64,000 bases of DNA. It comes from Dehalococcoidia bacterium (GTDB lineage Bacteria; Chloroflexota; Dehalococcoidia; SHYB01). Each line of letters begins with the position of its first letter. Position 1 is the first letter of the stretch. The notes under the pieces were generated by a model, which saw only the letters and a list, made by a program, of their open reading frames with translations, did not search any database and had not been told where the DNA came from. Location: the NCBI GenBank assembly GCA_965248515.1, contig CBDFJU010000003.1, positions 975,254-1,039,253 on the forward strand. The letters run 5' to 3'. Shown piece by piece: positions 1 through 64,000 of this stretch. A program made the translations under genes and the position numbers.

Positions 1-317
1 AAGCCCCGCTCCCAGGCGTTCTCCACCCGCCCGGCAAAGGGGTCACCGGGTAGGAACTCGAACTCGACGTCGATGCCCTCGGCGCGCCGGTCAAGGCCCA
101 ATGTGCGGCCAATGGGAAGCCCGGCGGAGGGCGTGCGCCCCACATAGTCGTGGACCCACATCACCACCGGGTTCTTTAGATAGTTCTCGACCCGCATCCC
201 CATGGGCTCCACCACGTCGCCGTCGCGGGCCCGTTCGCCAGTCATGATGCGGACGCGATGCCGGCCTCCCGTCTTCCCTCGCGCCTCGATAGGAAACCAT
301 CCTCGATTGGCTGTCAT
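1..317 (-). CDS. Phage prohead serine protease (HK97/S78 family). 3' end lies beyond the window start.
   Basis: Own minus-strand translation from the ATG at 317-315: MTANRGWFPIEARGKTGGRHRVRIMTGERARDGDVVEPMGMRVENYLKNPVVMWVHDYVGRTPSAGLPIGRT... matches the prohead-protease N-terminal pattern (DGDVVEP, WxHD). The ATG overlaps the portal TGA (ATGA). Absent from the ORF track because it has no stop inside the window. Confidence 0.7.
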   Translation of the reverse strand, partial: MTANRGWFPIEARGKTGGRHRVRIMTGERARDGDVVEPMGMRVENYLKNPVVMWVHDYVGRTPSAGLPIGRTLGLDRRAEGIDVEFEFLPGDPFAGRVENAWERG

Positions 318-1610
318 ACGGCCACCTCTCCCCCTCCCCCTCGGCGCTCGAGGGGGGTTGCTTCGTCGTCTGGACTTTGCCGGGTGTCCCCGACGCGCGC
401 CGGGGCCCCGTGCCATTCGTCGCCCCAGCCCACGGGCCCGAGGCCCTCGCGCTCCCGAACCTCGTTGATGGTGAGGATGCCGGCCCCCACCAGCTGCTGA
501 TAGCGCCGGGCCCCTGGCGTCCTCGCGGAGGGCCGACACGTCACCGACGTCGAACCGGACCTGGAGGCCGTCGCCCAGGAGCGGGACCAGGCCCCGGCTC
601 AGCTCCGACTCGATAAGCTGCATCTCCGGGATGAGGGTCTCGTCCCAGAAGCTGGACTTGGCGAGCGTGAAGTTGGCGAAGCTGGAGAAGCGCAGGTCGC
701 CAATGAGGAGCGGCGAGACGCCGTAGGCGCCGCAGATCTCCTCCTTGGTGAACCGTTGCCCCTCGACGTACTCCATGTCGCGCTGAGAGACGGCCAGCGA
801 CTTCAGGTCGGCGCTCTTGTCGAGGATGGCGATGCTGTGCGCTCTGTTCGGGTCCTTGAACGCCACCTCCCAGCGCATGCGCAGTTCCTCGGCCTGAGCG
901 GTCGTCAGTTCTTGCTCGCTCTTGAGGTAGACCCGCCCGGGCGTGGCGTCGTTGCGAAAGAACCTTCGGTTAAACCGGATGGCGTCGGTGTTGGTGTCGA
1001 TGGACATGCGGAGTGCCGCTATCGGCGAGAGACCGGCGTACTCCTCGATGGGGTTGGGGTAGCGGAACCACAGCACGTCCTCAGGCCCGAAGGCCACGTC
1101 CACCCCATCTTTCGTGTAGAGATAACCCTTGATATAGGCGGAGGCGTCGGGTATCACCTTGAACCGGCTCGGCCTGAGCCACCAGAGCTCCCGGACGTTG
1201 CCCCGGCCATCGCGGAACAGGACGACGGGCGCTGACCCCCACAGGCTCAGGCTCGCCTCGACCATGTACCAGAACCGTTGCCGGCTCCAGAACGGGTTGA
1301 CCGAGTCTAGGAGTAGCTGCGCCGGGTGCGTGTCGGGAAGCGGCACGGTGGCGCCGCCTTCCGTCGAGCGGTAGAGGCGAAGCCGGACGCGCGAGAGGTT
1401 CCGCGCACGCAGATGAACGCAGGCGTAGACCGTCGGCGAGATCGCAAGATAGTCCCCATACGAAGAAGGCGACCAGTCGTCGCCCATGCCGAAACGCTGC
1501 TGGTAACTGTCGGAGAGGAGCGTCGCCACCGGGTTGGCCCGCGCCAGGCTTCGACGGCGAGGCGCTACCAGTCGGGACGCCGCTTTGCCCAGGGTCGTTA
1601 GAAAGCTCAA
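314..1610 (-). pseudogene. Phage portal protein (HK97 family) with an apparent +1 frameshift at a GGGG run near 495-505.
   Basis: An uninterrupted minus-strand frame from 1610 (TTG preceded by GAAGGAGA) down to ~500 translates to ...PDTHPAQLLLDSVNPFWSRQRFWYMVEASLSLWGSAPVVLFRDGRGNVRELWWLRPSRFKVIPD...YAGLSPIAALRMSIDTNTDAIRFNRRFFRNDATPGRVYLKSEQ...EICGAYGVSPLLIGDLRFSSFANFTLAKSSFWDETLIPEMQLIESELSRGL. The conserved portal C-terminus (RYQQLVGAGILTINEVREREGLGPVGWGDEW, stop at 314) is in the adjacent frame. Missed by the ORF track. Confidence 0.75.
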
Positions 1611-1625
1611 AATAGATCTCCTTCG

Positions 1626-1994
1626 CTAGAACACCCAAAGCCCGCGGCCCCGGTCGCGGCGAGTCTGGGCCTCGAGGGCCAGCGCCAGCGCGTCGGCCCG
1701 GTCCGGGCTCGGCGCCGTCTGGTCCCTGCCCCGTTTGTAGACGCGGATCGCCCGGTCGAGAACGACTTCGAAATCGGCTGTGGTCAACTGGTCCCTGACC
1801 TGGTCCAATCCTGGACGTTCAAGCGTTGCCCCCGATACACCGTCGTCCAGGTACTCGCCAACAACTTCGTAGCCTTTGTCCCAGGCGTAGCTCCGTAGCG
1901 CCTCCAACTGGCTCTGGATCGTTTGTTCCTGTTCCTGCCGGTCCGAGCTCACCCGCGCATAAATCGCCGTCCTCACCGTCGCTACTTGAACCAT
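1626..1994 (-). CDS. Serine recombinase (resolvase/invertase) N-terminal catalytic-domain fragment, truncated.
   Basis: AIYARVSSDRQ...SLEAQ...YEVVGEYLDDGVSG motif block. It ends after the DR..R region and has no E-helix or DNA-binding domain. Its TAG stop is in the same frame as, and immediately followed by, the portal ORF. Confidence 0.6.
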   Translation of the reverse strand: MVQVATVRTAIYARVSSDRQEQEQTIQSQLEALRSYAWDKGYEVVGEYLDDGVSGATLERPGLDQVRDQLTTADFEVVLDRAIRVYKRGRDQTAPSPDRADALALALEAQTRRDRGRGLWVF

Positions 1995-2009
1995 ACGAGC
2001 CTCCCTCCC

Positions 2010-2225
2010 CTAGCTGTCCTTGTTCTTCGTCCTCGGCCGACCCCGCTTCGGCACGTAGGTCTCCGCTAACTTCTCCACTGCCTTCCTGCGGATGAGCCAG
2101 CGGTTCGCGAACTTCTCACCCGGCAACTGGCCCCGACGGATAAGCCGCTGGATCGCGAGTGGGTGCATGCCGAGCGCCTGCGCGGCTTCTGGGCCACTCA
2201 TGTAGGACTTTTCAATGGTTTGCAT
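2010..2225 (-). CDS. Excisionase/AlpA-like HTH DNA-binding protein.
   Basis: MQTIEKSYMSGPEAAQALGMHPLAIQRLIRRGQLPGEKFANRWLIRRKAVEKL resembles a phage excisionase-family helix-turn-helix. Lies upstream of the recombinase fragment on the same strand. Confidence 0.5.
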   Translation of the reverse strand: MQTIEKSYMSGPEAAQALGMHPLAIQRLIRRGQLPGEKFANRWLIRRKAVEKLAETYVPKRGRPRTKNKDS

Positions 2226-2538
2226 CAGGCCTAAACTTATTACAAGTAATATGGCTTTTATGACGGCAATTATGCGCCCACAATGCGCAGATGTAAAGCC
2301 CGCGTGTGGGCATGAGCAAGTGCGCTCTCGTGGGCGGGAAGCAATTGCGCAGGCGGACGCGATTAACCGGCGTGCTCGCGCGAATTGCAAGGCGCGGGGG
2401 CGCGAGAATAAAAAGCGTTAATGCATGGGCCCCCATACTTTGCCAAGCCGCATTGAGGGCGTGGGCTACGCGAGTACGTGGGCGAGGGTGGGCATAAGGC
2501 GAATGCGAGAGAGAGGGCGCGAACAGAGGAGGTGCTAG

Positions 2539-2811
2539 ATGAGACAGACCTGTGAAGGGTGCGGCAGGGAGTTCAGGGGCGAGGGTGGCTTAACTTGGCA
2601 CCGGGATCGGGCACATAGCCAGGAGCGGGCAGAACCGAGCGCGGTGGAGCATACACACCACCCATGGACCGAGGCTTGCGTCATCGAGGGGTGTGAACAC
2701 GAGGCCGAGTCCTTCTATGTCGGTGAGCCGTCGATGGTCACCCAGTGCGATGGAGGGCATATCGCTGTCGAGCCGGTTCGACTGAGACGGAGTAGGACAG
2801 GAGAGCTGTGA
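2539..2811 (+). CDS. Small C2H2-type zinc-finger-like protein.
   Basis: CEGCGREFRGEGGLTWHRDRAH fits C-x2-C-x12-H-x4-H. A second Cys/His cluster follows (CVIEGCEHE...CDGGH). Its 3' third is duplicated downstream of the SDR gene. Confidence 0.45.
   Translation: MRQTCEGCGREFRGEGGLTWHRDRAHSQERAEPSAVEHTHHPWTEACVIEGCEHEAESFYVGEPSMVTQCDGGHIAVEPVRLRRSRTGEL
2691..2795 (+). repeat. Imperfect direct repeat, copy 1 (~100 bp), covering the zinc-finger gene 3' end.
   Basis: tgtgaacacgaggccgag...gagccggttcgactgagacgg vs copy 2 at 3642-3746, ~75% identity. Encodes CEHEAESFYVGEPSMVTQCDGGHIAVEPVRLR vs CEHEVDAIYVDEPSVVMRCQVGHVAVEPVRLR. Confidence 0.55.
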
Positions 2812-2863
2812 TACCGTAGCCCGCACAGGGACGAGCTCGAGGCCGTAACCGGGAGGACTGCAC

Positions 2864-3640
2864 GTGAGACTCAAAGACAGGGTCGCGGTTATCACCGGAG
2901 GAGGCTCCGGGCTGGGCCGGGCGACAGCCCTCGCCTTCACCCGCGAAGGGGCCCGCTGCGTGCTCGTTGGGCAGAACGAGGAGAGATTGGCCGAGAGTGT
3001 GCGGTTGATCGAGGAGGCGGGCGGGCAGGGCCTTGCGGCGCCCTGCAACATCGCCGAACCGGAGCGCGTTCAGGCCATGATCGAACTCACCGTCGCTACC
3101 TTTGGGCGGCTCGACATCCTGGTGAACAATGCCGCCATGAACCGGCCCGACGATATGCCATCCGAGCGCGTCGCAGAGATGACCGAAGAGTGGTGGTCGG
3201 CGACCCTCGGCGTCAATCTCAGCGGCTGCTTTTATTGCTCCAAGTACGCCCTGCAACAGATGGCCACCACCCAGAGCGGCGTCATCATCAATGTCGTCTC
3301 GACGGTGGGGCTGATCGCGAACCCGGGCGTAGCGGCATACGTGGCCTCCAAGCACGGCGTCGTCGGCCTGACGAAGGCTATGGCCGTCGACTACGGCCCC
3401 CACGGCATTCGGGTCAATGCCATCTGCCCCGGTGCTTTCGAGTCGGAGCGGATGGAGCGCTACATGAACTTGTACGGCGATGCTAATTGGCGCCAGACAT
3501 TCGGACAGGCAAGACCGCTGCGGCGCATTGGTAGCCCCGCTGAGGTGGCCAACGTGGCCATCTTCCTCGCATCGGACGAGGCGTCGTACGTTACCGGGGC
3601 CATCATCCCCGTGGACGGCGGCAGCATGGCAGGCGGTTAG
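2864..3640 (+). CDS. SDR-family NAD(P)-dependent oxidoreductase.
   Basis: TGGGSGLG Rossmann motif, NNAA, YxxxK (YVASKHG). GTG start with a GGGAGGA RBS. Confidence 0.85.
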   Translation: MRLKDRVAVITGGGSGLGRATALAFTREGARCVLVGQNEERLAESVRLIEEAGGQGLAAPCNIAEPERVQAMIELTVATFGRLDILVNNAAMNRPDDMPSERVAEMTEEWWSATLGVNLSGCFYCSKYALQQMATTQSGVIINVVSTVGLIANPGVAAYVASKHGVVGLTKAMAVDYGPHGIRVNAICPGAFESERMERYMNLYGDANWRQTFGQARPLRRIGSPAEVANVAIFLASDEASYVTGAIIPVDGGSMAGG

Positions 3641-3641
3641 G

Positions 3642-3746
3642 CTGTGAACACGAGGTCGACGCCATATACGTTGATGAGCCGTCGGTGGTCATGCGGTGCC
3701 AGGTAGGGCATGTGGCTGTTGAGCCAGTGCGACTACGTGGACACCG
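3642..3746 (+). repeat. Imperfect direct repeat, copy 2, immediately after the SDR stop.
   Basis: See copy 1. The two copies flank the SDR gene. Confidence 0.55.
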
Positions 3747-3799
3747 TCTTGACCAGGACCCCTTTGCTGCATTGGACCACAATTCATTCGGAGGGAGTT

Positions 3800-4132
3800 A
3801 TGGCAGTAATCAAGATAGCGCACCATCCCGATCTAATGCCAGAGCGCGCAATGCAGGTCTTCGACGGACACTTCAGTAGGAAGTACGAGGTGTACAAAAC
3901 AGCGTTCCCGGGAAGAGACTTTGTTGTGAAGAAAAGCGGCTGGACGGGGGTGGGAGTAAAGCTGGAACAGGACAAAGATGGCACCTCCTTTGTCTTTTCA
4001 CCCCTTATGCCAAATGTCATATTCAACATGCTTTTCGGCAACCTGATTGCAATCTTGTTGCTGCGCTCAAGTTGGAAAGCGCTGGAAAAAGAGGTGCGTG
4101 TATTCATAGAGAACGCGGCCGACTTCAGGTAG
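3800..4132 (+). CDS. Hypothetical small protein with a C-terminal hydrophobic helix, in the low-GC island.
   Basis: ATG preceded by GGAGGGAG. MAVIKIAHHPDLMPERAMQVFDGHF...NVIFNMLFGNLIAILLL. GC drops to ~50% here. Confidence 0.45.
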   Translation: MAVIKIAHHPDLMPERAMQVFDGHFSRKYEVYKTAFPGRDFVVKKSGWTGVGVKLEQDKDGTSFVFSPLMPNVIFNMLFGNLIAILLLRSSWKALEKEVRVFIENAADFR

Positions 4133-4649
4133 AGTACTTGGCCAGCCGGTATACACCTCAACCTCAACGAGTACTGCATGTCGAATTGAATCCGCGGCAT
4201 GGTCTCGATGAATAACTAGTTCACCGGTCATGGTTCTGCGATGACGCATCGAACCGCAGCAACCTGGGCCGGATTGCCGCCCATGGACCACTCGAAGGGG
4301 GAATTCTGGACTCCACCCCGTCTCTCACTCCGAGAGGCCAGAGTGCTCCTCCTCGTTCCAAAAGGCACCTTTATGAACGGGTTGGGAAGTCGCCTCGAAC
4401 TACCACTTTGAGCGACGTCCGTCCTCTGTCCAAGTTGGCGATGCAGCGTACCCCATTTAGAACGGGTTGCATGCCGCCTCTGGTAGACACAGAAGGGGCC
4501 CCGAGCCTGAACGTGCGTGCTACCCCGTTTGAGACGGAGCAGGGCTTCGCGGGGGTGATGCTTGCCTCCCATAATCGCACCGGCGAGTGCCTGTTTGAGT
4601 TCGGTTCGGCAGGCGACGGCGAAGGGTCTACTCTAGAGCAGGTCCGACT

Positions 4650-5282
4650 TTATGGGCAGGCGGGGTCCTTACAGGGCTCTCTCCGGAATGCCACTGCCTT
4701 ACCGGAGAAATTGCTGGACTCAGCGGCTTCGAAGGTCGGGAAACTCTCCATAATGAGCTCTTCGTCGAACCTACTGTCCGTGTTTGGTTGCACTTGGTAT
4801 TTCAAATAGACGGTTGTGGGAGTACTCCGGATACCCAACCCTTCCTCAATACGTGCTACCCCAGCAGTGTCACTTCCAGAGAGAATGAAGAACTTACTCC
4901 TTCCGTTAGGTTGGCCTTCGTAAAGCGGCTTACCCACAACCTCTTTGTCGGCCGCTTCAACAAACAGACCTGACATTGTGGGGAACTCTTGCAGCGTCTT
5001 CCAGTATGTCTCCTGGTGTAGATCCTCCTTCTTCACTAGATTCACCGCCCACCAATAAGTGTCGCGATAATCCCAAGCGTTTCCGAGGTCATCCTTAAAC
5101 CAGACGCCCCATATTGTATCTTGGTGATTGATACTCCCCCGGCTGTCTTCTATGTCCGAATAGGGAGTGGTTCCTTCCTCTACCAAGGAGTCATAATAAG
5201 GCTGGTAGGCCTCCAAGATAGATTCCCGTAGCTCATCAGTGAAATAATCGAGGGGATTGGCGCTGAGAGAATACGTAATCAA
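4650..5282 (-). CDS. Hypothetical protein (low-GC island). Its 5' end abuts the IS3 insertion and the N-terminus is probably lost or displaced.
   Basis: Long open frame with no ATG at its 5' end (first codon TGG in my reading). The frame opens immediately after the IS3 right-end TGA. Confidence 0.4.
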   Translation of the reverse strand: MITYSLSANPLDYFTDELRESILEAYQPYYDSLVEEGTTPYSDIEDSRGSINHQDTIWGVWFKDDLGNAWDYRDTYWWAVNLVKKEDLHQETYWKTLQEFPTMSGLFVEAADKEVVGKPLYEGQPNGRSKFFILSGSDTAGVARIEEGLGIRSTPTTVYLKYQVQPNTDSRFDEELIMESFPTFEAAESSNFSGKAVAFRREPCKDPACP

Positions 5283-5301
5283 TCTCAGGTGGACCCCATC
5301 A

Positions 5302-6237
5302 TCAGGACAGCGGTGAGGCTAAAATAAGAGAGTCTACCGCTGGGGTGTCTCGTAAACCTTCATCCGATGGTAAGGCTTGTGGATGTTCCAGTAAACACCT
5401 TTGTGGGCTCACTGCATGGAACACCTGACCCGGTGACCGATAGCCCAGGGCTTGATGGGGCCGCTCTTGGTTGTAGAAGGCCAGATAAGCCCCAATCCCC
5501 TTTCTGGCCTCAGTCCCATTTTGGTATGCCTTCAGGTACACCTCCTCGTACTTGATGCTGCGCCACAGCCGTTCCACGAAGACGTTGTCCATGCACCGGC
5601 CCCTGCCGTCCATACTCACTTGAACGCCTTGCGCCAGCAGCATGCTGGTGAAGGCCTCGCTGGTGAACTGGCTGCCCTGGTCGGTGTTGAAGATCTGTGG
5701 CCGACCCTTGCTCAAGGCCTCTTCCAGAGCCGCAACACAGAAGTCTACCTCCAGGGTGTTGGGCAGCCGCCAGGCCAGCACGTAGCGGCTGTGCCAGTCC
5801 ATGATGGCCACCAAGTAGAGGAAACCCCGAGCCATGGGTATGTAGGTGATGTCGGTGGCCCACACCTGGTTGACCCGGTTGATCTCCAGCCCCCTGAGCA
5901 AGTACGGATAGACCTTATGCCCTGGGTTTGGCTTGCTGGTGTTGGGACGCCGGTAGATGGCCTCCAGGCCTATCAGCTGCATCAGCCGGCGGACCCGCTT
6001 GCGGTTGACCTGGTGTCCGTGATTTCTGAGCCAGGCAGTCATCCTTCTGGAGCCGTAGAAAGGTGTCTTCAGGTACTGTTGGTCTATGAGGGCCATCAAC
6101 TCCAAGTCCTCGGCGCCGGCCTCGGTTGGCAGGTAGTACAACGAGGAGCGGCTGATACCCAGCAAGGCGCACTGGCGCACCAGAGACAGCTTCGGTTCTT
6201 CTCGGGCAATCATGGCCCGGCGTTGGGACCGGCTCAC
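5302..6237 (-). CDS. IS3-family transposase OrfB (DDE integrase core).
   Basis: ...[33 protein letters not shown]...[11 protein letters not shown]...[14 protein letters not shown]... is a classic IS3/IS150 DDE domain. Confidence 0.85.
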
Positions 6238-6518
6238 AACCCGAAGCTCCGTGACAAAAAATCCCGTTCCACCTTGAGCTGCCCAATCTGTTGGTAGAGC
6301 TGGGCAGTGAGGACCTCTTGGTCCTTCTCCTGGCGTCCAGCACCATTTTCAAAGAGGTGCGGCGCCCCCTGAGTCAAGGCCTTCTTCCAGGCATGGATCT
6401 GGCTCGGGTGGACTTCAAACCGGCTGGCCAGCTCTGCAATGGTGTGCTCCCCCTGGAGCGCGGCCAAAGCCACTTTGGCCTTGAAGACTGGGCTGTGCTT
6501 CTTACGTGTTTGCTTCAT
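6234..6518 (-). CDS. IS3-family transposase OrfA (HTH). Expected to fuse to OrfB by a programmed -1 frameshift.
   Basis: [48 protein letters not shown]...LKVERDFL. Overlaps orfB by 4 nt. Confidence 0.8.
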
Positions 6519-6597
6519 GTCCTGCTCCTTCTTTCCGTCCTATTTTAGGAGCGGGACTCTCTCTTAGCCACCTGTCCGAATTTTGGGGTCCACCTCA

Positions 6598-7504
6598 ATC
6601 CTCTATCAATATTTCGATCACTCACGCCGAAGTCTAAGGAATAATAAGAAGACGGTGGCGGCCAATATATGTAGCCAATGTGAGTCCCCGCGTCGAATAC
6701 GGCGTAGCCCTTTGGAGAGTCTTGTACTGCCGCTCTGATTTCATCCCGTAGCGCCAGATGGGCATAGAAGACGTAGATATCAGGGGAAACGTCGAAACTA
6801 ACCCCCACGTCTATTATCACTTTCTCACCATTGACGAATCCCTCTCTGCCCTCTCCACTCGCATCAAGTCTTAATGCTCTTGTATCCAATATTCCTTTGG
6901 CCGGTAGGTACACTTCAACCACGTCGCCGGGACAAGCATAGATGTACCACTTCTTCGGGCCTTCGATCTTGTAGAGGTATTGGAAAAATGGCGTGAGCCT
7001 CTGCCCTCTGCAGGTATTGGCCCCGTCGAGAACGGCATTGAAATCAACTGGCATCTGGGTGAAGCCACTGAACTCTAGTGTGGAGACAGGATCTGACGGA
7101 GGCGTAGGCGTGGGAGTGGCTGAGGGTGTGGGCACTCGTACGGGCGTGGCTGACGGTGCGGCGGTAGGGAGAGGGATCGGCGTAGGTGCGGGCGACGAAG
7201 TCGCAATCGCAGTTGTTGGCGGCCTCGTAATGAACGTGGGCGAGGGACTTGGTTGCCGAGGCGAGTGCGTGGCCAGCGTCGACGGGGCGTTCGTGGCAGG
7301 AACCGCCTCAGCTTGCGCTGTAGCCGGGAGGGATCGCAACCGGGGTGACGTGTCAGTCACGCCCGGGGTTGGCTCAGCCGTTGCCTGAGGTACCGGCGAG
7401 CTCGCTGCCCTCGGCGCCACCGCACCCCCGTCGGACTCGCCGCTGCACGCGTAGACCGCCAGGCCTGCGAGGAAAACGACGATCAATCCCCACCCGCGTC
7501 GCAT
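6598..7504 (-). CDS. Secreted (possibly lipo-) protein with a long Pro/Thr/Ser/Ala linker and a C-terminal globular domain. Its 3' end is interrupted by the IS3 element.
   Basis: Signal peptide MRRGWGLIVVFLAGLAVYAC, ~150 aa PT-rich linker, then a domain. The listed ORF (6545-7504) runs 53 nt into the IS. Low GC. Confidence 0.5.
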
Positions 7505-7556
7505 AGACCCATATTGACGGATTCACCCGGCCCTTGACGAGGGGGGTATCCCCCAA

Positions 7557-7802
7557 GTGCCGGAGGCAGTGCTCGCGGGGACTTTTAGGCATTGGGGGCT
7601 GACCCGCTGGCTCGCCATCCGTCGGACGGGAGATTGGTGGCATTACGAGCCAGACATAATTCACGAAATCGCTCAATTTGGTAGAGATTTCACAGCCGGT
7701 CTCGATCCTGAGGTACAGGCAAGATTCGCCTACCGTAACGCAGTTGAGATGCTGGGCCTTTCGCTTGACCGAGACGAAAAGGGGAGCCCCGCCGGTGGTT
7801 GA
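7557..7802 (+). CDS. Possible amidohydrolase-2 C-terminal fragment or small ORF.
   Basis: The ending ...ARFAYRNAVEMLGL resembles amidohydrolase-2 C-termini (compare 48062-49192, ...NVRAVYRMEG). Short, no clear RBS. Confidence 0.25.
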   Translation: MPEAVLAGTFRHWGLTRWLAIRRTGDWWHYEPDIIHEIAQFGRDFTAGLDPEVQARFAYRNAVEMLGLSLDRDEKGSPAGG

Positions 7803-7935
7803 CGAGGCCCCCCTTTTGGTGCCGCACTGTTAGGCAACTACTTTTTCTTGCCAGCGTTATCCGCGGCCTTGCTCTTGTCGTTGTACGCCTTCTGCAGACC
7901 TGGTGCACTGTCAATGCCCTTGCCAGGGACGCCGG
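7775..7935 (-). repeat. ~160 bp direct repeat, copy 1: shared 3' coding tail plus 3'UTR of secreted-protein gene A.
   Basis: Near-identical to 9258-9425: ggagccccgccggtggttgacgaggcccccc.tttggtgccgcactgttaggcaactactttttcttgccagcgttatccgc.gccttgctcttgtcgttgtacgccttctgcagacc... Confidence 0.7.
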
Positions 7936-8855
7936 TATTTTTCAGGCCATCGGCCTTGCTGCAATTAATCCCGCCGGAGGGACCCGCCCCACCGCCGTAC
8001 CACACGACGCCATCCAAATCTGGTCCAACATTTGCGACGACGCCGTTTGAGCCGTCGGGGCTTGAACCAGAGGATCTCTCCGTTGTTCAAAGCTACATAG
8101 AAGAAGCCAGAGGAGTCGGCGGTCATACCTTCGGGGAAGACTGTTGCGAACAGGACTGACTTTGTACCAAATTCGTCGATCTTGGTTACCTGACTGGCAG
8201 GGAGGTGCTCACTTACGTAGGTGTTTCCATCTTGGTCTATCTGAATCCCTACCGGTTGGTCTAGCTCTGCCGCGAGCGTGCTCACACCGCCGGTGGAGTT
8301 CCGCACAACGACCTCTCCCGGAAGCCAGTCCGCCACATGCAGGTCCCCTGTGAGCGGATTGGTAGCAAGCCCAAGCGGAGTTTCGACCTCGGCTGAAGCG
8401 CTGCTCAATAGCTTGCTGAACGGGCCGGTACCCCCTCCAGACGGAATCTGCCAGACGTTACCCGTTCTAGTGAAGGTCGTCTCAGCCGCTAGCAGGTCAC
8501 CGCCGCAATCGAATAGTAGGGCAGTCTGACCCCCGGAATTGACGGGCAAGCCAGTGGCGTAAGCGCTCGCCGTTGCATCTGCTTGGTATCGAACGATTTT
8601 CCCCTCGGGCGCCGATGCGTAGTAAAGCTCTCCCCCGAAGAATGCCAATCCTGGGGAGAGGCCCCCCAACGTAGGGGCAAAAAGGGACACTCCCGTACTT
8701 AGCGGCGTACCGTCGACATCCCTTGACAGAGTGACTTCATATATGCCTCCGCTCTGTGCTGAGGCATAAAGGGTGTCCGCCGGAAAACCAGACTGAGCTG
8801 TGCCTGTACCTGCAGCTAGGACCAGCCAAAGAACAGTAACCGAAACAGCGGCCAC
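7840..8855 (-). pseudogene. Secreted NHL-repeat/beta-propeller-like protein (gene A), frameshifted at a CCCC run near 7990.
   Basis: Signal peptide MAAVSVTVLWLVLAAGTGTAQS and an NHL-like DQPVGIQIDQDGNTYVSE. The last ~50 codons (…DGSNGVVANVGPDLDGVVWYGGGAGPSGGINCSKADGLKNTGVPGKGIDSAPGLQKAYNDKSKAADNAGKKK) are in the +1 frame relative to the listed ORF. Confidence 0.6.
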
Positions 8856-9002
8856 TACACTAAGCCGTAGGGCGGTTCCCCGCCTTGCGATGGCCGTTTC
8901 TGACGTTGTGACGCCTCCATCATGTACCCTCCGAGCCTCAGCTGTAGCAAAATCTCCGACGCCTCATGTAGGCGCGAAGAATAACAGCAAAGCCATCGGA
9001 TC

Positions 9003-9255
9003 ACATCACCCGAACGGGTGAGTTTTGAGACCAGGTTCACCTCGGCATGGAAGACGCTATCTGGTGGGGCCCACCCACGCTCAACCTCCTCGCGCCGGTC
9101 CCCAGGTCCGCCGGTACTCGCCTTCGCCGCGCCGCCCTAGACCTTGGGCCCTCGCCGCCTCGGCGCGGGAGCGCTGGCAGCTGTTGAAGGACCGGCGGCG
9201 ATCACTAGACCTGGGGGCGATCTGGGCGGTAGAGGCTCTGCACCTTTGACAGACA
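9003..9255. repeat. Conserved non-coding element R1 (~250 bp). One of three related copies.
   Basis: Shares blocks with R2 and R3: atcacccgaaNgggtgag hairpin (GNRA-like loop), cctcgcgccg.tcccca, gccttcg.cgcgccgccct, gctggcag.tgttgaaggaccggcggcg..ca.tggacctg. Confidence 0.6.
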
Positions 9256-9257
9256 CA

Positions 9258-9425
9258 GGAGGAGCCCCGCCGGTGGTTGACGAGGCCCCCTTTTTGGTGC
9301 CGCACTGTTAGGCAACTACTTTTTCTTGCCAGCGTTATCCGCAGCCTTGCTCTTGTCGTTGTACGCCTTCTGCAGACCCGGCGCATTATCTAAGCCTTCG
9401 CCAGGAACGCCACTATCTTTCAGGA
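9258..9425 (-). repeat. ~160 bp direct repeat, copy 2: shared 3' coding tail plus 3'UTR of secreted-protein gene B.
   Basis: See copy 1 at 7775-7935. Confidence 0.7.
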
Positions 9426-10050
9426 TTTCGGCCTTGCCCGCTTCTGGGTCCACAAAAGTTCTGAAATCGAGGTCATAACCGCCATTGAACCAGCTAGGAG
9501 ACTCAAACCTTGTGTAGCCATCGCCAGCCCCGTAGGGGTTGCCAATACCAGCTCCTAATGCGTAGAACCCACCTGCAACGGGTTGCCGCAGCACGATTGC
9601 CAACACTTGTCCGGCGCTAACGCTGACCCCAAAGCCACTTACATCAATACTGAGGAACGGCGGCGGGCTGCCAGAGACGTTGACGGACACGTCCGCAGCC
9701 GGGACCGTGACGCTCGCCAACGTATCCGAATCGTCCTCGATGGGAGCCCCCCCGGTTGTGCGGCGAACATCGACCAGCAATGGTGCTCCGCCGATCCTCC
9801 CGGCCCTCACCTGGACCTCCGTCAGAAGTCCATCCAGTCCGACTGTGAACGTCTGGGCTGCATCTGCTCCTCCCCCAACGATAGGTCCAATAGTACCGCT
9901 ATCGAACTCCTGGTCGAGCTGAGACGCTGCGTGCACAACTCCGGTGCTCCAGCTCTGAGTGAGGAGAGCCCCTGCCAGCAGCAGTGCCAGCAGAATCCCC
10001 ATTGCCCTCTTCGACCTTGTGATCGCGGTTGTCACGATTCCCTCCACCAC
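9316..10050 (-). CDS. Secreted hypothetical protein (gene B). Shares its C-terminal tail with gene A.
   Basis: Sec-type signal (RSKRA n-region, ILLALLLAGALL h-region, VHA|AS). Gly/Ser/Val-rich. Ends ...PGLQKAYNDKSKAADNAGKKK. Confidence 0.6.
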   Translation of the reverse strand: MVEGIVTTAITRSKRAMGILLALLLAGALLTQSWSTGVVHAASQLDQEFDSGTIGPIVGGGADAAQTFTVGLDGLLTEVQVRAGRIGGAPLLVDVRRTTGGAPIEDDSDTLASVTVPAADVSVNVSGSPPPFLSIDVSGFGVSVSAGQVLAIVLRQPVAGGFYALGAGIGNPYGAGDGYTRFESPSWFNGGYDLDFRTFVDPEAGKAEILKDSGVPGEGLDNAPGLQKAYNDKSKAADNAGKKK

Positions 10051-10110
10051 TCCAGAATTGCTTCCATCCCCGTGTCAGCGAGTGCGAATCTGGGCAAGGT
10101 ATACCACGGA

Positions 10111-10370
10111 TGCCATGGCGACGCATCACCCGAAAGGGTGAGCTCGGACGATTGGCGCGGTAGCGCCGCCTGGCAAGGCCGCCATCGGCCTCGACGTCCT
10201 CGCGCCGCTCCCCAGTCCGCCACTAGCCGCCTTCGACGCGCCGCCCTCGCCCCTGGCCTCGTCGCCTGGGCGTGGGAGGGCTGGCAGTCGTTGGAGGACC
10301 CTGGCGACCATTGGACCTGGTGACTTCGCCCTCGTTGACGCCTAGGGCTATCCTGGCCACATGAGGTGAG
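10111..10370. repeat. Conserved non-coding element R2, between divergent genes B (-) and C (+).
   Basis: Aligns with R1 and R3. Ends ...ttgacgcctagggctatcctggccacatgaggtg about 20 nt before the gene C ATG. Confidence 0.6.
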
Positions 10371-10388
10371 ACTGAAGGCCCTGCACAC

Positions 10389-11477
10389 ATGGCTTGGTAC
10401 GACGAAGTAAATGCTACCTGGAAGCAGGTCGGCCTCGAAGTAGGAGCTGAGTTCCAGTTCCAGAGAAGCCATGGAGTTCCGAGTATCCGGAGGAAGGGGA
10501 AACGCGCACATATTTACGAGGGGAAGCTAGTCCGAAGAACAGAGGAGTGGACCCTCACGCTGGAATACAAAGCGGTGGCGGAAATCGAATACGACGACTT
10601 CAACGAGTTCCACACCACGACCACGATGAAAGCTGGTGCGAACACGGAGAACGCTCACACCTGGATCGGCAGTCGTGGCGAACGAGTGTTTCTGAAGGAA
10701 GTGTCGAAGGAAGAAGCCCCGAGGCTCTTGCGGGCATTGATGGGACCCAATTGGATGCTCCCGATCAAGGATCATGACGAGTTGGTGGCCTTGTTCAGAA
10801 GTTCTGAAGATACTCTGGCGGAGCTAGAAAACCGAGAAGAATCGTCAGGCCCCGAAACGGAACGGGCCGAACGTCGGAGAGAACTGCTCGATGACACTAG
10901 ACGGCTGTTGAGCGCTAGGGTCGTTAAACATGAAAAGGAAGCAGCTGATGAGGACCAGCGGCTGCGCGACTGGCATATGGTGCGCAAAGGGAAACTTCTC
11001 GATGAAGCCCGGAGGCTGTGCGTTAGGTTTGCCGGCTTCGGGATGGATGCCCGAGTCTTGGAGCGAGCTCCCGCTCCGGACGACAAAGATTCGGTGTATG
11101 GGTGGATCGAGATACCCGAAGGCCCGATACGGTGGGTATTGGTGAACGACGAGCCTCAAGAGTTCTTGACTTGCTGGATGGTGCCCGATCCGCGAATCAA
11201 ACTCGACTCTCCGTTCATTCTGGTCAATTCAAGCCCTGTGAAGTCGCGTCGCTTTTTGGGGCGCGTGACAGGAATCAGGTGGACCAGTTCCGATGCCGCG
11301 CTTGAGCCGACGGGGTTCAGCCAGCGCGTCGCAGCCACACTCGATGACGCTACGGCTGCTACTCAGCGTGAAGTGTCAAGTAAAGCCGTCGGTTCATGGG
11401 CTGAGACAGACCCGGCCCGTGGATGTTGGGCGATCCTAAATGACAAGGGCACGACGAAGTGGACAGGCGCTCTTTGA
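10389..11477 (+). CDS. Hypothetical protein (gene C). Its C-terminal region shares a GPIRWV...PDP domain with the 11558 gene.
   Basis: Long ORF with conserved R2 upstream. No recognisable motifs except similarity to the neighbouring paralog. Confidence 0.55.
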   Translation: MAWYDEVNATWKQVGLEVGAEFQFQRSHGVPSIRRKGKRAHIYEGKLVRRTEEWTLTLEYKAVAEIEYDDFNEFHTTTTMKAGANTENAHTWIGSRGERVFLKEVSKEEAPRLLRALMGPNWMLPIKDHDELVALFRSSEDTLAELENREESSGPETERAERRRELLDDTRRLLSARVVKHEKEAADEDQRLRDWHMVRKGKLLDEARRLCVRFAGFGMDARVLERAPAPDDKDSVYGWIEIPEGPIRWVLVNDEPQEFLTCWMVPDPRIKLDSPFILVNSSPVKSRRFLGRVTGIRWTSSDAALEPTGFSQRVAATLDDATAATQREVSSKAVGSWAETDPARGCWAILNDKGTTKWTGAL

Positions 11478-11557
11478 CAGTACTATCAGGCAATTGCCGA
11501 CGCCTTGCTGGCGATGCCCATGCCCGGTAAGGAGTAGTCGGCGGACCGAAGGGAGAT

Positions 11558-12220
11558 ATGGTCTTGTTTGGCAGGCTCAAAGAGAAGTTGCGAAATCACG
11601 CCAGGGATGAAGTATGTGCAGCTCTCGAAGCTGTAGGTGTCCAGGCGAGGATGGCTCCCCGCGGCCATTCCGAAGAAGAAATCACGCGGGGTCATGGAAA
11701 ATCCTTCGGTGTCATCGATGTAGCTGCAGGACCCATCCGCTGGGTCGGTGTCAAGAGTCAACGTGAGGACAGTGGTGATTACGACATCCCTGATCCCATG
11801 GTCTGGTACACGGAGTATGGTGTTCCAGATTCCAGGCTTGGTCCTAGCTTTCCAGAGGTACGCATTGCATCACAGAAAACTTTTAGCGTTTTTCCTTGGG
11901 GAAAGTGGAAACATTTCGTGCCGCACCCAGGAAAAGACGTTGACGAGATGTTCACAGGCTATGACTTTGGTCTAGGGGTAATTGGTCGTCTGTCCATCGA
12001 TGTGTCGCTGCGTGAACCCATCAGGGAATCCCGTCGGATAGAAATAGAGGCGTACCCGAAACATCACTGTTGGGTAATATCAAGTCGCTACGTGAATGAC
12101 GGTTTCGACATGCCTCGGATGTGGAAGGGTCGGACAGTTGCGCCCTCACCTCAACAATGGGATGCCTACCAGGCGATAGCCCGCCATCTGCTCGAAACTC
12201 CGGTTCCACTTAATACATAG
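11558..12220 (+). CDS. Hypothetical protein, paralogous domain to gene C.
   Basis: GVIDVAAGPIRWVGV...DIPDP vs gene C WIEIPEGPIRWVLV...MVPDP. Confidence 0.5.
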   Translation: MVLFGRLKEKLRNHARDEVCAALEAVGVQARMAPRGHSEEEITRGHGKSFGVIDVAAGPIRWVGVKSQREDSGDYDIPDPMVWYTEYGVPDSRLGPSFPEVRIASQKTFSVFPWGKWKHFVPHPGKDVDEMFTGYDFGLGVIGRLSIDVSLREPIRESRRIEIEAYPKHHCWVISSRYVNDGFDMPRMWKGRTVAPSPQQWDAYQAIARHLLETPVPLNT

Positions 12221-12329
12221 GGGGCTGTGCCTATCTTCGCTAACCCGGGTGGCGGAGCCCCACTAAAAAGCTGAAGGCCACATAAGTTCGTATCTTCCCC
12301 CTTGCCCGGGGAGACGTAGCAGTTCGGCG

Positions 12330-12532
12330 GTAATGATACGCGGCTCGCCCCACCCTCGAAGTCGCCGCTGACCCTTGCGACGTCCTTGCTCAGCTCCGCC
12401 GTGTTCGTGACCGAGCCCTTGGCCTCGCCGCCTAGGCGCGGGAGCACTTACAGTGGTTGAAGGACCGGCGGCGTTCATTGGACCTGACCGCTCCATACGT
12501 TGACGCCGTGGCTATCCTTGCCACATAAGGTG
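12330..12532. repeat. Conserved non-coding element R3, upstream of the 12561 gene.
   Basis: Core ...ggcgcgggagcacttacagtggttgaaggaccggcggcgttcattggacctga...ttgacgccgtggctatccttgccacataaggtg aligns with R1 and R2. Confidence 0.6.
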
Positions 12533-12560
12533 CTTTTCGCCGATGCAGGTTGCTCGTTAG

Positions 12561-13223
12561 ATGTCTAGCTCCCGCGACTCAAAAGCCGATCGTGCTTCAG
12601 CAGATAAGGCGTTGGAAGGGGCGCAGCTGCTTGCTGCGGGCGACTATCAGGGAGCTATCGCCGCTTGTAACGAGGCCATCAAGTTATACCCAGGAAGCGT
12701 AGGCGCGCACCGTACCCTGGTAGAAGCATACCGGCGTCTGGGCGAGAACATCCCAACACACGCGGCCGGTGATGCTTTCGAGGAAAGACCAGCAGATTTG
12801 TCGCCTTTTCTTTCATCCGACGTGGGGGGAGGCATCTTCGTTGGGCTATTGATCATAGTTATCGGGGTTGTTGCGGCGCTGGTGAGTGGTTCGGGATGGC
12901 TCTTGTTACTAGTTGGAGGGTTCGGGGCGTTTGTTCTGCTATGGAGTATCTGGGACGGAATCAGAATGAAACAAGACATATCCTCCGGTTCGGTTGAGCT
13001 GCATGGAACGCTTAGCCGCTGTGGCGTCCTTGCCGGCAGCCGCCGTGGACCTGGCCGAACCGACGGCCTCAGCGTCGCCTCTCGACGCGCCTCGCAGACA
13101 CCACCGGAGCGGCAATCTTCATCAGCCCTGGAGTACTTGCCAATGTCGGAATCGCCGATGACAATTGCGCCTCGGGAACAGGAGCATGGCCGCGACTGCG
13201 CTGAACCTTCTTCCGCCGGGTGA
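12561..13223 (+). CDS. TPR-like N-terminal domain protein with two transmembrane helices.
   Basis: AIAACNEAIKLYPGSVGAHRTLVEAYRRLGE (TPR-like), then GGIFVGLLIIVIGVVAALV and WLLLLVGGFGAFVLLWSIW hydrophobic helices. Confidence 0.5.
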   Translation: MSSSRDSKADRASADKALEGAQLLAAGDYQGAIAACNEAIKLYPGSVGAHRTLVEAYRRLGENIPTHAAGDAFEERPADLSPFLSSDVGGGIFVGLLIIVIGVVAALVSGSGWLLLLVGGFGAFVLLWSIWDGIRMKQDISSGSVELHGTLSRCGVLAGSRRGPGRTDGLSVASRRASQTPPERQSSSALEYLPMSESPMTIAPREQEHGRDCAEPSSAG

Positions 13224-13233
13224 GCATTTGGTG

Positions 13234-13788
13234 ATGAGCTCTTCACTTGAAATCCCAGGACCACCGAAAATCTTGTTCCTCGACAGCACTGATGCCGGCG
13301 ACGGCCAGGCAAGTGATCTAGCGCAACGCATCAGCTCGGCCATCAGGCGTCAGGGAGTTGACCTGTCCGGGCCCTTCTCCGCTACCGACCCCCAGGCGAC
13401 CACTGACCTTCTCAGCAGGCATGCAGACGCCAATTGTCTCTTCTTCTTGGCGGGAGGGCCCGAAGACCTATCGAGCATCTCTCGGACGATGTCTTCTGCG
13501 GACCGATCTGGCAGCGATGCCGCACCCGCGCCTAGATTAATCGCCATCTATACGTCCCAGAACCCAGAAGTTCCTGAGAGAGAACGCGTAGTGGGTCCAC
13601 ATGCTCCGGGCACCATAGTAGTGATCTCGAAGCCTGTCATGTCCTCGAAGGAGGCGACGCTTTTCTTCGCCGAGTTCTTCGGAGAGTTGCATACTCATTG
13701 TCCGGATGCCATCAGCGTGGCCATGGTGCGGTTTTGCTTCGTGAAGGCGAGCCGACTCGCGCCGAAGAAGGCCGCCGTATGGACGTGA
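13234..13788 (+). CDS. Hypothetical protein.
   Basis: ATG just after the upstream stop. KILFLDSTDAGDG...LFFLAGGPEDL. No assignable family. Confidence 0.4.
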   Translation: MSSSLEIPGPPKILFLDSTDAGDGQASDLAQRISSAIRRQGVDLSGPFSATDPQATTDLLSRHADANCLFFLAGGPEDLSSISRTMSSADRSGSDAAPAPRLIAIYTSQNPEVPERERVVGPHAPGTIVVISKPVMSSKEATLFFAEFFGELHTHCPDAISVAMVRFCFVKASRLAPKKAAVWT

Positions 13789-13874
13789 GAACCAACTAAA
13801 GACCATTCTCAACCCTGCGGCGGGTTTGGGCACGCAGGGCTTCTGTCGCCGGCATTCCACGCCTCCCAGACGTC

Positions 13875-14013
13875 CCACGCCGTCGTTTCGCGGGGGTCGC
13901 GGGGGTCTAACCCGCCCCTCCATCGACGACGAAAATGTTCATCGCTCTCCTCTTATGTAGTACTGGCAGAGTTTCGGAATTTCGAGGGAGCTGGAATAAC
14001 CCCCGCGACCCCC
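13875..14013. repeat. 18 bp perfect inverted repeat (cgcgggggtcgcgggggt / acccccgcgacccccgcg) enclosing a ~100 bp AT-richer spacer, immediately 3' of the primase-like gene.
   Basis: Read directly from the sequence at 13875-13892 and 13996-14013. Spacer is tgttcatcgctctcctcttatgtagtactggcagagtttcggaatttcgag. Confidence 0.55.
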
Positions 14014-14018
14014 GCGAG

Positions 14019-15545
14019 CTATCCATCTCCAACACCTTTGGTCTCTGGCGGGGGTTCCCGGCGCTCCAACTTCCACGTGGCGACACCCGCGTGGGCGTCC
14101 TCTCCAGCCCTATGGATGCGGTAGGGGTCGATCACACGGCCCTTCATCCTGCCCAGCGCCTGACCGAAACGAGTTCGAGCAGCAAGGTCGTCACGTCCTT
14201 GCCAGAGCTCGAGGAGCAGTTCCCGACGGGTGACGATGCCGAACAAGTCTCTCGCGGGGATCTCGGTATCGCCGAACTCTTCCCACCACGCCGTGCAGAA
14301 CTCGCGCCACGGCTCGATCTCGGCTTCGGCGGCCTCGTAGACCCGATCCACGTTGCCGAGGAAGCCGCCGACTCCGACCACTTCGAGGATGCCGCCCATG
14401 ACCCTGGCCCACTTCTCGAAGCTTCCCAGGGACCGTCGGCCCGCTGGCTGGCCCGCTGCGAACCAGGCTCTGATCAGAGTAAGCGCCGCCCAGATCAAAT
14501 CGCCGCGGTGATCCAGGGCCCAAGCGCGAAGGTCCGGGTGCTTGAAGTCCTCCCGCTCCCACGGCTTTTCCATCGAGGGGTCTAGGCGAATCGCGATTGT
14601 GCGCCGGGCAACCTCTACCGATAGAGAAGGGTTGTTGGCCGTGGCGATCCATATCGCGCCGTTGGGTAGCGTGACGGTACGGCTGGCCCCAAGAAGCCGA
14701 TCCTCCCAGAGGGAGGCGGTCAACGCAGCAGAGAGAGCACCTGAGTCCAGGCCCCGCCGGACATTGTCGATCAGGATGAACTGAGGACCCTGCAGCAGTT
14801 TGGACGTGATCCTCTTTCGTGTCTCGTCCTCATCCCGGGCTTCAGTCATGACGGGGAGATTGCCACCTGTCGCCGGGATCGTCAGCACGTCGGCCAGTAG
14901 TCCTTTCCCACTCCCGGGAGTGGCCGACTCGATGAGGTGCAAAGGGACGAGGTCTATCAACGTCCTCACAAAGGGCAAGAGGAGCAAGGAAACAGCGTGG
15001 GCCCGGTCAGCGTCGCTGGCGAAGGGGAAGTCGCCCAAGAGGTCATCCATGATGAGCCGGAGCGCCGCAGCGATGTCGTCTTGGTCTGGCTCGTCGGGGA
15101 CGTCGGGGACCTGCACCCAGGTGAGCGGGTCGAGATAAAAACTCGTGCCAGGGTCGTAGCCGGGCCGGAGCGTGAGGTCGCCGTTGGGAGCGAATACTGG
15201 AGCCCCGCTGACGCCTCGGAGCCGCGGCACCGGTTTGACCTTTCTCACAAGCATGTCGTCGAGCACGTCGTTCGGGGGTCGAGCCGGCACCAGGCCTCCT
15301 TGTCGGGTCCACTTCATGAAGTCGGCAATCTTGTCGAGGTGGCTCTTCAGGATGACCTTCTTGACCTCTCGCATTCTGGTGTGGTCTCCATCACCGGCGC
15401 GTGTCAGGTCGACCAATAGCTCCCCGTGTCGGAAGAGCGTCGGCGGATCGTTGGTCTCTTGAACTGTAAGCCAGGTAACGGAAGCGAGGTCGCGCAGGAA
15501 CTCGCCGGTAATCTCGATCTGCCTTCGAGGCGGAGGGGTCGTCAT
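14019..15545 (-). CDS. P-loop NTPase of the phage/plasmid primase C-terminal (P4/D5/VirE-like, SF3 helicase-type) family.
   Basis: Walker A ESATPGSGKG, Walker B-like FILIDNV, N-terminal ~180 aa non-P-loop domain. RBS GAGGAGGACC. Confidence 0.6.
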   Translation of the reverse strand: MTTPPPRRQIEITGEFLRDLASVTWLTVQETNDPPTLFRHGELLVDLTRAGDGDHTRMREVKKVILKSHLDKIADFMKWTRQGGLVPARPPNDVLDDMLVRKVKPVPRLRGVSGAPVFAPNGDLTLRPGYDPGTSFYLDPLTWVQVPDVPDEPDQDDIAAALRLIMDDLLGDFPFASDADRAHAVSLLLLPFVRTLIDLVPLHLIESATPGSGKGLLADVLTIPATGGNLPVMTEARDEDETRKRITSKLLQGPQFILIDNVRRGLDSGALSAALTASLWEDRLLGASRTVTLPNGAIWIATANNPSLSVEVARRTIAIRLDPSMEKPWEREDFKHPDLRAWALDHRGDLIWAALTLIRAWFAAGQPAGRRSLGSFEKWARVMGGILEVVGVGGFLGNVDRVYEAAEAEIEPWREFCTAWWEEFGDTEIPARDLFGIVTRRELLLELWQGRDDLAARTRFGQALGRMKGRVIDPYRIHRAGEDAHAGVATWKLERREPPPETKGVGDG

Positions 15546-15560
15546 CGCTGGTCCTCCTCG

Positions 15561-15863
15561 TCATGGTTGATGGGTTCGCCTTCTCTTGGCTTGCCGTTGC
15601 CGGATGTCGGATTCCTCTTCGTGCTCCCGTCGGCTGGCCGCCTTCAGGGCCAGATTGACGGCCCTGCGAAGGCGCCCAATAGGGTCCTCGACCTCGATAT
15701 GCTCCAGCGAGACCTCCGGCTGCTTGTCTTGCCCATCACGACGGGGCTTCGAATCGTGGTCCATACACGAATTTTCGCAGAAGCGATGTTTGTACAAATC
15801 CCACGTCTGAACCTGTTGGGACTCCGAATGTCGAGACTCGCGCGGTTTCCTCGCAGTCGCCAT
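15561..15863 (-). CDS. Small basic hypothetical protein, co-oriented and 13 nt upstream of the primase-like gene.
   Basis: 100 aa, Arg/Lys/Glu-rich. Operon-like spacing. Confidence 0.35.
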   Translation of the reverse strand: MATARKPRESRHSESQQVQTWDLYKHRFCENSCMDHDSKPRRDGQDKQPEVSLEHIEVEDPIGRLRRAVNLALKAASRREHEEESDIRQRQAKRRRTHQP

Positions 15864-15935
15864 CAGCCCCTGTTAGAATCCGACGCATCCGGGCTAAGGC
15901 GTTTGCACAACCCGGTGTCAAGGGAGCTTGGGAAA

Positions 15936-16865
15936 ATGGGAAGCCGTCAGTCGATTACGCCGCAACAGCGCCTAGAGGTTGAGGAGTCGCTTCGGTTTGC
16001 CGGGTCCGTCAAAGCCGTGGCACGCAAGACTGGCCTGAGCTTGTCGTCGGTCTACAACATCAGGAGGACGATGAGGAGCGAGTCCAGCCCGGCCTTCGAA
16101 GAACACCGCCAAGGGATCGAAGCAAGAGCTCTGTCGGTGACAGAATCGCTGGCCTCATTCCCGCCCACTCCAGGAAGACTGTTATCCACTGACCGCTGGG
16201 GGAATACACATCGGTGGAAGGCCCAGGCGGCGATCAGCACTGTCCAAGGCGACGCCGATGGCTTCACGGCGTTGGTTCAGCATCTCCGGCCCCTTAAGTT
16301 CGAGTCTTCCTGGGATTCGTTCTGTCGAGGGTTGAAGGATTACCAGGAAGAGGCAGGAGAGCTAGAAGCCGGGGTCCAGGAAAAGGTAAACGGACTCGGT
16401 ATCGAAAGCCTGAGCCAAGGGGCCGTGGTCGGCCTGTTCCGTATCGCAGCGGACCAAGCCTGTTTCGACTCCGAGAGCTACGGTGGCGACACAGACGACG
16501 CGATGGGGGAGTTCCCTTACTTCTGGGAGAGGCCAAGGGCCGTCAGCGAGGACGGTGCCACAATCATCTACCAGATAGGTCGGCTAAAGGGCGCACAACC
16601 CGTGGAAAGGCCAACTTCAGCTTTCACGTTGTGGATTGGCGAGCATCAAGCAGGTCGAGCCCATGGAGACCAACAGGCCAGGGAAGCCGTCAAGAAGCTG
16701 GGCGACGCGGCTGAGGCGCTGATCGCCGACAACACTGGCGATGAGGTCGCTGACAGATACTTCGATCTGTTGAAGGGACGTGACCGGCTTAGCCAACTGT
16801 TGGGGCCATTCAAGGTCAAGAAGTGGGCCGCCGATGGCCGTTGCGAGTTGTGTCCGAGCAGCTGA
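15936..16865 (+). CDS. HTH-domain protein (resolvase-type HTH_7/HTH_23 N-terminus) with a C-terminal domain of unknown function.
   Basis: ITPQQRLEVEESLRFAGSVKAVARKTGLSLSSVYNIRR. Divergent from the primase operon. Confidence 0.5.
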   Translation: MGSRQSITPQQRLEVEESLRFAGSVKAVARKTGLSLSSVYNIRRTMRSESSPAFEEHRQGIEARALSVTESLASFPPTPGRLLSTDRWGNTHRWKAQAAISTVQGDADGFTALVQHLRPLKFESSWDSFCRGLKDYQEEAGELEAGVQEKVNGLGIESLSQGAVVGLFRIAADQACFDSESYGGDTDDAMGEFPYFWERPRAVSEDGATIIYQIGRLKGAQPVERPTSAFTLWIGEHQAGRAHGDQQAREAVKKLGDAAEALIADNTGDEVADRYFDLLKGRDRLSQLLGPFKVKKWAADGRCELCPSS

Positions 16866-16986
16866 TGAAGGCCCCTTGCTTCACCAGTCTTGTCCTAGGA
16901 TGCTGCTGACAGCTTCAGTTGCAATCTGGTGGAATACCCTTTAGTATCCTCATTGGGATCATTGAATACATTGAGCCAACCCCTGC

Positions 16987-17844
16987 GTGAGTCTGATGCC
17001 GAAATCTTTGACGGCGGTCACTTTTGACGATTTCGTGACCAACGTCGATGGCACCAATGGCCACCGGCGCTTCGACCTATCGGACTACGAGTTCGTCACC
17101 CCAGGCGGGATGGTACTGCCCGCCTTAGCCATTCGCCAAGCTTGCTCGTCCGGCACCACTCCCGTGCTCACTGTCCCAAACGCCAACATGCGGTCGTACC
17201 TCGCCCGAGCCGGATTTCTTAAGCACCTAAGCGATAGAGCCCAGATTGAACCGCCGCACACATCGAGTGAGGACCTTCCCTTTGATGTTCGCCGGGGCCA
17301 GAACCCGCTCTTACTCGAGATCACAGTGCAAACCGAGGCCGGCGACCTTCCTGAAATAATTGACAGAGTGATATGGGTTCTTCGTCGACGCATGAGCTAT
17401 CGAAAGTCTGACGCTTTTGACATAGGCATCGTGATCTCGGAGATTTGGCAAAACGCGTTCGACCACACTAATGGTCCGGTCACGACAATCGCGGCGATGC
17501 AAGTCTACGGCTCGCCGGGGAACGGTCGTCTAGAGATGGCGATCGGTGACGATGGGGACGGTGTGTTAAGCAGTCTCAGAAGGAATCCGACTCTGCCCCG
17601 CTTCGCCACCGACACGAAAGCGATTCGAGATGCCATCAAGCTGAACGTGTCAGAGCACGACGATCGGACGCGAGGCCATGGCCTCGCGCTGTTGGTCGAC
17701 AAAGTGTTCTCCCATGACGGTGCGGTTACCATACGCTCCGGGCGTGGGAAAGTGCACATCCGGATGGATAAGGGGCAGGGTTGGGCTTATCAGGTTCCTC
17801 ACCTTAGCGGCACCCAAGTCGTGGTTAATTTACCCACAGAATAG
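16987..17844 (+). CDS. GHKL-superfamily ATPase (HATPase_c, anti-sigma-factor/RsbW-like Ser kinase fold) with an N-terminal ~130 aa sensor-like domain.
   Basis: N-box-like IVISEIWQNAFDHT, G1 AIGDDGDGV, G2 GHGLALLVDKVF. A sigma70-like promoter lies upstream (TTGCAA-17-TAGTAT). Confidence 0.65.
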   Translation: MSLMPKSLTAVTFDDFVTNVDGTNGHRRFDLSDYEFVTPGGMVLPALAIRQACSSGTTPVLTVPNANMRSYLARAGFLKHLSDRAQIEPPHTSSEDLPFDVRRGQNPLLLEITVQTEAGDLPEIIDRVIWVLRRRMSYRKSDAFDIGIVISEIWQNAFDHTNGPVTTIAAMQVYGSPGNGRLEMAIGDDGDGVLSSLRRNPTLPRFATDTKAIRDAIKLNVSEHDDRTRGHGLALLVDKVFSHDGAVTIRSGRGKVHIRMDKGQGWAYQVPHLSGTQVVVNLPTE

Positions 17845-17861
17845 CGTCAAGGAGGAGCAAT

Positions 17862-18410
17862 ATGCCTGTAGCCGTCGGACCGAAGTTCCGACTCGCGGAG
17901 TACGGTCGGCAACTGTGGACCCGAGAGAGGGCCAGAGAGATCCGAGGTGAACTTGAAGCCCTGCTTCAGGCCGTTGAATCCGGAACAGTCGTCGTTTTGG
18001 ATTGCACTGATGTCGAAGTGTTTGACTATTCATTTGCGGCCGAATTGTTCGGTGTGACTCTCTTGAAACTACCCATTGAGTATCCGGACCGTTATCTGAT
18101 AATCGCGGGTCTCACTCCTTATACAAGAGAGAACCTCCATGCAGCGTTGGAAGCGGGAGGGGTGATGGCACTTGAGCGGAAGTCCTCGAAGGTCGAACTC
18201 CTAGGCAAGTTCTCCCCAAGCGACGAGGAGACTCTCGCTACGCTCCGCAAGTCTCGCCAGTCCCTAAGCGCGGCTGACGTGGCAAGGAAACTAAATATCA
18301 AACTGACCGCGTCGAACGAGCGCCTCGTAAAGTTGGCGCGAGCTGGCCTGGTTCGCCGCGAACGAGCCCTGGAAGGCCGAGCTCAGCAGCTCTACGCTGC
18401 AGTCCCCTGA
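17862..18410 (+). CDS. STAS-like (DUF4325-type) domain fused to a C-terminal winged HTH.
   Basis: VVVLDCTDVEVFDYSFAAELFGV (STAS-like) and LSAADVARKLNIKLTASNERLVKLARAGLVRRE (wHTH). RBS AAGGAGGAG. Confidence 0.6.
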   Translation: MPVAVGPKFRLAEYGRQLWTRERAREIRGELEALLQAVESGTVVVLDCTDVEVFDYSFAAELFGVTLLKLPIEYPDRYLIIAGLTPYTRENLHAALEAGGVMALERKSSKVELLGKFSPSDEETLATLRKSRQSLSAADVARKLNIKLTASNERLVKLARAGLVRRERALEGRAQQLYAAVP

Positions 18411-18433
18411 GCATTTCCGAGAGGCAGGCCCCC

Positions 18434-18461
18434 TTGACTCTATCAGCGAGAAATGAGTCAA
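18434..18461. promoter_or_regulatory. Perfect 7 bp inverted repeat TTGACTC-N14-GAGTCAA overlapping the predicted promoter of the Ubl/E2/JAB/E1 operon. Candidate operator.
   Basis: Read directly from the sequence. The 5' half is also a -35-like TTGACT. Confidence 0.45.
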
Positions 18462-18524
18462 TATCTTCAATGAGGCCAGTGCGTCTAATGCGCGATGGTT
18501 CTCAATCCGTTGAGGAGTAAAGTA

Positions 18525-18758
18525 ATGCCAGATCAAGGACCAAAGTACCATCTGAACATCGAAGGCACCCTATACGAATGGCCCGAAGGTACGATCACCG
18601 TCCCCGAGATTCGTGAGCTCGGCAGCTTGCCGGCAGACCTTCCGGTAATCGAGATCGACCTTCAGACCAACGAGGAGCGGACGCTGGCTGAGGACGAAAT
18701 CGTCGAACTGAAACCGGGCAAGGGCTTTTCCAAAAAAGTCGGTTGGAAACGTGGATGA
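18525..18758 (+). CDS. Ubiquitin-like beta-grasp protein (Multiubiq/BilA-like) ending in Gly.
   Basis: 77 aa MPDQGPKYHLNIEGTLYEWPEGTITVPEIRELG...KKVGWKRG*. C-terminal Gly. GAGGAG RBS. Its stop overlaps the next start (ATGA). Confidence 0.6.
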   Translation: MPDQGPKYHLNIEGTLYEWPEGTITVPEIRELGSLPADLPVIEIDLQTNEERTLAEDEIVELKPGKGFSKKVGWKRG

Positions 18759-19147
18759 GTGCTCGAATTGCTGATGAGCTTCGGCTGCTCAAGAGCTGGT
18801 ATACGCATCTAGAATACTTAGAGGACGGACATTGGGTTCGGATCCAGGGTTATCCGGTCCCTGACTCGATATGGGCAGTCAATCTAGTCGAGGTCTGCTT
18901 CCAGATCCCAGAAGCTTTACCGGGCCAAGGCCCCTACGGATTCTATGCGCGTCCCGAAATGAGGCTAAGAACCGGAAGCCCGCCGCCTAATAACTACAAG
19001 TACCCCGTTCCAACACCGTTTGGGGATGACTGGGGCAAATTTTCTTGGCAGCTGGAGCCGTGGCGGCCTGGAGCCAAGCCATCTGAGGGCAGCAACATAC
19101 TCGACTTTGCACGGTCGTTCTATGACCGCTTTCGTGAGGGGGTATAG
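18755..19147 (+). CDS. Prokaryotic E2-like (UBC-fold) protein (BilB-like).
   Basis: Operon position between the Ubl and JAB genes. Single conserved Cys (NLVEVCFQIPEALPGQGPYGFYARP). ~130 aa. Confidence 0.5.
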   Translation: MSARIADELRLLKSWYTHLEYLEDGHWVRIQGYPVPDSIWAVNLVEVCFQIPEALPGQGPYGFYARPEMRLRTGSPPPNNYKYPVPTPFGDDWGKFSWQLEPWRPGAKPSEGSNILDFARSFYDRFREGV

Positions 19148-19495
19148 ATGGCGGTAGCCGTCCGGTTCCCGACGCCCTTGTTTGATCGTGTGTGGGATCA
19201 CCTACTCCTCTCCGACACGGAGGAGGCGGCATTCCTCATGGCTGATTATCGCCTCAATGATCAGGGGGGTATATTTGTCGTGTCCGATTTGTATCTAATC
19301 GGACCTGACGACTTTACGTTCCAGTCGAGTTTTCATCTAAGCCTCGCGGACGAAACACGGGTCGCTGTAATCAAGTGGGCGTGGCAACTGGGAGGGTCTC
19401 TGATTGAAGTTCATGCTCATCGGGGGCCGCAGCAAGCCATGTTCTCACATAGCGATATGTATGGCTGTCGATGTCCAGCGATTATGTCCGCCTAA
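19148..19495 (+). pseudogene. JAB/MPN (JAMM) domain protein, N-terminal part (BilC-like), interrupted by IS insertion.
   Basis: JAMM-like motif E-x-HAH-x8-S-HS-D (LIEVHAHRGPQQAMFSHSD). Ends at a TAA that lies inside the IS target duplication. Confidence 0.6.
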
Positions 19496-19496
19496 G

Positions 19497-21062
19497 TGGT
19501 CAGGGAAAATGTCCATCTAGGCCGCTGTCATACCATCGGACTGTGATACGCGGGACCTGCCCCTGGTGCGCATCATGGGCGGGCTCTTGGCTTCGGCGTA
19601 CTTGCGGACCGTGTTCCTGTGGATGCCCAACTCCCTGGCGATTGCCCGAATGGCGAGGCCCCGAAGCTTAGCCTGCTGCACGGCCTTCCACCGGACCCTC
19701 TGTCGCGGCGTGGGTTTCCTGCGTGGCGATGCCGGAGGCTTGCAAACTCTGCCGCCGCCGTTCAATGTGGCGCTGTCGGCCTCGATGGCGTCGAGGGATG
19801 CCAAGCTCTCCTTGGAGTGGCTGCCCACGCCGTTGACCCTACGCTCAAGGCCGGGGCCATATCGGAGAGGACCATTGGAGGCACGGAGAACTCCAGGGCG
19901 CGGCGGCGCCTCCTGTGTGGGGATCGTGCGTCCCCGGTACTGCACGAGGAGCTGACCGTCCAGGCCCTCATGGACCTCCAGCTGCGCTCCGGCGTAGCTA
20001 GGCCGCTCCTTACCAGGCAGCAGCTGCAAGGTACGCCAGTTGTACTTGACGGTGTTGTCCCTGGCCACCTTGCGGCGGTGCTTGAAGCAGAGTATCTGGT
20101 CCAGGGACACCGATGACTCCATAGAGCGGTAAGCAACGCTTGAGTGCTCTGCCGGAACCCCGAACTTCTCGTTGAAGCGCGGCAGGAAGCGGTGCAGGAC
20201 TTCATTGGCCTCGTCGATGGTGGTGACGCCCGCCAAGCGCAGCTCGGTCACCAGCCGGTCCTGGAATGTCCCCGCCGTCCGCTCGACCCGGCCCTTCGCC
20301 TGCGGTGACCTGGCGAATATCTGGCGTATCCCCAGCTCCTCCATGGCGCGGGCGAACTGGGTTGGCCCGGCCGGCTTCTGGCGAGGCTCTCCAGTATGCT
20401 TGAAGACCGCGTGTCGGTCGCTGTAGACGGCCAGCGGTATCCCGCATTGCCGGATCAACCCCTCCATGAGAAGGAAGTAGCCGCGGGTGTCCTCCTCCTG
20501 GCTGAACAGAGCGTCAGGCACAGTGCCGGTGGCGTCGTCCACGGCCAACAGCAGGACGAACCGGGGTCCTTGTTCCCCCAGCCACCGATGGTGGCTCCCA
20601 TCTATCTGCAGCAGCATCCCTTCTTGGGCCATGCGTTTGCGCCGGACACGGTGTCTGGGCGGCCGGCGGCGGCGGGGGCTGTCCACGCCGGCGCTGACCA
20701 GGATGCGGCGCACCGTAGAGCGGCTCAGGTCGATCCCCTCCCGTTCCATCAACAACTCGGTCAGATGCGTATGGTTCGTTCCAGCGTAGCGAGTGCGGGC
20801 CAGCTGCACCACGTAAGTCATCTTGGTCTCCGTCGTGGTGTTGGCCGGTCGGCGGCCACGATTCCCGTGGGCGAGTGCGGCGGCGCCCTCCTTCCTCTAG
20901 GCCGCCAGAATACGCCTCATGTGGCGTTCGCTCACTCCCAGGACCTCGGCCGCCTGACATACCGGCACCTGATCTGCCAGAACGCTGTTGAGCACCTGAA
21001 GTCTCGTCTGCTCCTTCTGCGTCAATGTCACTCCTTCCATGGGATGACATTTTCGCTGACCA
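19497..21062 (-). mobile_element. IS481/ISNCY-like insertion sequence (~1.57 kb) with ~17 bp inverted repeats, inserted in the JAB gene.
   Basis: Ends TGGTCAGGGAAAATGTC... and ...GACATTTTCGCTGACCA. Flanking taag|IS|(g)ttag looks like a 4-5 bp duplication with one mismatch. Confidence 0.7.
19517..21040 (-). pseudogene. DDE transposase (IS481/ISNCY-like) with an in-frame TAG (minus strand, 20899-20897) where the family consensus has Tyr.
   Basis: N-terminus MEGVTLTQKEQTRLQVLNSVLADQVPVCQAAEVLGVSERHMRRILAA*RKEGAAALAHGNRGRRP..., then DDE core LLQIDGSHHRW...LLLAVDDATG...AVYSDRHAVF. Confidence 0.65.
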
Positions 21063-21063
21063 G

Positions 21064-21309
21064 TTAGCTACTGACATAATCGTAGAACAACGACAGTATG
21101 GCCTCCAAGAATTTGTACCTCACGCCCGGTGGCAGCTCGGTGGGCGTCCGTATGCTGCCCTGGTCGTAGCCGAGGATTCGTACGATGGTCTCGCCTGGGT
21201 TGATGAATCGGGAAATCCTCAGGCAATCGAGATCATCATGATCGACGACAAGGTCCTAGATGCCACGGGGCTCACTTTCACAGCGCTGAAGAAGCGTCGC
21301 TATGAGTAG
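21064..21309 (+). pseudogene. JAB/MPN domain protein, C-terminal part, displaced by the IS. Overlaps the E1 start.
   Basis: In frame with the N-terminal part once the IS and one duplication copy are removed (…PAIMSA-L-ATDIIVEQRQYGLQEF...KKRRYE*). Its stop overlaps the E1 ATG. Confidence 0.55.
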
Positions 21310-22157
21310 CGGTGACCGTTATGGCAGACAAATCGCTCTCTTCGGGCGCGAGGGTCAAGAGCGCCTCGAGCGTGTAGGAGTCATGATCGTAGGGCTCGGT
21401 GGTCTCGGATCTCATATCGCTCAGCAACTATCGTTTCTTGGGGTACAGCGATATGTGCTTATTGACCACGATACCGTCACCACGTCAAATCTAAATCGGC
21501 TCATCGGCGCCACTGATGCGGACGCGGACCTCATGACTCCGAAAGTTGAAGTTAGTCGCCGCCTAATCGAAGCTGTTCAACGGGATTCTCAAGTCACGAT
21601 CATCAGCGAGGAGCTGAACAAAGGATTGGTCAGTGCACAACGCGCCGTTCAAGCATCGGACGTTGTTTTTGGCTGTGTTGACGATGACCTCGTCCGACTG
21701 CACCTGACAGAGCTGGCGTCAATTCATGGCAAGCCGCTCCTCGACTCAGCAACTGACGTGGGAGCGAACGGGACCTCTCTTTGGTACGGAGGGCGGGTAG
21801 TCTTCGCTGCTGACGGGAAGCGCTGCCTTTCGTGCCTTGGACTCCTCGATCAACAGCTGATGGCCCGGTCAAGCATGACATCCGAACAGAAGGCGATCGA
21901 CGACAGCATTTACGGTGTTCCCACCGACGCGCTTGAAGGGACAGGCCCTTCTGTTGTCTCGATCAATGGCCGTCATCGCCTCCATCGCAGTCACCGAGTT
22001 CGCGGTTTGGGCGACTGGTCTCAGGCGCCCTTGGCCTCACTCTATTTATCGCGCCGACCTCGGAATTGTGACAAAGAGCATGGACGCGCCCGCTGAGGAC
22101 TGCTTTTACTGTAAGACACTTTGGGGCACCGAAGCCGACGATAAAAAGTCCAACTAG
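21302..22157 (+). pseudogene. ThiF/MoeB-type E1-like activating enzyme (BilD-like) with an apparent frameshift near 21985.
   Basis: DRYGRQIALFGREGQERLERVGVMIVGLGGLGSHIAQQLSFLGV...NLNRL, first CxxC (CLSCLG). After ...GPSVVSING the conserved continuation VIASIAVTEFAVWATG...CFYC... is in the +1 frame. Confidence 0.7.
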
Positions 22158-22310
22158 TCACGATCGATGAGATGCTAACTCCCGTTCCAGCACGAAGCGG
22201 AACTGGGGTTTTGAGAAACCGCGCTCACAAGACCTGTCAAGTATCATTGGCACACGAATCGCCAATCCCCTTGCTATAATCCGCACACTCCGTGGACGCC
22301 GCGAGACCCA

Positions 22311-23342
22311 ATGCCCAACGCCACTGTCGCCGTATGCTGGCCGATAGCCGACGATCTCATCGAACGGCTCCAGGCCTTCTCGCCAGATGTCCACGTCGTC
22401 AAGGCCGACGAGCTCATCCAGCGCGAGAACGAGTTGCTGGTCAGCGATCCTGGCGGCGCCGAGCGGGGTGAGGTCTCGAGCCGGCTCGACGCCGTTCTTC
22501 GCGACGTCGACGTCCTTCTCACCGGTGGGTTGACCGCGGACAACTTCCCCGCACGCACGCCGAACCTGAAATGGATCCAGGGAATCGGCGCCGGGATGGA
22601 CCGTATCCTCAACAACAAGGGCCTTCGCGAGGAGGTCGTTCTCACCAACGCGCGCGGCATGATAGCGCGCCCCATCGGCGAATGGGTTATCGGCGCAATC
22701 CTGGCGTTCGCCAAGCGCATGCCGACGTGGGCCGAACGCAAGCGCGAGCACGACTACACGCGCATGGGGCTGACGACGACCAGTGTTCAGGGCAAGACGG
22801 TCGGCATCCTCGGCTTCGGCAATATCGGCTCCGAGATCGGCCGTATCGCCCGCGTGCTGGACATGCGTGTCCTCGCCACGAAGAGGTCGGAGCGCGGCGG
22901 GCGCGGCGACGAAGCTCACGCCGACGTCGTGTACCCCATGTCCGAGACCGACGCCGTCATCGAGGCGAGCGACTTCCTCGCCATCGCGCTGCCCCTCACC
23001 GCGGAGACACATCACTGCGTCGACCGGCGGCGGATCGGGCTGATGAAACCCAGCGCCTATCTGGTGAACGTCGGCCGCGGCCCGATCGTCGACCAGCCGG
23101 CGCTGATCGATGCTCTCCGGAATGGGCGCATCGCGGGCGCGGCGTTGGACGTCTTCGACCCCGAGCCCTTGCCCAAGGAGAGCCCGCTCTGGGACCTGGA
23201 CAACGTTATCTTCTCGCCCCACGTGTCGGGCCTCGTCGACGACTATCAACAAAGGGTTGTCAGGCTGTTCGAGGACAACATGCGTCGCTACCTCGCTGGG
23301 GAAGGGCTTCGTAACGTGGTCGACAAGGAAGCAGGCTACTGA
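22311..23342 (+). CDS. D-isomer-specific 2-hydroxyacid dehydrogenase family (PGDH/GHPR-like).
   Basis: GxGxxG NAD site GILGFGNIGSEIG, catalytic R...E...H block (VGRGPIVDQ...LDVF). Confidence 0.85.
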   Translation: MPNATVAVCWPIADDLIERLQAFSPDVHVVKADELIQRENELLVSDPGGAERGEVSSRLDAVLRDVDVLLTGGLTADNFPARTPNLKWIQGIGAGMDRILNNKGLREEVVLTNARGMIARPIGEWVIGAILAFAKRMPTWAERKREHDYTRMGLTTTSVQGKTVGILGFGNIGSEIGRIARVLDMRVLATKRSERGGRGDEAHADVVYPMSETDAVIEASDFLAIALPLTAETHHCVDRRRIGLMKPSAYLVNVGRGPIVDQPALIDALRNGRIAGAALDVFDPEPLPKESPLWDLDNVIFSPHVSGLVDDYQQRVVRLFEDNMRRYLAGEGLRNVVDKEAGY

Positions 23343-23345
23343 GGG

Positions 23346-23657
23346 CTAGCCCCAGTCCTTGTCGGCGGGAAAGATGCTCGACACCTCCCACCGGCCCACG
23401 ACTTCGGTAGCGAGGCCGCCGAGGACGCCGCGGAACCTGGCAAGGTGCGGCGAGGCCCGGTGCTCGACCAGCGCGTCCTCGTCGCGATAGACCTCGTGGA
23501 GCAGGATCACGTTCGGGTCTCCCCGGTCTGCGTAGATGTTGAAGCCCATGCAGCCCGACTCATCCCGCAACGCGCTCTCGGCATCGTCGACGATCGCGTC
23601 GATGAAGGTTTGCCGCTGTTCGGGCTTTACTCGAAAACCGACAATAATCGCGATCAT
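23346..23657 (-). CDS. Antibiotic-biosynthesis-monooxygenase (ABM/Dabb) domain protein.
   Basis: ~100 aa MIAIIVGFRVKPEQRQTFIDAIVDD...HLARF. GAGGAGG RBS. Confidence 0.55.
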   Translation of the reverse strand: MIAIIVGFRVKPEQRQTFIDAIVDDAESALRDESGCMGFNIYADRGDPNVILLHEVYRDEDALVEHRASPHLARFRGVLGGLATEVVGRWEVSSIFPADKDWG

Positions 23658-23787
23658 GGGGGCCTCCTCACCTTTTGCCTCGCTTCGGCGTGGCCTATCA
23701 TACTGCAGGCTCATGGGGTGCGTTGAAGGTATAATCTCGTGTCGTCGCCCTTCCACGAGTAGGCCGCGACGCCAAGGAGGCGTTCCA

Positions 23788-23973
23788 ATGCCGATCGTTC
23801 GAGTCGAGATGTTCTCGGGTCGCTCTAGCGAGCAGAAGGCCGAGCTGGCCAAAGCCATAACCGACGCCGTGGTCCGGATCGCCAAGACCTCGGCGGATGC
23901 GACCACGGTGATCTTCAGCGACATCGACAAGGGGAATTGGGCCGACGCGGGCGAACTCGCCTCCGAAAGCTAG
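23788..23973 (+). CDS. 4-oxalocrotonate tautomerase family protein.
   Basis: MPIVRVEMFSGRSSEQKAELAKAITDAVV... Pro1 tautomerase signature. 61 aa. Confidence 0.7.
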   Translation: MPIVRVEMFSGRSSEQKAELAKAITDAVVRIAKTSADATTVIFSDIDKGNWADAGELASES

Positions 23974-23997
23974 CTCGAGGAAGCAGGGTCGAGCGTC

Positions 23998-24756
23998 ATG
24001 CGACTCGCCGGAAAGGCCGCCATCATCACGGGCGCCGCCGATGGCATCGGTCGGGCCACAGCCGTGAAGTTTGCCCAGGAAGGGGCGGACTCGCTGCTGT
24101 TCGATATCAACCGCGCTGGTGTCGAGGAGACTGCTGCCCGCGTCGTGGAGACGGGCCGCCGTGGCGAGGTCCTGGTCGGAGACCTCGCGGATGCGGACAC
24201 CCTTCAACGGATCGTCGACACCGCGGTCGAGCAGCTCGGTGGCTTCGACATCCTCGTCAACAACGCAGGCATCTTCTCCGGGGGGCACATCCTGGAGTTC
24301 TCCCCCGAGGACTACGACCGGCTGATGTCCATCAACCTGCGCGCTCCCTTCTTCCTCGCCCAGCTCGCCGGCAGGTATTGGGTGGCCGAGGGCAGGCCTG
24401 GCCGCATCGTGAACCTCTCGTCGGTCAACGCGCTGGTGGCGCTGCGGGACTCGGCGGCCTACACCGCGTCGAAGGGGGCCATCACGGCGCTCACGAGGGC
24501 CCTTGCACTGGAGCTGGCGCCCAATGACATCACGGTGAACGCTGTTGGGCCAGGGGTGATCCGCACCGGCATGAACCGCGGGCTGCTCGATGGGACACGG
24601 CTCGAGGACTCATGGACCAAGCGCACGCCTCTGGGCCGCTTGGGCGACCCCGCGGACATCGCCAACGCGATCGCCTTCCTGGCCTCCGACGAGGCTTCGT
24701 ATATCACCGGCCAGATCCTCTACGTCGAAGGGGGCCGGACCATCCGCATGGCCTGA
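23998..24756 (+). CDS. SDR-family oxidoreductase.
   Basis: ITGAADGIGRA, NNAG, YTASKGA. Confidence 0.85.
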   Translation: MRLAGKAAIITGAADGIGRATAVKFAQEGADSLLFDINRAGVEETAARVVETGRRGEVLVGDLADADTLQRIVDTAVEQLGGFDILVNNAGIFSGGHILEFSPEDYDRLMSINLRAPFFLAQLAGRYWVAEGRPGRIVNLSSVNALVALRDSAAYTASKGAITALTRALALELAPNDITVNAVGPGVIRTGMNRGLLDGTRLEDSWTKRTPLGRLGDPADIANAIAFLASDEASYITGQILYVEGGRTIRMA

Positions 24757-24857
24757 CAACGCTGCGAGCGCCTGTTCCCTGTATCCCGTTCCTTGTTCCC
24801 CTTCGCCGCTTTTGCTATGCTGACGCCGCTCTCCACTTTCAATTCGAGTGTTGCTGA

Positions 24858-25496
24858 ATGCCGGTAATCTTCCAAGGCGGTATCGAGGTTCGCAAGATCA
24901 GCGCGGGCCCCTATGACAACAACGTCTACGTGATCGTCAGTCCATCGACCAACGAGAGCGTGATCATCGATACCCCAGCGGAGCCCGAGAAGGCGCTCGC
25001 GGAGGCCGCGGGCACCGACGTCAAGGCAATTCTCATTACACACTGTCACTTCGACCATATCCTGGGCCACCAGGAGATCAAGGAAGCGACGAAGGCCCCC
25101 GTTTGGGTCCACGAGAGCGAGGCCGACAAGTTGCCCTTGCCGCCGGAGCACTTCTTCGAGCACGGAGGGACCATCAGCTTCGGAGGCGTGAACCTCGATA
25201 CGATTCACGTTCCCGGCCATACCACCGGCGGCACATCGATTCTCTGGGGCGACCAGCTTTTCACCGGCGACACCCTGTTCCCTGGCGGCCCTGGCAAGAC
25301 GTGGTCCCCGGACGCCTTTCAGGAGCTCGTCCAGATGTTGCGCGAGCGCGTCTTCGTCTTGCCCGACGACATGGCGGTCCACCCGGGCCACGGCGCCGGT
25401 ACCGTGCTCGGGCGCGAGAAAGAGCAGTTCCGCAGCTTCTCCGAGCGGGACCACAAGCCTGACCTCCATGGCGACGTCCTCTGGCTGAGCGCGTAG
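24858..25496 (+). CDS. MBL-fold metallo-hydrolase (glyoxalase II-like).
   Basis: THCHFDH zinc motif, HVPGHTTG. Confidence 0.8.
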   Translation: MPVIFQGGIEVRKISAGPYDNNVYVIVSPSTNESVIIDTPAEPEKALAEAAGTDVKAILITHCHFDHILGHQEIKEATKAPVWVHESEADKLPLPPEHFFEHGGTISFGGVNLDTIHVPGHTTGGTSILWGDQLFTGDTLFPGGPGKTWSPDAFQELVQMLRERVFVLPDDMAVHPGHGAGTVLGREKEQFRSFSERDHKPDLHGDVLWLSA

Positions 25497-25513
25497 CCGG
25501 GACCGGCGAGCGT

Positions 25514-26773
25514 ATGTACGAGAAGGCTATCCTCCCCAACGGCCTCCGGCTCCTCACCGTTCCCATGCCCCACGTCCGCTCCGTGACCGTCGCGATGTTC
25601 CTTGGCGCCGGCTCCCGCTACGAGTCCGACGAAGAGGCCGGCCTCTCTCACTTCCTCGAGCACATGCTGTTCAAGGGAACGCGGCGTCGGCCGTTGGCGC
25701 AGGAGATATCGGAGACGATCGAAGGCGTCGGCGGCTATATGAACGCCAGCACTGATCGTGAGGTGACGACCTACTGGGCCAAGGTGGCGAAGCACCACTT
25801 CGGGACCGCACTCGACCTGCTTTCCGACATGATGCTCAACTCGGTCTACGACCCGAACGAGATGGAGCGCGAGCGTGGCGTTATCCTCGAAGAGATCGCC
25901 TCTGTGAACGACTCGCCGCAACAGCGCGCCGACCTGCTCATCGACCAGGTCCTCTGGCCTGATCAGCCCCTGGGCCGAGACATCGCCGGCACGAAAGAGT
26001 CAGTGTCCTCCATCACCCGGCCGCAGATGATGGAATACCTGGGTTGTCAATACGCTCCGAGCAACGCGGTGGTGGCTGTCGCCGGTGACCTGGCCCATGA
26101 GGCCGTCGTGGACAGCGTGGCCGCACTCCTGGGGGAATGGTCGCCGGCTGAGCCCAGGTCGTGGTTCCCCGCGATCAACGGACAGAAGTCCCCGCGCGTG
26201 CGGCTGCAGCCTCAGAAAACGGAGCAGGCGCACGTCTGCATCGCCTTCCCGGCCCTCTCCAGCAAGCACCCCGACCGCTACTCCCTCGATCTGCTCAACG
26301 TCATTCTCGGAGAGGGGATGAGTAGCCGCCTCTTCGTCGAGATACGGGAGCGGCAGGGGCTGGCTTACGACGTGCACAGCTATGTGACGCATCTTCTTGA
26401 TGATGGCGCGGTGACGATCTATGCCGGTGTCGAGCCAAAGAAGATCGACGCCGCGATCAACGCCGCTCTATCTGAGGTCAATCGACTCCGCGACGGCGTT
26501 CCAGAGCACGAGCTCCACAAGGCCAAGGAGATGGTCAAGGGCCGGCTCCTTCTGCGGACCGAAGACACCCGCAGCATGGCCGGGTGGGTAGGCGCTCAGG
26601 AGCTTCTGCGCGGCGAGATCAACACGGTCGACGACATCGTCGACATTATCGACGCGGTTCAGGCCGACGATCTGCAACGGATCGCCGGCGACATCTTCAA
26701 CGCCGATAAGGTAAACTTGGCGGTGGTGGGCCCCTATCGCAGCGAAGCGAGGTTCCAGCGGCTCGTACAATAG
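25514..26773 (+). CDS. M16-family zinc peptidase (pitrilysin/insulinase-like).
   Basis: HFLEH inverted zinc motif, GAGSRYE. Confidence 0.85.
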   Translation: MYEKAILPNGLRLLTVPMPHVRSVTVAMFLGAGSRYESDEEAGLSHFLEHMLFKGTRRRPLAQEISETIEGVGGYMNASTDREVTTYWAKVAKHHFGTALDLLSDMMLNSVYDPNEMERERGVILEEIASVNDSPQQRADLLIDQVLWPDQPLGRDIAGTKESVSSITRPQMMEYLGCQYAPSNAVVAVAGDLAHEAVVDSVAALLGEWSPAEPRSWFPAINGQKSPRVRLQPQKTEQAHVCIAFPALSSKHPDRYSLDLLNVILGEGMSSRLFVEIRERQGLAYDVHSYVTHLLDDGAVTIYAGVEPKKIDAAINAALSEVNRLRDGVPEHELHKAKEMVKGRLLLRTEDTRSMAGWVGAQELLRGEINTVDDIVDIIDAVQADDLQRIAGDIFNADKVNLAVVGPYRSEARFQRLVQ

Positions 26774-26813
26774 CCGTTGAGCACGGGGCCACTCCCAGTC
26801 CGGAGGTGCTGTC

Positions 26814-27401
26814 ATGGTGCAAACGCTGAAAGGTCGGGTTGTCGTAATCGACCCGTCGGGGCACGTCTGGCGCGAACCGACCTCCCTGGCGAAACGGGTC
26901 GAGTCCTTCGAGGGCAAAACGGTCGGCTTGCTCGACGATGGGGTTGCCGCGAGCCATATCGTCCTCGAACGTATCGGTGAGCTGCTCCAGGAACGGAACG
27001 GGGTTGGCAGGGTCATCCTCGTGCGCAAGCCGAACCTCTCCGCCCGGGTCCCCAAGGCAATGTACGAGGACCTGAAGTCGCAAGTCGACTTCATGGTCGT
27101 TGGGGTGGGGGCCTGAGGCTCCTGCACGTCGTGCTGTATGCACGACGGGATCAGCTTCGAGACCGATGGTATCCCCGCCGCCGTTGTGGTCCTCGATGTC
27201 TTCAAAGAGCTGGCCTTCATGAAGCGCCGCCAGCTCGGCCGTGAGAACTTTGAGCCCATCATCCTTCCCGGCTACATCGGCGTCCCCGAGGTAAACCGGG
27301 CAAAAGCCGAAGAGGCCTATCCGGGCGTGATCCAATGGCTGACCCAGGGGACGCTGTCCCCGAAGGCGGCCCAGCCCGCCGCCGCCCCGGTCAGCCTCTA
27401 G
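26814..27401 (+). CDS. UGSC-family predicted selenoprotein. The in-frame TGA at 27114-27116 is read as Sec.
   Basis: The two listed ORFs (26814-27116, 27138-27401) are in the same frame, separated only by TGA. Context VGVGA-U-GSCTSCCMHDGI gives a U-G-S-C redox motif. A perfect 8 bp hairpin starts 10 nt after the UGA. SelD in this window is also Sec-containing. Confidence 0.6.
27127..27147 (+). promoter_or_regulatory. Candidate bacterial SECIS hairpin (CGTCGTGC-TGTAT-GCACGACG), 10 nt after the UGA.
   Basis: Read directly. Spacing is compatible with bacterial SECIS elements. Confidence 0.4.
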
Positions 27402-27407
27402 CAGCCC

Positions 27408-28487
27408 ATGGCGCAGCTCGGCGACGCCGCGGCCACCTTCACCACGCCCGATAGCTGGGACTCCTTCGTCGAGACGATCGAGGAGTTCTATCGCAAGGGC
27501 TGGACCGACGGCCTGCCCGTAATCCCGCCCACGCCGGACCTCGTCCAGCGCATGGTCGAGCATTCCGGCCGCGACCCTCACGAGCTCCTCGGTCCCGTGC
27601 CGCCTCGTATGGGCCTGGCCACCGTCGAGACCGTCGCCGCCAACGCCGTGATGGCCGGCTGCCGGCCCGAATATTTCCCAGTGGTCCTGGCCGTCGTCGA
27701 AGCGGCCCTCGACGAGCGCTTCAACCTGAACGGACTGCAGGCCACTACGCATCCCGCCGGGCCTCTCGTGATCATCAGCGGTCCCGTGGTGAAAGAACTC
27801 GACATCAACTACGGTACCAGTGCCTTCGGTCCCGGCTTTCGCTCCAACGCCACCATCGGCAGGGCGCTGCGCCTCGTGATGATGGTCCTCGGCGGCGGCT
27901 ACCCCGAGACCGGCGACAAGTCCGTCCTCGGCTCCCCCGGCAAGTACATCTACTGCATCGGCGAGTCGCCCGACGCGCCCTGGGGCCCGCTCCATAGGGA
28001 CTTCGGCGCCGACAGCGCAAGCGGCGTCACCGTAATCGGCTGCGATAGCCCGGTCCAGTACGCCTCCGGCGGCGCTGCCAAGGACCCGGAGATAGCCCTG
28101 CGGGACATGGTCGACCAGGTCGGGGTCTCGTGGCACACGATCCGTCGGGGAGGCGAGGTCCTCTTCGTCCTCAACCCCCTCATAGCGAAATCCTTATACG
28201 ACGCCGGCTGGTCGAAAAAGGCCATCGGCGAGCACGTCCACGAGCACGCCCAGGTGTCGATGAAAGGCATGCTGGAACGCGGCCGCATGAGCTGGAATGC
28301 CGGCGCTCCCGAGGACGTCTGGCCCGCAAGCCCCGACGACCTCGACGACACCACGATGATTTCCGTGCTGCGCAAGCCCGAGCACCTGCTGGTCACCGTC
28401 GCCGGCGGGCTCCAGGCCGCGTTCTGCGCCTGCATCCAGGGCTGGGGCTACATGGGCGGCTGGGCCACCAGCCGACCGATCAGCTAG
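27408..28487 (+). CDS. Hypothetical protein, downstream of the UGSC gene.
   Basis: Long clean ORF with typical codon usage. No family recognised. Confidence 0.5.
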   Translation: MAQLGDAAATFTTPDSWDSFVETIEEFYRKGWTDGLPVIPPTPDLVQRMVEHSGRDPHELLGPVPPRMGLATVETVAANAVMAGCRPEYFPVVLAVVEAALDERFNLNGLQATTHPAGPLVIISGPVVKELDINYGTSAFGPGFRSNATIGRALRLVMMVLGGGYPETGDKSVLGSPGKYIYCIGESPDAPWGPLHRDFGADSASGVTVIGCDSPVQYASGGAAKDPEIALRDMVDQVGVSWHTIRRGGEVLFVLNPLIAKSLYDAGWSKKAIGEHVHEHAQVSMKGMLERGRMSWNAGAPEDVWPASPDDLDDTTMISVLRKPEHLLVTVAGGLQAAFCACIQGWGYMGGWATSRPIS

Positions 28488-28783
28488 GCGGCGGTCGGGC
28501 CGGGAGTCCAGAGGGGCGGCGCCCCTTTGGCAGGGGTTGAAGGGGATGTGCCCCTTCTCTCAATGAATAGCCCGAAGGGCTACCTTGAACCCCCTTCAGG
28601 GGGTTTGGGGGTCTCCTCGGCAATCCGAACCTCACGCGAACGTCTTTGGACCGCATACGTTCGCCGACGACCCTCCGGCTCACCCTTCGACAGGCCCAGG
28701 TTGAGCGATCAGGCGCCCACCGCCTCCCTCCACCAGCGGTATAATCCCATCGCCCTTCCCCAAGCCCGCTCAGGAGGTCCCCC

Positions 28784-29980
28784 ATGCCCGGTCCCCTCGA
28801 CGGAATCCGCGTCATCGACTTCACCCACGCCCTCGCCGCGCCCTTCGGCACCATGGTCCTGGCCGACCTCGGCGCCGAGGTCATTAACGTGGTCCGGGTC
28901 GAAGAGCGCGACGAGACCCGCGGCCACGGCCCCTTTGTCAACGGACGCAGCACCTTCCGTTTCTCGATCGAGCGCGGCAAGAAAGGCATCCAGGTCGACC
29001 TCAAGCGCCCCGAGGGGCTGGAGCTGGCTCTCGACCTGGCGGACCGCAGCGACGTCCTCACCGAGAATTTCACCCCTGGTGCGATGGACCGCCTCGGGTT
29101 GGGCTACGAAGTCGTGTCGAAAAGGAACCCGCGCATCGTCTACGCGTCGTGCTCCGGCTTCGGGCAGACCGGCCCCTACGCACGGCGCGGCGGTCTCGAT
29201 GCCGTGATCCAGGCGATGAGCGGACTCATGAGCATCACCGGCGAGGCCGACGGCCGCCCGATGCGCACCGGCGCCTCCTTCGGCGATACGATCGCTGGGG
29301 CCCACTTCGCCATGGGCATCATCACCGCCCTCTACGAGCGAGAGCGCAGCGGCAAGGGGCAACGCCTCGACGTCAGCATGCTCGGCGCTATGGTCTACCA
29401 CCTGGAGAACGCCATCATCCGGCAGTCCGCCGGCGACACGCCCAAGCGAATCGGCCCGCGCCACCCGCTGAGCACCCCGTTCCAGCCCTTCGAGACGGCC
29501 GACGGCTGGATCGTCGTCGCCGGCACCCGGGACTGGCCCGCCCTCTGCGTCGTCATCGGCCGCGAGGAGCTAGCCAAAGACCCCCGGTTCGAGACCAACG
29601 CGGGACGCACCGCACTCCACGCCGAGCTCGAGCCCATCCTAATGGAGGCTTTCCGAGCCAAAGGCTCGGAGGAATGGCTGCGGCTTTTGGAAGGGATCTG
29701 CCTCGCCGCGCCCGTTTACTCCATCGATGAGATGATCCACGACCCACACATCCAGGCGACGGATACCATCGTCCGCCTGCCGGTGCCCGGGCCGGAGGAG
29801 CGCACCGTGCTCGTGCCCAACTCGCCGCTGCGCCTCTCGCGTACGCCGCCGCGTGTCGACTCGCCGGGCCCGGCCACGGGCGAGCACACTCGGCAGGTGC
29901 TTCAAGAGGTGCTCGAGATGCCGCCGCAGCGGATCGCGGAGCTCGAGGCGGCCGGCGTGGTGCGGTGTAACGAGGACTAG
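28784..29980 (+). CDS. CoA-transferase family III (CaiB/BaiF-like).
   Basis: GIRVIDFTHALAAPFGTMVLADLGAEVI N-terminal signature. Confidence 0.85.
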   Translation: MPGPLDGIRVIDFTHALAAPFGTMVLADLGAEVINVVRVEERDETRGHGPFVNGRSTFRFSIERGKKGIQVDLKRPEGLELALDLADRSDVLTENFTPGAMDRLGLGYEVVSKRNPRIVYASCSGFGQTGPYARRGGLDAVIQAMSGLMSITGEADGRPMRTGASFGDTIAGAHFAMGIITALYERERSGKGQRLDVSMLGAMVYHLENAIIRQSAGDTPKRIGPRHPLSTPFQPFETADGWIVVAGTRDWPALCVVIGREELAKDPRFETNAGRTALHAELEPILMEAFRAKGSEEWLRLLEGICLAAPVYSIDEMIHDPHIQATDTIVRLPVPGPEERTVLVPNSPLRLSRTPPRVDSPGPATGEHTRQVLQEVLEMPPQRIAELEAAGVVRCNED

Positions 29981-30393
29981 CCGGAGGAGGGCCGGAACTT
30001 CGGGATGCTGATCGCGTCCGTCGCGTCCTCGAACACGACCTCCACCGGCATGCCGATCTCCACGTCGTAGGGGTCCGCAGCGCCGACGACGTTTGTCAGC
30101 ATCAGCACGCCCTCGTCTAACGTCACGTAGGCCAGCACATAGGGGCCCTCGTCTTTGAAGCCCGGCGACTTGTTCTGGTGCACGACCGACAGGCTGTAGA
30201 CCGCGCCCTTGCCGCTGACCTTCACCCACTCGAGCTCCGTTGACAGGCAGCGAGGGCATACCCCCTGCGGCGGGTAAAACAGCTCGTTGCATTCGGTGCA
30301 GCGCGGGAGGCGCAGCTCGTGGAGCTTGCACGCGTCCCAGAAGGGCTTGGTGTCGGCGTTGACCGTCGGCAGCGGCTTGACGTAGTCGGCCAT
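29977..30393 (-). CDS. Zn-ribbon/OB-fold (DUF35) protein, partner of thiolase-like enzymes.
   Basis: CTECNELFYPPQGVCPRCLS zinc ribbon plus OB-fold. Confidence 0.75.
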   Translation of the reverse strand: MADYVKPLPTVNADTKPFWDACKLHELRLPRCTECNELFYPPQGVCPRCLSTELEWVKVSGKGAVYSLSVVHQNKSPGFKDEGPYVLAYVTLDEGVLMLTNVVGAADPYDVEIGMPVEVVFEDATDAISIPKFRPSSG

Positions 30394-30394
30394 G

Positions 30395-31564
30395 TTAGTC
30401 GCTCCCCAGGACCATCGTCACGCCGCTATGCCTTCCGCCGATGTTGCCCCCGGTCCCATGACAAAGTGAGATCTTGCAGTCCTTCACCTGGCGCTCGGTT
30501 CCCGCGTAGTCTCCCCGCAGCTGCTTCACCGCCTCGATAACCAGGAAGATGCCGCGCATGCCGGGGTGATTCGAAGAGAGGCCGCCGCCGTCGGTGTTCA
30601 TCGGAAGCTCGCCGTCGATAGCAAGCCGTCCTCCCTCGACGTAGCTGCCGCCCTCACCGCGTTTACAGAAGCCGAGACCTTCGAGGCTGGTCAGCACCGT
30701 GATGGTGAACGAGTCGTAGACCATCAGGTGATCGATATCCTTGTGCTCGACCCCCGCCATGGCGAAGGCCGTTGGCGCCGACCGGTACGGGGCAACGTCC
30801 ATGAAGTCGCGGTGGCCACCGCGGAGGTACTCGTAGCCTTCGCCGACCCCGAGGAGCCATGCGGGCTTCGTCTTGATGTCCCTCGCCCGCTCCGGGCTCG
30901 TTACCACCAGCGCCCCCCCGCTGTCCGAGATGACGCAGCAGTCGAACAGGTGCAGCGGCCAGGCGATGGGGCGTGAGGCGAGTACATCCTCGACGGTGAT
31001 AGGGTCGCGGAACATGGCGTTGGGGTTCATGCCGGCATGGCGCCGCGTCGTGACCGCGATCTCCGCCAGTTGCTCGCTGGTCGTCCCGAACTCGTGCATG
31101 TGCCGCGACGCCACGGTCGCGTAGAGCCCGGCGAGGATGCCCCCGTAGGGCGCCTCGAAACTCTCCGGCCATGGGTTCAGCCTCGAGCCACCCGAGCCCC
31201 CGGTGCCGATGGCCCGCCCGATCTGGATCGGCGTCGCTCCGTATGTGATGAGCACCACCTCGCACTGCTTTGCGGCGATGGCGGCCGCGGCCCGGGAGAC
31301 ATGCGCCAGGAACGAGGACCCTCCAATGTTCATCCCGTCGAGGACCCTGGGGTTCAGGCCGAGGTAATCGGCGAGGTAGACCACGTCCATTCCCGCGTTG
31401 GCCGGCGACATGAAGCCGTCGACGTCCTTGACGCTCAGGCCGGCCTCGGCCAGCGCCTGCCGGGCGCACTCCGCCTGAATCATGTTCGGCGTCACGCCGG
31501 GAGTCTGCCGGCCTGGGTACTCATACGCGCCGACGATCGCGGCGCTCTTCGTCAGGGAGCCCAT
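30395..31564 (-). CDS. Thiolase-like protein (SCP-x/lipid-transfer type).
   Basis: Thiolase fold motifs. Start MGSLTKSAAIVGAYEYPG chosen over the longer listed ORF. Confidence 0.8.
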   Translation of the reverse strand: MGSLTKSAAIVGAYEYPGRQTPGVTPNMIQAECARQALAEAGLSVKDVDGFMSPANAGMDVVYLADYLGLNPRVLDGMNIGGSSFLAHVSRAAAAIAAKQCEVVLITYGATPIQIGRAIGTGGSGGSRLNPWPESFEAPYGGILAGLYATVASRHMHEFGTTSEQLAEIAVTTRRHAGMNPNAMFRDPITVEDVLASRPIAWPLHLFDCCVISDSGGALVVTSPERARDIKTKPAWLLGVGEGYEYLRGGHRDFMDVAPYRSAPTAFAMAGVEHKDIDHLMVYDSFTITVLTSLEGLGFCKRGEGGSYVEGGRLAIDGELPMNTDGGGLSSNHPGMRGIFLVIEAVKQLRGDYAGTERQVKDCKISLCHGTGGNIGGRHSGVTMVLGSD

Positions 31565-31571
31565 GCCCGGA

Positions 31572-31796
31572 CTAGTCCAGCACCGGTATCGAGGTCCACT
31601 GCATCTCGTCGGGCTTGTCCACCAGCTTCTTCTCGCCGGCAATCTCCCGGATCTTGAGAAGCGTCATATTGACTTCCGGCGTCAGAAACACCCAGTCCGG
31701 CTCCGGCGGAAACCAGTAAGGCGAGTTGATCCGGACCACCGTCTTGTCCTTCGCGTTCAGATAGATACCGAACTTCTTGATGTTCTCCTGCACCAT
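31572..31796 (-). CDS. Small hypothetical protein heading the thiolase operon.
   Basis: 74 aa ORF, tight spacing to thiolase. Confidence 0.35.
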   Translation of the reverse strand: MVQENIKKFGIYLNAKDKTVVRINSPYWFPPEPDWVFLTPEVNMTLLKIREIAGEKKLVDKPDEMQWTSIPVLD

Positions 31797-31819
31797 GCGT
31801 CGCCTCCTCTTGAAACGGT

Positions 31820-33661
<1,842 letters not shown>

Positions 33662-33679
33662 TGGTGGTCTGGTCCTCCG

Positions 33680-34393
33680 TCAGGCCTGCGTAGCTCGACT
33701 GGCGGCCGCCTCGTCCCGCGTCGGCGACTCGAGGGCGTAATAGCCGCGGTATTCGGAGGGCAGCAAGGCGGCGACGCGCTCCATCATCATGTCGGACATG
33801 GCCGCTATCTGGGCCCGGTCGAGGTTCCCCTGAAGATGGGGGAGGGTGAAAGGCTGCCCAATCCTAACAGTTAGGCTAGGGCGTGTAAACAAACTGGACC
33901 ACCCGTGAAAGTTCTCCGAACCGGTGATCCCCACCGGCAGAATCGGCGCTTGCGACTGCATGGCGATCAGGGCCGCTCCCGGTTTCGCCCGGGTCATGGA
34001 ACCCTTCGATCGGGTCCCTTCCGGGAACGTGCTCACGGCCCGGTCTCGGGCCAGCGCCGCCAGCACGTTATCCATCGTTTGTCGCTGCGCCTTCCCTCGG
34101 GCAATGCGTATCGATCCGTAGCCCCGGACCAGCCAGCCGACGATTAGTTTGTCGTACAGCTCCGCCTTCGCGATGAAGGAGATTCGCCGTGGCACGGCGG
34201 TCGCGATCAACGAGGGGTCGGCGTAGCTCATGTGGTTCGAGACGATGAACAGGGGGCCGTGCGGTGGGACGTTTTCCCGTCCCTCGATGCGCCAGGTAGC
34301 GAGGAAGATCAGCAGAAACCTGGCCAGCTCCGTGAAGAAGACCCAGTGGAGCCAGAGGTAGGGGCGGCCTAGGAGTTTTCGAACAATGCGCAT
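33680..34393 (-). CDS. plsC: 1-acyl-sn-glycerol-3-phosphate acyltransferase.
   Basis: HxxxxD motif (NHMSYADP), FPEGTRS. Confidence 0.8.
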   Translation of the reverse strand: MRIVRKLLGRPYLWLHWVFFTELARFLLIFLATWRIEGRENVPPHGPLFIVSNHMSYADPSLIATAVPRRISFIAKAELYDKLIVGWLVRGYGSIRIARGKAQRQTMDNVLAALARDRAVSTFPEGTRSKGSMTRAKPGAALIAMQSQAPILPVGITGSENFHGWSSLFTRPSLTVRIGQPFTLPHLQGNLDRAQIAAMSDMMMERVAALLPSEYRGYYALESPTRDEAAASRATQA

Positions 34394-35067
34394 ATCGCCT
34401 CGGTGACTTGCTTCGCTGTTCGGCCATCAGTGTCGACGTGGCGTGCGTCGCTGGCGGCGACAAGGGGTGAGAGCTCGCGCTCACTGTCCAGCTTGTCGCG
34501 ACGCTTCAGGTCCTGCAGGACCTTCTCGTACGCGAGGTCCTCCCCGCGAGCGACGTTCTGCTCGTAACGTCGCCGGGCCCGCTCCTCGGCCGACGCCAGG
34601 AGGAACACCTTGAGCCCGGCCTTTGGCAGCACCTTCGTGCCGATGTCCCGGCCGACCATCACGATGCCGCCAGTCCCGGCGAGCTCGCGCTGCCGGAGCA
34701 CCAATGCGTCCCGCACCCCGCCGACCATCGAGACCGCGGACACTGCCCGGTCGACCTCCGGCGTGTAGATCTCGCCCGTCACGTCGCGCCCGTTGGCCGT
34801 GACCCTGGTCACTCCATTCGGACCAGGCAGCGGGGCGATCTCCATCGACGCCAACTCCGCCAACTCGGTGAGCGCGGCCTTGTCGTCGACGCTAATTCGT
34901 TGCCGCAAAGCCAAGGCCGTCACGGTGCGGTACATGACTCCGGTGTCGAGAAAACGATAGCCGAGACGCCCGGCCAGCTGAACGCCGACGGTGGTCTTGC
35001 CGGAGGCGCCAGGCCCGTCGATGGCGATCGTCTTCGGCTGCTTGTTTCCCATCTCTGGAGCGGTCAT
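34369..35067 (-). CDS. cmk: Cytidylate kinase.
   Basis: IAIDGPGASGKTT P-loop. Start uncertain (35052/35067/35148 alternatives). Confidence 0.8.
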   Translation of the reverse strand: MTAPEMGNKQPKTIAIDGPGASGKTTVGVQLAGRLGYRFLDTGVMYRTVTALALRQRISVDDKAALTELAELASMEIAPLPGPNGVTRVTANGRDVTGEIYTPEVDRAVSAVSMVGGVRDALVLRQRELAGTGGIVMVGRDIGTKVLPKAGLKVFLLASAEERARRRYEQNVARGEDLAYEKVLQDLKRRDKLDSERELSPLVAASDARHVDTDGRTAKQVTEAICALFENS

Positions 35068-35188
35068 GCCTGGAGAATTATAGCCGTGGCCCGAGGCGGC
35101 AGGCAAAAGCGCCCCGCGCTGGGCCGCCTTGACTTTTGCCCTTCCCACATTAGACTTGGCCCGTATCCGTAGCCCCAGGAGTGAGAAG

Positions 35189-36424
35189 GTGCGGTTCCAC
35201 TGGTTCCACCTGATGCCCTATCAGGACCTCCCTGCCGACTTCTCCACGAAATACGGCAGCGTCTGGGTCGACCCACCGTCGAGCCGCCTCTACGACCCTG
35301 TGGCAGGGCACCGCATGTATAACGAGTACATCGACGAGCTCGAGCACGCCGCCGAGGCCGGGTTCGACGGGATCTGCGTCAACGAGCACCATCAGAACGC
35401 CTACGGGCTCATGCCCTCGCCCAACCTGATCGCGTCCGCGCTGGCTCGGAGCACGACCAACACCGCCCTCTGCGTGCTCGGCAACAGCATCGCGCTCTAC
35501 AACCCGCCCGTCCGTGTGGCCGAGGAGATGGCGATGCTCGACGTGCTCAGCGGGGGCCGTCTTGTCGCTGGCTTCCCGGTCGGAACCTCGATGGACACCA
35601 ACTTCTGCTACGGCCAGACGCCCGCCAACCTGCGCGAAAAGTACAACGAGGCCCACGACCTCATCATGCGGGCCTGGACAGAGCCGGAGCCCTTCGTGTT
35701 CAACGGCAAGTACACCCAACTCCGCTATGTGAACATCTGGCCTCGCCCGCTCCAGCAGCCTCATCCACCGGTCTGGATACCCGGTGCCGGAAGCGTCGAG
35801 ACCTGGGAGTGGAGCATCGCCAACGACTACCTTTACTGCTACCTCAGCTTCTCGGGAAACAAGCGCGGCGAGCAGGTCATGAAGGGCTATTGGGACACCG
35901 TCGATCGCATGGGCGTCAATGACAACCCTTACCGTGCCGGGTTCCTGCAGATATGCGCCGTCGGCGAGACCGATGCCGAGGCCGAGAAGCTCTATTCGCC
36001 CCATGTCGACTATTTCTATGACAAGTGTCTGCACATCGGCCCCGGCTATGTCGAAGCGCCCGGCTACCGCAGCATCCGAAGCGTTCAGTCGGGGCTCGCC
36101 AAGTCGTTCAGCGGCATCTCCGACGCGCGCGGGAACAGTTGGAAGCAGTACCTCGATGAAGGCTTCGTCGTAGCGGGCAGCCCGTCCACCGTTGTCGACC
36201 AGCTCAAGGACGTCGTCGAACGGCTGCACGTCGGGCACCTACTGCTGCTCCTCCACTTCGGCGACATGCCGCGAGAGAAGACCATGCAGAATACCGAGCT
36301 TTTCGCCCGAGAGGTCATGCCCCGCTTGAAAAACATGTGGCCCCAGTGGGAGGACCGCTGGTATCCGAAGGGCCTTGACAGCGGCCCGGCGGTCGCCGCC
36401 CCGGCCGAGTCGAGCGCCAGATAA
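35189..36424 (+). CDS. LLM-class (luciferase-like) flavin-dependent oxidoreductase.
   Basis: GICVNEHHQNAYGLMPSPNL... GTG start after AGGAG chosen (MRFHWFHL). Listed ORF starts at 35129. Confidence 0.75.
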   Translation: MRFHWFHLMPYQDLPADFSTKYGSVWVDPPSSRLYDPVAGHRMYNEYIDELEHAAEAGFDGICVNEHHQNAYGLMPSPNLIASALARSTTNTALCVLGNSIALYNPPVRVAEEMAMLDVLSGGRLVAGFPVGTSMDTNFCYGQTPANLREKYNEAHDLIMRAWTEPEPFVFNGKYTQLRYVNIWPRPLQQPHPPVWIPGAGSVETWEWSIANDYLYCYLSFSGNKRGEQVMKGYWDTVDRMGVNDNPYRAGFLQICAVGETDAEAEKLYSPHVDYFYDKCLHIGPGYVEAPGYRSIRSVQSGLAKSFSGISDARGNSWKQYLDEGFVVAGSPSTVVDQLKDVVERLHVGHLLLLLHFGDMPREKTMQNTELFAREVMPRLKNMWPQWEDRWYPKGLDSGPAVAAPAESSAR

Positions 36425-36434
36425 CAGCCCTCCC

Positions 36435-37220
36435 ATGCCCCAGCCTCAACTCATCTCCGTTCGCGATGGCGCATTCCAGGCCAACACCTGGACTCAGGGG
36501 AGTGGTCCGCCGCTGCTCTATCTGCACGGAATCACCGGCCTCGCCGACTGGCCCGATTGGCTCGACCGACTCAGCGCCCGGTTTCGAGTTGTCGCCCCGC
36601 AGCACCCCGGTTGCGGTGAGTCGACAGGCATCGAGCGCCTCGACGATTTCCTCGACCTGGTTCTGTACTATGCTGACTTCATGGAGGCCACTGGCCTCGA
36701 GCGCCCCGTGGTTATGGGCCACTCCTTCGGTGGCAACATCGCCGCCGAGGTGGCGGCTATCCATCCCAGCGCTGTCGACAAGCTGGTGCTCGTCGCCCCC
36801 ACCGGCCTCTGGGACGACGCCCACCCCGTCACCGACGTCTTTGCCATGACGGAGCCCGAGCTTGTGCGCATCTCCTGGCACGACTACGACGGGGCGAAGG
36901 CCAACGGCCTGTTCCGCGTCCCCGCAACCGACGAGGAAAAGGGCGCTGCCCTCCTCGACCGGGCCAAGGCGCTGTCCTCGGCGGGCAAATTCCTCTGGCC
37001 TATACCCGACAAGGGCCTCAAGAAACGCATCGACCGTGTCCGCGCGCCTGCGCTGCTCGTCTGGGGTGCGTCCGACAAGATCGTGCCGCCTGCGTACGGT
37101 CCGATATTCCAGGGGCGGTTGCGCGGCGCGAAGGTCGTCGAGATCCCGGAGGCCGGCCACTACCCCATGCTCGAGCAGCCCGACCGGTTCATCGAAGCCG
37201 TCGAGGGGTTTCTGGGGTAA
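36435..37220 (+). CDS. Alpha/beta-hydrolase fold protein.
   Basis: GHSFGG nucleophile elbow, HG oxyanion (LYLHGITG). Confidence 0.8.
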   Translation: MPQPQLISVRDGAFQANTWTQGSGPPLLYLHGITGLADWPDWLDRLSARFRVVAPQHPGCGESTGIERLDDFLDLVLYYADFMEATGLERPVVMGHSFGGNIAAEVAAIHPSAVDKLVLVAPTGLWDDAHPVTDVFAMTEPELVRISWHDYDGAKANGLFRVPATDEEKGAALLDRAKALSSAGKFLWPIPDKGLKKRIDRVRAPALLVWGASDKIVPPAYGPIFQGRLRGAKVVEIPEAGHYPMLEQPDRFIEAVEGFLG

Positions 37221-37264
37221 CCTCCTGTTCCCTGTTGCACCCCTGTACCTTTTTGTGTTACGGT

Positions 37265-37510
37265 TTGACGGTACGTATCAATCGCGGAGACGGGGAGTAG
37301 TAGAGGAAACCGGGTCCCGTGAGAGTCGGGGGTCGGAGCGACCCGACGGCACAGGTCCTTGAACTCGCCCCCGAGCGACCGGGCTGAAACTCGAGTAGGT
37401 CCGGCGGGCAAGCCCGTTACAGCGAACGAGAGCTCCGCTTCTGGCGGGGAACAAGGGTGGTACCGCGGGATGCAATCCCGTCCCTTAACGCAGGGGCGGG
37501 ATTTTTTGGT
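37265..37510 (+). promoter_or_regulatory. T-box riboswitch leader upstream of ilvB.
   Basis: T-box sequence aacaAGGGTGGTACCGCGgga at 37450-37470, followed by a terminator hairpin atcccgtccc/ggggcgggat plus a T-run (37475-37509). Possible CUC specifier (gaaCUCg). Confidence 0.6.
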
Positions 37511-37555
37511 AGCGGTGGAATGTGGTCTCGTTGAAGACCCAGCGGAAAGAGGCTG

Positions 37556-39271
37556 TTGATGAAGCGCACCGGTGCACAGATCGTTTGTGAGTCGTTGCTG
37601 AAGGAAGGGGTGGACATTGTCTTCGGGCTGCTCGGCGGCGCGATTCTCCCCCTCTACCAGACGCTCCCCGAATATCCCAAGCTCAAGCATATCCTGGTAC
37701 GTCACGAGCAGTCCGCTGCCCATGCCGCGGACGGCTATGCTCGTGTGACGGGCAAGGTCGGCGTCTGCGTTGCCACGTCGGGCCCCGGTGCCACGAACCT
37801 GGTCACCGGTCTCGCCAACGCCATGATGGACTCGGTCGCCATGGTCGCCATCACCGGCCAGGTCCCCAGGTCCGCCATCGGGAAAGACGCCTTCCAGGAG
37901 ACCGACGTGACGGGCGTTACCCTCCCGGTCACCAAGCATAACTACCTGGTCATGGACCCGGCCGAGCTCGCCGTCACAGTGAAAGAGGCATTCCACTTGG
38001 CCCGCACCGGCCGGCCGGGGCCCGTGCTCATCGATATCCCGAAGGACGTCCTGCAGATGGAGGCCGATTTCAAATACCCGGACTCGGTCAACCTGCCGGG
38101 CTACAAACCGCACCTGACCGGCCACCCGACCCAGGTCAAGAAGGCCGCCAAACTGATCGCCGAGTCCGAGCGACCCGTGATCCTCGCGGGCCACGGCGTC
38201 ATCATCTCCCGTGCTTACGACGAGCTGCGCGAGCTGGCCGAGACGGCCCAGATCCCGGTGATCACCACCCTCCTCGGCATCAGCGGCTTTCCCGAGAATC
38301 ACGTCCTTTCGGCCGGCATGCCAGGCATGCATGGTATGGCCTATGCCAACCACGCGATCAACGAATCCGACCTCGTGATCGGGATCGGGATGCGCTTCGA
38401 CGACCGTGTCGTTGGGCGCGTGTCGGACTTCGCCCCGAACGCCAGGATCATTCATATCGATATCGACCCGTCGGAAATCGACAAGAACGTTCGCTCAACC
38501 CTTCCCCTGGTGGGCGACGTCAAGCGGGTGTTGGCGGCGATCAACCGCATCATCGAACCGGTGAGCCGCGTCGACTGGATCAAACGGATCGAGGCGCTGA
38601 AGAAGGCCCACCCGTCGCACCTGTTGCCCGAGACCGACAAGTTGCTCCCACAGTTCGTCGTTCGACAGATTTGGGAGGCGACCCAGGGCGACGCGATCAT
38701 TGTCACCGGCGTGGGCCAGCACCAGATGTGGGCCGCCCAGCACTTCTTCTACAACAAGCCGGCGTCCTTCGTCACGTCCGGCGGCCTGGGCACGATGGGC
38801 TTCGAGGTCCCTGCGGCCCTCGGCGCCAAGGTCGGCAAGCCCAAGGAAACCGTATGGTCTATCTGCGGCGACGGCGGGTTCCAGATGACCCTGCAGGAGC
38901 TCGCCACCATCAGGGAGCACAACGTCGATATCAAGTTCGCGATCTTCAACAATGGCTTCCACGGCATGGTCCGCCAGTGGCAGGAGTTCTTCTACGAAAA
39001 GGACTATGTCGCGACACGGTTCTTCAACCCGGACTTCGTCAAGCTCGCCGAGGCCTACGACATTGCGGGTCTTCGGGTGACCGACAGGGCCGCGGTTCGG
39101 CCCACAATCGACGAGGCGATGCAGATCAAGGGGCCCGTGGTTATCGACTTCGTGGTCGAAGCCGAAGAGAACGTCTACCCCATGATCCCGGCCGGCACGT
39201 CGGTGAACGAGATGATCGAAGCCCCAGTCGAGGGCCTGAAGCTCGTCGACTCGAAGGACGCGTCCACATGA
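37556..39271 (+). CDS. ilvB: Acetolactate synthase large subunit.
   Basis: ThDP-binding GDG...N motif region, 571 aa, typical ALS. Confidence 0.9.
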   Translation: MMKRTGAQIVCESLLKEGVDIVFGLLGGAILPLYQTLPEYPKLKHILVRHEQSAAHAADGYARVTGKVGVCVATSGPGATNLVTGLANAMMDSVAMVAITGQVPRSAIGKDAFQETDVTGVTLPVTKHNYLVMDPAELAVTVKEAFHLARTGRPGPVLIDIPKDVLQMEADFKYPDSVNLPGYKPHLTGHPTQVKKAAKLIAESERPVILAGHGVIISRAYDELRELAETAQIPVITTLLGISGFPENHVLSAGMPGMHGMAYANHAINESDLVIGIGMRFDDRVVGRVSDFAPNARIIHIDIDPSEIDKNVRSTLPLVGDVKRVLAAINRIIEPVSRVDWIKRIEALKKAHPSHLLPETDKLLPQFVVRQIWEATQGDAIIVTGVGQHQMWAAQHFFYNKPASFVTSGGLGTMGFEVPAALGAKVGKPKETVWSICGDGGFQMTLQELATIREHNVDIKFAIFNNGFHGMVRQWQEFFYEKDYVATRFFNPDFVKLAEAYDIAGLRVTDRAAVRPTIDEAMQIKGPVVIDFVVEAEENVYPMIPAGTSVNEMIEAPVEGLKLVDSKDAST

Positions 39272-39819
39272 GTACCAACCACATCCATCAGCACACCATA
39301 ACCGCCCAGGTCATGGACCATCCGGGCGTCCTGACCAGGATCGCCAGCATGTTCCGTCGGCGCGGCTTCAACATCGCGAGCCTGTCGGTCGGCCAGAGCG
39401 AGATTCCCAACCAGTCGCGGATGACCTTTGTCGTCGATGCCGACAACGATACCATCGTCGATCAGGTCACCAAGCAGCTGCGCAAGATCATCGAAGTCGT
39501 CAAGGTCAACGATCTGAGCGAAGAAGACGTCGTGGCCCGAGAGCTGGCGCTGGTCAAGGTCCGCGTGCCGTCCTCCGAGGCCAGGTCGGAGATCATCCAG
39601 ATCGTCGAGCTCTTCCGCGCCAAGATCGTCGATGTCGGCGCCGACTCGGTGATCATCGAGGTCACCGGTGACGAAGACAAGATCCAATCGCTCCTGATGC
39701 TGGTGAAGGGGTTCGGCATCTCGGAGATTATGCGCACGGGCCGGGTAGCCGTTGCCCGCGGCAAAAAGACGTCCTTGAAAGCCCGGGGCGCCAACGGCAA
39801 GCGCCCCAGCGGCGGCTAG
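39268..39819 (+). CDS. ilvN: Acetolactate synthase small (regulatory) subunit.
   Basis: ACT domain. ATGA overlap with the ilvB stop. The listed 382 aa ORF is an in-frame upstream extension. Confidence 0.85.
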   Translation: MSTNHIHQHTITAQVMDHPGVLTRIASMFRRRGFNIASLSVGQSEIPNQSRMTFVVDADNDTIVDQVTKQLRKIIEVVKVNDLSEEDVVARELALVKVRVPSSEARSEIIQIVELFRAKIVDVGADSVIIEVTGDEDKIQSLLMLVKGFGISEIMRTGRVAVARGKKTSLKARGANGKRPSGG

Positions 39820-39859
39820 GCAAGCGGCAGGGGACCGAGATTCCCAGAGGAGATCGAAG

Positions 39860-40189
39860 ATGAAAAGCGTCGGGGCTGAGCATGTCACGACCGTGCGACC
39901 AGGAGATTGCCAGCCAATCCGCTTCTGGATGGGTGACGCCATAAGTGCGGACGAGCAATGTCGGGGTCCCAATGGTCTGCACGGTCGTCACTATGGTAGC
40001 TACTGGCGAGTCCACAGGGACCTACATGACCCTCGATACGAGCCTGTTCAACATCTTCTCAAAGAAGCCCCCGGATGGGGCACGTTCTGGGCTGCTGCAT
40101 TGGGAGCGGTGGCCGGTGCCAGTTGGTTGGCCGCGTCGGCGATTCACCGCAGGACGGAAGCGAACCCATCCCCTCGATTGTCTGAGTAA
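39860..40189 (+). CDS. Small hypothetical membrane-anchored protein inserted between ilvN and ilvC.
   Basis: GAGGAGAT RBS. C-terminal hydrophobic helix TFWAAALGAVAGASWLAASAI. Confidence 0.4.
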   Translation: MKSVGAEHVTTVRPGDCQPIRFWMGDAISADEQCRGPNGLHGRHYGSYWRVHRDLHDPRYEPVQHLLKEAPGWGTFWAAALGAVAGASWLAASAIHRRTEANPSPRLSE

Positions 40190-40198
40190 GGAGACACC

Positions 40199-41212
40199 AT
40201 GGCAACGGTTTACTACGACGACGATGCCGATCTGAGCCTGCTCGACGGGAAGAAAATCGCCGTCATCGGCTACGGCAGCCAGGGCCACGCCCATTCGCTG
40301 AACCTGAAGGATTCCGGCTGCGACGTTGTCGTCGGCCTCTACGAAGGCTCGAAGAGCAAGGAGAAGGCCGAGGCTGAAGGGCTCACCGTCAAGAGCGTCG
40401 CCGACGCTTCTAAAGAGGCCGACATCGTCATGGTGCTGCTTCCCGACACCGTCCAGCGCGACGTTTACGACGGCGAGATCCGGCAAGGACTGGAGCCGGG
40501 CAACACCCTGATGTTCGGCCACGGGTTCAATATCCACTACAAGCAAGTCGTGCCACCCGACTTCGTCGACGTCAGCATGATCGCACCCAAGGCGCCGGGA
40601 CATCGGATGCGCGAGGTCTACAAGGAAGGGTTCGGCGTCCCCGGGCTGCTCGCCATCCACCAGGACCCCACCGGCAACGCCCAGGCCAACGGTCTGGCCT
40701 ATGGCAAGGGCGTCGGCTGCACGCGCGCCGGAGTTCTGGCCACGACGTTCCTCGAAGAAACCGAGACCGACCTCTTCGGCGAGCAGACTGTCCTCTGCGG
40801 TGGCGTTTCGTCGCTGGTCAAGACAGCCTTCGAGACCCTCGTCGAGGCGGGCTACCAACCCGAGTCAGCCTATTTCGAGACACTGCATGAGCTCAAGCTG
40901 ATCGTCGACCTGATGTACGAGGGCGGGCTGGAGTACATGCGCTACTCCATAAGCGACACCGCCGAGTACGGCGACTACACCCGAGGTCCCAGAGTCGTCA
41001 ACGAGAGCGTGCGCAAAGAGATGCGCAAGATCCTGGGAGAAATCCAGGACGGCTCTTTCGCCAGGGAGTGGATCGCCGAGTGGCGCGAAGGCGCGACGAA
41101 CTTCAACGCGCTACGGAAAAAGAACAAAGAGCATCAGGTTGAGAAAGTCGGCGTCGAGCTCCGCGCGATGATGCGAGGACTGACCAAGACCAGAGACAAG
41201 GGGTCAAAGTAG
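40199..41212 (+). CDS. ilvC: Ketol-acid reductoisomerase.
   Basis: [26 protein letters not shown] site. Confidence 0.95.
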
Positions 41213-41393
41213 CGGCGTAGCGTCGCTGAGGCGTTCCCATGGCTTGCATGTCATCCCGATCTCGAGTTCACCATCTTGCCCGGTTCTCAATGAGGACTCG
41301 GGCCAGCCTCCTGCTCCCCTGTGGGGGAGAAGCGTAGCGCCATATCGCGGGCGGCGGATTGGGGTTCTCAGGAGGCAGGCTAAGAGGTCCATC

Positions 41394-42953
41394 ATGAGCG
41401 AAGATAACAACGTAACTATTTTCGATACGACCCTGCGCGACGGCGAGCAGGCAGCCGGTGCCACGATGACCGTCGATCAGAAGGTCGAGATTGCGCATCA
41501 ACTCGACAAGCTGGGTGTCGACGTCATCGAGGCCGGATTTCCCGTCAGCTCCCCCGGCGAGCTTGCCGCGGTGCAGCGCATCGCCCGGGAAGTCGAGCGT
41601 CCAATCATCTGCGCACTCTCCCACGCCAACAACAAAGCCGTGGACGCCGCTTGGGACGCGGTGAAGGGCGCCAAGCGCAAGCGCATTCACATCTTCCTGT
41701 CCACGTCCGAGATACACATGTACCATCAGCTCCACAAGGACCGGGAAGAGATCCTCTCCATGGCCTGTGAGAACGTGGCCCGGGCCCGCGGCTACTGCGA
41801 CGACGTCGAGTTCTCCCCCATGGATGCAACCCGCAGCGACCTGGAGTACCTCCACCGGTTGCTCGAGGCAACCATCGACTCCGGCGCCACCACCGTAAAC
41901 ATTCCGGACACCGTCGGCTACACGACCCCAGAGGAGTTCTATCAGCTCATCCGGGGCATCTTCGAGAACGTGCGCAATATCGACAAGGCGCGTATCTCCG
42001 TCCATTGCCACAACGACCTGGGCATGGCGGTCGCCAACAGCCTGGCGGCGGTGCGGGCCGGCGCTCGGCAGATCGAATGCACCATCAACGGCATCGGCGA
42101 GCGGGCCGGCAACGCTTCGCTCGAAGAAGTCGCCATGGCGCTCAAGACCCGCGCTGACACCTACGACCTCGATACCAACATCGACACGATCCAGATCACC
42201 CGCACGAGCAAGCTCGTCAGCCAGCACACCGGGTTCGCTGTCCAGCCGAACAAGGCCATCGTCGGCAAAAACGCCTTCCGTCACGCCTCCGGCATTCACC
42301 AGGACGGCATGATGAAGCACCAGACGACGTACGAGATCATGGAGCCGCAGAGCGTCGGCCTGAGCGGCTCGACCCTGGTGCTGGGCAAGCTCAGCGGGCG
42401 CCACGCCTTTCAGAAGCGCATGGGAGAGATCGGCTTCCCGTTGGAGGGCGACGAGCTCGCCGCGGCGTTCGAGAGTTTTAAGGAAGTGGCCGAGGTGAAA
42501 AAAGAGGTCAGCGACGCCGACCTCGAGGCCCTGGTGGCCGACCAGCGTCGGAGCATGTCCGATGCCTACGCCCTCGAGAGCGTTCAGGTGGCCTGCGGCA
42601 CCGACGAAGTTCCGACCGCCACGGTGCGGATCAAAGGGCCGGACGAGAAAGACTTCGTCAATACGGCTAGCGGGACCGGGCCGGTCGACGCCGCCTACAA
42701 GGCGATCGACCAGGTCATCGGCGTCGACGCCCGCCTCGAAGAGTTCAGCGTCCAGTCCATAACCGAGGGTATCGACGCCATTGGCGACGTGATGGTCCGC
42801 ATCGAGAGCCAGGGCATGACCTACGTCGGCCGGGGCGCCTCGACCGATATCATCGTTGCCGCCGCCAAGGCCTACGTGAATGCCCTGAACCGGCTCATCT
42901 CCGAGCAAAGCCTTCCTCCTGCCGCCACCCAGGCGGCCAAGGTCGGGCCCTAG
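41394..42953 (+). CDS. leuA: 2-isopropylmalate synthase.
   Basis: [12 protein letters not shown]-terminal signature. C-terminal LeuA dimerisation/regulatory domain. Confidence 0.9.
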
Positions 42954-43092
42954 CGCTGCCAACCGATCGATCACGTCGAAGGGCGGGGGCTCGCCCCCGC
43001 TCTTCGAGAGTCCCCTCGGTGAGCTTGTCGGCAACGGATAGGCTATCCTGACACCTGCTCGAGCCGGTGCAGAAACTCAAAGGACCAAGACC

Positions 43093-44490
43093 ATGCCCAA
43101 GACGATGTTCGAGAAGATCTGGGACGCCCATGTCGTCCACGAAGAGCGCGGCCAGCCGGCCCTCCTCTATATCGACCTCCACCTCGTCCACGAGGTCACG
43201 TCGCCCCAGGCCTTCGATGGCCTTCGCATGACCGGGCGCAAGGTCCGCCGGCCCGACCTGACCGTCGCGACAGCCGATCACAACGTGCCCACGACGGCAC
43301 GGTCGCTTCCAATCGCGGACCCGATCTCCGCGCAGCAGCTACAAGCGCTGAGCGATAACGCCCGCGAGTTCGGCTTGACGCTTTATGACATCAACAGTCC
43401 CAACCAGGGCATCGTCCACGTCATCGGCCCCGAGCAGGGCTACACGCAGCCAGGGCAGACCATCGTCTGTGGGGACAGCCATACCGCGACCCACGGTGCC
43501 TTCGGGGCCATCGCCTTCGGCATCGGCACCTCGGAAGTGGAGCACGTCCTCGCGACCCAATGCCTGCTTCAGGCCCGGCCGCGGATTATGGAGATCCGCA
43601 CTAACGGTTCTCTCCCCAACGGGGTCACGGCCAAAGACCTAGTCCTCGCCATCATCGGCGAGATCGGCGTTGATGGCGCGACCGGCTACGTGATCGAGTA
43701 CACCGGTCAGGCAATCCGTGAGCTTTCCATGGAAGGTCGCATGACCGTCTGCAACATGTCCATCGAGGCTGGGGCTCGAGCCGGCATGGTCGCGCCCGAC
43801 GACACCACCTTCGCCTACCTGGAAGGACGCCGCGAGGCGCCGCAGGGGAGCGAGTTCGCCGCCGCCGTCGAGCGCTGGCGGGCCCTTGCGACAGACCAGG
43901 GCGCCGTCTTCGACCGTCTGGTCGAGATCGATGCCGCCGCGTTGGCCCCCTTCGTCACCTGGGGCACCAACCCGGGGATGGTTGCGCCCGTGACCGAGCG
44001 CGTGCCCGACCCCGCCTCCTTCGCAGCGGCATCCGATAAGAGCGCGGCCGAGCGGGCCCTCGAATACATGGGCCTTACCGCCGGCACGCCGATCTCGGAT
44101 GTCGCCATCGACCGGGTGTTCATCGGCTCGTGCACCAACGGACGAATCGAGGACCTTCGCGAGGCCGCCGGCGTGGTGAAAGGCAGAAAGATAGCCGCGA
44201 ACGTGCAGGCCCTCGTGGTGCCCGGCTCGGCCAACATCAAGCGCCAGGCAGAGGAAGAGGGACTGGACCAGGTGTTCATGGAGGCGGGCCTCGACTGGCG
44301 CGAGTCGGGCTGCTCGATGTGCCTCGGCATGAACCCGGACATCCTCGACGAAGGCGAACGTTGCGCCTCCACCTCCAATCGCAACTTCGAGGGGCGTCAG
44401 GGTAAGGGCGGTCGCACCCACCTCGTCAGCCCCGCGATGGCCGCCGCCGCCGCCATCGCCGGCCATTTTGTTGACATAAGGGACTGGTAG
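43093..44490 (+). CDS. leuC: 3-isopropylmalate dehydratase large subunit.
   Basis: Aconitase-family Cys ligands, [15 protein letters not shown]. Confidence 0.95.
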
Positions 44491-44637
44491 CACCTGTTCC
44501 TACGAGGATGAACGCACTACGCTGGTTAGTCCGATACCCCCTCCCCTGACTTGCCACGACCGGTTAGCCTGGACCCAGGCTGCGAGAACGCCGGACGGTC
44601 GGGCGACTAGCCCCGATGTCCGCGTGGGGAGGACGCT

Positions 44638-45543
44638 ATGCGGCGGAAGTTGCGGTGGAGCGTCTCGATTGGGCTGGTCCTGGTTGTCCTCGCCTACGGG
44701 CTTATCTCGTTCCTCATCGCCCAGGGCTTGACCAAAGCCGACCGCAATCCACAGGAGGATCATCCCTCCAACCACGGACTCCTGTTCGAGGACGTGGCGT
44801 TTCCGACCCGTGGCGGTGGCCCTTCGCTCAGGGGCTGGTACGTGGCCGGCGACCTCGCCAAGCCACACGTCATCTTCGTCCATGGGCTCGGCTCCAAGCG
44901 GTCTGGTGATAAGGCTGTCGAGATCGCGGCGGGACTCGCCGAGCGCGGATATAGCGCCCTCTTGTTCGACCTGCGGGGCCACGGCGAGTCTCCAGGCGGT
45001 AAGGTCTCCGGCGGCTTCTTCGAGCGGCTCGATGTCCTGGGCGCTTTCGACTACCTCAGGGAACGCGGCGTGCCGTCCAAGCGGATCGGCGTCCTCGGCT
45101 TCTCGATGGGCGCCGCGACGACCGCCTTTGCCGCCGGCGAAGAGCCCGCCCTTCGCGCCGTGGTCCTCGACAGTCCTTACGCGAACGCCAGGTCCTTCAT
45201 TAGCCAGGAGGCAGCTAGAAAGACCGTGCTCCCCAAGTGGCTCGTTCCCATCTTTGCGCCCACCTCCGAGCTCATGGCCGCCACGATCTACGGCATCAAC
45301 GTGGGCGCGATGGTCCCCGAGGAGGCCGTCCAGCGCATCGACTACCCTGTCCTCGTCGTGCATGGGACCGGGGACACCCGCATCCCTCACGAGCATGGGG
45401 AGCGTGTGCACGCCGCGGCGAGGCGTGGCAGCGAGCTTTGGCTCGTCCCGGACGTCGATCACGTCGACGCTTTCATCGCGTACCCCGGCGAGTACATCGA
45501 TCGCGTCGCCCGCTACTTCGATAGCCGTCTGAACGTCAGCTAG
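44638..45543 (+). CDS. Alpha/beta hydrolase (membrane-anchored, S9/ABHD-like) inserted between leuC and leuD.
   Basis: N-terminal TM helix, GFSMGAAT nucleophile elbow. Confidence 0.75.
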   Translation: MRRKLRWSVSIGLVLVVLAYGLISFLIAQGLTKADRNPQEDHPSNHGLLFEDVAFPTRGGGPSLRGWYVAGDLAKPHVIFVHGLGSKRSGDKAVEIAAGLAERGYSALLFDLRGHGESPGGKVSGGFFERLDVLGAFDYLRERGVPSKRIGVLGFSMGAATTAFAAGEEPALRAVVLDSPYANARSFISQEAARKTVLPKWLVPIFAPTSELMAATIYGINVGAMVPEEAVQRIDYPVLVVHGTGDTRIPHEHGERVHAAARRGSELWLVPDVDHVDAFIAYPGEYIDRVARYFDSRLNVS

Positions 45544-45601
45544 GACTGTAGCACAGGGTCGCGGCGCTCTGACCCTGACAAGCCCAACAAGACCGGAGCG
45601 G

Positions 45602-46498
45602 TCATGCTGACAGCCGTCGCTTCGCTTCTTCGTAGACGTCCCGCGGGAGCGGCCCTTTGACGGCCGCAGCCAGGTTCTCCTCCAGATGAGCCGGGTTGGA
45701 TGTGCCTACGATAGTCGTGTCGAGGTCTGGATGGGTGATCGTAAACCGGAGCATGAACTCCATCTTGCTCATGCCGTCGAGAAACTCGTCCATCTTCCTC
45801 TCATCCCAGAGTCTCCAGACATCCTCAGACCCCTGACTTTCACCGGGGATTCCGCGGGCCACGCCGCCCCGAATGATGGTCCCAGCCCCCGCCCGTGCGG
45901 CCTGAGAGATGACATCCTCATGTTCCCGCTTTAGACCCGAATACGGGATCTGGAAGGCGTCGAAGACGCCCATCGATATGTGATCGCCCAGATTGGGCAG
46001 GATCGAAGAGGAGCCGATAAAGCGGACCTTGCCCTCCCGTTTCAGGTCCATGAGCGTCTCGATTGCCCCCTCTTGCCGCAACACTTCCTGCGATGGGCTG
46101 GCATGGAACTGCACGAGGTCCAGGTGGTCGGTCCTCATCCGTTTCAGACTCTGGTTCACCCCTTCGACAATGTTCTCGCGGTCAAAGGTGTGAACGAAAC
46201 GGTCTTTTTCCGGGACTGACGTCGCGTCCACGACGCAGCCGCACTTGGAGGCCAGAAAATACTCGTTTCGGCGGTGGGAGATGTACTCGCCGATGTTTGC
46301 TTCGCTTTCGCCGTAGTCGATGGAAGTGTCGATGTAGTTGATACCCGCATCCAGTACGGCGTTCAATACCTTCTCCGCCTGCTCACGGGTCGACGCTCTG
46401 CGGGGCGAGCCTGGGCCGCGTAGCTCCATCGCACCGAAGCCGAGGACCGTCACCTCGAGTCCTGTTCTGCCGAGCCTTCGTTTCGGCAAGTCCGCCAT
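45602..46498 (-). CDS. Aldo/keto reductase.
   Basis: LGFGAMEL..., AKR catalytic tetrad context. Start MADLPKRRLGRTG with an AAAGGGGGGAG RBS. Confidence 0.8.
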   Translation of the reverse strand: MADLPKRRLGRTGLEVTVLGFGAMELRGPGSPRRASTREQAEKVLNAVLDAGINYIDTSIDYGESEANIGEYISHRRNEYFLASKCGCVVDATSVPEKDRFVHTFDRENIVEGVNQSLKRMRTDHLDLVQFHASPSQEVLRQEGAIETLMDLKREGKVRFIGSSSILPNLGDHISMGVFDAFQIPYSGLKREHEDVISQAARAGAGTIIRGGVARGIPGESQGSEDVWRLWDERKMDEFLDGMSKMEFMLRFTITHPDLDTTIVGTSNPAHLEENLAAAVKGPLPRDVYEEAKRRLSA

Positions 46499-46634
46499 TG
46501 CTCCCCCCTTTCGCCGGAACCAAGACCGGCGAGTCATGATACTCCAGCGCGATTTCCTTCGATAGGATTGAGCGAGAACCGAGCGCCAATTCCCGCTATA
46601 CTGTAGTCTCACCTCGCCTCATCCAGGAGTACCC

Positions 46635-47243
46635 ATGGAGCCGTTCGTCAGACACACCGGACTCGTTGCCCCCATGGACCGGGTCAACGTCGACACCGAC
46701 CAGATCATGCCCAAGCAGTTCCTCAAGCGCATCGAGCGCACGGGATTCGGCGAGTTCCTCTTCTTCGATTGGAGGCGCCTCCCGGACGGCTCGCCCAACC
46801 CCGACTTCGAGCTGAACGACCCCGCTTACCAGGGCGCCAGCATCCTCGTCGCGGGACGCAACTTCGGCTCCGGGTCATCGCGAGAGCATGCTCCGTGGGG
46901 GCTGCTCGAATACGGCTTCCGCGTCATCATCGCGCCGAGCCTGGCCGACATCTTTCGGAACAACTGTTTCCAGAACGGCGTGCTCCCCATCGTCATCGAC
47001 CAGGGCGTCGTCGACCGGATCATGAAGAAAGCCCAGGAGAAGACAGGCTATCGCCTCACGGTCGACCTCGAGGCTACTGAGCTTTCCGACGACACGGGGC
47101 TCTCCGAGCCGTTCGAGGTCGATGAGTTCCGGCGCTACTCCCTGCTCAACGGCCTCGACGACATCGGGCTGACGATGCACCACGAGGATAAGATCGCAGC
47201 TTACGAACGGAGTCGTTGGCCGGCGCGGGCCTCCGGTAACTAG
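46635..47243 (+). CDS. leuD: 3-isopropylmalate dehydratase small subunit.
   Basis: Aconitase swivel domain. 202 aa. Confidence 0.9.
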
Positions 47244-47249
47244 GTCTTC

Positions 47250-47969
47250 TTGGCCGTCGCCCGCGACCCTGAACACGCCGAGACCAGCGCCCTCCACGCC
47301 CTTGTCGACTTCAACGACAAGGACGTCCTCGAGATCGGCTGCGGTGACGGGCGATTGACCTGGCGATACGCTAACCGAGCTGCGTCCGTGATCGCGATCG
47401 ACCCTGACGAGGAAGAAATCGCCTCGGCTCGGGCCGAAACCCCTGAAGCGCTTCGCTCCGTGGTCACCTTCCAGGTCGCCGACGTCATCAAGGTCGACCT
47501 GCCACCTGTCGCCTATGACGTCGTGCTCGTCTCCTGGTCCTTGTGATGAATCACCATCGGGGGTCTCGGTGAGACCCTGAGCAAGATGCACGCGGCGCTG
47601 CGGCCGGGTGGCGTAATGCTGGATATCCATCCGGAGGCCAGGCACTCCCGCATCGAGGTGCATTCAGGCTCGCGGGTCGAAGACGTCGGAAACCTCGACG
47701 AGTCGGAATTCCTGCCCGATATCGACGCCGCGGAAAAGGTCCTCGCCTCGGCCGTATCGGCGGAGCGCTTCGTCGTCGAAGAGCAAAGACGGTTCGACTT
47801 TCTCTACCATTTCGCCGGTGTCGATGAGTACAAGGCGTTTCTCGTCGACGAGGAGTGGGGGAACGTCGATCCGGCTGTCGAGTCGAGGGCCCGCGAGCTC
47901 CTCGCGTCTGCGGGAGGCGAGTTGGTTATGCGGGAGCCGGTCCGAGCCGCGCGGCTGAGGCGAGTCTAA
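47250..47969 (+). pseudogene. Class I SAM-dependent methyltransferase interrupted by two consecutive in-frame TGA codons (47544-47549).
   Basis: Motif I DVLEIGCGDG. Post-motif II region ALRPGGVMLDI continues in the same frame after TGA TGA. Confidence 0.6.
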
Positions 47970-48061
47970 CGGACTCAGCCCTTAGCGTGTCCGGGCGAAC
48001 TGTGGCAAGATGTGCGGACGGTCGGCCGGACCGAGGTTGAGCACGGTCGATGGAGGACCCC

Positions 48062-49192
48062 ATGGCAAAACACGGCGTCGTATCAGCCGACTCCCATATC
48101 GACCTGTGGGCCCTGCCGTTCGATACCTTCACCTCCCGAGTCCCCAAGGCGTGGCGCGAGCGTGTCCCCCACGTTGTCCAGGGGCCGGAGGGGGTCGAGT
48201 GGGTCGCTGGCGAGCGGGGCGAGTTCAAGTTGGGCCAGGCGGGCACTCGGTCCATCTCCAATGCCCGCATGGAGCGAATGTTGCAAGTTGGCTTCGACCC
48301 CAAGGACCGCCGGCCCGTCGATCCTGAGCTCCGGATCGAGGACCAGGAAAAAGACGGCGTCGATGGCGAGGTCATCTACGGCATCTTCTCGCTATCCGAC
48401 TTGATGAAAGACCGCGACGCCGCGGCGATCGCCTTCCGGGCCTACAACGAATACGTGGCCGAGTTCTCGCAGGCCCAACCGGACCGTTTCTGCTGCCTCG
48501 GGATCATCCCCGGCAACACCGTGGAGGCCGCAATCGCCGATCTCGAGCATATCGCCGAGTTGGGCCTCCGTGGAGCCCAGTGGGGCTACCTCGACACCGT
48601 GAAACCCATCTGGCACCCCTACTGGGAGCCGTTCTGGGCCGCCGCCGCCGAGCGCCAGGTCGTTATCTCCCTCCACGCGCCCGTGTTCGGCAGCACCACC
48701 ACGGTGGGCCTGCTGCCGCACCTCGAGCGCCATCCGGCCTCCTACGCCGCTTTCCTCTGCGTCTTCCCAATGCAGCTCGACGAAGCGGTGACGTCCGTCA
48801 TCTTTAGCGGGACCCTCGAGCGCAACCCAGCGCTTAAGGTCGTGCTCACCGAGAGTGGCGTCGGCTGGATCCCCTACCTCCTCGAGCGCATGGACCACGA
48901 ATGGCACGACTACTACGAGGTCGGCGACTGGAAGTCGCTCATCGACACCGAGCCCAGCCAACTCTTCCGGGATCATATATACGCGACCTTCCAGACCGAC
49001 ACGGTGGGCCCAAGGCTCGCGGCCGATTTCTGCCCCGACAATTTTATGTGGGGCTCCGACTACCCGCACCCCGACGGCGTTTGGCCCGACTCCAAAGAGC
49101 ACATTGGCAAGTCGCTCGCCGGGCTGAGCGACGACATGCGGAGGAAGATCGTCAACGACAACGTCCGGGCCGTGTATCGAATGGAGGGGTAG
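48062..49192 (+). CDS. Amidohydrolase-2 family protein.
   Basis: SADSHIDLW N-terminal metal site, GSDYPHPDG. Confidence 0.8.
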   Translation: MAKHGVVSADSHIDLWALPFDTFTSRVPKAWRERVPHVVQGPEGVEWVAGERGEFKLGQAGTRSISNARMERMLQVGFDPKDRRPVDPELRIEDQEKDGVDGEVIYGIFSLSDLMKDRDAAAIAFRAYNEYVAEFSQAQPDRFCCLGIIPGNTVEAAIADLEHIAELGLRGAQWGYLDTVKPIWHPYWEPFWAAAAERQVVISLHAPVFGSTTTVGLLPHLERHPASYAAFLCVFPMQLDEAVTSVIFSGTLERNPALKVVLTESGVGWIPYLLERMDHEWHDYYEVGDWKSLIDTEPSQLFRDHIYATFQTDTVGPRLAADFCPDNFMWGSDYPHPDGVWPDSKEHIGKSLAGLSDDMRRKIVNDNVRAVYRMEG

Positions 49193-49195
49193 GCC

Positions 49196-50314
49196 ATGGA
49201 CTTCACCATCGCGGTCCTGGCTGGCGACGGTATCGGACCCGAGGTAACGGCCCAGGGCACGCGGGTGCTGGACCGCGTCGGCGAGCTGTTCGGCCACCGC
49301 TTCGACTATCGCGAGGGCCTGATGGGCGGGATCTCGATCGACCGCCTCGGCACCGCGCTTCCGGACGAGACGATCGACATCTGCCGTGGCGCCGACGCCG
49401 TGCTCCTCGGCGCCGTGGGCGGACCCAAGTGGGACGATCCCGCGGCCAAGACCCGCCCTGAAGACGGACTGCTCCGCATCCGCAAGGAGCTTCGTCTCTA
49501 CGCCAACCTTCGCCCCGTCACGAGCTACCCGCAGCTCGTCGATTCGACCCCGTTCAAGCCCGAGGTGCTCGAAGGCCTCGACCTCCTGGTCATCCGAGAG
49601 CTCACCGGGGGCCTCTACTTCGGTAAGCCCAAGAAACGCTGGAGCACGACGCGCGGGCGCCGCGCTGTGGATAGCATGGCGTACTCCGAGCAGGAGGTCG
49701 ACCGAGTGCTGCGCCTGGGCTTTCGCCTGGCGCGGGAGCGCAAGGGAAAGCTCACGTCGGTAGACAAGGCCAACGTGCTCGAGACTTCCCGGATGTGGCG
49801 CGAGATCGCGGTCGAGATCGGCAAGGAGAACCCCGACGTCGAACTCAACCACATGCTGGTGGACACCTGTGCGATGAACCTCGTGCGCAGCCCCGCCGAA
49901 TTCGACGTGATCGTGACCGAGAACACCTTTGGCGATATTCTCACCGACGAGGCCGCCGTCCTCGCCGGCTCCATGGGCATGCTGCCCTCGGCAAGCCTTG
50001 GCGGCGCCAACCTCGCCACGGGTTGGGACCAGAACGGCGGCCGCAGCTTCGGTCTCTACGAGCCGATCCACGGCTCGGCCCCCGACATCGCCGGCCAGGA
50101 CAAGGCCAACCCCCTGGCCACGGTCCTTAGCATCGGCCTCATGCTCCGCCTCTCGCTGGGGCTCGATACCGAGGCTTCCGTTGTTGAGGGCGCCGTGCAG
50201 GACGTCCTCGCCGCGGGACACCGCACCCCGGACATCGCCAAACAGGGCGAGCCCGTCGTGGGGACCGAAGCGATGGGGGCCCTCGTCGTCGAGGCTCTCC
50301 GCCGTCCGGCCTGA
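49196..50314 (+). CDS. leuB: 3-isopropylmalate dehydrogenase.
   Basis: [22 protein letters not shown]-type motif ([10 protein letters not shown]). Confidence 0.9.
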
Positions 50315-50409
50315 GCAGCGGCCCGTCTTCTCCCGTCCAGGTCGATTGCTCCAGTCCTTTCCTGAAGGCTATACTGGATTATTGGCGTTTCGTGAAAGGA
50401 CGCGGACTC

Positions 50410-51999
50410 ATGGCGGCCACCGAGCTTTACGACACGACGCTTCGCGACGGCACTCAGGCCGTCGGTATTTCTCTATCCGTCGAGGACAAGCTGCGCATCG
50501 CCGAGAAGCTCGATGGCCTCGGCATCAAATACATCGAAGGCGGCTGGCCCGGCTCCAACCCGAAAGATGCTGAGTTCTTCGAGCGCGCCAAGGACCTCGA
50601 CCTCAAGCACGCCGCCATCGTCGCCTTCTCCAGCACGCGAAGGGCTGGCGGACAGGTGGAAACGGACCCCAACATCGTCGCCCTCCTCGACTCCGGGGCG
50701 CCGGTTGTCACCCTCGTCGGCAAAAGCTGGGACCTTCACGTGAAAAACGTCCTCGAGACCAGCCTCGAGGAAAACCTGAACATGATCGCCGACTCCATCT
50801 CGTATCTGAAATCGAAGGGCCTGTCCGTCATCTACGATGCCGAGCACTTCTTCGATGGCTATAAGGCCGACCCGGAATACGCATTGCAGACGGTCAAAGT
50901 CGCGAGCAAGGCCGGGGCCGAGTGCATCGTCCTTTGTGACACGAACGGCGGCTCACTGCCCGCCGAGGTGACCGCCATCGTCGAAACCGTTGCCGGAGCG
51001 GTGGATACACCTCTGGGGATCCATGCCCACAATGACGGTGATCTGGCGGTGGCCAATAGTCTCGCGGCTGTGGCCGGAGGCGTTGTCCAGGTGCAGGGCA
51101 CAATCAACGGGATCGGTGAGCGCTGCGGCAACGCCAACCTGGTGTCCGTTATCGCCAACCTCAAGCTCAAACAGGGGATCGACTGCGTCAGTGACGAGCA
51201 ACTCGCCAACTTGAAGGACGTCGCCAGCTTCGTCGGCGAGCGCGCCAACCAGTCCCCTAACCCCTATCAGCCCTTCGTTGGCGACAATGCGTTCAGCCAC
51301 AAGGCCGGACTGCACGCCTCGGCGATGGCCAAGGACGAGCAGAGCTATCAGCACATCGATCCCACGAAGGTGGGGAACGTCAAGAGCGTGGTCGTCTCCG
51401 AGCTGTCGGGACGAAGCAACGTCCTTGCCAAGGCCAAGGAGATAGGAATCGACCTTTCGGCGCAAAAGGACGTGACGAAGCGCGTGGTCGACGAGATAAA
51501 GGATCTCGAAAGCCGCGGTTACGTCTTCGAAGGCGCCGAAGCCTCGTTCGCGCTGCTGTTGCGCCGGGCCATGCCCGGGTACAAGGCTCCCTTCGACCTG
51601 GTCGACTTCATGGTCGTCGCCGAGCGCCGCCGCCGCTCATCGACCCGCAACGACAGCGACGAGTCCCTCGCCGAGGCCATGGTCAAGGTGCGGGTCGACG
51701 GGGTCCTGATGCATACCGCCGCCGAGGGCGACGGCCCCGTCAACGCCCTGGACCAGGCGCTGCGCCGGGCCCTCGTCCAGTTCTATCCGAACCTCTCAGC
51801 CGTGAGGCTCACGGACTACAAGGTGCGAATCGTCGACGAGACGGCCGGCACCGAGGCTGCCGTTCGGGTCCTCATCGACTCCTCGGACCATGAGCGTCAC
51901 TGGAGCACGGTCGGCGCTTCCACCAACGTCATCGATGCGAGCTGGTTCGCCCTGGCCGACAGTCTCGAGTACTGGCTCATTAGCCAGCCGGACGCGTAG
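50410..51999 (+). CDS. cimA: (R)-citramalate synthase / LeuA-family HMGL-like enzyme.
   Basis: LYDTTLRDGTQ, LeuA_dimer C-terminal domain. Product inferred from the family, not assayed. Listed ORF starts at 50392 (GTG). Confidence 0.7.
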   Translation: MAATELYDTTLRDGTQAVGISLSVEDKLRIAEKLDGLGIKYIEGGWPGSNPKDAEFFERAKDLDLKHAAIVAFSSTRRAGGQVETDPNIVALLDSGAPVVTLVGKSWDLHVKNVLETSLEENLNMIADSISYLKSKGLSVIYDAEHFFDGYKADPEYALQTVKVASKAGAECIVLCDTNGGSLPAEVTAIVETVAGAVDTPLGIHAHNDGDLAVANSLAAVAGGVVQVQGTINGIGERCGNANLVSVIANLKLKQGIDCVSDEQLANLKDVASFVGERANQSPNPYQPFVGDNAFSHKAGLHASAMAKDEQSYQHIDPTKVGNVKSVVVSELSGRSNVLAKAKEIGIDLSAQKDVTKRVVDEIKDLESRGYVFEGAEASFALLLRRAMPGYKAPFDLVDFMVVAERRRRSSTRNDSDESLAEAMVKVRVDGVLMHTAAEGDGPVNALDQALRRALVQFYPNLSAVRLTDYKVRIVDETAGTEAAVRVLIDSSDHERHWSTVGASTNVIDASWFALADSLEYWLISQPDA

Positions 52000-52093
52000 T
52001 ACGGGCCGACCACCCCGGTTGGTACAGATGCCCCCTCGTAACCCCTGCTCTCCCCCGGTAAGCTTGGAGAGAAAGGTTCGAGGAGGCGACCCG

Positions 52094-52405
52094 ATGTTTG
52101 GAGCGATACCCGGACAGTTCATCTTCCCACTGATTATCCTGGGGGCAGGCATTTTCTTCTGGAAGATCATCCCGCCGCCATGGCGGGCATGGGCCATCGC
52201 GTCGTGGGTCGGGGGCCTGGGACTGGGCCTGGTAGCCCTGGTCTGGGCGGTAGCTCAGGCCTTTGGCGGAGGCCGCGGCGACGACAATGCGCCTGTAGCT
52301 CTAGCCCTCGTGGCGGCTGGGATGGTCGTCTGGCCGTGGCTGTTCGTCCTGGTCCGCGGGGTCATCTGGGCGGCGCGGAAGCTTCAGGAAGCCTCGAGTC
52401 GCTAG
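52094..52405 (+). CDS. Small hypothetical membrane protein.
   Basis: GAGGAGG RBS, three hydrophobic helices. Confidence 0.45.
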   Translation: MFGAIPGQFIFPLIILGAGIFFWKIIPPPWRAWAIASWVGGLGLGLVALVWAVAQAFGGGRGDDNAPVALALVAAGMVVWPWLFVLVRGVIWAARKLQEASSR

Positions 52406-52827
52406 TCCTTGACCTCGAGCGCCGCGTCTTCGACCTGCTCGTCGGCGATTCGAAAGGCCCGCAACACAGGGTCCGCCGGTTTGGCGAGGGACACGATTAC
52501 ATAGAGGAATTCGAACCAGTCCGAGGGCGGTGCCAGCTTGATGTCCGTCACCGAGGGGTACGCCTCGCTGAACGTGTGTGAGTGGTAGAACCCGAGGACG
52601 CTCATGCCGGCCTCGTCCGTCTCCCGGAAGATGCGGCTCATGTCCTGGGGATCGATCGTGTACTTCACCGGGCTTTGGTCGACGTTGTTCGCGCGATAGA
52701 CCCGCTCCACCCTGGTCTCACTTCCGGCGAGGATGCCGCAGCATTCGTTCGGGGCTTCGGCACGGGAGTGGTCGATCATCTCGTCGACCTGTGTTTTCGT
52801 GAGCTCCAGTTTGCGCATTGGGTCCAT
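52402..52827 (-). CDS. JAMM/Mov34/MPN metalloprotease (Mec+/QbsD-like).
   Basis: E..CGIL...FYHSHTFSEAYPSVTD matches E-x(n)-HxH-x7-S-xxD exactly. Confidence 0.75.
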   Translation of the reverse strand: MDPMRKLELTKTQVDEMIDHSRAEAPNECCGILAGSETRVERVYRANNVDQSPVKYTIDPQDMSRIFRETDEAGMSVLGFYHSHTFSEAYPSVTDIKLAPPSDWFEFLYVIVSLAKPADPVLRAFRIADEQVEDAALEVKD

Positions 52828-52906
52828 TCTAGGCGGCGTCGACGGTGTTGCAATACAAACGCCCCGTCGAAGGGGCGCATGGGTGGCTTGGCGGTCGCGC
52901 TGAACG

Positions 52907-53959
52907 CTACTCTTGCACGGTGATCTTTACCGGCGTGCCGTCAACGACCTCTCCCACGATGACCGGGCTCTCGACTCCGCTTCGTTTCATCTCCTCGATG
53001 AGAGCCTCGGCCTTGCCGGCGTCGACGGAAACGAGCAGGCCCCCGGAGGTTTGCGGGTCATACAAAACCCGATAGGCCTCGGGATGGACTCCGGGTGTCC
53101 AGCTTACTGCTTCGTCATAATACGTCCGGTTGCGCTTCGTCCCGCTGGGCGACAGGCCTCGCTCCGCGGTCAGCTCCCATGCCCCGGCCATTATCGGAGC
53201 CTGCGAGAAGAAAACGCGCGCGGAGGCGTTGCTCGCGTGGAGCATGCCATGAAGGTGACCGAGAAGTCCGAAGCCGGTCACGTCGGTACAGGCGTTGACG
53301 CCCACCCGAACGCTCGCCTCGGAGGCGGCCCGGTTGAGCGTTGCCATGTGGCGCACGGCTTCGTCGAGCACGTCCGCTGGCGCCTCGTCGATCTTCCCCG
53401 CGGTGGTAACGATCCCAGAGCCGAGAGGCTTGGTCAGCACCAGCATGTCGCCGGGCCGCGCACCCGCGTTGGTGAGCTGTTCTCCGGGACGCAGAACCCC
53501 GGTGGCCGCGAGCCCGTACTTCGGCTCGGCGTCGACAATGGTGTGGCCGCCCACAATGACCGCGCCGGCCTCGTGAACCTTGTCTGAGCCGCCCCGCAAA
53601 ATCTCCTTCAGGATCCCCTTCGGCAGGTCGTCCGGGAAGGCGACGATGTTGAGCGCAGTCAGAGGCCGCGCGCCGGTGGCATAGATGTCGCTCAGCGAGT
53701 TGGCGGCGGAGATGAGCCCATACGTGTATGGGTCGTCGACGACCGGTGGGAAGAAGTCCACGGTCTGGACCAACGCCACGTCTTCACTGAGGCGGTAGAC
53801 CGCTGCGTCGTCTCCGGTCTCGATTCCGACCAGCAAGTTAGGGTCAACTGTCTTCGGCAGTTGACTCAGCAAGTCGCTCAGGTCCCCCGGACCGAATTTA
53901 GCGCCTCAGCCGCCTGAGTGGGCTAACGACGTGAGCCGTATGCGTTGCTCAGTGGTCAT
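52907..53959 (-). CDS. selD: Selenide, water dikinase (selenophosphate synthetase). Sec-containing: TGA at 53908-53906 read as Sec.
   Basis: The listed ORF (52907-53872) lacks the N-terminus. In-frame upstream: ATG at 53959, then MTTEQRIRLTSLAHSGG-U-GAKFGPGDLSDLL..., giving the SelD active-site Sec/Cys position. A hairpin GGTCCGGGGGACC follows the UGA. Confidence 0.8.
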
Positions 53960-54313
53960 TTGTCGCCTGCGTTCTCTCCCTCGGACATGAACCCGGACAT
54001 GAAACGGTCGATTCCTCGCCGCTGCTGAGATTATAAACGATTTCTATGCGGCGTATCACGATCCGCTATGCCATCTTGCCGGTCGCTGGGGTACACGTCA
54101 TTCGATGCGTTGGGTTGAGGGAGGATTCATGCACGATACCGAGGTTAGGAATCGAGGTTCTGCTGGGCGTCAACGTACCCTGTACATTCATCGAATTTCC
54201 CCTTGACACCCGCCGATTGTGAAGGTATTCTCAAAGCGCGATTCACAGGGTAGAGCCCTCCGTTCCACGGTAGTAGCGACGCAACCCGTCCCGGCGGCTT
54301 TCCAGGAGGAGTC

Positions 54314-54619
54314 TTGGGAGACCCTGAAGCCCTCAATCACCTCGATTGGCGTGCCACCAGCATCGCGCTGCGATGGATCTGGTTGATCCTTATCTTTGCT
54401 CTTGGATTCTCGACGCACATGGTCTTGGCCAAGGCGATCATCCCTTCCCTGATCGATTCGGGTCACGTGCCCGACGGGCTCAGGGAACGGGCCCGCAAGC
54501 TCCGCATGCCGCTCTACATCTCCGCTGTGATGATCGTCGGTGCCATCGCGTTCTTCCTGTTCGAGGCAACCGACGCCGCCCACGAGATCCGTCGCTTCTT
54601 TCCTCGAAACTGGATTTAG
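54314..54619 (+). CDS. Small hypothetical membrane protein upstream of the ACIII operon.
   Basis: AGGAGG RBS and TTG start. Two hydrophobic helices. Confidence 0.4.
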   Translation: MGDPEALNHLDWRATSIALRWIWLILIFALGFSTHMVLAKAIIPSLIDSGHVPDGLRERARKLRMPLYISAVMIVGAIAFFLFEATDAAHEIRRFFPRNWI

Positions 54620-54677
54620 CATGTCGAGATGACCAGTTCCATCGTGACATCCTTCCGCGCAGAGTCCGGGGTTCCCG

Positions 54678-55322
54678 TTGCCTAAAGTCCCGCTGATCGT
54701 CAAGCTCGCGGCGCCCCTGGTTGGGCTTCTGGTCACGGTCGTGGTTGTCGTCGTGGGCGTCGGCGTTTTGAAGGCCTGGTGGAGCACTCCCTTCGGTCCC
54801 GTCACCGTCAACGCGACACAGCCCATCGAGTTTCCCCACGACCTCCACGTCGGCGAGAACGCGCAGATCGACTGCCAGTTCTGTCATCGAACGGTCACGC
54901 AGGGTGAGGCTGCGAGCCTCCCGGCCGTGCAGCAGTGCTACTTCTGTCATCGCGTGATCAGGCCCGATTCCCCCGAGGTGCAGAAGATCATTCACGCCTG
55001 GGAGAACGACGAGCCCATCAACTGGGTGCGGGTCCATCGCCTTCCCGACCACGTCCAGTTCGTACACGACGCCCACGTCAAGTTCTTCGCCGAGCAGAAC
55101 GACGTCGCGCCGTCGCAAGTGTGCTCCATCTGTCATGGCGATCTTGGCACCATGAAGATCGCGGAGCAGGTCCGTAACCTGAAGATGCGCGACTGCGTCG
55201 ACTGCCACCGCGGCGGCTACTTTAACTATTTGACGGAAGAGGCTGAACGGGAGATTCGCCTCGCTGTCGAGACTGGACAGCGGCGGCCTCCACCCACGGA
55301 CTGCGCGGCCTGTCACTACTAG
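54678..55322 (+). CDS. actA: Alternative Complex III pentaheme cytochrome c subunit.
   Basis: Five CxxCH motifs (CQFCH, CYFCH, CSICH, CVDCH, CAACH) after an N-terminal TM anchor. Confidence 0.8.
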   Translation: MPKVPLIVKLAAPLVGLLVTVVVVVVGVGVLKAWWSTPFGPVTVNATQPIEFPHDLHVGENAQIDCQFCHRTVTQGEAASLPAVQQCYFCHRVIRPDSPEVQKIIHAWENDEPINWVRVHRLPDHVQFVHDAHVKFFAEQNDVAPSQVCSICHGDLGTMKIAEQVRNLKMRDCVDCHRGGYFNYLTEEAEREIRLAVETGQRRPPPTDCAACHY

Positions 55323-55337
55323 GAGCTTCTAGGCACG

Positions 55338-57560
55338 ATGTCCTTCTCACGCAGACAATTCCTCAAGCTGGTAGGAGGTACGACTGCCGGGGCGGCGGTC
55401 CTCGCCGCATGCCGCCCCGCCGTTAGCGAGTTCATCCAGCAGAGCCCGCATACGCTCCCCGAAGACCTGGTGACCGGCGTCGACAACTGGTATGCGACCC
55501 TGTGCCGGGAGTGCTCCGCTGGCTGCGGCGTCGTGGTGCGGATCATCGAGGGCCGGGCCAAGAAGATCGAAGGCAACCCCCTCCACCCAATCAGTCGGGG
55601 CAAGCTCTGCGCGCGGGGGCAGTCCCCGGTGCAGGCCGTCTACCATCCCGATCGCATCCGCCGTCCGATGCGGCCCGAGGGCGGTCGCGGCTCCCGTCGT
55701 TACCGCGAGATCGGCTGGGACGAAGCGCTCGACGAGCTGGTGCGAAATCTCGATGGGCTGCGGGGCAGCGGCGCGGTCACGCTCATTACCGACCCGGTTG
55801 CCGGGCATCTCGGTGGGCTGGTCTCCACCTTCTCGCAAAGCTACGGCGCGCGCCACGTGCCCTACGAACCCATGGACCAGGCCGCGCTTCGGATGGCCAT
55901 GAACAGAGTCTTCGGCCAAGACCGGATCCCCGAGTTCGACATTCAGAACACCAACTACCTCCTATCGTTCGGCGCCGATTTCCTCGGTGGCTGGCTCTCC
56001 CAGGTCCGGCACTCTCGAGGCTACGGGGAGTTTCGTCAGGGCGACCGGGAGCGCGGGACCTTCGTCCAGGTCGACACCCGCTTCTCGACCACCGCGGCTA
56101 ACGCCGACACCTGGGTGCCCGTGAAGCCCGGGGCCGAGGGCAAGCTGGCGGCAAGCATGGCCCAGGTGATCATTACCGAGGGCCTCGGCCGAGCAGCTTC
56201 GTTGCGGGTAGCCGCGGGGGACCTCGAGGCATTCAGCCCGGAACGGGTCGCCGACGCCACCGGCGTCAGCGCCGACCGCATCCGGGAGCTGGCCCGGGCC
56301 TTCGCCGACGATCACAACCAGCCTGCCCTCGCCATCGGCGGCGGATCTGCCGGCGCCTACACCAACGGCTCGTTCAACCTGGCCGCTATCTATGCCCTCA
56401 ACCATCTTGTGGGGAGCGTCGGCAGTCCCGGCGGTATCATCTTCAATCCGGCCCCGCCGTCCGGCGGTCTCCCGGTCGCGGGCAGCGAGAGCATGCCGTT
56501 CAGCGGCTGGAACCGCGAAGTGGCGCGGATGCGCGAGGGCGCGGTCAGCGCCGTCCTCGTCCGCAACGCCGACCCGGTTTTCGGCTCGCCGGCGAGTCTC
56601 GACGTCGAGGGCGCCCTCGGGCGCGTCGGGTTCATAGCCAGCTTTTCGAGCTTCCTCGACGATACGACCCTGATGGCCGACCTGGTGCTGCCAACCAGCC
56701 TGCCGCTCGAAGACTGGGGCGATCTGCCGCCCGACCCGGGCCCCGGGTTTCAGGCCGTCGGGCTTCAGCAGCCCGTCGTGCGGCCCTTCCACGACACCCG
56801 CGGCTTCGGCGACGTCATCCTGGCGGTGGCCCAGGACCTGGGCCTCGAGAGTGACCTCCCCTGGACGAGCTTCCGCGATGTGCTTCGCGATGGCGCCCAG
56901 CGCCTGCACCAGCTGAATCGGGGCTCGGTCTCCGGCGCCACGTTCGAGGAGTTCTGGAACGACCTCCTACGGCAAGGGGGCTGGTGGGACGAGGCCCAGG
57001 TCTCCTCCGACCGCATCGCCCTGCCCGAGTTCCCGGTCATCGTGCCTGACGCGGAGTTTGCCGGCTCGCCCGCCGACTACCCCTTCACCCTCGTGCCCTT
57101 CCAATCGATCTCTCTGGGCGACGGACGTGGCGCCCACCTCCCATGGATGCAGGCCACCCCGGACCCCATCACCACGACGACCTGGGAGACCTGGGTCGAA
57201 GTGAACAGCCGTGTGGCCGACGATCAGGGCCTCAAGGAAGGCGATGTCGTCGCAATCGAATCGCCGACTGGGACCATCCAGGCGGCGGTCTATCCCAATC
57301 CCGCCGCCCCGCCCGACGTCCTCGGCATCCCGGTGGGCCAGGGACACCGCGCCTTCGGGCGCTACGCGGAGGGCCGCGGCTCCAACCCGCTCGATATCGT
57401 CGATCCGCGAACGGATGAGCAGTCGGGAGGCCTTGCCTGGGCCGCGACCCGCGTCCGAATGCGGCCCATCGGCCAGCGTATTCGCATACCGAAGATGGAA
57501 AACTCGGTCCTGGCCATCGACTTTGACCGATCGGTAGCCCAGATCACCAACGAAGGATAA
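55338..57560 (+). CDS. actB: ACIII ActB N-terminal-type subunit (molybdopterin-oxidoreductase-like, Tat signal).
   Basis: Twin-arginine signal SRRQFLKLVGGTTAGAAVLAA. N-terminal Cys cluster CRECSAGCG...C. Confidence 0.8.
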   Translation: MSFSRRQFLKLVGGTTAGAAVLAACRPAVSEFIQQSPHTLPEDLVTGVDNWYATLCRECSAGCGVVVRIIEGRAKKIEGNPLHPISRGKLCARGQSPVQAVYHPDRIRRPMRPEGGRGSRRYREIGWDEALDELVRNLDGLRGSGAVTLITDPVAGHLGGLVSTFSQSYGARHVPYEPMDQAALRMAMNRVFGQDRIPEFDIQNTNYLLSFGADFLGGWLSQVRHSRGYGEFRQGDRERGTFVQVDTRFSTTAANADTWVPVKPGAEGKLAASMAQVIITEGLGRAASLRVAAGDLEAFSPERVADATGVSADRIRELARAFADDHNQPALAIGGGSAGAYTNGSFNLAAIYALNHLVGSVGSPGGIIFNPAPPSGGLPVAGSESMPFSGWNREVARMREGAVSAVLVRNADPVFGSPASLDVEGALGRVGFIASFSSFLDDTTLMADLVLPTSLPLEDWGDLPPDPGPGFQAVGLQQPVVRPFHDTRGFGDVILAVAQDLGLESDLPWTSFRDVLRDGAQRLHQLNRGSVSGATFEEFWNDLLRQGGWWDEAQVSSDRIALPEFPVIVPDAEFAGSPADYPFTLVPFQSISLGDGRGAHLPWMQATPDPITTTTWETWVEVNSRVADDQGLKEGDVVAIESPTGTIQAAVYPNPAAPPDVLGIPVGQGHRAFGRYAEGRGSNPLDIVDPRTDEQSGGLAWAATRVRMRPIGQRIRIPKMENSVLAIDFDRSVAQITNEG

Positions 57561-57583
57561 CTGGAGAAGACGGGGAGAACGGC

Positions 57584-58318
57584 ATGACAACGCAGCGAGC
57601 AGAGCAGCCCAAGTGGGGCCTCGCGATAGACGGCGATCGGTGTACCGGTTGCCAGGCCTGTGTCGTTGCCTGCCAGGCCGAGAACAACCTCCCCATCAAC
57701 GACGCGGACCTCTTCCGCGAAAAGCGGGCGTTCGAATGGATTCGCGTCGAGCGCTATTGGGAGGGCGAATACCCCAACGTCAAGGCCCGGTTCCTGCCCA
57801 TGCTCTGCCAGCAGTGCGACAACGCTCCCTGTGAGCCCGTCTGCCCTGTCTTCGCTACCTACCACAACAACCAGGGGCTCAACGTCCAGGTCTACAACCG
57901 CTGCATTGGGACTCGATACTGCGCCAACAACTGTCCCTATAACGTCCGCTTCTTCAACTTCTGGGAGCCCTCGTGGCCCGCGAGCCTGCGCAACCAGCTC
58001 AACCCGGACGTGACGGTGCGCAGCCGTGGCATCATGGAAAAGTGCACGTTCTGCGTGCAGCGCATTCGCCGGGCCGAGAAGACAGCCAAGTTCGAGTTGA
58101 GGGTCCTGGCAGACGGCGAGCTCCAGACCGCTTGCGCCCAGGCCTGCCCCACCGACGCGCTCGTCTTCGGCAACCTCAAGGACCCGGCGAGCAAGGTTTC
58201 CAAGCTTTCCAAGGACCGGCGTCACTACCGCGTTCTCGAGGAGCAGGGGACCGAGCCCAGCGTGTTCTATCTCAAGCGTGTCGACAAGACCGCCGCAGAC
58301 GACGGGGGCCATGAGTAG
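57584..58318 (+). CDS. ACIII ActB C-terminal-type 4Fe-4S ferredoxin subunit, encoded separately here.
   Basis: Multiple CxxCxxCxxxCP motifs (CTGCQACVVACQAEN, CQQCDNAPCEPVCP...). Confidence 0.8.
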   Translation: MTTQRAEQPKWGLAIDGDRCTGCQACVVACQAENNLPINDADLFREKRAFEWIRVERYWEGEYPNVKARFLPMLCQQCDNAPCEPVCPVFATYHNNQGLNVQVYNRCIGTRYCANNCPYNVRFFNFWEPSWPASLRNQLNPDVTVRSRGIMEKCTFCVQRIRRAEKTAKFELRVLADGELQTACAQACPTDALVFGNLKDPASKVSKLSKDRRHYRVLEEQGTEPSVFYLKRVDKTAADDGGHE

Positions 58319-59690
58319 CCACTACGAGCCCCAGATCATTACCGAGACCCCGCAAGAGGTCAATCGGCAAATTCTGGAACAGACCAAGCGCTGGGGGAAG
58401 AATTTCAAGCTCGCCCTCGCGTTTATGGGCGTGTTGTTCCTGCTTGGCATCATTGGCTTCATCATCCGCCTCACGGACGGTTTGGACGACTTCACGCCGT
58501 GGGGCTACTTCATGGCGACCTACGCTTTTCTTCTGACCACGGCGTCCTCGGCCCCCATCGTCTCCATCACCCAGAGAATGGTGCGGAGCCACTGGCGGCG
58601 ACCGATGGCCCGTGCCTCCGAGACCTTCGCTGTCGTCGGCGTGCTCAGCACGCTGATGTTCATCCCGCTCATACTGCTGCTCCCCTCCGCGGATGGGCGG
58701 CGCAGCATTTGGTTCGAGTGGCCGGGAACGCCGCTCTTTACCGATCTCCTGGCGGTCGTCTTCCTCGCCGTTCTGGGGCTCATGCTCCTGTGGGTGGCAT
58801 CGATCCCCGATCTGGCGGCGCGGCGGGACCACGACAGCACCACGCCCCGGTGGGTCAGCCGCCTGGCCATGGAGTGGCGCGGGACAACCCGCCAGTGGAA
58901 CGTCCTTCGCGGCGCGCTGATGATCATGGGCGCGATGTACTTCCTGTTCCTGGTCTACGTGCACACCATCATCGCCGCCGACTTCGCCGAGGCGCTGGTG
59001 CCCGGCTGGAAAGACGCCATCCTCCCCACCTACCACGCCCTGAGCGGCCTGCAGAGCGCCTTTGCCTCGACCATCCTGGCCACGTTCCTGCTCTACAAGT
59101 TCGGCGGGTTCAAGGACTTCATCAGCAAGGACCAGTTCTGGGCCGCGGGCAAGATCATGTTCGCGCTATCGCTCCTCTGGGCCTACTTCTGGATGTCGGG
59201 CTTCATCGTCTACTGGTACGGCCGGCAGCCCGCCGAGCAGACCATCCTCCGCTATCTGATGTTCGATGCCTATATCGTGCCCTTCATCATCACCGTATTC
59301 CTCAACTTCCTCGTGCCCTTCCTGGTGCTGTTATGGAACTTCGCGCGGAAGTCCATTCTCGGGCCGACCATCGTCGCCGTTTCCATCCTGATCGGCACGC
59401 TCTTCGACAGGATCAGACTCTATGTCGCGTCCTTCTCGGCCGCGGATAAGACGGACTCGCTGGATACGCTTCACCCGGAGCCCCTGTCCGAGGTGCTGCC
59501 CGCCGTGATGCCGGGCGGGCCCGATGTGCTGATCGTCATCGGAGGAATTGCCGGCGCCATCTTTCTCTACATGCTTGCGACAAAGATCATCCCCCCCGTG
59601 TCGATCTGGGAGATCACCGAAGGGATGCTCTACCGCAAGAAGAAGACGTTCCTGAAGCGGACCATCATGGTCATGGGCAAGCCGGAATAG
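58311..59690 (+). CDS. ACIII NrfD/PsrC-family membrane subunit (ActC/ActF-type), first copy.
   Basis: Polytopic membrane protein. The ATG at 58311 overlaps the upstream stop (ATGAGTAG). Listed ORF starts at 58278. Confidence 0.7.
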   Translation: MSSHYEPQIITETPQEVNRQILEQTKRWGKNFKLALAFMGVLFLLGIIGFIIRLTDGLDDFTPWGYFMATYAFLLTTASSAPIVSITQRMVRSHWRRPMARASETFAVVGVLSTLMFIPLILLLPSADGRRSIWFEWPGTPLFTDLLAVVFLAVLGLMLLWVASIPDLAARRDHDSTTPRWVSRLAMEWRGTTRQWNVLRGALMIMGAMYFLFLVYVHTIIAADFAEALVPGWKDAILPTYHALSGLQSAFASTILATFLLYKFGGFKDFISKDQFWAAGKIMFALSLLWAYFWMSGFIVYWYGRQPAEQTILRYLMFDAYIVPFIITVFLNFLVPFLVLLWNFARKSILGPTIVAVSILIGTLFDRIRLYVASFSAADKTDSLDTLHPEPLSEVLPAVMPGGPDVLIVIGGIAGAIFLYMLATKIIPPVSIWEITEGMLYRKKKTFLKRTIMVMGKPE

Positions 59691-59691
59691 C

Positions 59692-61086
59692 ATGCAAGAC
59701 CAACTCATAGTCGGGGCCAATGCCCAAGAGGTCGACGAGAAGATCAACCGCGATCTTATCGGGAGCGTCCTCACTACCCCGCCGCGATTCTGGGTCATCG
59801 TCGGCTTTCTCGCGCTTGTGGTCGCCATGTCCGCGGGCGCTGCGGGCTACATGATCAACCAGGGCCTGGGGGTTACCGGGCTCCATCGGCCGGTGATGTG
59901 GGGCTTCTTCATCACCAACTTCGTCTTCTGGGTCGGGATCAGCCACGCGGGTGTGATGCTGTCGGCGATTCTGAGGCTGGCCCAGGCCGAGTGGCGAAGG
60001 CCGGCGACCCGCGCCGCGGAGGTCGTGACCGTCTTCTCGCTCATGACTGCGCTGCTGATGCCCATCCTGCACACCGGGCGTCCATGGCGGACGTTGTACT
60101 GGGCGTTCCCGTACGACTTCGCCCGAGGTATCTGGCCGAACGTGCGGTCGCCCCTCGTCTGGGACCCCACGGCCATCAACACCTACCTGACCTCGAGCAT
60201 CCTCTTCGTCTATGTCGCCCTCATTCCCGACTTCGCCGTGGCCCGCGACAGGACCACCGGCATCCGCCACACGATCTACAGCGTGTTGGCCCTCGGGTGG
60301 CGCGGCTACCCGCGCCAGTGGCGCCTCCAGATGATCGCCGGGATACTGCTCTCGGCACTCATCCTCCCGGTGTTTGTCTCGGTCCATAGCATCGTGTCCT
60401 GGGACTTCGCCGTGGCCCAGTCTGTCGAAGGGTGGCACTCTACTATCTTCGCCCCCTACTTCGTCATCGGGGCCGTTCACTCGGGAGTCTCGGCGGTCGT
60501 GACGGTGCTGATCATCCTCCGCTACCTGTTCAATTGGGGGGACTACATCACAAGGGACACACTGGACTCCCTGGGGCGGCTCCTCATCGTTGTAGCCACC
60601 GCCTGGTTCTATTTCTTCACCATGGAGGTCCTGTTCGGTCTCTTCACGCTGGAGACACCGGAGATTGGCCTGCGGACCTTGCAGATATTCCAGTGGCCCT
60701 ATGCGATGCTCTTTATCACCTTCATCATCGCCGCCTATTTCTTCCCAGTACCGCTGTGGCTATTCCGTAACGTGCGGAGAAGCTTCAAGTGGATGTTCAT
60801 CACCACCGTGGCGGTGAACATCGGTATGTGGCTGGAACGCTTCTTGATCGTCGTGCCGGGGCTTGCGCGGAAGTCGCCCCTGACCTTCAACTGGAGCACG
60901 TATCATCCGAGCATCATCGAAATACTCATCGTCATCGGCACCTTTGCCTTCGTCAGTATGATGATCCTGCTGTTCTCCAGAGTCGCTCCGCTTATACCCA
61001 TCTACGACGTCAAAGAAGGGCAGATCCTGAAGGACACTATCAAGATCGGCAAAGTCGAAGTCCCCGCTGTGATGCGAGAAGAATGA
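59692..61086 (+). CDS. actC: ACIII NrfD/PsrC-family membrane subunit (ActC-type), second copy.
   Basis: TNFVFWVGISHAG motif typical of the NrfD/PsrC/ActC family. ~10 TM. Confidence 0.75.
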   Translation: MQDQLIVGANAQEVDEKINRDLIGSVLTTPPRFWVIVGFLALVVAMSAGAAGYMINQGLGVTGLHRPVMWGFFITNFVFWVGISHAGVMLSAILRLAQAEWRRPATRAAEVVTVFSLMTALLMPILHTGRPWRTLYWAFPYDFARGIWPNVRSPLVWDPTAINTYLTSSILFVYVALIPDFAVARDRTTGIRHTIYSVLALGWRGYPRQWRLQMIAGILLSALILPVFVSVHSIVSWDFAVAQSVEGWHSTIFAPYFVIGAVHSGVSAVVTVLIILRYLFNWGDYITRDTLDSLGRLLIVVATAWFYFFTMEVLFGLFTLETPEIGLRTLQIFQWPYAMLFITFIIAAYFFPVPLWLFRNVRRSFKWMFITTVAVNIGMWLERFLIVVPGLARKSPLTFNWSTYHPSIIEILIVIGTFAFVSMMILLFSRVAPLIPIYDVKEGQILKDTIKIGKVEVPAVMREE

Positions 61087-61104
61087 TCGGTAGAGGGGTG
61101 AGTT

Positions 61105-61617
61105 ATGGAAGCTAGACAAGTGTTGGGCCTATTCCGCACAGCGGACAACGCGGCCCTCGCGACAGATAGGCTCAAGGAGGCCGGATTCAAGGCGGAGGAC
61201 TATCAGGTGTTGACCGGAACACCCTACCCCGAAGGCGCGTTCGGTGAGGAAGTCCCCAAACATCGCCTCTTCGCCTTTCCCTTCTTTGGCGCGGCCGTGG
61301 GGCTCGCCGCCGCGATCCTGATTACCGCCGGGACCCAGATCTCCTACCCGCTGGTCACCGGTGGTAAGCCGATCCTCGCCGTGCCAGCCATGGCGATCAT
61401 CGCCTACGAAGGCACCATGCTGGGCGCAATCATCATGACGATCATCGGCATCATGTTCGAGTCCCGGCTCCCGAGGCCGGTTATGGGCCTCTACGACACG
61501 CGAATCACCGAGGGCTTTATTGGGATCGCCCTCACCTGCCCCGAAGACCGGCTCCAGGCGGCCGACCTGGTCATGCGACAGGCCGGCGCCGACGACGTGA
61601 AGAACGACGACAACTAG
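61105..61617 (+). CDS. ACIII small membrane subunit (ActD-like, DUF3341).
   Basis: Two TM helices. Operon position. Confidence 0.6.
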   Translation: MEARQVLGLFRTADNAALATDRLKEAGFKAEDYQVLTGTPYPEGAFGEEVPKHRLFAFPFFGAAVGLAAAILITAGTQISYPLVTGGKPILAVPAMAIIAYEGTMLGAIIMTIIGIMFESRLPRPVMGLYDTRITEGFIGIALTCPEDRLQAADLVMRQAGADDVKNDDN

Positions 61618-61628
61618 AGGACGCGCGA

Positions 61629-62174
61629 GTGATCTCTTTCGGCAAGAAAAGGACGATTCCCCGGCGGCTTGCGGCGATACTCCTCGCCGCCGCCGCGCTC
61701 TCGCTGCTGGTCTCGGCCTGCAGCAGGGGTACCTATGCCGTCGAAGTCTTTCCCGAGATGCACTACCACCAGTCGACCAGGATCCAGGAGCCACCGCGAC
61801 TATCGCCTCCCGATGGCGCCGTCCCCGTGACCGGCCGAGAGGTGAGCTACAGTAGTCAGGAAGCTTCGGGTCTGGTGAATCCGCTACTGCGGACCGACGA
61901 TGTCCTCGTCCAGGGCCGGGAAGCCTACCGCGTCAACTGCAGCATGTGTCACGGCCCAACCGCCCAGGGCGATGGCGCCGTTGGCCGCGCCCTGGTAGCC
62001 GACGGCTATGTGCGACCTCCCAACTTGACGGCCCAGACGACCCAAGGCCGCACCGATGGCGACATCTACTTCCTGATCACCAACGGCATCTTCGTCATGC
62101 CCCAGTTCGGGCTGATGCTGCCTCCCGACGACCGCTGGGCGTTGGTGCACTATCTTCGGGCCCTTGCGGAGTAA
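61629..62174 (+). CDS. ACIII monoheme cytochrome c subunit (ActE-like).
   Basis: Signal peptide plus lipobox-like LVSAC. Single CSMCH heme motif. Confidence 0.7.
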   Translation: MISFGKKRTIPRRLAAILLAAAALSLLVSACSRGTYAVEVFPEMHYHQSTRIQEPPRLSPPDGAVPVTGREVSYSSQEASGLVNPLLRTDDVLVQGREAYRVNCSMCHGPTAQGDGAVGRALVADGYVRPPNLTAQTTQGRTDGDIYFLITNGIFVMPQFGLMLPPDDRWALVHYLRALAE

Positions 62175-62207
62175 CAGGCAGGCGGATAGAAGGATCGAGG
62201 CAATCTG

Positions 62208-62423
62208 ATGCGAGACGAAGTGCTGGAACAGAGCAACGACCCTTCGCGTCGCGCCTTTCTCAAGAAGGCCGCTATCGGTCTGGCCGCCGCCCTGGGACTC
62301 GGCGAGGCTTTGAGGAGAGGACTTCTCCGCTCCAACGGGGCGGGCCCGGTCGCCAGCTTCGACGAAGACTCGATCTTCTGGCCCCGCGCCGACCAGATCG
62401 GCAAGGTACTCGGCGGCAAGTAG
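62208..62423 (+). CDS. Small ORF with a twin-arginine signal-like N-terminus.
   Basis: SRRAFLKKAAIGLAAAL. Only 71 aa, function unclear. Confidence 0.3.
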   Translation: MRDEVLEQSNDPSRRAFLKKAAIGLAAALGLGEALRRGLLRSNGAGPVASFDEDSIFWPRADQIGKVLGGK

Positions 62424-62655
62424 CTCGCCTGCGGCTGGCGGGCCCGAATCAGCATGGGTCCGTCGTCTCCCAGTAGCAGTCTTGTTGGCCTTGAAACGGC
62501 CATGCTAGAATAAATTCTGATTGGGGCCATTGGATTTTTCGATAGCGAGGCGCTCATCGGTCCCATGCTCGGTTGCAGGCGCGAGGACGGTCGGGTGGGG
62601 TGGGTACTCCATGACGGCTGCCCTCTTCCACCTCTCGGATGACAAAGGCTAGACG

Positions 62656-63366
62656 TTGACCCTGAAACAGTCGCAGCGATTCTCCGAAGACGAGCTCAAG
62701 GCCATCTCCGACGGGTTCGAGGATAAACACCCGCAGGAGATTATCGAGTGGGCATTCGATACCTTCGGAGTCAGTAACGTCGCGGTCGGCAGCAGCTTCG
62801 GCGGCGCGTCCGGCGCCGTGCTCGTCGACCTTGTTGCCAAGATCGCCCCCTACGCGAACGTCTTCTACCTCGACACCGACTTCCTGTTCCCCGAGACCTA
62901 CGCGCTGGTTGAAGAGACGAGACAGCGCTACGGGATCGAACCCATCGCCGTAAAGTCGATCCACACCCCGGAGCAGCAGGCCGAGCAGATCGGTCCGGAG
63001 CTCTGGGTCACCAACCCCGACGCATGCTGTAACCTCCGGAAAGTCGAGCCCAACGTCCGTATGCTTGCGGGAGCGGAGGCCTGGGTCACCGGAATTCGCC
63101 GCGACCAGTCGGGAAGACAAGACGTCCCCATCGTGGAGTGGAACTCCAAGTTCTGGCTGGTGAAGGTCAATGCGGTGGCCCACTGGACGAAGAAAGACAT
63201 CTGGGGCTACATACTGAAGAACGATGTCCCATACAACAAGCTGTTGGACCAGGGATACAAGAGCATTGGGTGCACTCACTGCACGCGTCCGGTGGCAACC
63301 GACGAAGACGAGCGGGCCGGCCGTTGGTCGGGCCAGGGCAAGACTGAATGCGGCCTCCACACCTAA
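62656..63366 (+). CDS. cysH: Phosphoadenosine phosphosulfate (PAPS/APS) reductase.
   Basis: PAPS-reductase fold, C-terminal ECGLH signature. Confidence 0.85.
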   Translation: MTLKQSQRFSEDELKAISDGFEDKHPQEIIEWAFDTFGVSNVAVGSSFGGASGAVLVDLVAKIAPYANVFYLDTDFLFPETYALVEETRQRYGIEPIAVKSIHTPEQQAEQIGPELWVTNPDACCNLRKVEPNVRMLAGAEAWVTGIRRDQSGRQDVPIVEWNSKFWLVKVNAVAHWTKKDIWGYILKNDVPYNKLLDQGYKSIGCTHCTRPVATDEDERAGRWSGQGKTECGLHT

Positions 63367-63389
63367 CGCGGGGCTAAGGAGCGGCGGAA

Positions 63390-63938
63390 TTGGAACGAGG
63401 ATTCACCGTTTGGTTCACCGGCCTTTCCGGCGCCGGCAAGACAACCCTCGCCGAGCGGCTCGCGCCGCGGCTTCAGGAGCTGGGCCTCAAGGTCGAGCTC
63501 CTCGACGGCGACGTGGTCCGCACCAACCTGAGTAAGGGCCTCGGGTTCAGCAAAGAGGACCGCGACACAAACATCCGTCGCATCGGGTTCGTCTGCGACC
63601 TGTTGACCCGCAACGGCGTCGTCGCTATCGCCTCGGCCATCTCCCCCTATCGCGAGATCAGGGACGAGGTGCGCGGAACCGTCGGCGATTTCGTCGAGGT
63701 CTTCGTGAAATGCCCCATCGACGTCCTCGCCGAGCGTGACGTCAAAGGGTTATACAAGAAGGCCATCGCCGGAGAGATCAAGAACTTCACCGGCGTTTCC
63801 GACCCCTACGAAGACCCCCTCACGCCGGAGGTCCTCGTGGAGTCCGACAAAGAGACCGTCGACGCCAGCCTCGAGAAGATCGTCGCTAGCCTCGAAACGC
63901 TCGGCTACCTGAGTGCGGCCTCCGGGACCCCCAGCTGA
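63390..63938 (+). CDS. cysC: Adenylyl-sulfate kinase.
   Basis: [12 protein letters not shown]-loop, APS-kinase length (182 aa). Confidence 0.9.
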
Positions 63939-64000
63939 CCCTGGCGTTCCCTGTCGCTCTGGGGTCCCGCTCCCCCGCTCACGAAAACCCCAGTCTCCGG

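What the first reader, a model, noticed from the sequence alone, without database searches (positions are those of the whole stretch)
1..2225. Prophage remnant hidden from the ORF track: prohead protease and portal directly abutting a truncated serine recombinase
Translating the minus strand by hand gives an HK97-type portal (1610 down to 314) and a prohead protease (317 to the window edge). Neither is in the supplied track: the protease has no stop in the window, and the portal frame runs on into it. The 122 aa resolvase fragment ends with TAG in the same frame as the portal and only 13 nt upstream of its TTG start. No terminase intervenes. A deletion appears to have fused the integration module to the head module.
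Basis: seen in the sequence. Interest (0 to 1): 0.55.

Follow-up and report, generated by a model that had tools for sequence, protein, structure and literature searches.

The report
Decayed phage-like cluster with recombinase–terminase fusion
This is a broken copy of a phage-like head gene cluster that related Dehalococcoidia genomes carry at the same chromosomal spot: a ~20 kb mobile island replaced its promoter end, and a deletion fused the island's recombinase stub in frame to the last 43 codons of the phage terminase gene. It is ordinary genome decay, but unusually well resolved.

Summary
The portal and the serine-recombinase N-terminus are real (Pfam 1.1e-73 and 1.8e-15). The protease is supported only through 73-80% identical full-length homologues that match Peptidase_S78.

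Three details in the finding are wrong:
- The portal is not one frame. It carries a net -5 nt indel at 506-521.
- The 122-aa "resolvase fragment" is a chimera. Residues 1-79 are a large serine recombinase; residues 80-122 are the C-terminus of the large terminase.
- The recombinase is not this element's own integrase.

In eleven related Chloroflexota/Dehalococcoidia loci, plus one portal-only contig, the gene order is: tautomerase, sometimes a 2-hydroxyacid dehydrogenase, a conserved promoter with a LexA-like box, then terS-terL-portal-protease-capsid-tail genes. No integrase is present.

The window keeps the tautomerase, the dehydrogenase and the promoter's left half (22227-22249). About 20.4 kb of low-GC3 island follows, carrying IS elements and an E1/E2/multiubiquitin operon. 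It ends in HTH-LSR', fused to 'terL.

Best reading: an LSR island integrated at the promoter palindrome, then a ~3 kb illegitimate deletion removed the rest of LSR, attR, terS and 90% of terL.

This is ordinary prophage-type decay, so interest is low to moderate. The conserved, integrase-less cluster under purifying selection is the more interesting lead.

The parts
1..317 (-). First 105 codons of a prohead (HK97/S78-type) protease gene. ATG at 317-315 overlaps the portal stop; the gene runs off the window edge.
   Evidence: 74% identical to L003 12230-13057 (275 aa) and 73-80% identical to 8 homologues. Six of those match Pfam Peptidase_S78; L003 also hits phrog_80 head maturation protease. 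The fragment itself has no Pfam hit.
314..1610 (-). HK97-type portal gene, TTG start at 1610. It is frameshifted and has lost its normal stop, giving a 33-aa C-terminal extension that ends at TGA 316-314.
   Evidence: Pfam Phage_portal 1.1e-73 and phrog_12 4e-81 on the repaired protein. tblastn gives two HSPs in different frames, 1610-504 and 511-410. 63-74% identical to relatives.
506..521 (-). Frameshift site in the portal: GACGCCA^GGGGCCCGG, a net -5 nt relative to five relatives.
   Evidence: DNA alignment A2. It is either a 5-bp slippage deletion (GCCA..GCCA) or a 6-bp in-frame loss plus a 1-nt gain in a G4/C3 run. The latter could be an assembly error.
1611..1625 (-). Native terL-portal intergenic spacer with ribosome-binding site (CGAAGGAGATCTATT).
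   Evidence: Sequence. Relatives have a comparably short terL-stop to portal-start spacing, e.g. 21 nt in L003.
1626..1757 (-). 3' remnant of the large terminase gene: the last 43 codons plus TAG, equivalent to L003 TerL residues 397-439 of 439.
   Evidence: tblastn of L003 TerL aa 382-439 against window 1802-1629. DNA alignment shows high identity starting exactly at GACCGGGCGATCCGC. P0013, a TerL C-terminal protein, hit the ORF at E 7e-14 in the 5.8-billion-protein search. L003 TerL is phrog_2 terminase large subunit, 5e-37.
1758..1994 (-). First 79 codons of a large serine recombinase gene, including the catalytic-Ser motif YARVSS. It is cut inside the catalytic domain.
   Evidence: Pfam Resolvase aa 10-79, profile positions 2-69 of 145; phrog_95 integrase. 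Homologues P0002-P0007 continue ...VLFHSPDRLARK... into a Recombinase domain, whereas the window switches to TerL sequence after L79.
1626..1994 (-). Chimeric 122-aa ORF, LSR(1-79)::TerL(397-439), an in-frame fusion. The junction is 1758|1757 (CTC|GAC).
   Evidence: The exact protein is in public databases as P0001, on a 1,063,982-bp contig.
2010..2225 (-). HTH_17 (MerR/excisionase-like) gene of 71 aa, immediately upstream of the LSR stub.
   Evidence: Pfam HTH_17 1.9e-9; phrog_66 excisionase/regulator.
2269..2297 (-). Sigma-70-like promoter candidate (TTTACA-17-CATAAT) upstream of the HTH gene. No terminator-like site lies between it and the window edge.
   Evidence: This is a consensus scan only.
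2226..22212 (.). Body of a ~20.4 kb low-GC3 island (1758-22212 in full). Contents: zf-C2H2 ORF, SDR, IS3, an IS481-like transposase, an HATPase+STAS/HTH pair, and a multiubiquitin/E2/E1 operon.
   Evidence: GC3 is 0.56-0.70 here against 0.80-0.89 in core genes. Pfam and PADLOC hits. It occupies the position of terS plus terL codons 1-396 in relatives.
22213..22249 (-). Remnant of the cluster's conserved promoter/palindrome. CAATGATACTTGACAGGTCTTGT (22249-22227) is intact. GAGCGCGGTTTCTC (22226-22213) is only 9/14 like the conserved right half. The -10 element and the LexA-like box are gone.
   Evidence: Alignments and blastn against L001, L003, L005 and L006. Motif table. GAAC-N4-GTTC is absent from the window.
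22311..23342 (+). D-2-hydroxyacid dehydrogenase, the conserved host flank. The same gene sits between the tautomerase and terS in L003, L012 and L015.
   Evidence: Pfam 2-Hacid_dh_C 2e-56. 46% identical to L003 6975-7997. Called genes in L012 and L015.
23788..23973 (+). 4-oxalocrotonate-tautomerase-family gene (61 aa), a conserved host flank. It lies upstream of the cluster promoter, directly or with a few genes between, in every related locus whose upstream flank could be read.
   Evidence: PF01361 Tautomerase on the called genes in L012 and L015.

Best explanation
The window edge holds a dead copy of a ~12.5 kb phage-like head-tail cluster. Its gene order is terS, terL, portal, S78 protease, HK97 capsid, adaptor, tail terminator, major tail and a few more genes. 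Related Chloroflexota/Dehalococcoidia genomes carry this cluster at one conserved chromosomal locus, beside a tautomerase gene and without any integrase.

Shown:
- The window keeps the host flank (tautomerase, dehydrogenase) and the left half of the cluster's conserved promoter palindrome.
- About 20.4 kb of compositionally foreign DNA follows. Its last genes are an HTH_17 gene and the first 79 codons of a large serine recombinase (LSR).
- These are joined in frame, with no microhomology beyond 1 nt, to the last 43 codons of terL.
- The native terL-portal spacer, the portal (net -5 nt indel) and the protease follow.

Inferred history:
1. An LSR-encoding island integrated site-specifically at the palindromic promoter upstream of terS. 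The hybrid-looking site at 22213-22249 would be attL.
2. One illegitimate deletion of about 3 kb ran from LSR codon 80, across attR, the rest of the promoter and terS, to terL codon 396.
3. That single event inactivated the recombinase (locking the island in place), removed the cluster's SOS-type promoter and abolished DNA packaging.
4. Later decay added the portal indel and IS insertions.

The 122-aa chimeric ORF is a by-product and is not expected to have recombinase or terminase activity. Any remaining transcription of portal, protease and capsid would have to come from the island's own promoter upstream of the HTH gene.
For: - Identity of parts.
- Chimera: LSR homologues continue ...VLFHSPDRLARK..., while the window continues DRAIRVYKRG..., which is identical in pattern to TerL C-termini. 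The DNA-level breakpoint is sharp at 1758|1757.
- Ancestral order and lack of an integrase in eleven related loci showing flanks.
- Conserved flank: the tautomerase is present in all eight loci aligned and in L012 and L015. The dehydrogenase is shared with L003, L012 and L015.
- Upstream junction inside the conserved promoter palindrome: the left half is perfectly kept, the next 14 nt are only 9/14 similar (about 0.8% by chance by my estimate), and all similarity is lost after that.
- Foreign composition and mobile or defence-type content of the intervening 20 kb.
- No TerL N-terminal or terS homology anywhere in the 64 kb.
- Precedent that LSR elements do hit this cluster: in L008 a 9.3 kb element with a full-length 493-aa LSR splits terL at ...NKLSE|MYWVL.... 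Both junctions carry AAGCTnTnGGAG, and the reconstructed attP has the inverted repeat TGTCAAG/CTTGACA.
- An intact 467-aa capsid protein (P0052) is recorded on a contig of the same length, 1,063,982 bp, as the chimera P0001. The head module therefore very probably continues left of the window.
Against: - attR is gone, so LSR-mediated integration at the promoter palindrome is inferred from a single hybrid-looking junction.
- The 9/14 similarity after the junction could instead be a drifted promoter half with a breakpoint at about 22213.
- The island may be composite. It contains IS elements and a host-like high-GC3 SDR gene bracketed by a 95-nt repeat, so more than one event may have built it.
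- The sequence left of the window could not be fetched.
- The portal indel lies next to G4/C3 runs. On a megabase contig that is probably a long-read assembly, it could partly be a sequencing error.
- The window portal shows no excess of private substitutions: 10, against 9-16 in L001, L003 and L009. Its decay is therefore recent or incomplete.
Confidence: 0.65

Rival explanations
1. This is one ordinary prophage whose own integrase (attL-xis-int) was fused to its head module by an internal deletion that removed the early genes and the terminase.
For: The HTH, LSR stub, terL tail, portal and protease are all on one strand and contiguous. LSR integrases with an upstream HTH/excisionase gene are common in temperate phages (own knowledge).
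Against: No relative with readable flanks has an integrase at either end of the cluster. The cluster's conserved host flank and promoter half lie 20 kb away at 22.2-24 kb, so the LSR sits inside an insertion rather than at a prophage end. DNA beside the HTH gene is island DNA, not a prophage early region.
Confidence: 0.08
2. An LSR element inserted directly into terL, as in L008. At least two later deletions then removed (a) the LSR 3' part plus a few dozen terL codons and (b) terS plus the terL 5' part together with the island's other end.
For: L008 proves that LSR elements can target terL of this family, only about 37 codons upstream of the window's breakpoint.
Against: It needs two or more deletions instead of one. 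The L008 LSR is in the opposite orientation and shares no detectable similarity with the window LSR stub in tblastn. The upstream junction falls exactly in a conserved palindrome with a partly similar right half, which a random deletion end-point does not predict.
Confidence: 0.17
3. The cluster is still used. It would be a domesticated, GTA-like particle gene set whose terminase is supplied from elsewhere in the genome, with the portal frameshift being an assembly error.
For: Cluster genes show dN/dS of 0.10-0.27 between relatives, including L004 and L006, which also lack terS/terL. The source contig keeps an intact capsid gene. The window portal has no excess private substitutions. The indel lies next to homopolymer runs.
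Against: The native promoter and LexA-like box are lost. No terL homologue is present in the 64 kb. The portal has also lost its normal stop. About half of the family copies are visibly decayed.
Confidence: 0.07
4. Assembly artefact: the LSR::terL junction or the promoter junction is a chimeric join in a metagenome assembly.
For: The source appears to be a megabase contig of an uncultured organism. Relatives come from MAGs.
Against: Two independent junctions tell one coherent story. The fusion is in frame. Flank synteny with L003 and L012 is preserved on the far side.
Confidence: 0.03

Closest known systems
HK97-type head/packaging module (terS-terL-portal-S78 prohead protease-HK97-fold capsid) of tailed phages
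   Same: Same gene order and families: Phage_portal (PF04860), Peptidase_S78 in homologues, phrog_10/PF05065-type capsid, phrog_2 TerL.
   Different: The closest deposited phage portals are only about 30% identical, and there is no close relative in IMG/VR. Here terS and 90% of terL are missing and the portal is frameshifted.
Cryptic or defective prophages eroded by deletion and mobile-element insertion (e.g. E. coli Rac, DLP12, e14; from own knowledge)
   Same: A partial structural module left in the chromosome, IS elements nearby, genes truncated or fused by illegitimate deletion.
   Different: The family sits at one conserved locus without an integrase in many genomes and is under purifying selection. 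This looks more like a vertically inherited element than a recently integrated prophage.
Gene transfer agents such as RcGTA (from own knowledge)
   Same: Small (~12.5 kb) head-tail cluster with no integrase, replication or recognisable lysogeny genes. It has a conserved chromosomal position, divergence parallel to the flanking host gene, and host-type regulation suggested by a LexA-like box.
   Different: No sequence relationship to RcGTA was tested, and no evidence of particle production exists. About half the copies, including this one, are broken. No paper reporting a GTA in Chloroflexi was identified among the 36 full-text hits (top 10 listed, by title and abstract start).
Large-serine-recombinase elements that interrupt genes (B. 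subtilis skin/SpoIVCA, SPbeta SprA, phiC31-type integrases; from own knowledge)
   Same: L008 shows a textbook LSR insertion splitting terL, with an inverted-repeat attP. The window's island ends in an LSR gene, and its other end lies in a palindrome.
   Different: In the window the LSR is truncated to 79 aa and attR is deleted, so the element can no longer excise. No regulated-excision role is implied.

Membership tests
Phage portal protein (Pfam PF04860, HK97-type) | Significant full-length match to the family HMM | tested here: met
   E 1.1e-73, 248.7 bits, profile 1-321 of 321, on the frame-repaired protein. phrog_12 at 4.3e-81.
Phage portal protein (Pfam PF04860, HK97-type) | Single uninterrupted reading frame of normal length (about 400-410 aa in relatives) | tested here: not met
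   Two frames, a net -5 nt at 506-521 and loss of the normal stop. 1297 nt is not divisible by 3.
Caudovirus prohead serine protease (Peptidase_S78, PF04586) | HMM match of the window's own translation | tested here: not met
   No Pfam hit for the 105-aa fragment at E<=1 or E<=0.01. The only hit is phrog_11321, function unknown, at 8e-5.
Caudovirus prohead serine protease (Peptidase_S78, PF04586) | Close full-length homologues belong to the family | tested here: met
   6 of 9 aligned members match S78, best E 1.2e-5. L003 scores 22.7 bits against a cut-off of 21, and also hits phrog_80. The window fragment is 73-80% identical to them.
Caudovirus prohead serine protease (Peptidase_S78, PF04586) | Catalytic His and Ser both present | not testable with these tools
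   The invariant NPVVMWxHDY motif is present. The ...ASIGW... Ser region lies left of the window edge.
Serine recombinase (Resolvase PF00239) / large serine recombinase | N-terminal catalytic-domain match with the Ser nucleophile motif | tested here: met
   Pfam Resolvase E 1.8e-15 over aa 10-79, with YARVSS present.
Serine recombinase (Resolvase PF00239) / large serine recombinase | Complete catalytic domain plus Recombinase and zinc-ribbon domains | tested here: not met
   Only profile positions 2-69 of 145 are present. The sequence switches to TerL after L79. Compare the intact 493-aa LSR in L008.
Terminase large subunit | ATPase and nuclease domains | tested here: not met
   Only the last 43 residues remain. 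No other TerL homology is found in the 64 kb.
Integrated temperate prophage | Own integrase, att sites, and lysogeny, replication and lysis modules | tested here: not met
   Relatives have host genes directly on both sides of the ~12.5 kb structural cluster and no integrase. The LSR in the window belongs to the inserted island.
GTA-like / domesticated phage-particle cluster | Conserved chromosomal locus and co-divergence with the host | tested here: met
   The tautomerase flank is present in all loci with a readable upstream flank. Tautomerase and portal identities run in parallel.
GTA-like / domesticated phage-particle cluster | Purifying selection on structural genes | tested here: met
   NG86 dN/dS of 0.10-0.27 for portal, capsid, terL, adaptor and tail genes in several pairs. 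This is measured between relatives, not for the window copy alone.
GTA-like / domesticated phage-particle cluster | Production of particles that package host DNA | not testable with these tools
   Needs culture or induction experiments.
GTA-like / domesticated phage-particle cluster | Complete gene set in this genome | tested here: not met
   terS, 90% of terL, the -10 element and the LexA-like box are absent. The portal is frameshifted.
LSR-mediated site-specific insertion | attL/attR pair that reconstructs an inverted-repeat attP and an uninterrupted attB | tested here: inconclusive
   Met for L008. In the window only one junction survives, lying in a palindrome with a 9/14-similar right half. 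attR is deleted.

The most novel reading that the evidence does not exclude
The window's remnant may belong to a previously undescribed, vertically inherited particle gene cluster of a Dehalococcoidia lineage. The cluster is integrase-less and about 12.5 kb long (terS-terL-portal-protease-capsid-adaptor-tail). It is driven by a conserved sigma-70-type promoter with a GAAC-N4-GTTC LexA-type box. This would be a candidate SOS-inducible gene-transfer-agent-like element in Chloroflexota. Large-serine-recombinase islands repeatedly use it as a landing site (terL in L008, the promoter palindrome here).
Probability: 0.3. Interest if true: 0.6.

Novelty: new member of a known kind. Interest (0 to 1): 0.3.

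Why it matters
As a finding it is a worked example of how a phage-derived cluster dies. Both breakpoints are resolved almost to the nucleotide. One deletion disables a mobile island's recombinase and the cluster's terminase together, leaving an in-frame chimeric ORF that annotation pipelines label simply "resolvase". It shows why short recombinase calls next to phage genes should be checked for fusion partners.

The wider value lies in the comparative by-product. A conserved, syntenic, LexA-box-bearing head-tail cluster under purifying selection in uncultured Dehalococcoidia would, if functional in intact copies, be a GTA-like system in a phylum for which my one full-text search surfaced no such report.

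Tried and rejected
- Exact-protein look-ups of the source contig all returned "not on record", so the sequence left of the window could not be read. Queries were the 122-aa ORF, the SDR, the HTH protein, P0001 and the capsid P0052.
- IMG/VR scans with the portal, the HTH protein and the LSR stub gave nothing, nothing, and one 46% LSR relative of no use for att sites.
- The metagenome scan with the portal gave only three short or remote loci.
- I considered that attP might lie inside terL, so that integration would split the gene and excision rebuild it. Rejected: in L008 the order is TerL-N ... insert ... TerL-C, which is an insertion topology. In the window no TerL-N exists within 62 kb.
- I suspected the ~145-bp element conserved upstream of every cluster was an RNA or an att site. 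Rfam found nothing there, and the alignment showed it to be a 61-aa tautomerase gene on the other strand.
- I looked for microhomology at the LSR|terL junction. There is none beyond 1 nt. A shared DR codon pair exists in both parent genes, but it was not the crossover point, because the FHSP residues are missing.
- A profile search of PDB with the protease alignment gave no hits.
- The protease fragment found only one database homologue and not the source's own protein. This is consistent with the locus being annotated as a pseudogene, but does not prove it.
- No tRNA is present in the window.
- Literature searches found no description of a Chloroflexi GTA, and nothing relevant on serine-recombinase elements inserted into phage terminase genes.
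Full report
**1. What is in the sequence**

Six-frame translation of 1-2400 and the ORF list show four features on the minus strand:
- an HTH gene (2225-2010);
- a 122-aa ORF (1994-1626);
- a long portal-like reading frame starting at TTG 1610;
- an ORF starting at ATG 317 that leaves the window.

HMM results:
- The frame-repaired portal matches Pfam Phage_portal over the whole profile (E 1.1e-73) and phrog_12 (4e-81).
- The 122-aa ORF matches Resolvase over aa 10-79 only (E 1.8e-15).
- The small upstream protein matches HTH_17 (E 1.9e-9).
- The 105-aa protease fragment has no Pfam hit of its own.

The portal is not a single ORF. 1610..314 is 1297 nt. tblastn with an intact relative gives two HSPs in different frames (1610-504 and 511-410). 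A DNA alignment with five relatives shows a net loss of 5 nt at GACGCCA^GGGGCCCGG (window 521-506) and loss of the normal stop.

That frameshift puts the portal's N-terminal frame in register with the protease.

The indel can be read two ways. It may be a 5-bp slippage deletion between GCCA repeats. It may instead be a 6-bp in-frame loss plus one extra base in a G4/C3 run, and that extra base could be an assembly error.

The spacer between the 122-aa ORF's TAG and the portal TTG is 15 nt and contains AAGGAG. It is not 13 nt.

**2. The "truncated resolvase" is a recombinase::terminase chimera**

A scan of GTDB genomes with the portal found seven related loci in Chloroflexota/Dehalococcoidia MAGs, 61-73% identical.

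In L003 the gene before the portal is a 439-aa large terminase (phrog_2, 5e-37). It ends ...ESDRAIRVYKRGKEQAASSPDRADALALAVEAQRRGQQGPGMWLF. The window ORF ends ...FEVVLDRAIRVYKRGRDQTAPSPDRADALALALEAQTRRDRGRGLWVF.

The database search with the 122-aa ORF returned two kinds of hits:
- large serine recombinases for its N-terminal 60%; these continue ...VLFHSPDRLARK... into a Recombinase domain;
- a TerL C-terminal protein (P0013, E 7e-14) for its C-terminal 43%.

At the DNA level, identity to six terL 3' ends begins abruptly at GACCGGGCGATCCGC. The junction is CTC|GAC at window 1758|1757:
- LSR residues 1-79 are fused in frame to TerL residues 397-439 (L003 numbering).
- There is no microhomology beyond one base.

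The terL stop, spacer and portal start downstream are the native arrangement.

**3. The protease**

The fragment is 73-80% identical to eight homologues and shares the invariant NPVVMWxHDY motif. Six of the nine aligned members match Peptidase_S78, best E 1.2e-5. L003 scores 22.7 bits against a cut-off of 21 and also hits phrog_80, head maturation protease.

The protease call is therefore right, but it rests on homologues and not on a direct HMM hit.

**4. What the cluster is in relatives**

tblastn synteny maps and called-gene tables for three further loci give this order:

terS, terL, portal, protease, 467-aa capsid (phrog_10; PF05065 in relatives), head-tail adaptor, tail terminator, major tail protein, then proteins of ~480, 383 and 101 aa.

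The cluster is about 12.5 kb. Host genes lie directly on both sides, and no integrase is present.

Upstream of the promoter, every locus with a readable flank has a 61-aa tautomerase-family gene on the opposite strand, directly adjacent or a few genes away (PF01361). L003, L012 and L015 also have a D-2-hydroxyacid dehydrogenase between it and terS.

Between that flank and terS lies a conserved motif: ATGATACTTGACAGGnCTTGTCAAGGGGGTTTATCGTTA...GCGAACGTACGTTCT.
- It reads as a -35 TTGACA, a 17-nt spacer and a -10 TATCGT.
- It contains the palindrome CTTGACA-N5-TGTCAAG.
- It is followed by a GAAC-N4-GTTC box.
- In L001, L002 and L004-L007 that box occurs once per 14-21 kb locus, exactly at this position. 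L016 has it there plus one other copy.
- From my own knowledge it matches the Gram-positive-type LexA box reported for Dehalococcoides. I could not retrieve a paper to cite.

Cluster genes show dN/dS of 0.10-0.27. Tautomerase and portal identities vary in parallel across loci.

Many copies are nevertheless damaged:
- L003 has an IS3 element in the capsid gene.
- L004 and L006 lack terS and terL.
- L006 and L007 end after the portal.
- L012 lacks the tail genes.
- L008 has a 9.3-kb element inside terL.

**5. Where the window's copy was broken**

The window contains the tautomerase (23788-23973) and the dehydrogenase (22311-23342; 46% identical to L003's).

Reading towards the phage genes, the conserved promoter is present up to CAATGATACTTGACAGGTCTTGT (22249-22227). 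The next 14 nt (22226-22213) match the conserved right half at only 9 of 14 positions. After that all similarity ends. The -10 element and the LexA-type box are absent.

From there to 1758 lie about 20.4 kb with GC3 of 0.56-0.70, against 0.80-0.89 in the core genes further right. Contents:
- an IS3 element;
- an IS481-like transposase that appears to interrupt a multiubiquitin/Prok-E2/ThiF-E1 operon;
- an HATPase plus STAS/HTH gene pair;
- many ORFs without family matches.

This is a mobile island. Its last two genes are the HTH_17 gene and the LSR stub. No terS or terL 5' homology exists anywhere in the 64 kb.

**6. Most likely history**

The simplest path has two steps:
1. LSR-mediated integration of the island at the promoter palindrome. 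The surviving junction then looks like an attL: an intact B half plus a P' half that is partly similar.
2. One illegitimate deletion of about 3 kb, from LSR codon 80 through attR, the promoter remainder and terS, to terL codon 396.

The integration step is inferred, because attR is gone.

It is made plausible by L008. There a full-length 493-aa LSR lies 65 bp from a terL 3' fragment, and the terL 5' part lies 9.3 kb away. Both junctions carry AAGCTnTnGGAG. Joining the element's ends gives TGTCAAGCTGTTGGAGGTGAACTTGACA, an inverted-repeat attP. That element's LSR is in the opposite orientation and shows no detectable similarity to the window stub in tblastn, so it is an independent event.

The deletion step is shown by the sequence.

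Consequences (inferred):
- The island can no longer excise.
- The cluster has lost its packaging enzyme and its own regulated promoter.
- The 122-aa fusion protein lacks over half of the ~145-position catalytic domain and every DNA-binding domain, so it should be inert.
- A promoter-like site (2297-2269) and the absence of terminator-like sites leave open read-through transcription into the portal and protease genes.

**7. State of the rest**

A 467-aa capsid protein 83% identical to L001's is recorded on a contig of exactly the same length as the one encoding the chimera, 1,063,982 bp. The head module therefore very probably continues, intact at least for the capsid, left of the window. I could not fetch that DNA.

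The window portal has no excess of private substitutions at otherwise invariant sites: 10, against 9-16 in L001, L003 and L009. The damage is evolutionarily recent, or part of the cluster is still constrained.

**8. Comparison with known systems and verdict**

The parts are standard HK97-type head genes. The nearest deposited phage portals are only about 30% identical, and nothing close is in IMG/VR.

The phenomenon is common: erosion of a phage-derived cluster by island insertion and deletion, leaving a fused ORF. I rate it as a new member of a known kind with low to moderate interest.

It is a remnant and a deletion did fuse a recombinase gene to the head/packaging genes. However, the recombinase belongs to an inserted island, a terminase remnant is part of the fusion, and the portal is frameshifted.

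The more novel reading, not excluded by the evidence, is that the family is a vertically inherited, SOS-controlled, GTA-like cluster of a Dehalococcoidia lineage. I found no paper describing such a thing.

Noticed in passing
L001-L007, L012, L015, L016 (e.g. L005 6299-6360; L001 4833-4890); window 22213-22249 keeps only the left half: A conserved non-coding motif lies upstream of terS: ATGATACTTGACAGGnCTTGTCAAGGGGGTTTATCGTTA followed by GAAC-N4-GTTC. It reads as a sigma-70-like promoter with a palindrome and a LexA-type box. In L001, L002 and L004-L007 the box occurs once per locus, exactly there; L016 has it there plus one other copy.
   Followed up: partly
L008 654-690 and 9965-10000 (element 666-9991): A 9.3-kb element splits terL at ...NKLSE|MYWVL.... 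It carries a full-length 493-aa large serine recombinase, an XRE-type regulator, a primase-like gene, a HisRS paralogue, a methyltransferase and an ABC2 protein. Both junctions carry AAGCTnTnGGAG, and the reconstructed attP has the inverted repeat TGTCAAG/CTTGACA.
   Followed up: partly
L004 9560-9950; L006 9590-10050: Two relatives keep the cluster promoter and LexA-type box but lack terS and terL entirely, so the portal follows about 300 bp after the promoter. Their portals still differ with dN/dS of about 0.1.
   Followed up: partly
window 18495-22096: An operon of multiubiquitin (PF14452), Prok-E2_E (PF14462), a possible JAB-like ORF (19148-19495, truncated) and a ThiF-type E1 (PADLOC E1-E2 models). 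It appears to be interrupted by a 434-aa IS481-like transposase gene at 19517-20821.
   Followed up: partly
window 16987-18410: A gene pair encoding an HATPase_c-like protein (weak PADLOC DrmA N-terminal match) and a STAS-like DUF4325 plus winged-HTH protein. It is probably a defence or regulatory module of the island.
   Followed up: no
window 5302-6518: An IS3-family element (orfA 6518-6234, orfB 6237-5302; rve, HTH_21) inside the island. An unrelated IS3 copy disrupts the capsid gene in L003 (13640-15030).
   Followed up: no
window 2689-2783 and 3640-3734: A 95-nt direct repeat (78% identical) brackets the high-GC3 SDR gene (2864-3640). The first copy is the 3' part of a small zf-C2H2-like ORF (2539-2811).
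   Followed up: no
window 37278-37488: A T-box leader (Rfam RF00230, 118.7 bits) lies upstream of the acetolactate-synthase-like gene at 37556, at the head of the ilv/leu genes.
   Followed up: no
window 14019-15545: A 508-aa P-loop protein (GSGKG motif) with no Pfam or PADLOC match, in the centre of the island. It may be a primase/helicase-type replication protein of the element.
   Followed up: no
L007 9992-11187; L008 10298-11502; L015 7006-8228: Portal genes in three other long-contig assemblies are also split into two or three frames. Either frameshifts are frequent in this family or there are systematic homopolymer errors in long-read MAGs. This bears on how far the window's portal indel can be trusted.
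   Followed up: no

What the first reader, a model, noticed from the sequence alone, without database searches (positions are those of the whole stretch)
9003..12532. Three copies of a ~250 bp conserved GC-rich non-coding element (R1 9003-9255, R2 10111-10370, R3 12330-12532) in an island of uncharacterised genes
The copies share long blocks at ~75-85% identity but no conserved ORF. R1 and R2 begin with a 6 bp stem / 4 nt loop hairpin (tcacccGAAAgggtga, GNRA-like). R2 and R3 end with TTGACG-N17-(C)ACATRAGG about 20-30 nt upstream of a plus-strand gene start. A related cctacatgaggcg lies upstream of gene A on the other strand. Candidates are a structured 5' leader or sRNA, a shared regulated promoter cassette, or a MITE-like element.
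Basis: seen in the sequence. Interest (0 to 1): 0.65.

Follow-up and report, generated by a model that had tools for sequence, protein, structure and literature searches.

The report
Triplicated mosaic intergenic promoter region
Three related stretches of non-coding DNA lie between genes of a decaying mobile-element island; they are patchwork copies of a promoter-bearing intergenic region, not a recognisable RNA gene or transposon, and the finding is real but fairly ordinary.

Summary
The repeat is real: three copies, all on the + strand, and none elsewhere in the 64 kb window. It is not one 250-bp element. It is a mosaic of three modules.

1. Left module (R1 and R2 only). It holds the palindrome TCACCC-N4-GGGTGA and a minus-strand TGn-TANNNT -10 box. 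The same module lies upstream of genes of this secreted-protein family in two unrelated metagenome contigs, so it is that family's own promoter/operator.

2. GC-rich core of about 135 nt (73-74% GC, against 52-59% in the flanking genes). About 78 nt of it is shared by all three copies at 75-80% identity. I found it nowhere else.

3. Right module (R2 and R3 only): CGTTGACGCC...GGCTATCCTKGCCACATRAGGTG, 20-30 nt upstream of plus-strand genes C and E.

The core shows no Rfam match, no excess folding stability, no significant covariation, no conserved ORF or codon periodicity, and no terminal inverted repeats or target duplications.

The setting is a variable island with two IS elements (one transposase carries an in-frame stop), broken genes and a truncated phage primase. 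A related genome carries different mobile DNA at the same site.

Best reading: locally duplicated and recombined divergent promoter regions, close to "putative mobile promoters". The core is probably a shared upstream regulatory segment. A relic without function is the main rival. Interest is low to moderate.

The parts
8974..9022 (-). R1 left module: the promoter/operator region of minus-strand gene A. It holds the palindrome TCACCC-GAAC-GGGTGA (9006-9021) and, on the minus strand, TGT-TATTCT (a -10-like box).
   Evidence: It is 71% identical to the R2 left module over 49 nt (family D5). Window 9004-9041 is 84% identical to L004 1684-1726, upstream of P0055. Alignment.
9023..9079 (.). R1 spacer. 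It is not homologous to the R2 spacer. Its first ~19 nt still match the upstream region of L004.
   Evidence: Local alignment is no better than shuffles (p = 0.97). L004 match.
9080..9216 (+). R1 GC-rich core (73% GC): a C-rich 5' half and a G-rich 3' half around the small hairpin CGCCG-CCT-CGGCG.
   Evidence: Pairwise identities.
10094..10142 (-). R2 left module: the promoter/operator of minus-strand gene B. It holds the palindrome TCACCC-GAAA-GGGTGA (10126-10141) and, on the minus strand, TGG-TATACC at 10098-10106. Gene B's start is probably the GTG at 10035, preceded by a GGAGGG Shine-Dalgarno sequence.
   Evidence: L006 7895-8459 aligns with window 10142-9577 at 70% identity, and the match ends exactly at the outer edge of the palindrome. 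Alignment.
10190..10322 (+). R2 GC-rich core (74% GC).
10333..10368 (+). R2 right module: CGTTGACGCCTAGGGCTATCCTGGCCACATGAGGTG, 21 nt upstream of the gene C start codon at 10389.
   Evidence: R2 against R3 right modules score 46, where the best shuffle reaches 21. Sequence.
12378..12488 (+). R3 core. The part shared by all three copies is 12411-12486. A weaker left extension reaches 12378.
   Evidence: (families D2, D3).
12498..12532 (+). R3 right module: CGTTGACGCCGTGGCTATCCTTGCCACATAAGGTG, 29 nt upstream of the gene E start codon at 12561. A 5-codon ORF (12543-12560, MQVAR*) ends directly against that ATG.
7783..7959 (-). D1a: a conserved C-terminal tail (...GLQKAYNDKSKAADNAGKKK) plus an intrinsic terminator, at the 3' end of gene A. 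The tail is in a different reading frame from the main gene A ORF.
   Evidence: 90% identical to D1b. Translation. Terminator fold z = -3.7.
9261..9437 (-). D1b: the same tail plus terminator at the 3' end of gene B, lying directly against R1. The terminator's U-tract is replaced at the junction 9260/9261.
   Evidence: 82-85% identical to L004 2665-2844.
7965..8926 (-). Gene A: a secreted NHL/beta-propeller-like protein, apparently broken by frameshifts near both ends.
9316..10035 (-). Gene B: a secreted protein of a family whose other members often end in PEP-CTERM.
10389..11534 (+). Gene C: function unknown. It has an in-frame TGA at 11475-11477 that homologues read through.
11558..12220 (+). 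Gene D: a paralogue of the C-terminal domain of gene C.
12561..13223 (+). Gene E: a TPR plus transmembrane protein. Only its first ~60% has homologues.

Best explanation
R1, R2 and R3 are paralogous, rearranged copies of a divergent intergenic control region. They arose by local duplication and illegitimate or homologous recombination inside a decaying mobile-element island. They are not an RNA gene or a transposon. Each copy is a patchwork of three modules.

**Left module.** This is the native promoter/operator of a family of secreted-protein genes (A and B here).
- It has a sigma-A-type -10 box of the TGn-TANNNT kind on the minus strand.
- The 16-bp palindrome TCACCC-N4-GGGTGA is centred about 42 bp upstream of the inferred transcription start. 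That is the position where a dimeric activator usually sits when it replaces a weak -35 box.
- *Inferred:* the palindrome is a protein-binding site and not an RNA hairpin.

**Right module.** This is the proximal promoter/5' UTR segment of plus-strand genes C and E.

**GC-rich core.** It lies between the two modules and upstream of both promoters.
- *Inferred:* it is a shared upstream regulatory segment that puts the neighbouring genes under common control. It has spread with, or next to, these promoters in the manner described for "putative mobile promoters".

**Shown:** the mosaic structure; conservation of the left module in other genomes; absence of the core from those genomes; the failed tests for RNA, ORF and MITE.

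**Inferred:** promoter activity, the transcription starts, protein binding, and any function of the core.
For: **Module structure**
- Each flanking module is present exactly where a gene lies on that side. The left module is in R1 and R2 (genes A and B on the minus strand). The right module is in R2 and R3 (genes C and E on the plus strand).

**Left module**
- It is conserved upstream of family genes in L006 (collinear from the palindrome into the gene, 70% over 580 nt) and in L004 (84% over 43 nt, palindrome duplicated in tandem).
- All four sequences have a TANNNT hexamer 18-20 nt from the palindrome.
- The one promoter in the window anchored by a known RNA, the T-box leader, is TTGCAC-N18-TGT-TACGGT. 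This organism therefore uses TGn-TANNNT.
- In L004 the half-site TCACCC and the flanking GATGC are kept, while the other half decays (GGGGGA, GAGGGA) with no compensating change. That fits a protein site better than an RNA stem.

**Right module**
- The R2 and R3 right modules are highly similar (score 46, where the best shuffle reaches 21).
- They precede genes whose aligned coding sequences are not paralogous.

**Core**
- The core keeps 75-80% identity, while the 40-57 nt on either side of it are unalignable.

**Rearrangement context**
- Breakpoints lie at hairpin edges: 10142/10143 and 9260/9261, where gene B's terminator loses its U-tract.
- The island holds two IS elements (one transposase has an in-frame stop), a nonsense codon in gene C, frameshifts in gene A and a truncated primase.
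- The related genome L128 is collinear down to window position 22310 and then carries a terminase-like gene instead of the island.

**Comparison with putative mobile promoters**
- The regions -150 to -50 upstream of genes C and E are 79.2% identical over 72 nt. This is at the edge of the published criterion of at least 80% over at least 50 nt (PMC3575422).
Against: - **Promoter fit.** The consensus promoter scan called no sigma-70-type promoter inside any R copy. In the right module, TTGACG is 20-21 nt from the TANNNT-like TAAGGT/TGAGGT and only 8 nt from TATCCT, so no canonical -35/-10 pair exists there.
- **Composition.** A 73-74% GC segment is unusual for promoter-upstream DNA and for an island whose genes are 52-59% GC. 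No candidate regulator was identified.
- **Narrow distribution.** The core was found only in this window, so its conservation cannot be separated from recent common ancestry.
- **No uniform ancestry.** R1's right end and R3's left end show no statistically supported remnant of the missing modules. Descent of all three copies from one complete ancestral region is therefore not demonstrated.
- **Limited search.** The source genome outside the window could not be searched, so dispersed copies cannot be excluded.
Confidence: 0.5

Rival explanations
1. The core has no function. It is a leftover of successive local duplications, deletions and gene replacements in a decaying island, and its 75-80% identity only reflects the age of those events. 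Only the flanking promoter modules are functional.
For: - The copies are clustered within 3.5 kb, all in one orientation, and none lies elsewhere in the 64 kb window.
- The surroundings are full of broken genes and IS elements.
- Junctions fall at hairpin edges, as expected for illegitimate recombination.
- No test gave any positive sign of function for the core.
Against: - The sequence immediately flanking the core is unalignable, while the core stays at 75-80% identity.
- The neighbouring coding sequences are unrelated (A against B) or only ~27% identical at protein level (C against D). Either the core is constrained, or it was copied on its own.
- Its GC content is 15-20 points above that of its neighbours, which plain decay does not predict.
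Confidence: 0.25
2. The core, with the right module, is transcribed on the + strand as a structured cis-regulatory leader. It would lie upstream of gene C and between genes D and E. R1 would be an orphan sRNA-like copy that ends at the bidirectional terminator at 9262-9297.
For: - All copies are in the same orientation as genes C and E.
- The C-rich 5' half and G-rich 3' half can form a long imperfect hairpin in each copy.
- In the small central hairpin, the C-to-T change in R2 keeps a G-U pair only on the + strand.
- Five predicted pairs show changes on both sides.
- The gene B terminator has an A-tract and a T-run, so it could also stop + strand transcripts coming out of R1.
Against: - No Rfam match at the gathering threshold or at E <= 10.
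- Folding energies are no better than dinucleotide shuffles: z between -1.7 and +0.5 on both strands.
- Covariation measures are reached by 54 to 105 of 500 shuffles.
- Homologues of gene C (L001-L003) and of gene E (L127) have no such leader.
- No promoter was found upstream of the core on the + strand.
Confidence: 0.12
3. The core is a small non-autonomous mobile element (MITE-like or REP-like) that inserts near promoters. Other copies would lie elsewhere in the genome.
For: - It is a discrete ~135-nt unit with sharp homology boundaries and unrelated flanks.
- Its composition is foreign to its surroundings.
- R1 has two perfect 9-nt inverted matches near its ends: 9100-9108 with 9208-9216, and 9093-9101 with 9189-9197.
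- IS elements are present in the island.
Against: - The inverted 9-mers are subterminal, not nested, and poorly kept in R2 and R3 (and reading).
- There are no target-site duplications at any copy (reading).
- There are only three copies, all within 3.5 kb and all in one orientation.
- There is no similarity to either IS in the window.
- Seeded scans of genome, metagenome and viral collections, and blastn of plasmids and phages, found nothing.
Confidence: 0.08
4. The repeats are fragments of a degraded protein-coding gene.
For: - GC content is as high as, or higher than, that of coding DNA.
- One + frame reads PRRLGAGALAAVEGPAA in R1 and PRRLGAGALTVVEGPAA in R3, and some of the differences are synonymous.
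Against: - Every frame of every copy has stop codons, and the copies have indels that are not multiples of three.
- Substitutions are spread evenly over the three codon positions.
- The homologues of the neighbouring genes retrieved here give no tblastn match to the repeats.
Confidence: 0.03

Closest known systems
Putative mobile promoters (Matus-Garcia, Nijveen and van Passel 2012; summarised in PMC3575422)
   Same: Highly similar non-coding sequence lies upstream of genes whose coding regions are not paralogous, within one genome. It is not tied to a recognisable transposon and has no Rfam match. The C/E upstream regions are 79% identical over 72 nt in the -150 to -50 window.
   Different: Identity is just under the published 80% cut-off. 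The copies are clustered in one 3.5-kb stretch of an island and are not dispersed. The shared part is a GC-rich segment between two divergent promoters, not an obvious promoter. Promoter activity has not been tested.
Promoter-carrying miniature repeats (Correia elements, ERIC, REPIN)
   Same: These are short intergenic repeats that can supply promoters or terminators to neighbouring genes. This is from established knowledge, and they are cited in PMC3575422.
   Different: Those elements have terminal inverted repeats or paired palindromes, defined ends, often target duplications, and tens to hundreds of dispersed copies. None of these features is seen here.
Class II activator-dependent bacterial promoters (for example CRP/FNR-type sites centred near -41.5); applies to the left module only
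   Same: A 16-bp palindrome is centred about 42 bp upstream of the inferred start and overlaps a weak -35 region next to a TGn-type -10 box. It is conserved in four promoters from three genomes.
   Different: The half-sites (TCACCC/GGGTGA) match no consensus I can name. The transcription start is inferred only from the -10 box. No regulator is known.
Multigene families with conserved 5' and 3' flanks around variable gene bodies (cassette-type secreted or surface-protein loci)
   Same: Genes A and B, and P0055 and P0056 in other genomes, have unrelated bodies. They share the C-terminal tail, and A, B and P0055 also share the terminator, at 82-90% DNA identity. A, B, P0055 and P0006 share the upstream palindrome module.
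   Different: There is no evidence of programmed switching, silent cassettes or a dedicated recombinase. The resemblance is one of architecture only.

Membership tests
Any Rfam RNA family (riboswitch, leader, sRNA, ribozyme) | A covariance-model match at or near the family's gathering score. | tested here: not met
   The whole window at the gathering threshold gave only the T-box at 37278-37488. Positions 8800-12700 at E <= 10 gave no match on any R copy.
Structured cis-regulatory RNA (general) | A conserved secondary structure supported by compensatory changes and/or folding stability above background. | tested here: inconclusive
   Folding z-scores lie between -1.7 and +0.5 on both strands. 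There are 5 pairs with changes on both sides, but 54 of 500 shuffles reach that count. With only three sequences the power is low.
MITE / non-autonomous transposon | Terminal inverted repeats at the ends of the element. | tested here: not met
   Only subterminal, non-nested 9-mers are found in R1, and they are degraded in R2 and R3. The left hairpin belongs to the neighbouring gene's conserved promoter.
MITE / non-autonomous transposon | Target-site duplications flanking each copy. | tested here: not met
   There are no matching direct repeats at the core boundaries of R1 or R2. R3 has only a 6-nt CTGACC near both ends (reading). The GCCACATAAG pair at 12277 and 12520 is part of the conserved right module.
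MITE / non-autonomous transposon | Multiple dispersed copies in the genome. | tested here: inconclusive
   There are no further copies in the 64 kb window. The rest of the source genome could not be searched. Seeded scans of public collections found nothing.
Putative mobile promoters (PMP) | At least 80% identity over at least 50 nt within -150 to -50 of the start codons. | tested here: inconclusive
   Gene C against gene E gives 79.2% over 72 nt, which is borderline. Gene A against gene B gives only the 19-nt palindrome in that window. The criterion is taken from PMC3575422.
Putative mobile promoters (PMP) | The downstream coding sequences are not paralogous. | tested here: met
   A against B, and C against E, show no DNA or tblastx similarity, apart from the shared C-terminal tail of A and B.
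Integron attC site / gene cassette array | An imperfect palindrome bounded by RYYYAAC ... GTTRRRY, at the 3' end of promoterless cassettes, near an integron integrase. | tested here: not met
   Only R1 has a GCTCAAC match. GTTGAAG and GTTGGAG do not fit GTTRRRY (reading). No domain search of the island ORFs tested gave an integrase hit.
REP/BIME-type extragenic palindromes | A short (20-40 nt) palindrome present in many copies per genome. | tested here: not met
   TCACCC-N4-GGGTGA occurs twice in 64 kb, both times upstream of genes of one family. Its 45 matches in viral contigs are about what chance gives by my rough estimate, and the one with an extended alignment lies inside a phage gene.
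Sigma-70/sigma-A promoter (left module) | A -10 hexamer TANNNT with a TGn extension, at a conserved position upstream of the gene. | tested here: met
   TGT-TATTCT (R1), TGG-TATACC/TACCTT (R2), TGG-TATACC/TACCCT (L006) and TATACT (L004) all lie 18-20 nt from the palindrome. The organism's T-box promoter has the same form. Promoter activity itself was not tested.
Sigma-70/sigma-A promoter (right module) | -35 and -10 hexamers separated by a 16-19 nt spacer. | tested here: not met
   The consensus scan finds none. TTGACG is 8 nt from TATCCT and 20-21 nt from TAAGGT/TGAGGT (reading).

The most novel reading that the evidence does not exclude
The ~135-nt GC-rich core might be a previously undescribed functional unit that is copied from one promoter region to another without the hallmarks of transposition. 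One possibility is a structured + strand leader or sRNA shared by the C-D and E-F gene sets. The other is a portable upstream control segment that rewires neighbouring, unrelated genes into one regulon inside a mobile island.
Probability: 0.12. Interest if true: 0.55.

Novelty: new member of a known kind. Interest (0 to 1): 0.25.

Why it matters
If the reading is right, this is a compact worked example of promoter regions being reused and reshuffled as modules. Two ancient family-specific promoter modules and a younger GC-rich segment are recombined in different combinations in front of unrelated genes inside a mobile-element hotspot. That bears on how horizontally acquired genes become co-regulated. 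It does not open a long-standing question, and a specialist would not be surprised by it.

The more useful by-product is the secreted-protein family. Its upstream palindrome and its C-terminal tail plus terminator are conserved across genomes, while the gene bodies differ.

Tried and rejected
**Searches for further copies**
- Exact-pattern scans found nothing real.
  - The core seed GGCGYGGGAGNNCTNNCAGNNGTTGRAGGACC gave 0 hits in the genome, metagenome and viral collections.
  - The seed from the D1 repeat (defined in the full report) gave 0 hits in genomes.
  - The looser seed CCTCGNCGCCTNGGCGNGGGAG gave 120 metagenome hits. None extended beyond the seed under the nhmmer profile, so they are chance matches.
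  - Two more core seeds gave 0 hits in viral contigs.
  - The palindrome seed gave 45 viral hits, roughly the chance number by my estimate. The only one with an extended alignment lies inside a phage gene.
  - These scans need exact matches, and the known copies are only ~80% alike. Absence is therefore weak evidence.
- blastn of R1 against plasmids and of R2 against phages gave no match.
- The window's own contig could not be reached through exact-protein look-ups. A genome-wide copy count was therefore impossible.

**Upstream regions of homologues**
- The upstream regions of gene C homologues (L001-L003) and of the gene E homologue (L127) contain no R-like sequence.

**A fourth copy**
- The candidate at 13024-13080, upstream of gene F, beats shuffles (score 32). 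But GC-rich segments elsewhere in the window reach 32-36. I rejected it as not significant.

**Decayed missing modules**
- I tested whether R1 keeps a decayed right module and R3 a decayed left hairpin. Neither is statistically supported, so I dropped that version of the duplication story.

**Other readings of the sequence**
- ECF-sigma and sigma-54 readings of the right module were rejected. The spacings are inconsistent between R2 and R3, or are wrong (reading).
- The attC reading was rejected because the core-site consensus is not met.
- Protein-coding readings were rejected.
- The fourth CYACATRAGG match, at 20915, lies inside the IS transposase reading frame and is coincidental.

**Taxonomy**
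- An attempt to place the organism through tblastn against plasmids was uninformative.

Full report

Yes, with corrections.
- Repeat finding, MAFFT and blastn all show three direct copies on the + strand.
  - R1/R2: 80% over 135 nt (9080-9214 vs 10190-10320, E 1e-27).
  - R1/R3: 83% over 78 nt (9136-9213 vs 12411-12486).
  - R2/R3: 77% over 122 nt (10249-10368 vs 12415-12532).
- An nhmmer profile of the three copies finds them at E 1e-62 to 1e-83. It finds nothing else in the 64 kb window.
- A window-against-itself blastn shows only two other repeat pairs.

**2. Anatomy: a mosaic, not one element**

Permutation tests on the sub-segments and pairwise identities define three modules.

*Left module* (R1 8974-9022; R2 10094-10142)
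- It contains the palindrome TCACCC-N4-GGGTGA.
- It is present only in R1 and R2.

*Spacer* (47-57 nt, between the left module and the core)
- It is not homologous between R1 and R2 (p = 0.97).

*Core* (R1 9080-9216; R2 10190-10322; R3 12378-12488)
- About 78 nt is shared by all three copies at 75-80% identity.

*Right module* (R2 10333-10368; R3 12498-12532)
- Its sequence is CGTTGACGCC..GGCTATCCTKGCCACATRAGGTG.
- It is highly similar between R2 and R3 (score 46, where the best shuffle reaches 21).
- R1's right end is no more similar to it than shuffled sequence (p = 0.25 and 0.85).

*Composition*
- The core is 73-74% GC in R1 and R2 and 67% in R3.
- The flanking genes are 52-59% GC, and the chromosome outside the island is 64%.

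**3. The neighbouring genes**

- Genes A (7965-8926, minus) and B (9316-10035, minus) encode secreted proteins with unrelated bodies.
  - They share a 177-nt 3' block (D1a 7783-7959, D1b 9261-9437) at 90% identity.
  - This block encodes a lysine-rich C-terminal tail and a strong intrinsic terminator (fold z = -3.7 for D1a).
- Gene A looks frameshifted near both ends.
- Gene C (10389 onwards, plus) has an in-frame TGA at 11475 that its homologues read through, as far as 11534.
- Gene D is a paralogue of gene C's C-terminal domain.
- Gene E (12561 onwards, plus) is a TPR plus transmembrane protein. Only its first 60% has homologues.
- The left module is therefore present where a minus-strand gene lies to the left (R1, R2). 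The right module is present where a plus-strand gene lies to the right (R2, R3).

**4. Evidence from other genomes**

- Homologues of gene B led to three metagenome contigs.
- In L006, DNA homology to the window runs from the palindrome through the gene (70% over 580 nt). It stops exactly at the outer edge of the palindrome, window position 10142.
- In L004, an unrelated secreted protein (P0055) carries three shared pieces.
  - The upstream palindrome, twice in tandem, is 84% identical to R1 over 43 nt.
  - The C-terminal tail and the terminator are 82-85% identical to D1.
- All four upstream regions have a TANNNT hexamer 18-20 nt from the palindrome, mostly preceded by TGn.
- The T-box promoter in the window is TTGCAC-N18-TGT-TACGGT, so this organism uses that type of -10 box.
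- With that -10 box, the palindrome is centred near -42. This is an inference.
- In L004 one half-site and the adjoining GATGC are kept, while the other half decays without compensation. That argues for a protein-binding site and against an RNA stem.
- The left module is thus the ancestral promoter/operator of this gene family. It is not part of a mobile unit.
- The core and the right module are absent from L004 and L006. They are also absent from the upstream regions of gene C homologues (L001-L003) and of a gene E homologue (L127).

**5. Tests on the core**

- RNA family: no Rfam match at the gathering threshold or at E <= 10.
- Folding stability: z-scores lie between -1.7 and +0.5 on both strands.
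- Covariation:
  - RNAalifold proposes a long hairpin with five pairs changed on both sides.
  - 54 of 500 shuffles do as well.
  - Three sequences cannot settle this question.
- Coding: every frame has stops, the indels are not multiples of three, and substitutions are spread evenly over codon positions.
- Mobility:
  - There are no terminal inverted repeats at the homology boundaries.
  - There are no target duplications.
  - The copies are clustered and in one orientation.
- Wider distribution:
  - Seeded scans of the genome, metagenome and viral collections found nothing beyond chance seeds.
  - blastn of plasmids and phages also found nothing.
  - Exact-pattern scans are insensitive for copies that are ~80% alike.

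**6. Context**

- The window between roughly 4 kb and 22.3 kb is a lower-GC island. It contains:
  - an IS3-family element;
  - a second IS, with 49-nt inverted repeats and an in-frame stop in its transposase;
  - a 508-aa ORF that matches only the C-terminal part of phage primase/polymerase profiles;
  - a truncated ThiF-like gene.
- A related genome from a JGI metagenome (L128) is collinear with window 44012-22310 at 82-84% identity. It then continues into a terminase-like gene instead of the island.
- The site is therefore a hotspot for mobile DNA, and the R copies lie in lineage-specific material.
- Two junctions fall at hairpin edges.
  - One is 10142/10143.
  - The other is 9260/9261, where gene B's terminator stem is intact but its U-tract is replaced by the right flank of R1.

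**7. Interpretation**

- The most economical reading is that these are rearranged paralogous copies of a divergent control region.
  - The left and right modules are promoter-proximal segments of the genes they face.
  - The core lies upstream of both.
- The core is kept at 75-80% identity, while the DNA immediately around it is unalignable and the neighbouring genes are unrelated.
  - Either it is under constraint, most simply as a shared upstream regulatory segment, or it was copied on its own.
- The closest described concept is the "putative mobile promoter" (PMC3575422).
  - The C/E upstream regions are 79.2% identical over 72 nt in the defining window.
  - That is just short of the 80% criterion.
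- I give this reading about 0.5. The rivals are a functionless relic at 0.25, a + strand leader or sRNA at 0.12, a MITE-like element at 0.08 and degraded coding sequence at 0.03.
- Weak points are the lack of a canonical -35/-10 pair in the right module, the unusually high GC content of the core, and the absence of any comparative or expression data for the core.

**8. Verdict**

- The feature is real but modest: a new instance of reused or duplicated promoter regions in a decaying island.
- The palindrome module and the tail-plus-terminator module of the secreted-protein family are the best-supported functional parts.
- The function of the core remains inferred.

Noticed in passing
window 7783-7959 and 9261-9437; L004 2665-2844; L005 3139-3258: A ~40-residue lysine-rich C-terminal tail (...SGVPGxGLDNAPGLQKxxNxKSKAAxNAGKKK) ends otherwise unrelated secreted proteins in this genome and in two metagenome contigs. 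One of those contigs is only 48% GC. In the window copies and in L004 the tail is followed by the same strong intrinsic terminator. It matched no Pfam or NCBIfam model here. It might be an undescribed sorting or anchoring signal.
   Followed up: partly
window 11475-11534: Gene C has an in-frame TGA at 11475-11477. Its homologues P0002 and P0004 align through it to a conserved C-terminus (YYQAIAxALLAMP) that ends at 11534. This is either a nonsense mutation or read-through.
   Followed up: partly
window 7838-8926: Gene A appears to be broken by frameshifts. The conserved tail lies in another frame (7838-8017), and an N-terminal stretch from the ATG at 8926 is cut off by a stop before the signal-peptide core.
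   Followed up: partly
window 19465-21096: An IS element is bounded by ~49-nt inverted repeats (19465-19513 and 21046-21096). Its transposase reading frame is interrupted by a TAG within RILAA*RKEG.
   Followed up: partly
window 2689-2783 and 3640-3734: A 95-nt direct repeat (78% identity) flanks the short-chain dehydrogenase gene at 2864-3640, as if the gene had been inserted with a duplication. Alternatively, the two repeats are remnants of a disrupted minus-strand gene.
   Followed up: no
window 37278-37488: A T-box leader (Rfam RF00230, 118.7 bits) lies upstream of the acetolactate synthase/ilv-leu gene cluster. Its promoter is TTGCAC-N18-TGT-TACGGT, at 37235-37264.
   Followed up: partly
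window ~22310; L128 21214-21842: Synteny with a related metagenome genome (82-84% identity) ends at window position 22310. The relative then has a terminase-large-subunit-like gene, so this site is an integration hotspot.
   Followed up: partly
window 14019-15545 (minus strand): This 508-aa ORF matches only the C-terminal ~480 positions of 865-1229-position phage profiles, one of them annotated DNA polymerase/primase and the two stronger ones of unknown function. It is probably a truncated replication gene of a degraded mobile element.
   Followed up: partly
window 16987-18410: Adjacent genes encode a histidine-kinase-like ATPase and a DUF4325 (STAS-like) protein with a helix-turn-helix domain. 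The ATPase has a weak PADLOC match to DrmA.
   Followed up: no
window 12543-12563: A five-codon ORF (ATG CAG GTT GCT CGT TAG) starts 10 nt after the AAGGTG of the R3 right module. Its stop codon directly abuts the gene E ATG, which might allow translational coupling. It is not conserved in R2.
   Followed up: no
window 10389-13223; P0002, P0004: Genes C, D and E look like separated pieces of one modular protein family. In other genomes the TPR and/or transmembrane N-terminus (as in gene E) is fused to the domains of gene C. Gene D repeats only the C-terminal GPIRWV domain.
   Followed up: partly

What the first reader, a model, noticed from the sequence alone, without database searches (positions are those of the whole stretch)
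16987..22157. Complete but inactivated bacterial ubiquitin-like conjugation operon (Ubl-E2-JAB-E1, BilABCD order) with an uncharacterised GHKL-ATPase / STAS(DUF4325)-wHTH pair in front
Six co-oriented genes encode, in order: a GHKL ATPase, a STAS-like plus winged-HTH protein, a 77 aa beta-grasp protein ending in Gly, a small UBC-fold-like protein, a JAMM protein and a ThiF-type E1 with CxxC pairs. The last four match the Multiubiq/Prok-E2/Prok-JAB/E1 signature. This is the architecture of the Bil anti-phage ubiquitin-like system. Here the JAB gene is split by an IS and the E1 gene is frameshifted, so the locus looks like a recently decayed defence system. The ATPase plus STAS-wHTH pair directly upstream is not part of the described Bil core and may be a new accessory or regulatory module.
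Basis: partly seen in the sequence, partly recalled or inferred. Interest (0 to 1): 0.8.

Follow-up and report, generated by a model that had tools for sequence, protein, structure and literature searches.

The report
Decayed Bub-like ubiquitination operon with CapK/CapS

Summary
The six co-oriented genes are real, and so are both lesions. A 1632-bp ISNCY element with a 5-bp target duplication splits the JAB gene. One extra base in GGCC (21968-21971) frameshifts the E1 gene.

The Bil label does not hold. The E2 belongs to the Prok-E2_E/BubB lineage, and its only solved structural match is Citrobacter BubB. It has Ser101 where other E2s carry the catalytic Cys. The E1 is a 284-aa single ThiF domain whose best PDB matches are BubCD and MoeB. 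It has no Cys in the crossover loop and an invariant Tyr204 there. This fits Bub (6E) oxyester-type chemistry, not BilB/BilD.

The cassette also departs from described Bub types. All four genes are unfused, there is no DUF6527/BubE, and the Type I Asp/Ser/His triad reads Tyr/Ser/Gln. About 83 related loci, mostly from soil metagenomes, share this layout.

The ATPase plus STAS-wHTH pair is CapK/CapS (Chambers et al., EMBO J 2026). That module is an ssDNA-activated kinase and a phospho-regulated repressor, found upstream of Bub, CBASS and other immune operons. Here CapK lacks the N-terminal HTH.

Verdict: a known regulator in front of a new variant of a known conjugation system, in a decayed copy. 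Interest is moderate to low.

The parts
16996..17844 (+). capK-like gene: STAS-like N-terminal half plus GHKL Ser kinase domain, with no N-terminal HTH. Appears intact. The mechanical ORF starts at GTG 16987; the database protein P0014 starts at ATG 16996.
   Evidence: HATPase_c_2 and HATPase_c. Family alignment with N-box SEIxQNxFDH (N156), DxGxG and TRGxGL all present. The family profile hits RsbW and a SpoIIAA-like STAS protein in the PDB. It scores 65.7 bits against E. roggenkampii CapK residues 111-329.
17862..18410 (+). capS-like gene: STAS domain with predicted phospho-acceptor Ser57, plus a C-terminal winged HTH repressor domain. Appears intact.
   Evidence: DUF4325 above cut-off plus wHTH families. 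The family profile matches E. roggenkampii CapS (PDB 9Z71) over its full length at E 2.6e-8, with DySF aligned to DSSF, which contains S54. A homologue follows capK directly in 18 of 18 related loci.
18434..18461 (.). Perfect inverted repeat TTGACTC-N14-GAGTCAA in the capS-Ubl intergenic region, overlapping a -35-like TTGACT. Candidate CapS operator and promoter (inference only).
   Evidence: Related capKS loci carry a different conserved palindrome, T(A/T)CAG-N8-CTG(T/A)A, at the same place.
18525..18758 (+). Ubl (BubA-like): 77 aa, a single beta-grasp domain, ending exactly at Arg-Gly. Intact.
   Evidence: Multi_ubiq 24.6 bits. 53 of 62 distinct clade members end ...RG-stop. RBS GAGGAG lies upstream.
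18755..19147 (+). E2 (BubB-like): 130 aa, with Ser101 at the catalytic position (numbering of the 134-aa ORF that starts at 18743). Intact.
   Evidence: Prok-E2_E 30.7 bits. AlphaFold model pLDDT 82.5, with BubB 9eae_C as the only real Foldseek hit. Ser aligns with the Ser of the WSRH motif in canonical Prok-E2_E proteins. The FSW Ser is conserved in 65 of 68 clade members.
19148..19464 (+). JAB/JAMM peptidase gene, 5' part (codons 1-105 plus 2 nt). Contains E25, H89, H91, S100 and D103.
19465..21096 (-). ISNCY-family insertion sequence, 1632 bp, flanked by a 5-bp target-site duplication TATGG (19460-19464 and 21097-21101). Its transposase reading frame (21040-19520) carries an in-frame TAG at 20897-20899.
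   Evidence: Inverted repeats. Sequence and frames. NF033594 ISNCY_2 409.6 bits. Single copy in the window.
21102..21309 (+). JAB/JAMM peptidase gene, 3' part. It is in frame with the 5' part once the IS and one TSD copy are removed.
21302..22157 (+). E1 (ThiF/MoeB/BubD-like adenylating enzyme), disrupted by one extra base in GGCC at 21968-21971. The 5' frame runs 21302-21969 and the 3' frame 21971-22157. Repaired length is 284 aa, with CxxC at 175-178 and 267-270 and Tyr204 in the crossover loop.

Best explanation
The locus is a capK-capS regulatory module followed by a four-gene ubiquitin-like conjugation cassette of the Bub (6E) lineage. The cassette has since been inactivated.

How the intact ancestor most likely worked:
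- A CapS dimer sits on an operator at the promoter between capS and the Ubl gene and represses the cassette.
- Single-stranded DNA produced by DNA damage or phage infection activates the CapK GHKL kinase.
- CapK phosphorylates the CapS STAS domain at Ser57. The dimer dissociates and the cassette is transcribed.
- These steps are shown for homologues in PMC13373217 and are inferred here.
- The 77-aa Ubl already ends in Gly, so it needs no C-terminal processing.
- A Zn-binding, single-domain ThiF-type E1 adenylates the Ubl.
- The Ubl then passes through oxyester intermediates, from crossover-loop Tyr204 of the E1 to Ser101 of the BubB-like E2, and from there to a target amine.
- The JAMM peptidase removes or edits conjugates.
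- These steps are inferred from Citrobacter Bub biochemistry.
- The likely role is anti-phage or stress defence, judged from the regulators and from the mobile-island context.

In this window the JAB gene is split by an ISNCY element. The E1 gene has a +1 frameshift that removes its last ~60 residues, including the second CxxC. Conjugation should therefore be dead. capK, capS, the Ubl gene and the E2 gene still look intact.
For: Gene content and lesions.

CapK/CapS identity:
- Literature.
- CapS profile against PDB 9Z71: E 2.6e-8 over the full length, with the phospho-Ser aligned.
- CapK profile against E. roggenkampii CapK: 65.7 bits, with the N-box Asn aligned.
- The pair is adjacent in 18 of 18 related genomic loci.
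- Those loci lie directly upstream of and co-oriented with Bub operons (L014, L015, L016, L018, L024, L028, L030), CBASS (L020, L022, L027) and a TIR/Piwi pair (L025).

Bub lineage:
- Prok-E2_E hit.
- The E2 profile's top PDB hit is BubB.
- The E2 model's only confident structural match is BubB.
- Ser101 aligns to the Bub catalytic Ser.
- The E1's best PDB hits are BubCD and MoeB. Tyr204 is invariant and lies within 2 alignment positions of BubCD Y370.
- JAB is homologous to the Prok-JAB domains of Bub JAB-E1 fusions.

Clade conservation:
- 7 loci found by exact-protein look-up plus 76 metagenome loci keep the order Ubl-E2-JAB-E1, unfused.
- DNA-damage-type regulators sit upstream, in the slot CapK/CapS occupies in the window: XRE with or without M78, an XRE-M78 fusion, or LexA.
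Against: - No biochemistry exists for this clade.
- The helper residues that accompany the catalytic Ser in described Bub E2s are absent. These are His at +2 plus Asp in Type I, and Lys plus His in Type II. Here the +2 position is Q/A/S/T and Tyr replaces Asp. The E2 could therefore be catalytically different, or inert.
- DUF6527/BubE, present in every catalogued Bub operon, is missing.
- The Tyr204 to Y370 correspondence is off by two positions in a gapped loop alignment.
- CapK lacks the HTH domain of the described family, and the TTAA-type operators reported for CapS are not present.
- None of the 83 other loci of this cassette clade carries CapK/CapS. The pairing seen here is a one-off within that clade.
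- The frameshift could be an assembly error.
Confidence: 0.85

Rival explanations
1. It is a Bil (BilABCD) anti-phage system. In that case Ubl conjugation would run through Cys thioesters on a BilD-type E1 and a BilB-type E2.
For: The gene order Ubl-E2-JAB-E1 is the same as bilABCD, and all four genes are separate, as in Bil. The Ubl is a single beta-grasp ending near a conserved Gly, as in Type II Bil.
Against: - The E1 is 284 aa with one adenylation domain. It has no IAD and no CYS domain.
- No BilD appears among its best PDB hits, while BubCD and MoeB lead.
- The E2 profile scores -0.9 bits against E. aridi BilB.
- The only Cys in the E2 (C52) is not conserved in the clade.
- The E2 fold matches BubB only.
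Confidence: 0.03
2. Only the JAB gene is truly broken. The E1 frameshift is a sequencing or assembly error. Because the Ubl already ends in Gly, the locus may still conjugate Ubl, but without deconjugation.
For: The frameshift is a single extra base in a short G2C2 run. No other defect is visible in 284 codons. The Ubl needs no processing. The window comes from a 1.06-Mb contig of unknown sequencing technology.
Against: The adjacent gene carries an independent and unambiguous lesion. The IS transposase itself has an in-frame stop. The island also holds a truncated primase/helicase gene. All of this is consistent with general decay. GGCC is not a long homopolymer.
Confidence: 0.2
3. The cassette is not a protein-conjugation or defence system. 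Instead it would be a sulfur-carrier or cofactor-type ThiS/MoaD-ThiF/MoeB pathway, or a non-catalytic E2-variant scaffold. The upstream CapK/CapS would then be unrelated flanking genes.
For: - The E1 profile scores as well against MoeB as against BubCD, and the E1 keeps the MoeB-like 4-Cys Zn site.
- The E2 lacks both Cys and the His/Asp helpers.
- Other members of the cassette clade do not carry CapK/CapS.
Against: - A JAMM peptidase with an intact motif and a UBC-fold protein with an invariant Ser at the active-site position are conserved in strict order in about 83 loci.
- Regulators typical of immune operons sit upstream: XRE/M78, LexA and CapK/CapS.
- No sulfurtransferase or cofactor-synthesis genes accompany the cassette.
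- Homologous Ser-type Bub systems do conjugate proteins.
- CapK/CapS pairs lie directly upstream of E1-containing Bub operons in at least 7 of 18 genomic loci.
Confidence: 0.05

Closest known systems
CapK/CapS, 'controller of associated pathways' kinase and STAS repressor (Chambers et al., EMBO J 2026, PMC13373217; PDB 9Z71-9Z73)
   Same: - Two adjacent genes. The first encodes a STAS plus GHKL kinase and the second a STAS plus wHTH protein with a conserved Ser.
- They lie directly upstream of and co-oriented with Bub, CBASS and other immune operons.
- Profile-level homology to both reference proteins.
- The kinase N-box Asn and the CapS phospho-Ser are conserved.
   Different: - The window's CapK (282-285 aa against 368) lacks the N-terminal HTH domain. 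In that respect it resembles VapK. The paper found that deleting the HTH had no phenotype.
- No TTAA-type palindromes are present. The window has TTGACTC-N14-GAGTCAA, and related HTH-less loci have T(A/T)CAG-N8-CTG(T/A)A.
- Identity to the E. roggenkampii proteins is low; the match appears only at profile level.
Type I Bub (6E.1) operon, e.g. Citrobacter BubAB/BubCD/BubE (Ye et al. 2024 preprint; PDB 9EA4, 9EAE)
   Same: - E2 of the Prok-E2_E/BubB fold, with Ser at the catalytic position.
- Cys-less single-domain E1 with a crossover-loop Tyr.
- JAMM peptidase.
- Multi_ubiq-type Ubl ending in Gly.
- Association with DNA-damage-responsive regulators.
   Different: - JAB and E1 are separate genes here. 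In every Table S1 row I read (one part of seven), JAB is fused to E1.
- There is no DUF6527/BubE serine protease.
- The E2 helper residues differ: Asp299 becomes Tyr65 and His335 becomes Gln103.
- The E1 keeps MoeB-like CxxC pairs.
- The Ubl needs no cleavage from a fusion.
Type II Bil (6C/CEHH) BilABCD, e.g. Ensifer aridi (Chambers et al. 2023/2024)
   Same: Four separate genes in the order Ubl-E2-JAB-E1, and a single beta-grasp Ubl.
   Different: BilD is a large IAD-AAD-CYS E1 with a catalytic Cys, and BilB has a catalytic Cys plus His. Neither feature is present here.
MoeB/ThiF with MoaD/ThiS sulfur-carrier systems
   Same: The E1 has the same size, a single adenylation domain and a 4-Cys Zn site, and scores equally well against MoeB. 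The substrate is a small beta-grasp protein ending in Gly.
   Different: An E2-fold protein and a JAMM peptidase are conserved in the operon. No sulfur-transfer or cofactor genes are present. The context is an immune-type regulator and a mobile island.

Membership tests
Bil (BilABCD, Types I and II) | Four separate genes in the order Ubl (BilA), E2 (BilB), JAB (BilC), E1 (BilD) | tested here: met
   ORF order and family assignments.
Bil (BilABCD, Types I and II) | [quoted passage not shown] | tested here: not met
   The repaired E1 is 284 aa with one ThiF domain. There is no Cys between C178 and G215. The best PDB hits are BubCD and MoeB.
Bil (BilABCD, Types I and II) | E2 with a conserved catalytic Cys and an adjacent His | tested here: not met
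   The only Cys (C52) varies in the clade (C/A/S/V). There is no invariant His. The profile scores -0.9 bits against E. aridi BilB.
Bub (6E/DUF6527, Types I and II) | E2 of the Prok-E2_E/BubB fold with an invariant Ser in place of the catalytic Cys | tested here: met
   Prok-E2_E above cut-off. Foldseek against BubB: probability 1.0, TM 0.63. Ser101 aligns to the Ser of WSRH. Conserved in 65 of 68 clade members.
Bub (6E/DUF6527, Types I and II) | Helper residues next to the Ser: His at +2 plus Asp (Type I), or Lys plus His (Type II) | tested here: not met
   The +2 position is Q/A/S/T and never His. Tyr replaces Asp in most members. The Lys at -2 is not conserved.
Bub (6E/DUF6527, Types I and II) | E1 adenylation domain without a catalytic Cys, with a conserved crossover-loop Tyr (BubCD Y370) | tested here: inconclusive
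   The loop has no Cys, and Tyr204 (IYGV) is invariant. Tyr204 lies 2 alignment positions from the BubCD Tyr in a gapped loop. Catalysis was not tested.
Bub (6E/DUF6527, Types I and II) | Gene fusions: JAB-E1 (Type I) or E2-E1 (Type II) | tested here: not met
   All four genes are separate in the window and in about 83 related loci. Table S1, in the part read, lists the DUB as fused to E1.
Bub (6E/DUF6527, Types I and II) | DUF6527 (BubE) serine protease gene in the operon | tested here: not met
   The gene after the E1 is a convergent/unrelated 2-hydroxyacid dehydrogenase. tblastn with a DUF6527 protein finds nothing in the window or in the clade loci, while the positive control in L015 gives E 7.6e-9. 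No gene recurs downstream in the clade. This rests on a single-query search, so very divergent homologues could be missed.
CapK/CapS | CapS: N-terminal STAS with a conserved phospho-acceptor Ser, plus a C-terminal wHTH | tested here: met
   DUF4325 and wHTH Pfam hits. Profile against PDB 9Z71: E 2.6e-8 over the full length, with S57 aligned to the S54 motif. The Ser is invariant in 14 homologues.
CapK/CapS | CapK: STAS plus GHKL kinase with the catalytic N-box Asn | tested here: met
   HATPase_c_2. PDB hits to RsbW and a SpoIIAA-like protein. 65.7 bits against E. roggenkampii CapK, with N156 aligned to N218.
CapK/CapS | CapK N-terminal HTH domain | tested here: not met
   The protein is 282-285 aa against 368 for the reference. 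The homology starts at about CapK residue 111, which corresponds to profile position 48.
CapK/CapS | capK immediately followed by capS, upstream of and co-oriented with an immune operon | tested here: met
   The window and 18 of 18 related genomic loci. The downstream systems are Bub, CBASS and a TIR/Piwi pair.
CapK/CapS | ssDNA-activated phosphorylation of CapS, causing loss of dimerisation and DNA binding | not testable with these tools
   Shown for the E. roggenkampii proteins in PMC13373217.
ISNCY insertion sequence | ISNCY-type DDE transposase, terminal inverted repeats and a target-site duplication | tested here: met
   NF033594 409.6 bits against a cut-off of 250. Inverted repeats and the TATGG duplication.

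The most novel reading that the evidence does not exclude
The cassette may represent an undescribed third architecture of Bub-type, Cys-free ubiquitin-like conjugation.
- It is fully unfused (Ubl, E2, JAB and E1 are separate genes).
- It has no BubE.
- Its Ubl is already mature.
- Its E2 active site is built from Ser with Tyr/Gln instead of Ser with Asp/His.

The clade is widespread in soil bacteria. The published Bub catalogue would have missed it, because that catalogue was seeded on DUF6527-containing operons. If the clade is active, it would show that oxyester-based conjugation needs neither BubE nor the His/Asp helpers. It could also be the unfused form from which the fused Bub types arose.
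Probability: 0.45. Interest if true: 0.5.

Novelty: new variant of a known kind. Interest (0 to 1): 0.3.

Why it matters
**This locus.** It adds little by itself, because it is a pseudogenised copy.

**The clade.**
- About 83 loci share an unfused, BubE-less, Ser-type conjugation cassette. This extends the Bub family beyond the two published architectures.
- The cassette offers a minimal four-protein system for testing how Cys-free (oxyester) Ubl transfer works without the Asp/His helpers.

**The regulator.**
- CapK/CapS is a swappable regulator that can replace XRE/M78 or LexA-type control in front of the same cassette.
- An HTH-less CapK subfamily, with its own operator sequence, controls Bub, CBASS and TIR/Piwi systems in Acidobacteriota and other soil phyla.

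Tried and rejected
- **Bil assignment.** Rejected on E1 architecture and E2 chemistry.
- **PADLOC.** Only Cap2-type 'E1-E2' models hit the E1, and a weak DrmA stretch hit the ATPase. Nothing hit the Ubl, E2 or JAB.
- **Pfam and NCBIfam on the JAB.** No hits, either for the fragments or for the repaired protein. Homology had to be shown by hhalign.
- **Exact look-up of the window's own E2 (P0001).** This found no contig, and cluster look-up gave no accession or name. The host organism stays unidentified. No tRNA is present in the window.
- **First genome scan with the full ATPase alignment.** A narrower alignment worked.
- **Idea that the 145-aa and ~258-aa genes upstream in some clade loci correspond to the window's STAS and ATPase pair, or that the 258-aa protein is an Ntn hydrolase.** They have no similarity to the window and no Pfam hits.
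- **TTAA-type CapS operators.** Not found in the window's intergenic regions.
- **Phage collection.** No relative of the E2. The plasmid collection gave only two distant hits.
- **sigma-70 consensus scan.** It gave nothing meaningful in the intergenic regions.

Full report
**Observation**

| Gene | Coordinates | Pfam result |
|---|---|---|
| GHKL protein | 16987/16996-17844 | HATPase_c_2 E 8e-6, 26.3 bits, just under the 27.4 cut-off |
| STAS-wHTH protein | 17862-18410 | DUF4325 27.4 bits (cut-off 23), plus several wHTH families |
| Ubl, 77 aa | 18525-18758 | Multi_ubiq 24.6 bits (cut-off 24.5); ends ...KRG-stop |
| E2 | 18755-19147 | Prok-E2_E 30.7 bits (cut-off 25) |
| E1 | 21302-22157 | ThiF E 1e-33 |

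A GAGGAG ribosome-binding site precedes the Ubl gene. The Ubl stop overlaps the E2 start as ATGA.

The two JAB fragments give no family hit on their own.

**The two lesions**

*IS insertion in JAB.*
- An insertion sequence occupies 19465-21096 (1632 bp).
- It has imperfect terminal inverted repeats of about 50 bp and a TATGG direct repeat on each side.
- Its - strand transposase scores 409.6 bits on the NCBIfam ISNCY_2 model, against a cut-off of 250.
- Removing the element and one TATGG copy restores a 174-aa reading frame.
- That frame aligns without a gap across the junction to intact homologues. It keeps the JAMM residues E25, H89, H91, S100 and D103.
- A profile of this family matches the Prok-JAB domains of JAB-E1 fusion proteins (hhalign 96.5%, E 7e-10).

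*Frameshift in E1.*
- The gene changes frame at 21968-21971.
- Homologues read VVS[ILV]N[GA][VI][VI]ASL across this point. The window has one base too many in GGCC.
- The repaired protein is 284 aa, scores 123.6 bits on ThiF and has two CxxC pairs.
- As it stands, the gene loses its last ~60 residues.

The IS junctions are unambiguous. I cannot exclude that the single-base insertion is an assembly error.

**Which conjugation system it is**

The gene order is that of bilABCD, but the proteins are not Bil proteins. [quoted passage not shown] Bil E2s have a catalytic Cys with a neighbouring His (papers read).

*E1.*
- It is a single ThiF domain.
- Its best solved relatives are Citrobacter BubCD (phmmer E 9e-18, covering the crossover loop) and E. 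coli MoeB.
- The crossover loop has no Cys. It has a Tyr (Tyr204, motif IYGV) that is invariant in the family.
- In a gapped pairwise alignment, Tyr204 lies two positions from the catalytic Tyr370 of BubCD.

*E2.*
- The E2 profile's top PDB hit is BubB, though weakly (E 0.23).
- An AlphaFold2 model (pLDDT 82.5, pTM 0.78) has BubB (9eae_C) as its only confident structural match. That match has probability 1.0 and TM 0.63 over 126 columns. Every other hit is at E > 1.
- The E2 profile scores -0.9 bits against E. aridi BilB. It scores 18-21 bits against canonical Prok-E2_E proteins.
- In those alignments Ser101 (motif WGKFSWQ) falls on the Ser of the WSRH motif. That Ser is the Bub catalytic Ser.
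- Across 68 distinct clade sequences the Ser is kept in 65. The only Cys of the window's E2 (C52) is not conserved.

The chemistry expected is therefore the Bub-type oxyester relay described for Citrobacter, not thioesters.

**How it differs from described Bub operons**

Described Bub types:
- Published Type I Bub operons have a JAB-E1 fusion and often a Ubl-E2 fusion.
- Type II operons have an E2-E1 fusion.
- Both types carry a DUF6527 serine protease (BubE).
- The published catalogue was seeded on DUF6527-containing operons.

This clade:
- All four genes are separate.
- No DUF6527 gene is present. The next gene after the E1 is a 2-hydroxyacid dehydrogenase.
- tblastn with a DUF6527 protein finds nothing in the window or in the clade loci. 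The same query detects the DUF6527 gene of L015 at E 7.6e-9.
- No gene recurs downstream of the E1 in the clade.
- The helper residues of the Type I E2 active site are replaced. Asp299 becomes Tyr65, and His335 becomes Gln103. Across the clade the +2 position is Q/A/S/T and never His.
- The Ubl ends exactly at Arg-Gly in 53 of 62 distinct sequences. It needs no maturation, so the JAB is presumably a deconjugase only.

Size and consistency of the clade:
- The protein search gave 13 clusters.
- Seven loci came from exact look-ups, and 76 loci came from a metagenome scan, mostly soil.
- Every locus with enough sequence keeps the order Ubl-E2-JAB-E1.

**The upstream pair is CapK/CapS**

*My own survey.*
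- The ATPase family (25 clusters) has an N-terminal STAS-like half and a C-terminal GHKL domain with all catalytic motifs.
- A genome scan gave 18 loci from Acidobacteriota, Planctomycetota, Nitrosospira, Eisenbacteria, Endomicrobiales and others.
- In all 18 the ATPase gene is followed directly by a STAS-wHTH homologue.
- Downstream and co-oriented lie one of these systems:
  - canonical Bub operons, for example L015 (Multi_ubiq, Prok-E2_E at 117 bits, a Prok-JAB-ThiF fusion, DUF6527) and L028;
  - CBASS components (TRIP13-like AAA, SMODS, SAVED) in L022, L027 and L020;
  - a SEC-C/TIR/Piwi set in L025.

*The literature.*
- A search then found that this module was published in 2026 as CapK/CapS (PMC13373217).
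- CapK is an anti-sigma-factor-like kinase activated by ssDNA.
- It phosphorylates a conserved Ser in the STAS domain of the repressor CapS.
- The CapS dimer then dissociates and the downstream immune operon is de-repressed.
- The authors list 443 loci, of which 231 lie upstream of Bub operons.

*Membership tests.*
- The CapS-family profile matches E. roggenkampii CapS (PDB 9Z71) over its full length at E 2.6e-8. The window's Ser57 falls on the DSSF motif that holds Ser54.
- The CapK-family profile scores 65.7 bits against E. roggenkampii CapK residues 111-329. The N-box Asn is aligned (N156 to N218).

*Differences from the described family.*
- The window's CapK lacks the N-terminal HTH (282-285 aa against 368). 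The authors found that domain dispensable.
- The operators differ. The reported sites are TTAA half-sites.
- Related HTH-less loci share T(A/T)CAG-N8-CTG(T/A)A just after capS.
- The window instead has TTGACTC-N14-GAGTCAA at 18434-18461.

**Regulator swapping**

None of the other ~83 loci of the cassette clade has CapK/CapS. They carry one of the following upstream:
- a divergent XRE gene with or without Peptidase_M78;
- an XRE-M78 fusion;
- in one case, a LexA homologue.

The window's combination is therefore a modular swap of one DNA-damage-responsive controller for another. [quoted passage not shown]

**Context**

The locus sits at the end of a stretch of lower G+C content from about 2 to 22 kb (0.55-0.62, against 0.63-0.68 outside). 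That stretch also holds:
- an IS3-type transposase at 5302-6237;
- a C-terminal fragment of a phage-type primase/helicase at 14019-15545 (phrog_10537, E 8e-88, positions 741-1224 of 1229).

The ISNCY transposase itself has an in-frame TAG. The picture is of a decaying mobile island.

**Verdict**

It is an inactivated Ubl conjugation operon, but of the Bub lineage and not Bil. The 'uncharacterised' pair is the now-described CapK/CapS regulator.
- What is not in the literature I could read is the cassette architecture itself: unfused, without BubE, and with a Tyr/Ser/Gln E2 site.
- I file it as a new variant of a known kind.
- Interest is moderate to low for this decayed copy, and somewhat higher for the clade.

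Noticed in passing
window 20897-20899 (- strand codon 48 of the IS transposase, frame 21040-19520): The ISNCY transposase has an in-frame TAG between its N-terminal HTH and the catalytic core. The element that broke the JAB gene is probably itself defective. It is single-copy in the window.
   Followed up: partly
window 14019-15545 (- strand): A 508-aa ORF matches only the C-terminal ~480 residues of ~1230-aa phage primase/helicase families (phrog_10537, E 8e-88). It is a truncated replication gene of a mobile element. It overlaps, in antisense, the start of the long ORF 15426-16865, whose first ~170 codons are probably spurious.
   Followed up: partly
window ~2000-22157: A stretch of lower G+C content (0.55-0.62 against 0.63-0.68 outside) that contains an IS3-type transposase (5302-6237, - strand) and many ORFs with no family hit. 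It looks like a decaying genomic island, and the CapKS/Bub-like locus forms its right end. No tRNA gene lies anywhere in the window.
   Followed up: partly
L014-L031, 15-35 nt downstream of the capS stop (e.g. L016 4027-4052, L015 ~2660-2685): All 16 HTH-less capKS loci examined share a palindrome T(A/T)CAG-N8-CTG(T/A)A, preceded by an oligo-T run. It differs from the TTAA half-sites published for E. roggenkampii CapS and looks like LexA-box half-sites in swapped order. It is a likely subfamily-specific CapS operator.
   Followed up: partly
L025 11623-15554: capK-capS lies directly upstream of a SEC-C-motif protein, a TIR-domain protein (524 aa) and a Piwi-domain protein (526 aa). This is a SPARTA-like short-Argonaute system. 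No pAgo/SPARTA category appears in the paper's text or in the one of four parts of Dataset EV2 that I read.
   Followed up: no
L001 8070-9280; L003 8054-9270; L004 1354-2660; also L036, L039, L041, L045: Two conserved genes with no Pfam hit (~145 aa and ~250-260 aa) sit upstream of the divergent XRE regulator in seven loci of the cassette clade. The larger one begins (M/V)TLIVAHVS...ASDS, which reminded me of N-terminal-nucleophile hydrolases, but no tool supported that.
   Followed up: partly
L108 (plasmid CP013100.1, Ca. Tenderia electrophaga) 4344-6791: A 347-aa 'hypothetical protein' has the E2 domain at its C-terminus (34.6% identity to the window's E2). It is followed by separate 177-aa and 295-aa genes. 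This is apparently a Ubl-E2 fusion with unfused JAB and E1, an architecture intermediate between Type I Bub and the window's clade. It lies on a mobilizable plasmid.
   Followed up: no
L058 4335-4937: A LexA homologue (LexA_DNA_bind plus Peptidase_S24) lies directly upstream of and divergent from the Ubl-E2-JAB-E1 cassette. This is a third kind of DNA-damage-responsive controller for the same cassette.
   Followed up: no
window 22158-23252 (- strand): A 364-aa mechanical ORF lies antisense to the well-supported 2-hydroxyacid dehydrogenase gene at 22311-23342 (2-Hacid_dh_C, E 2e-56). It is almost certainly not a gene.
   Followed up: partly
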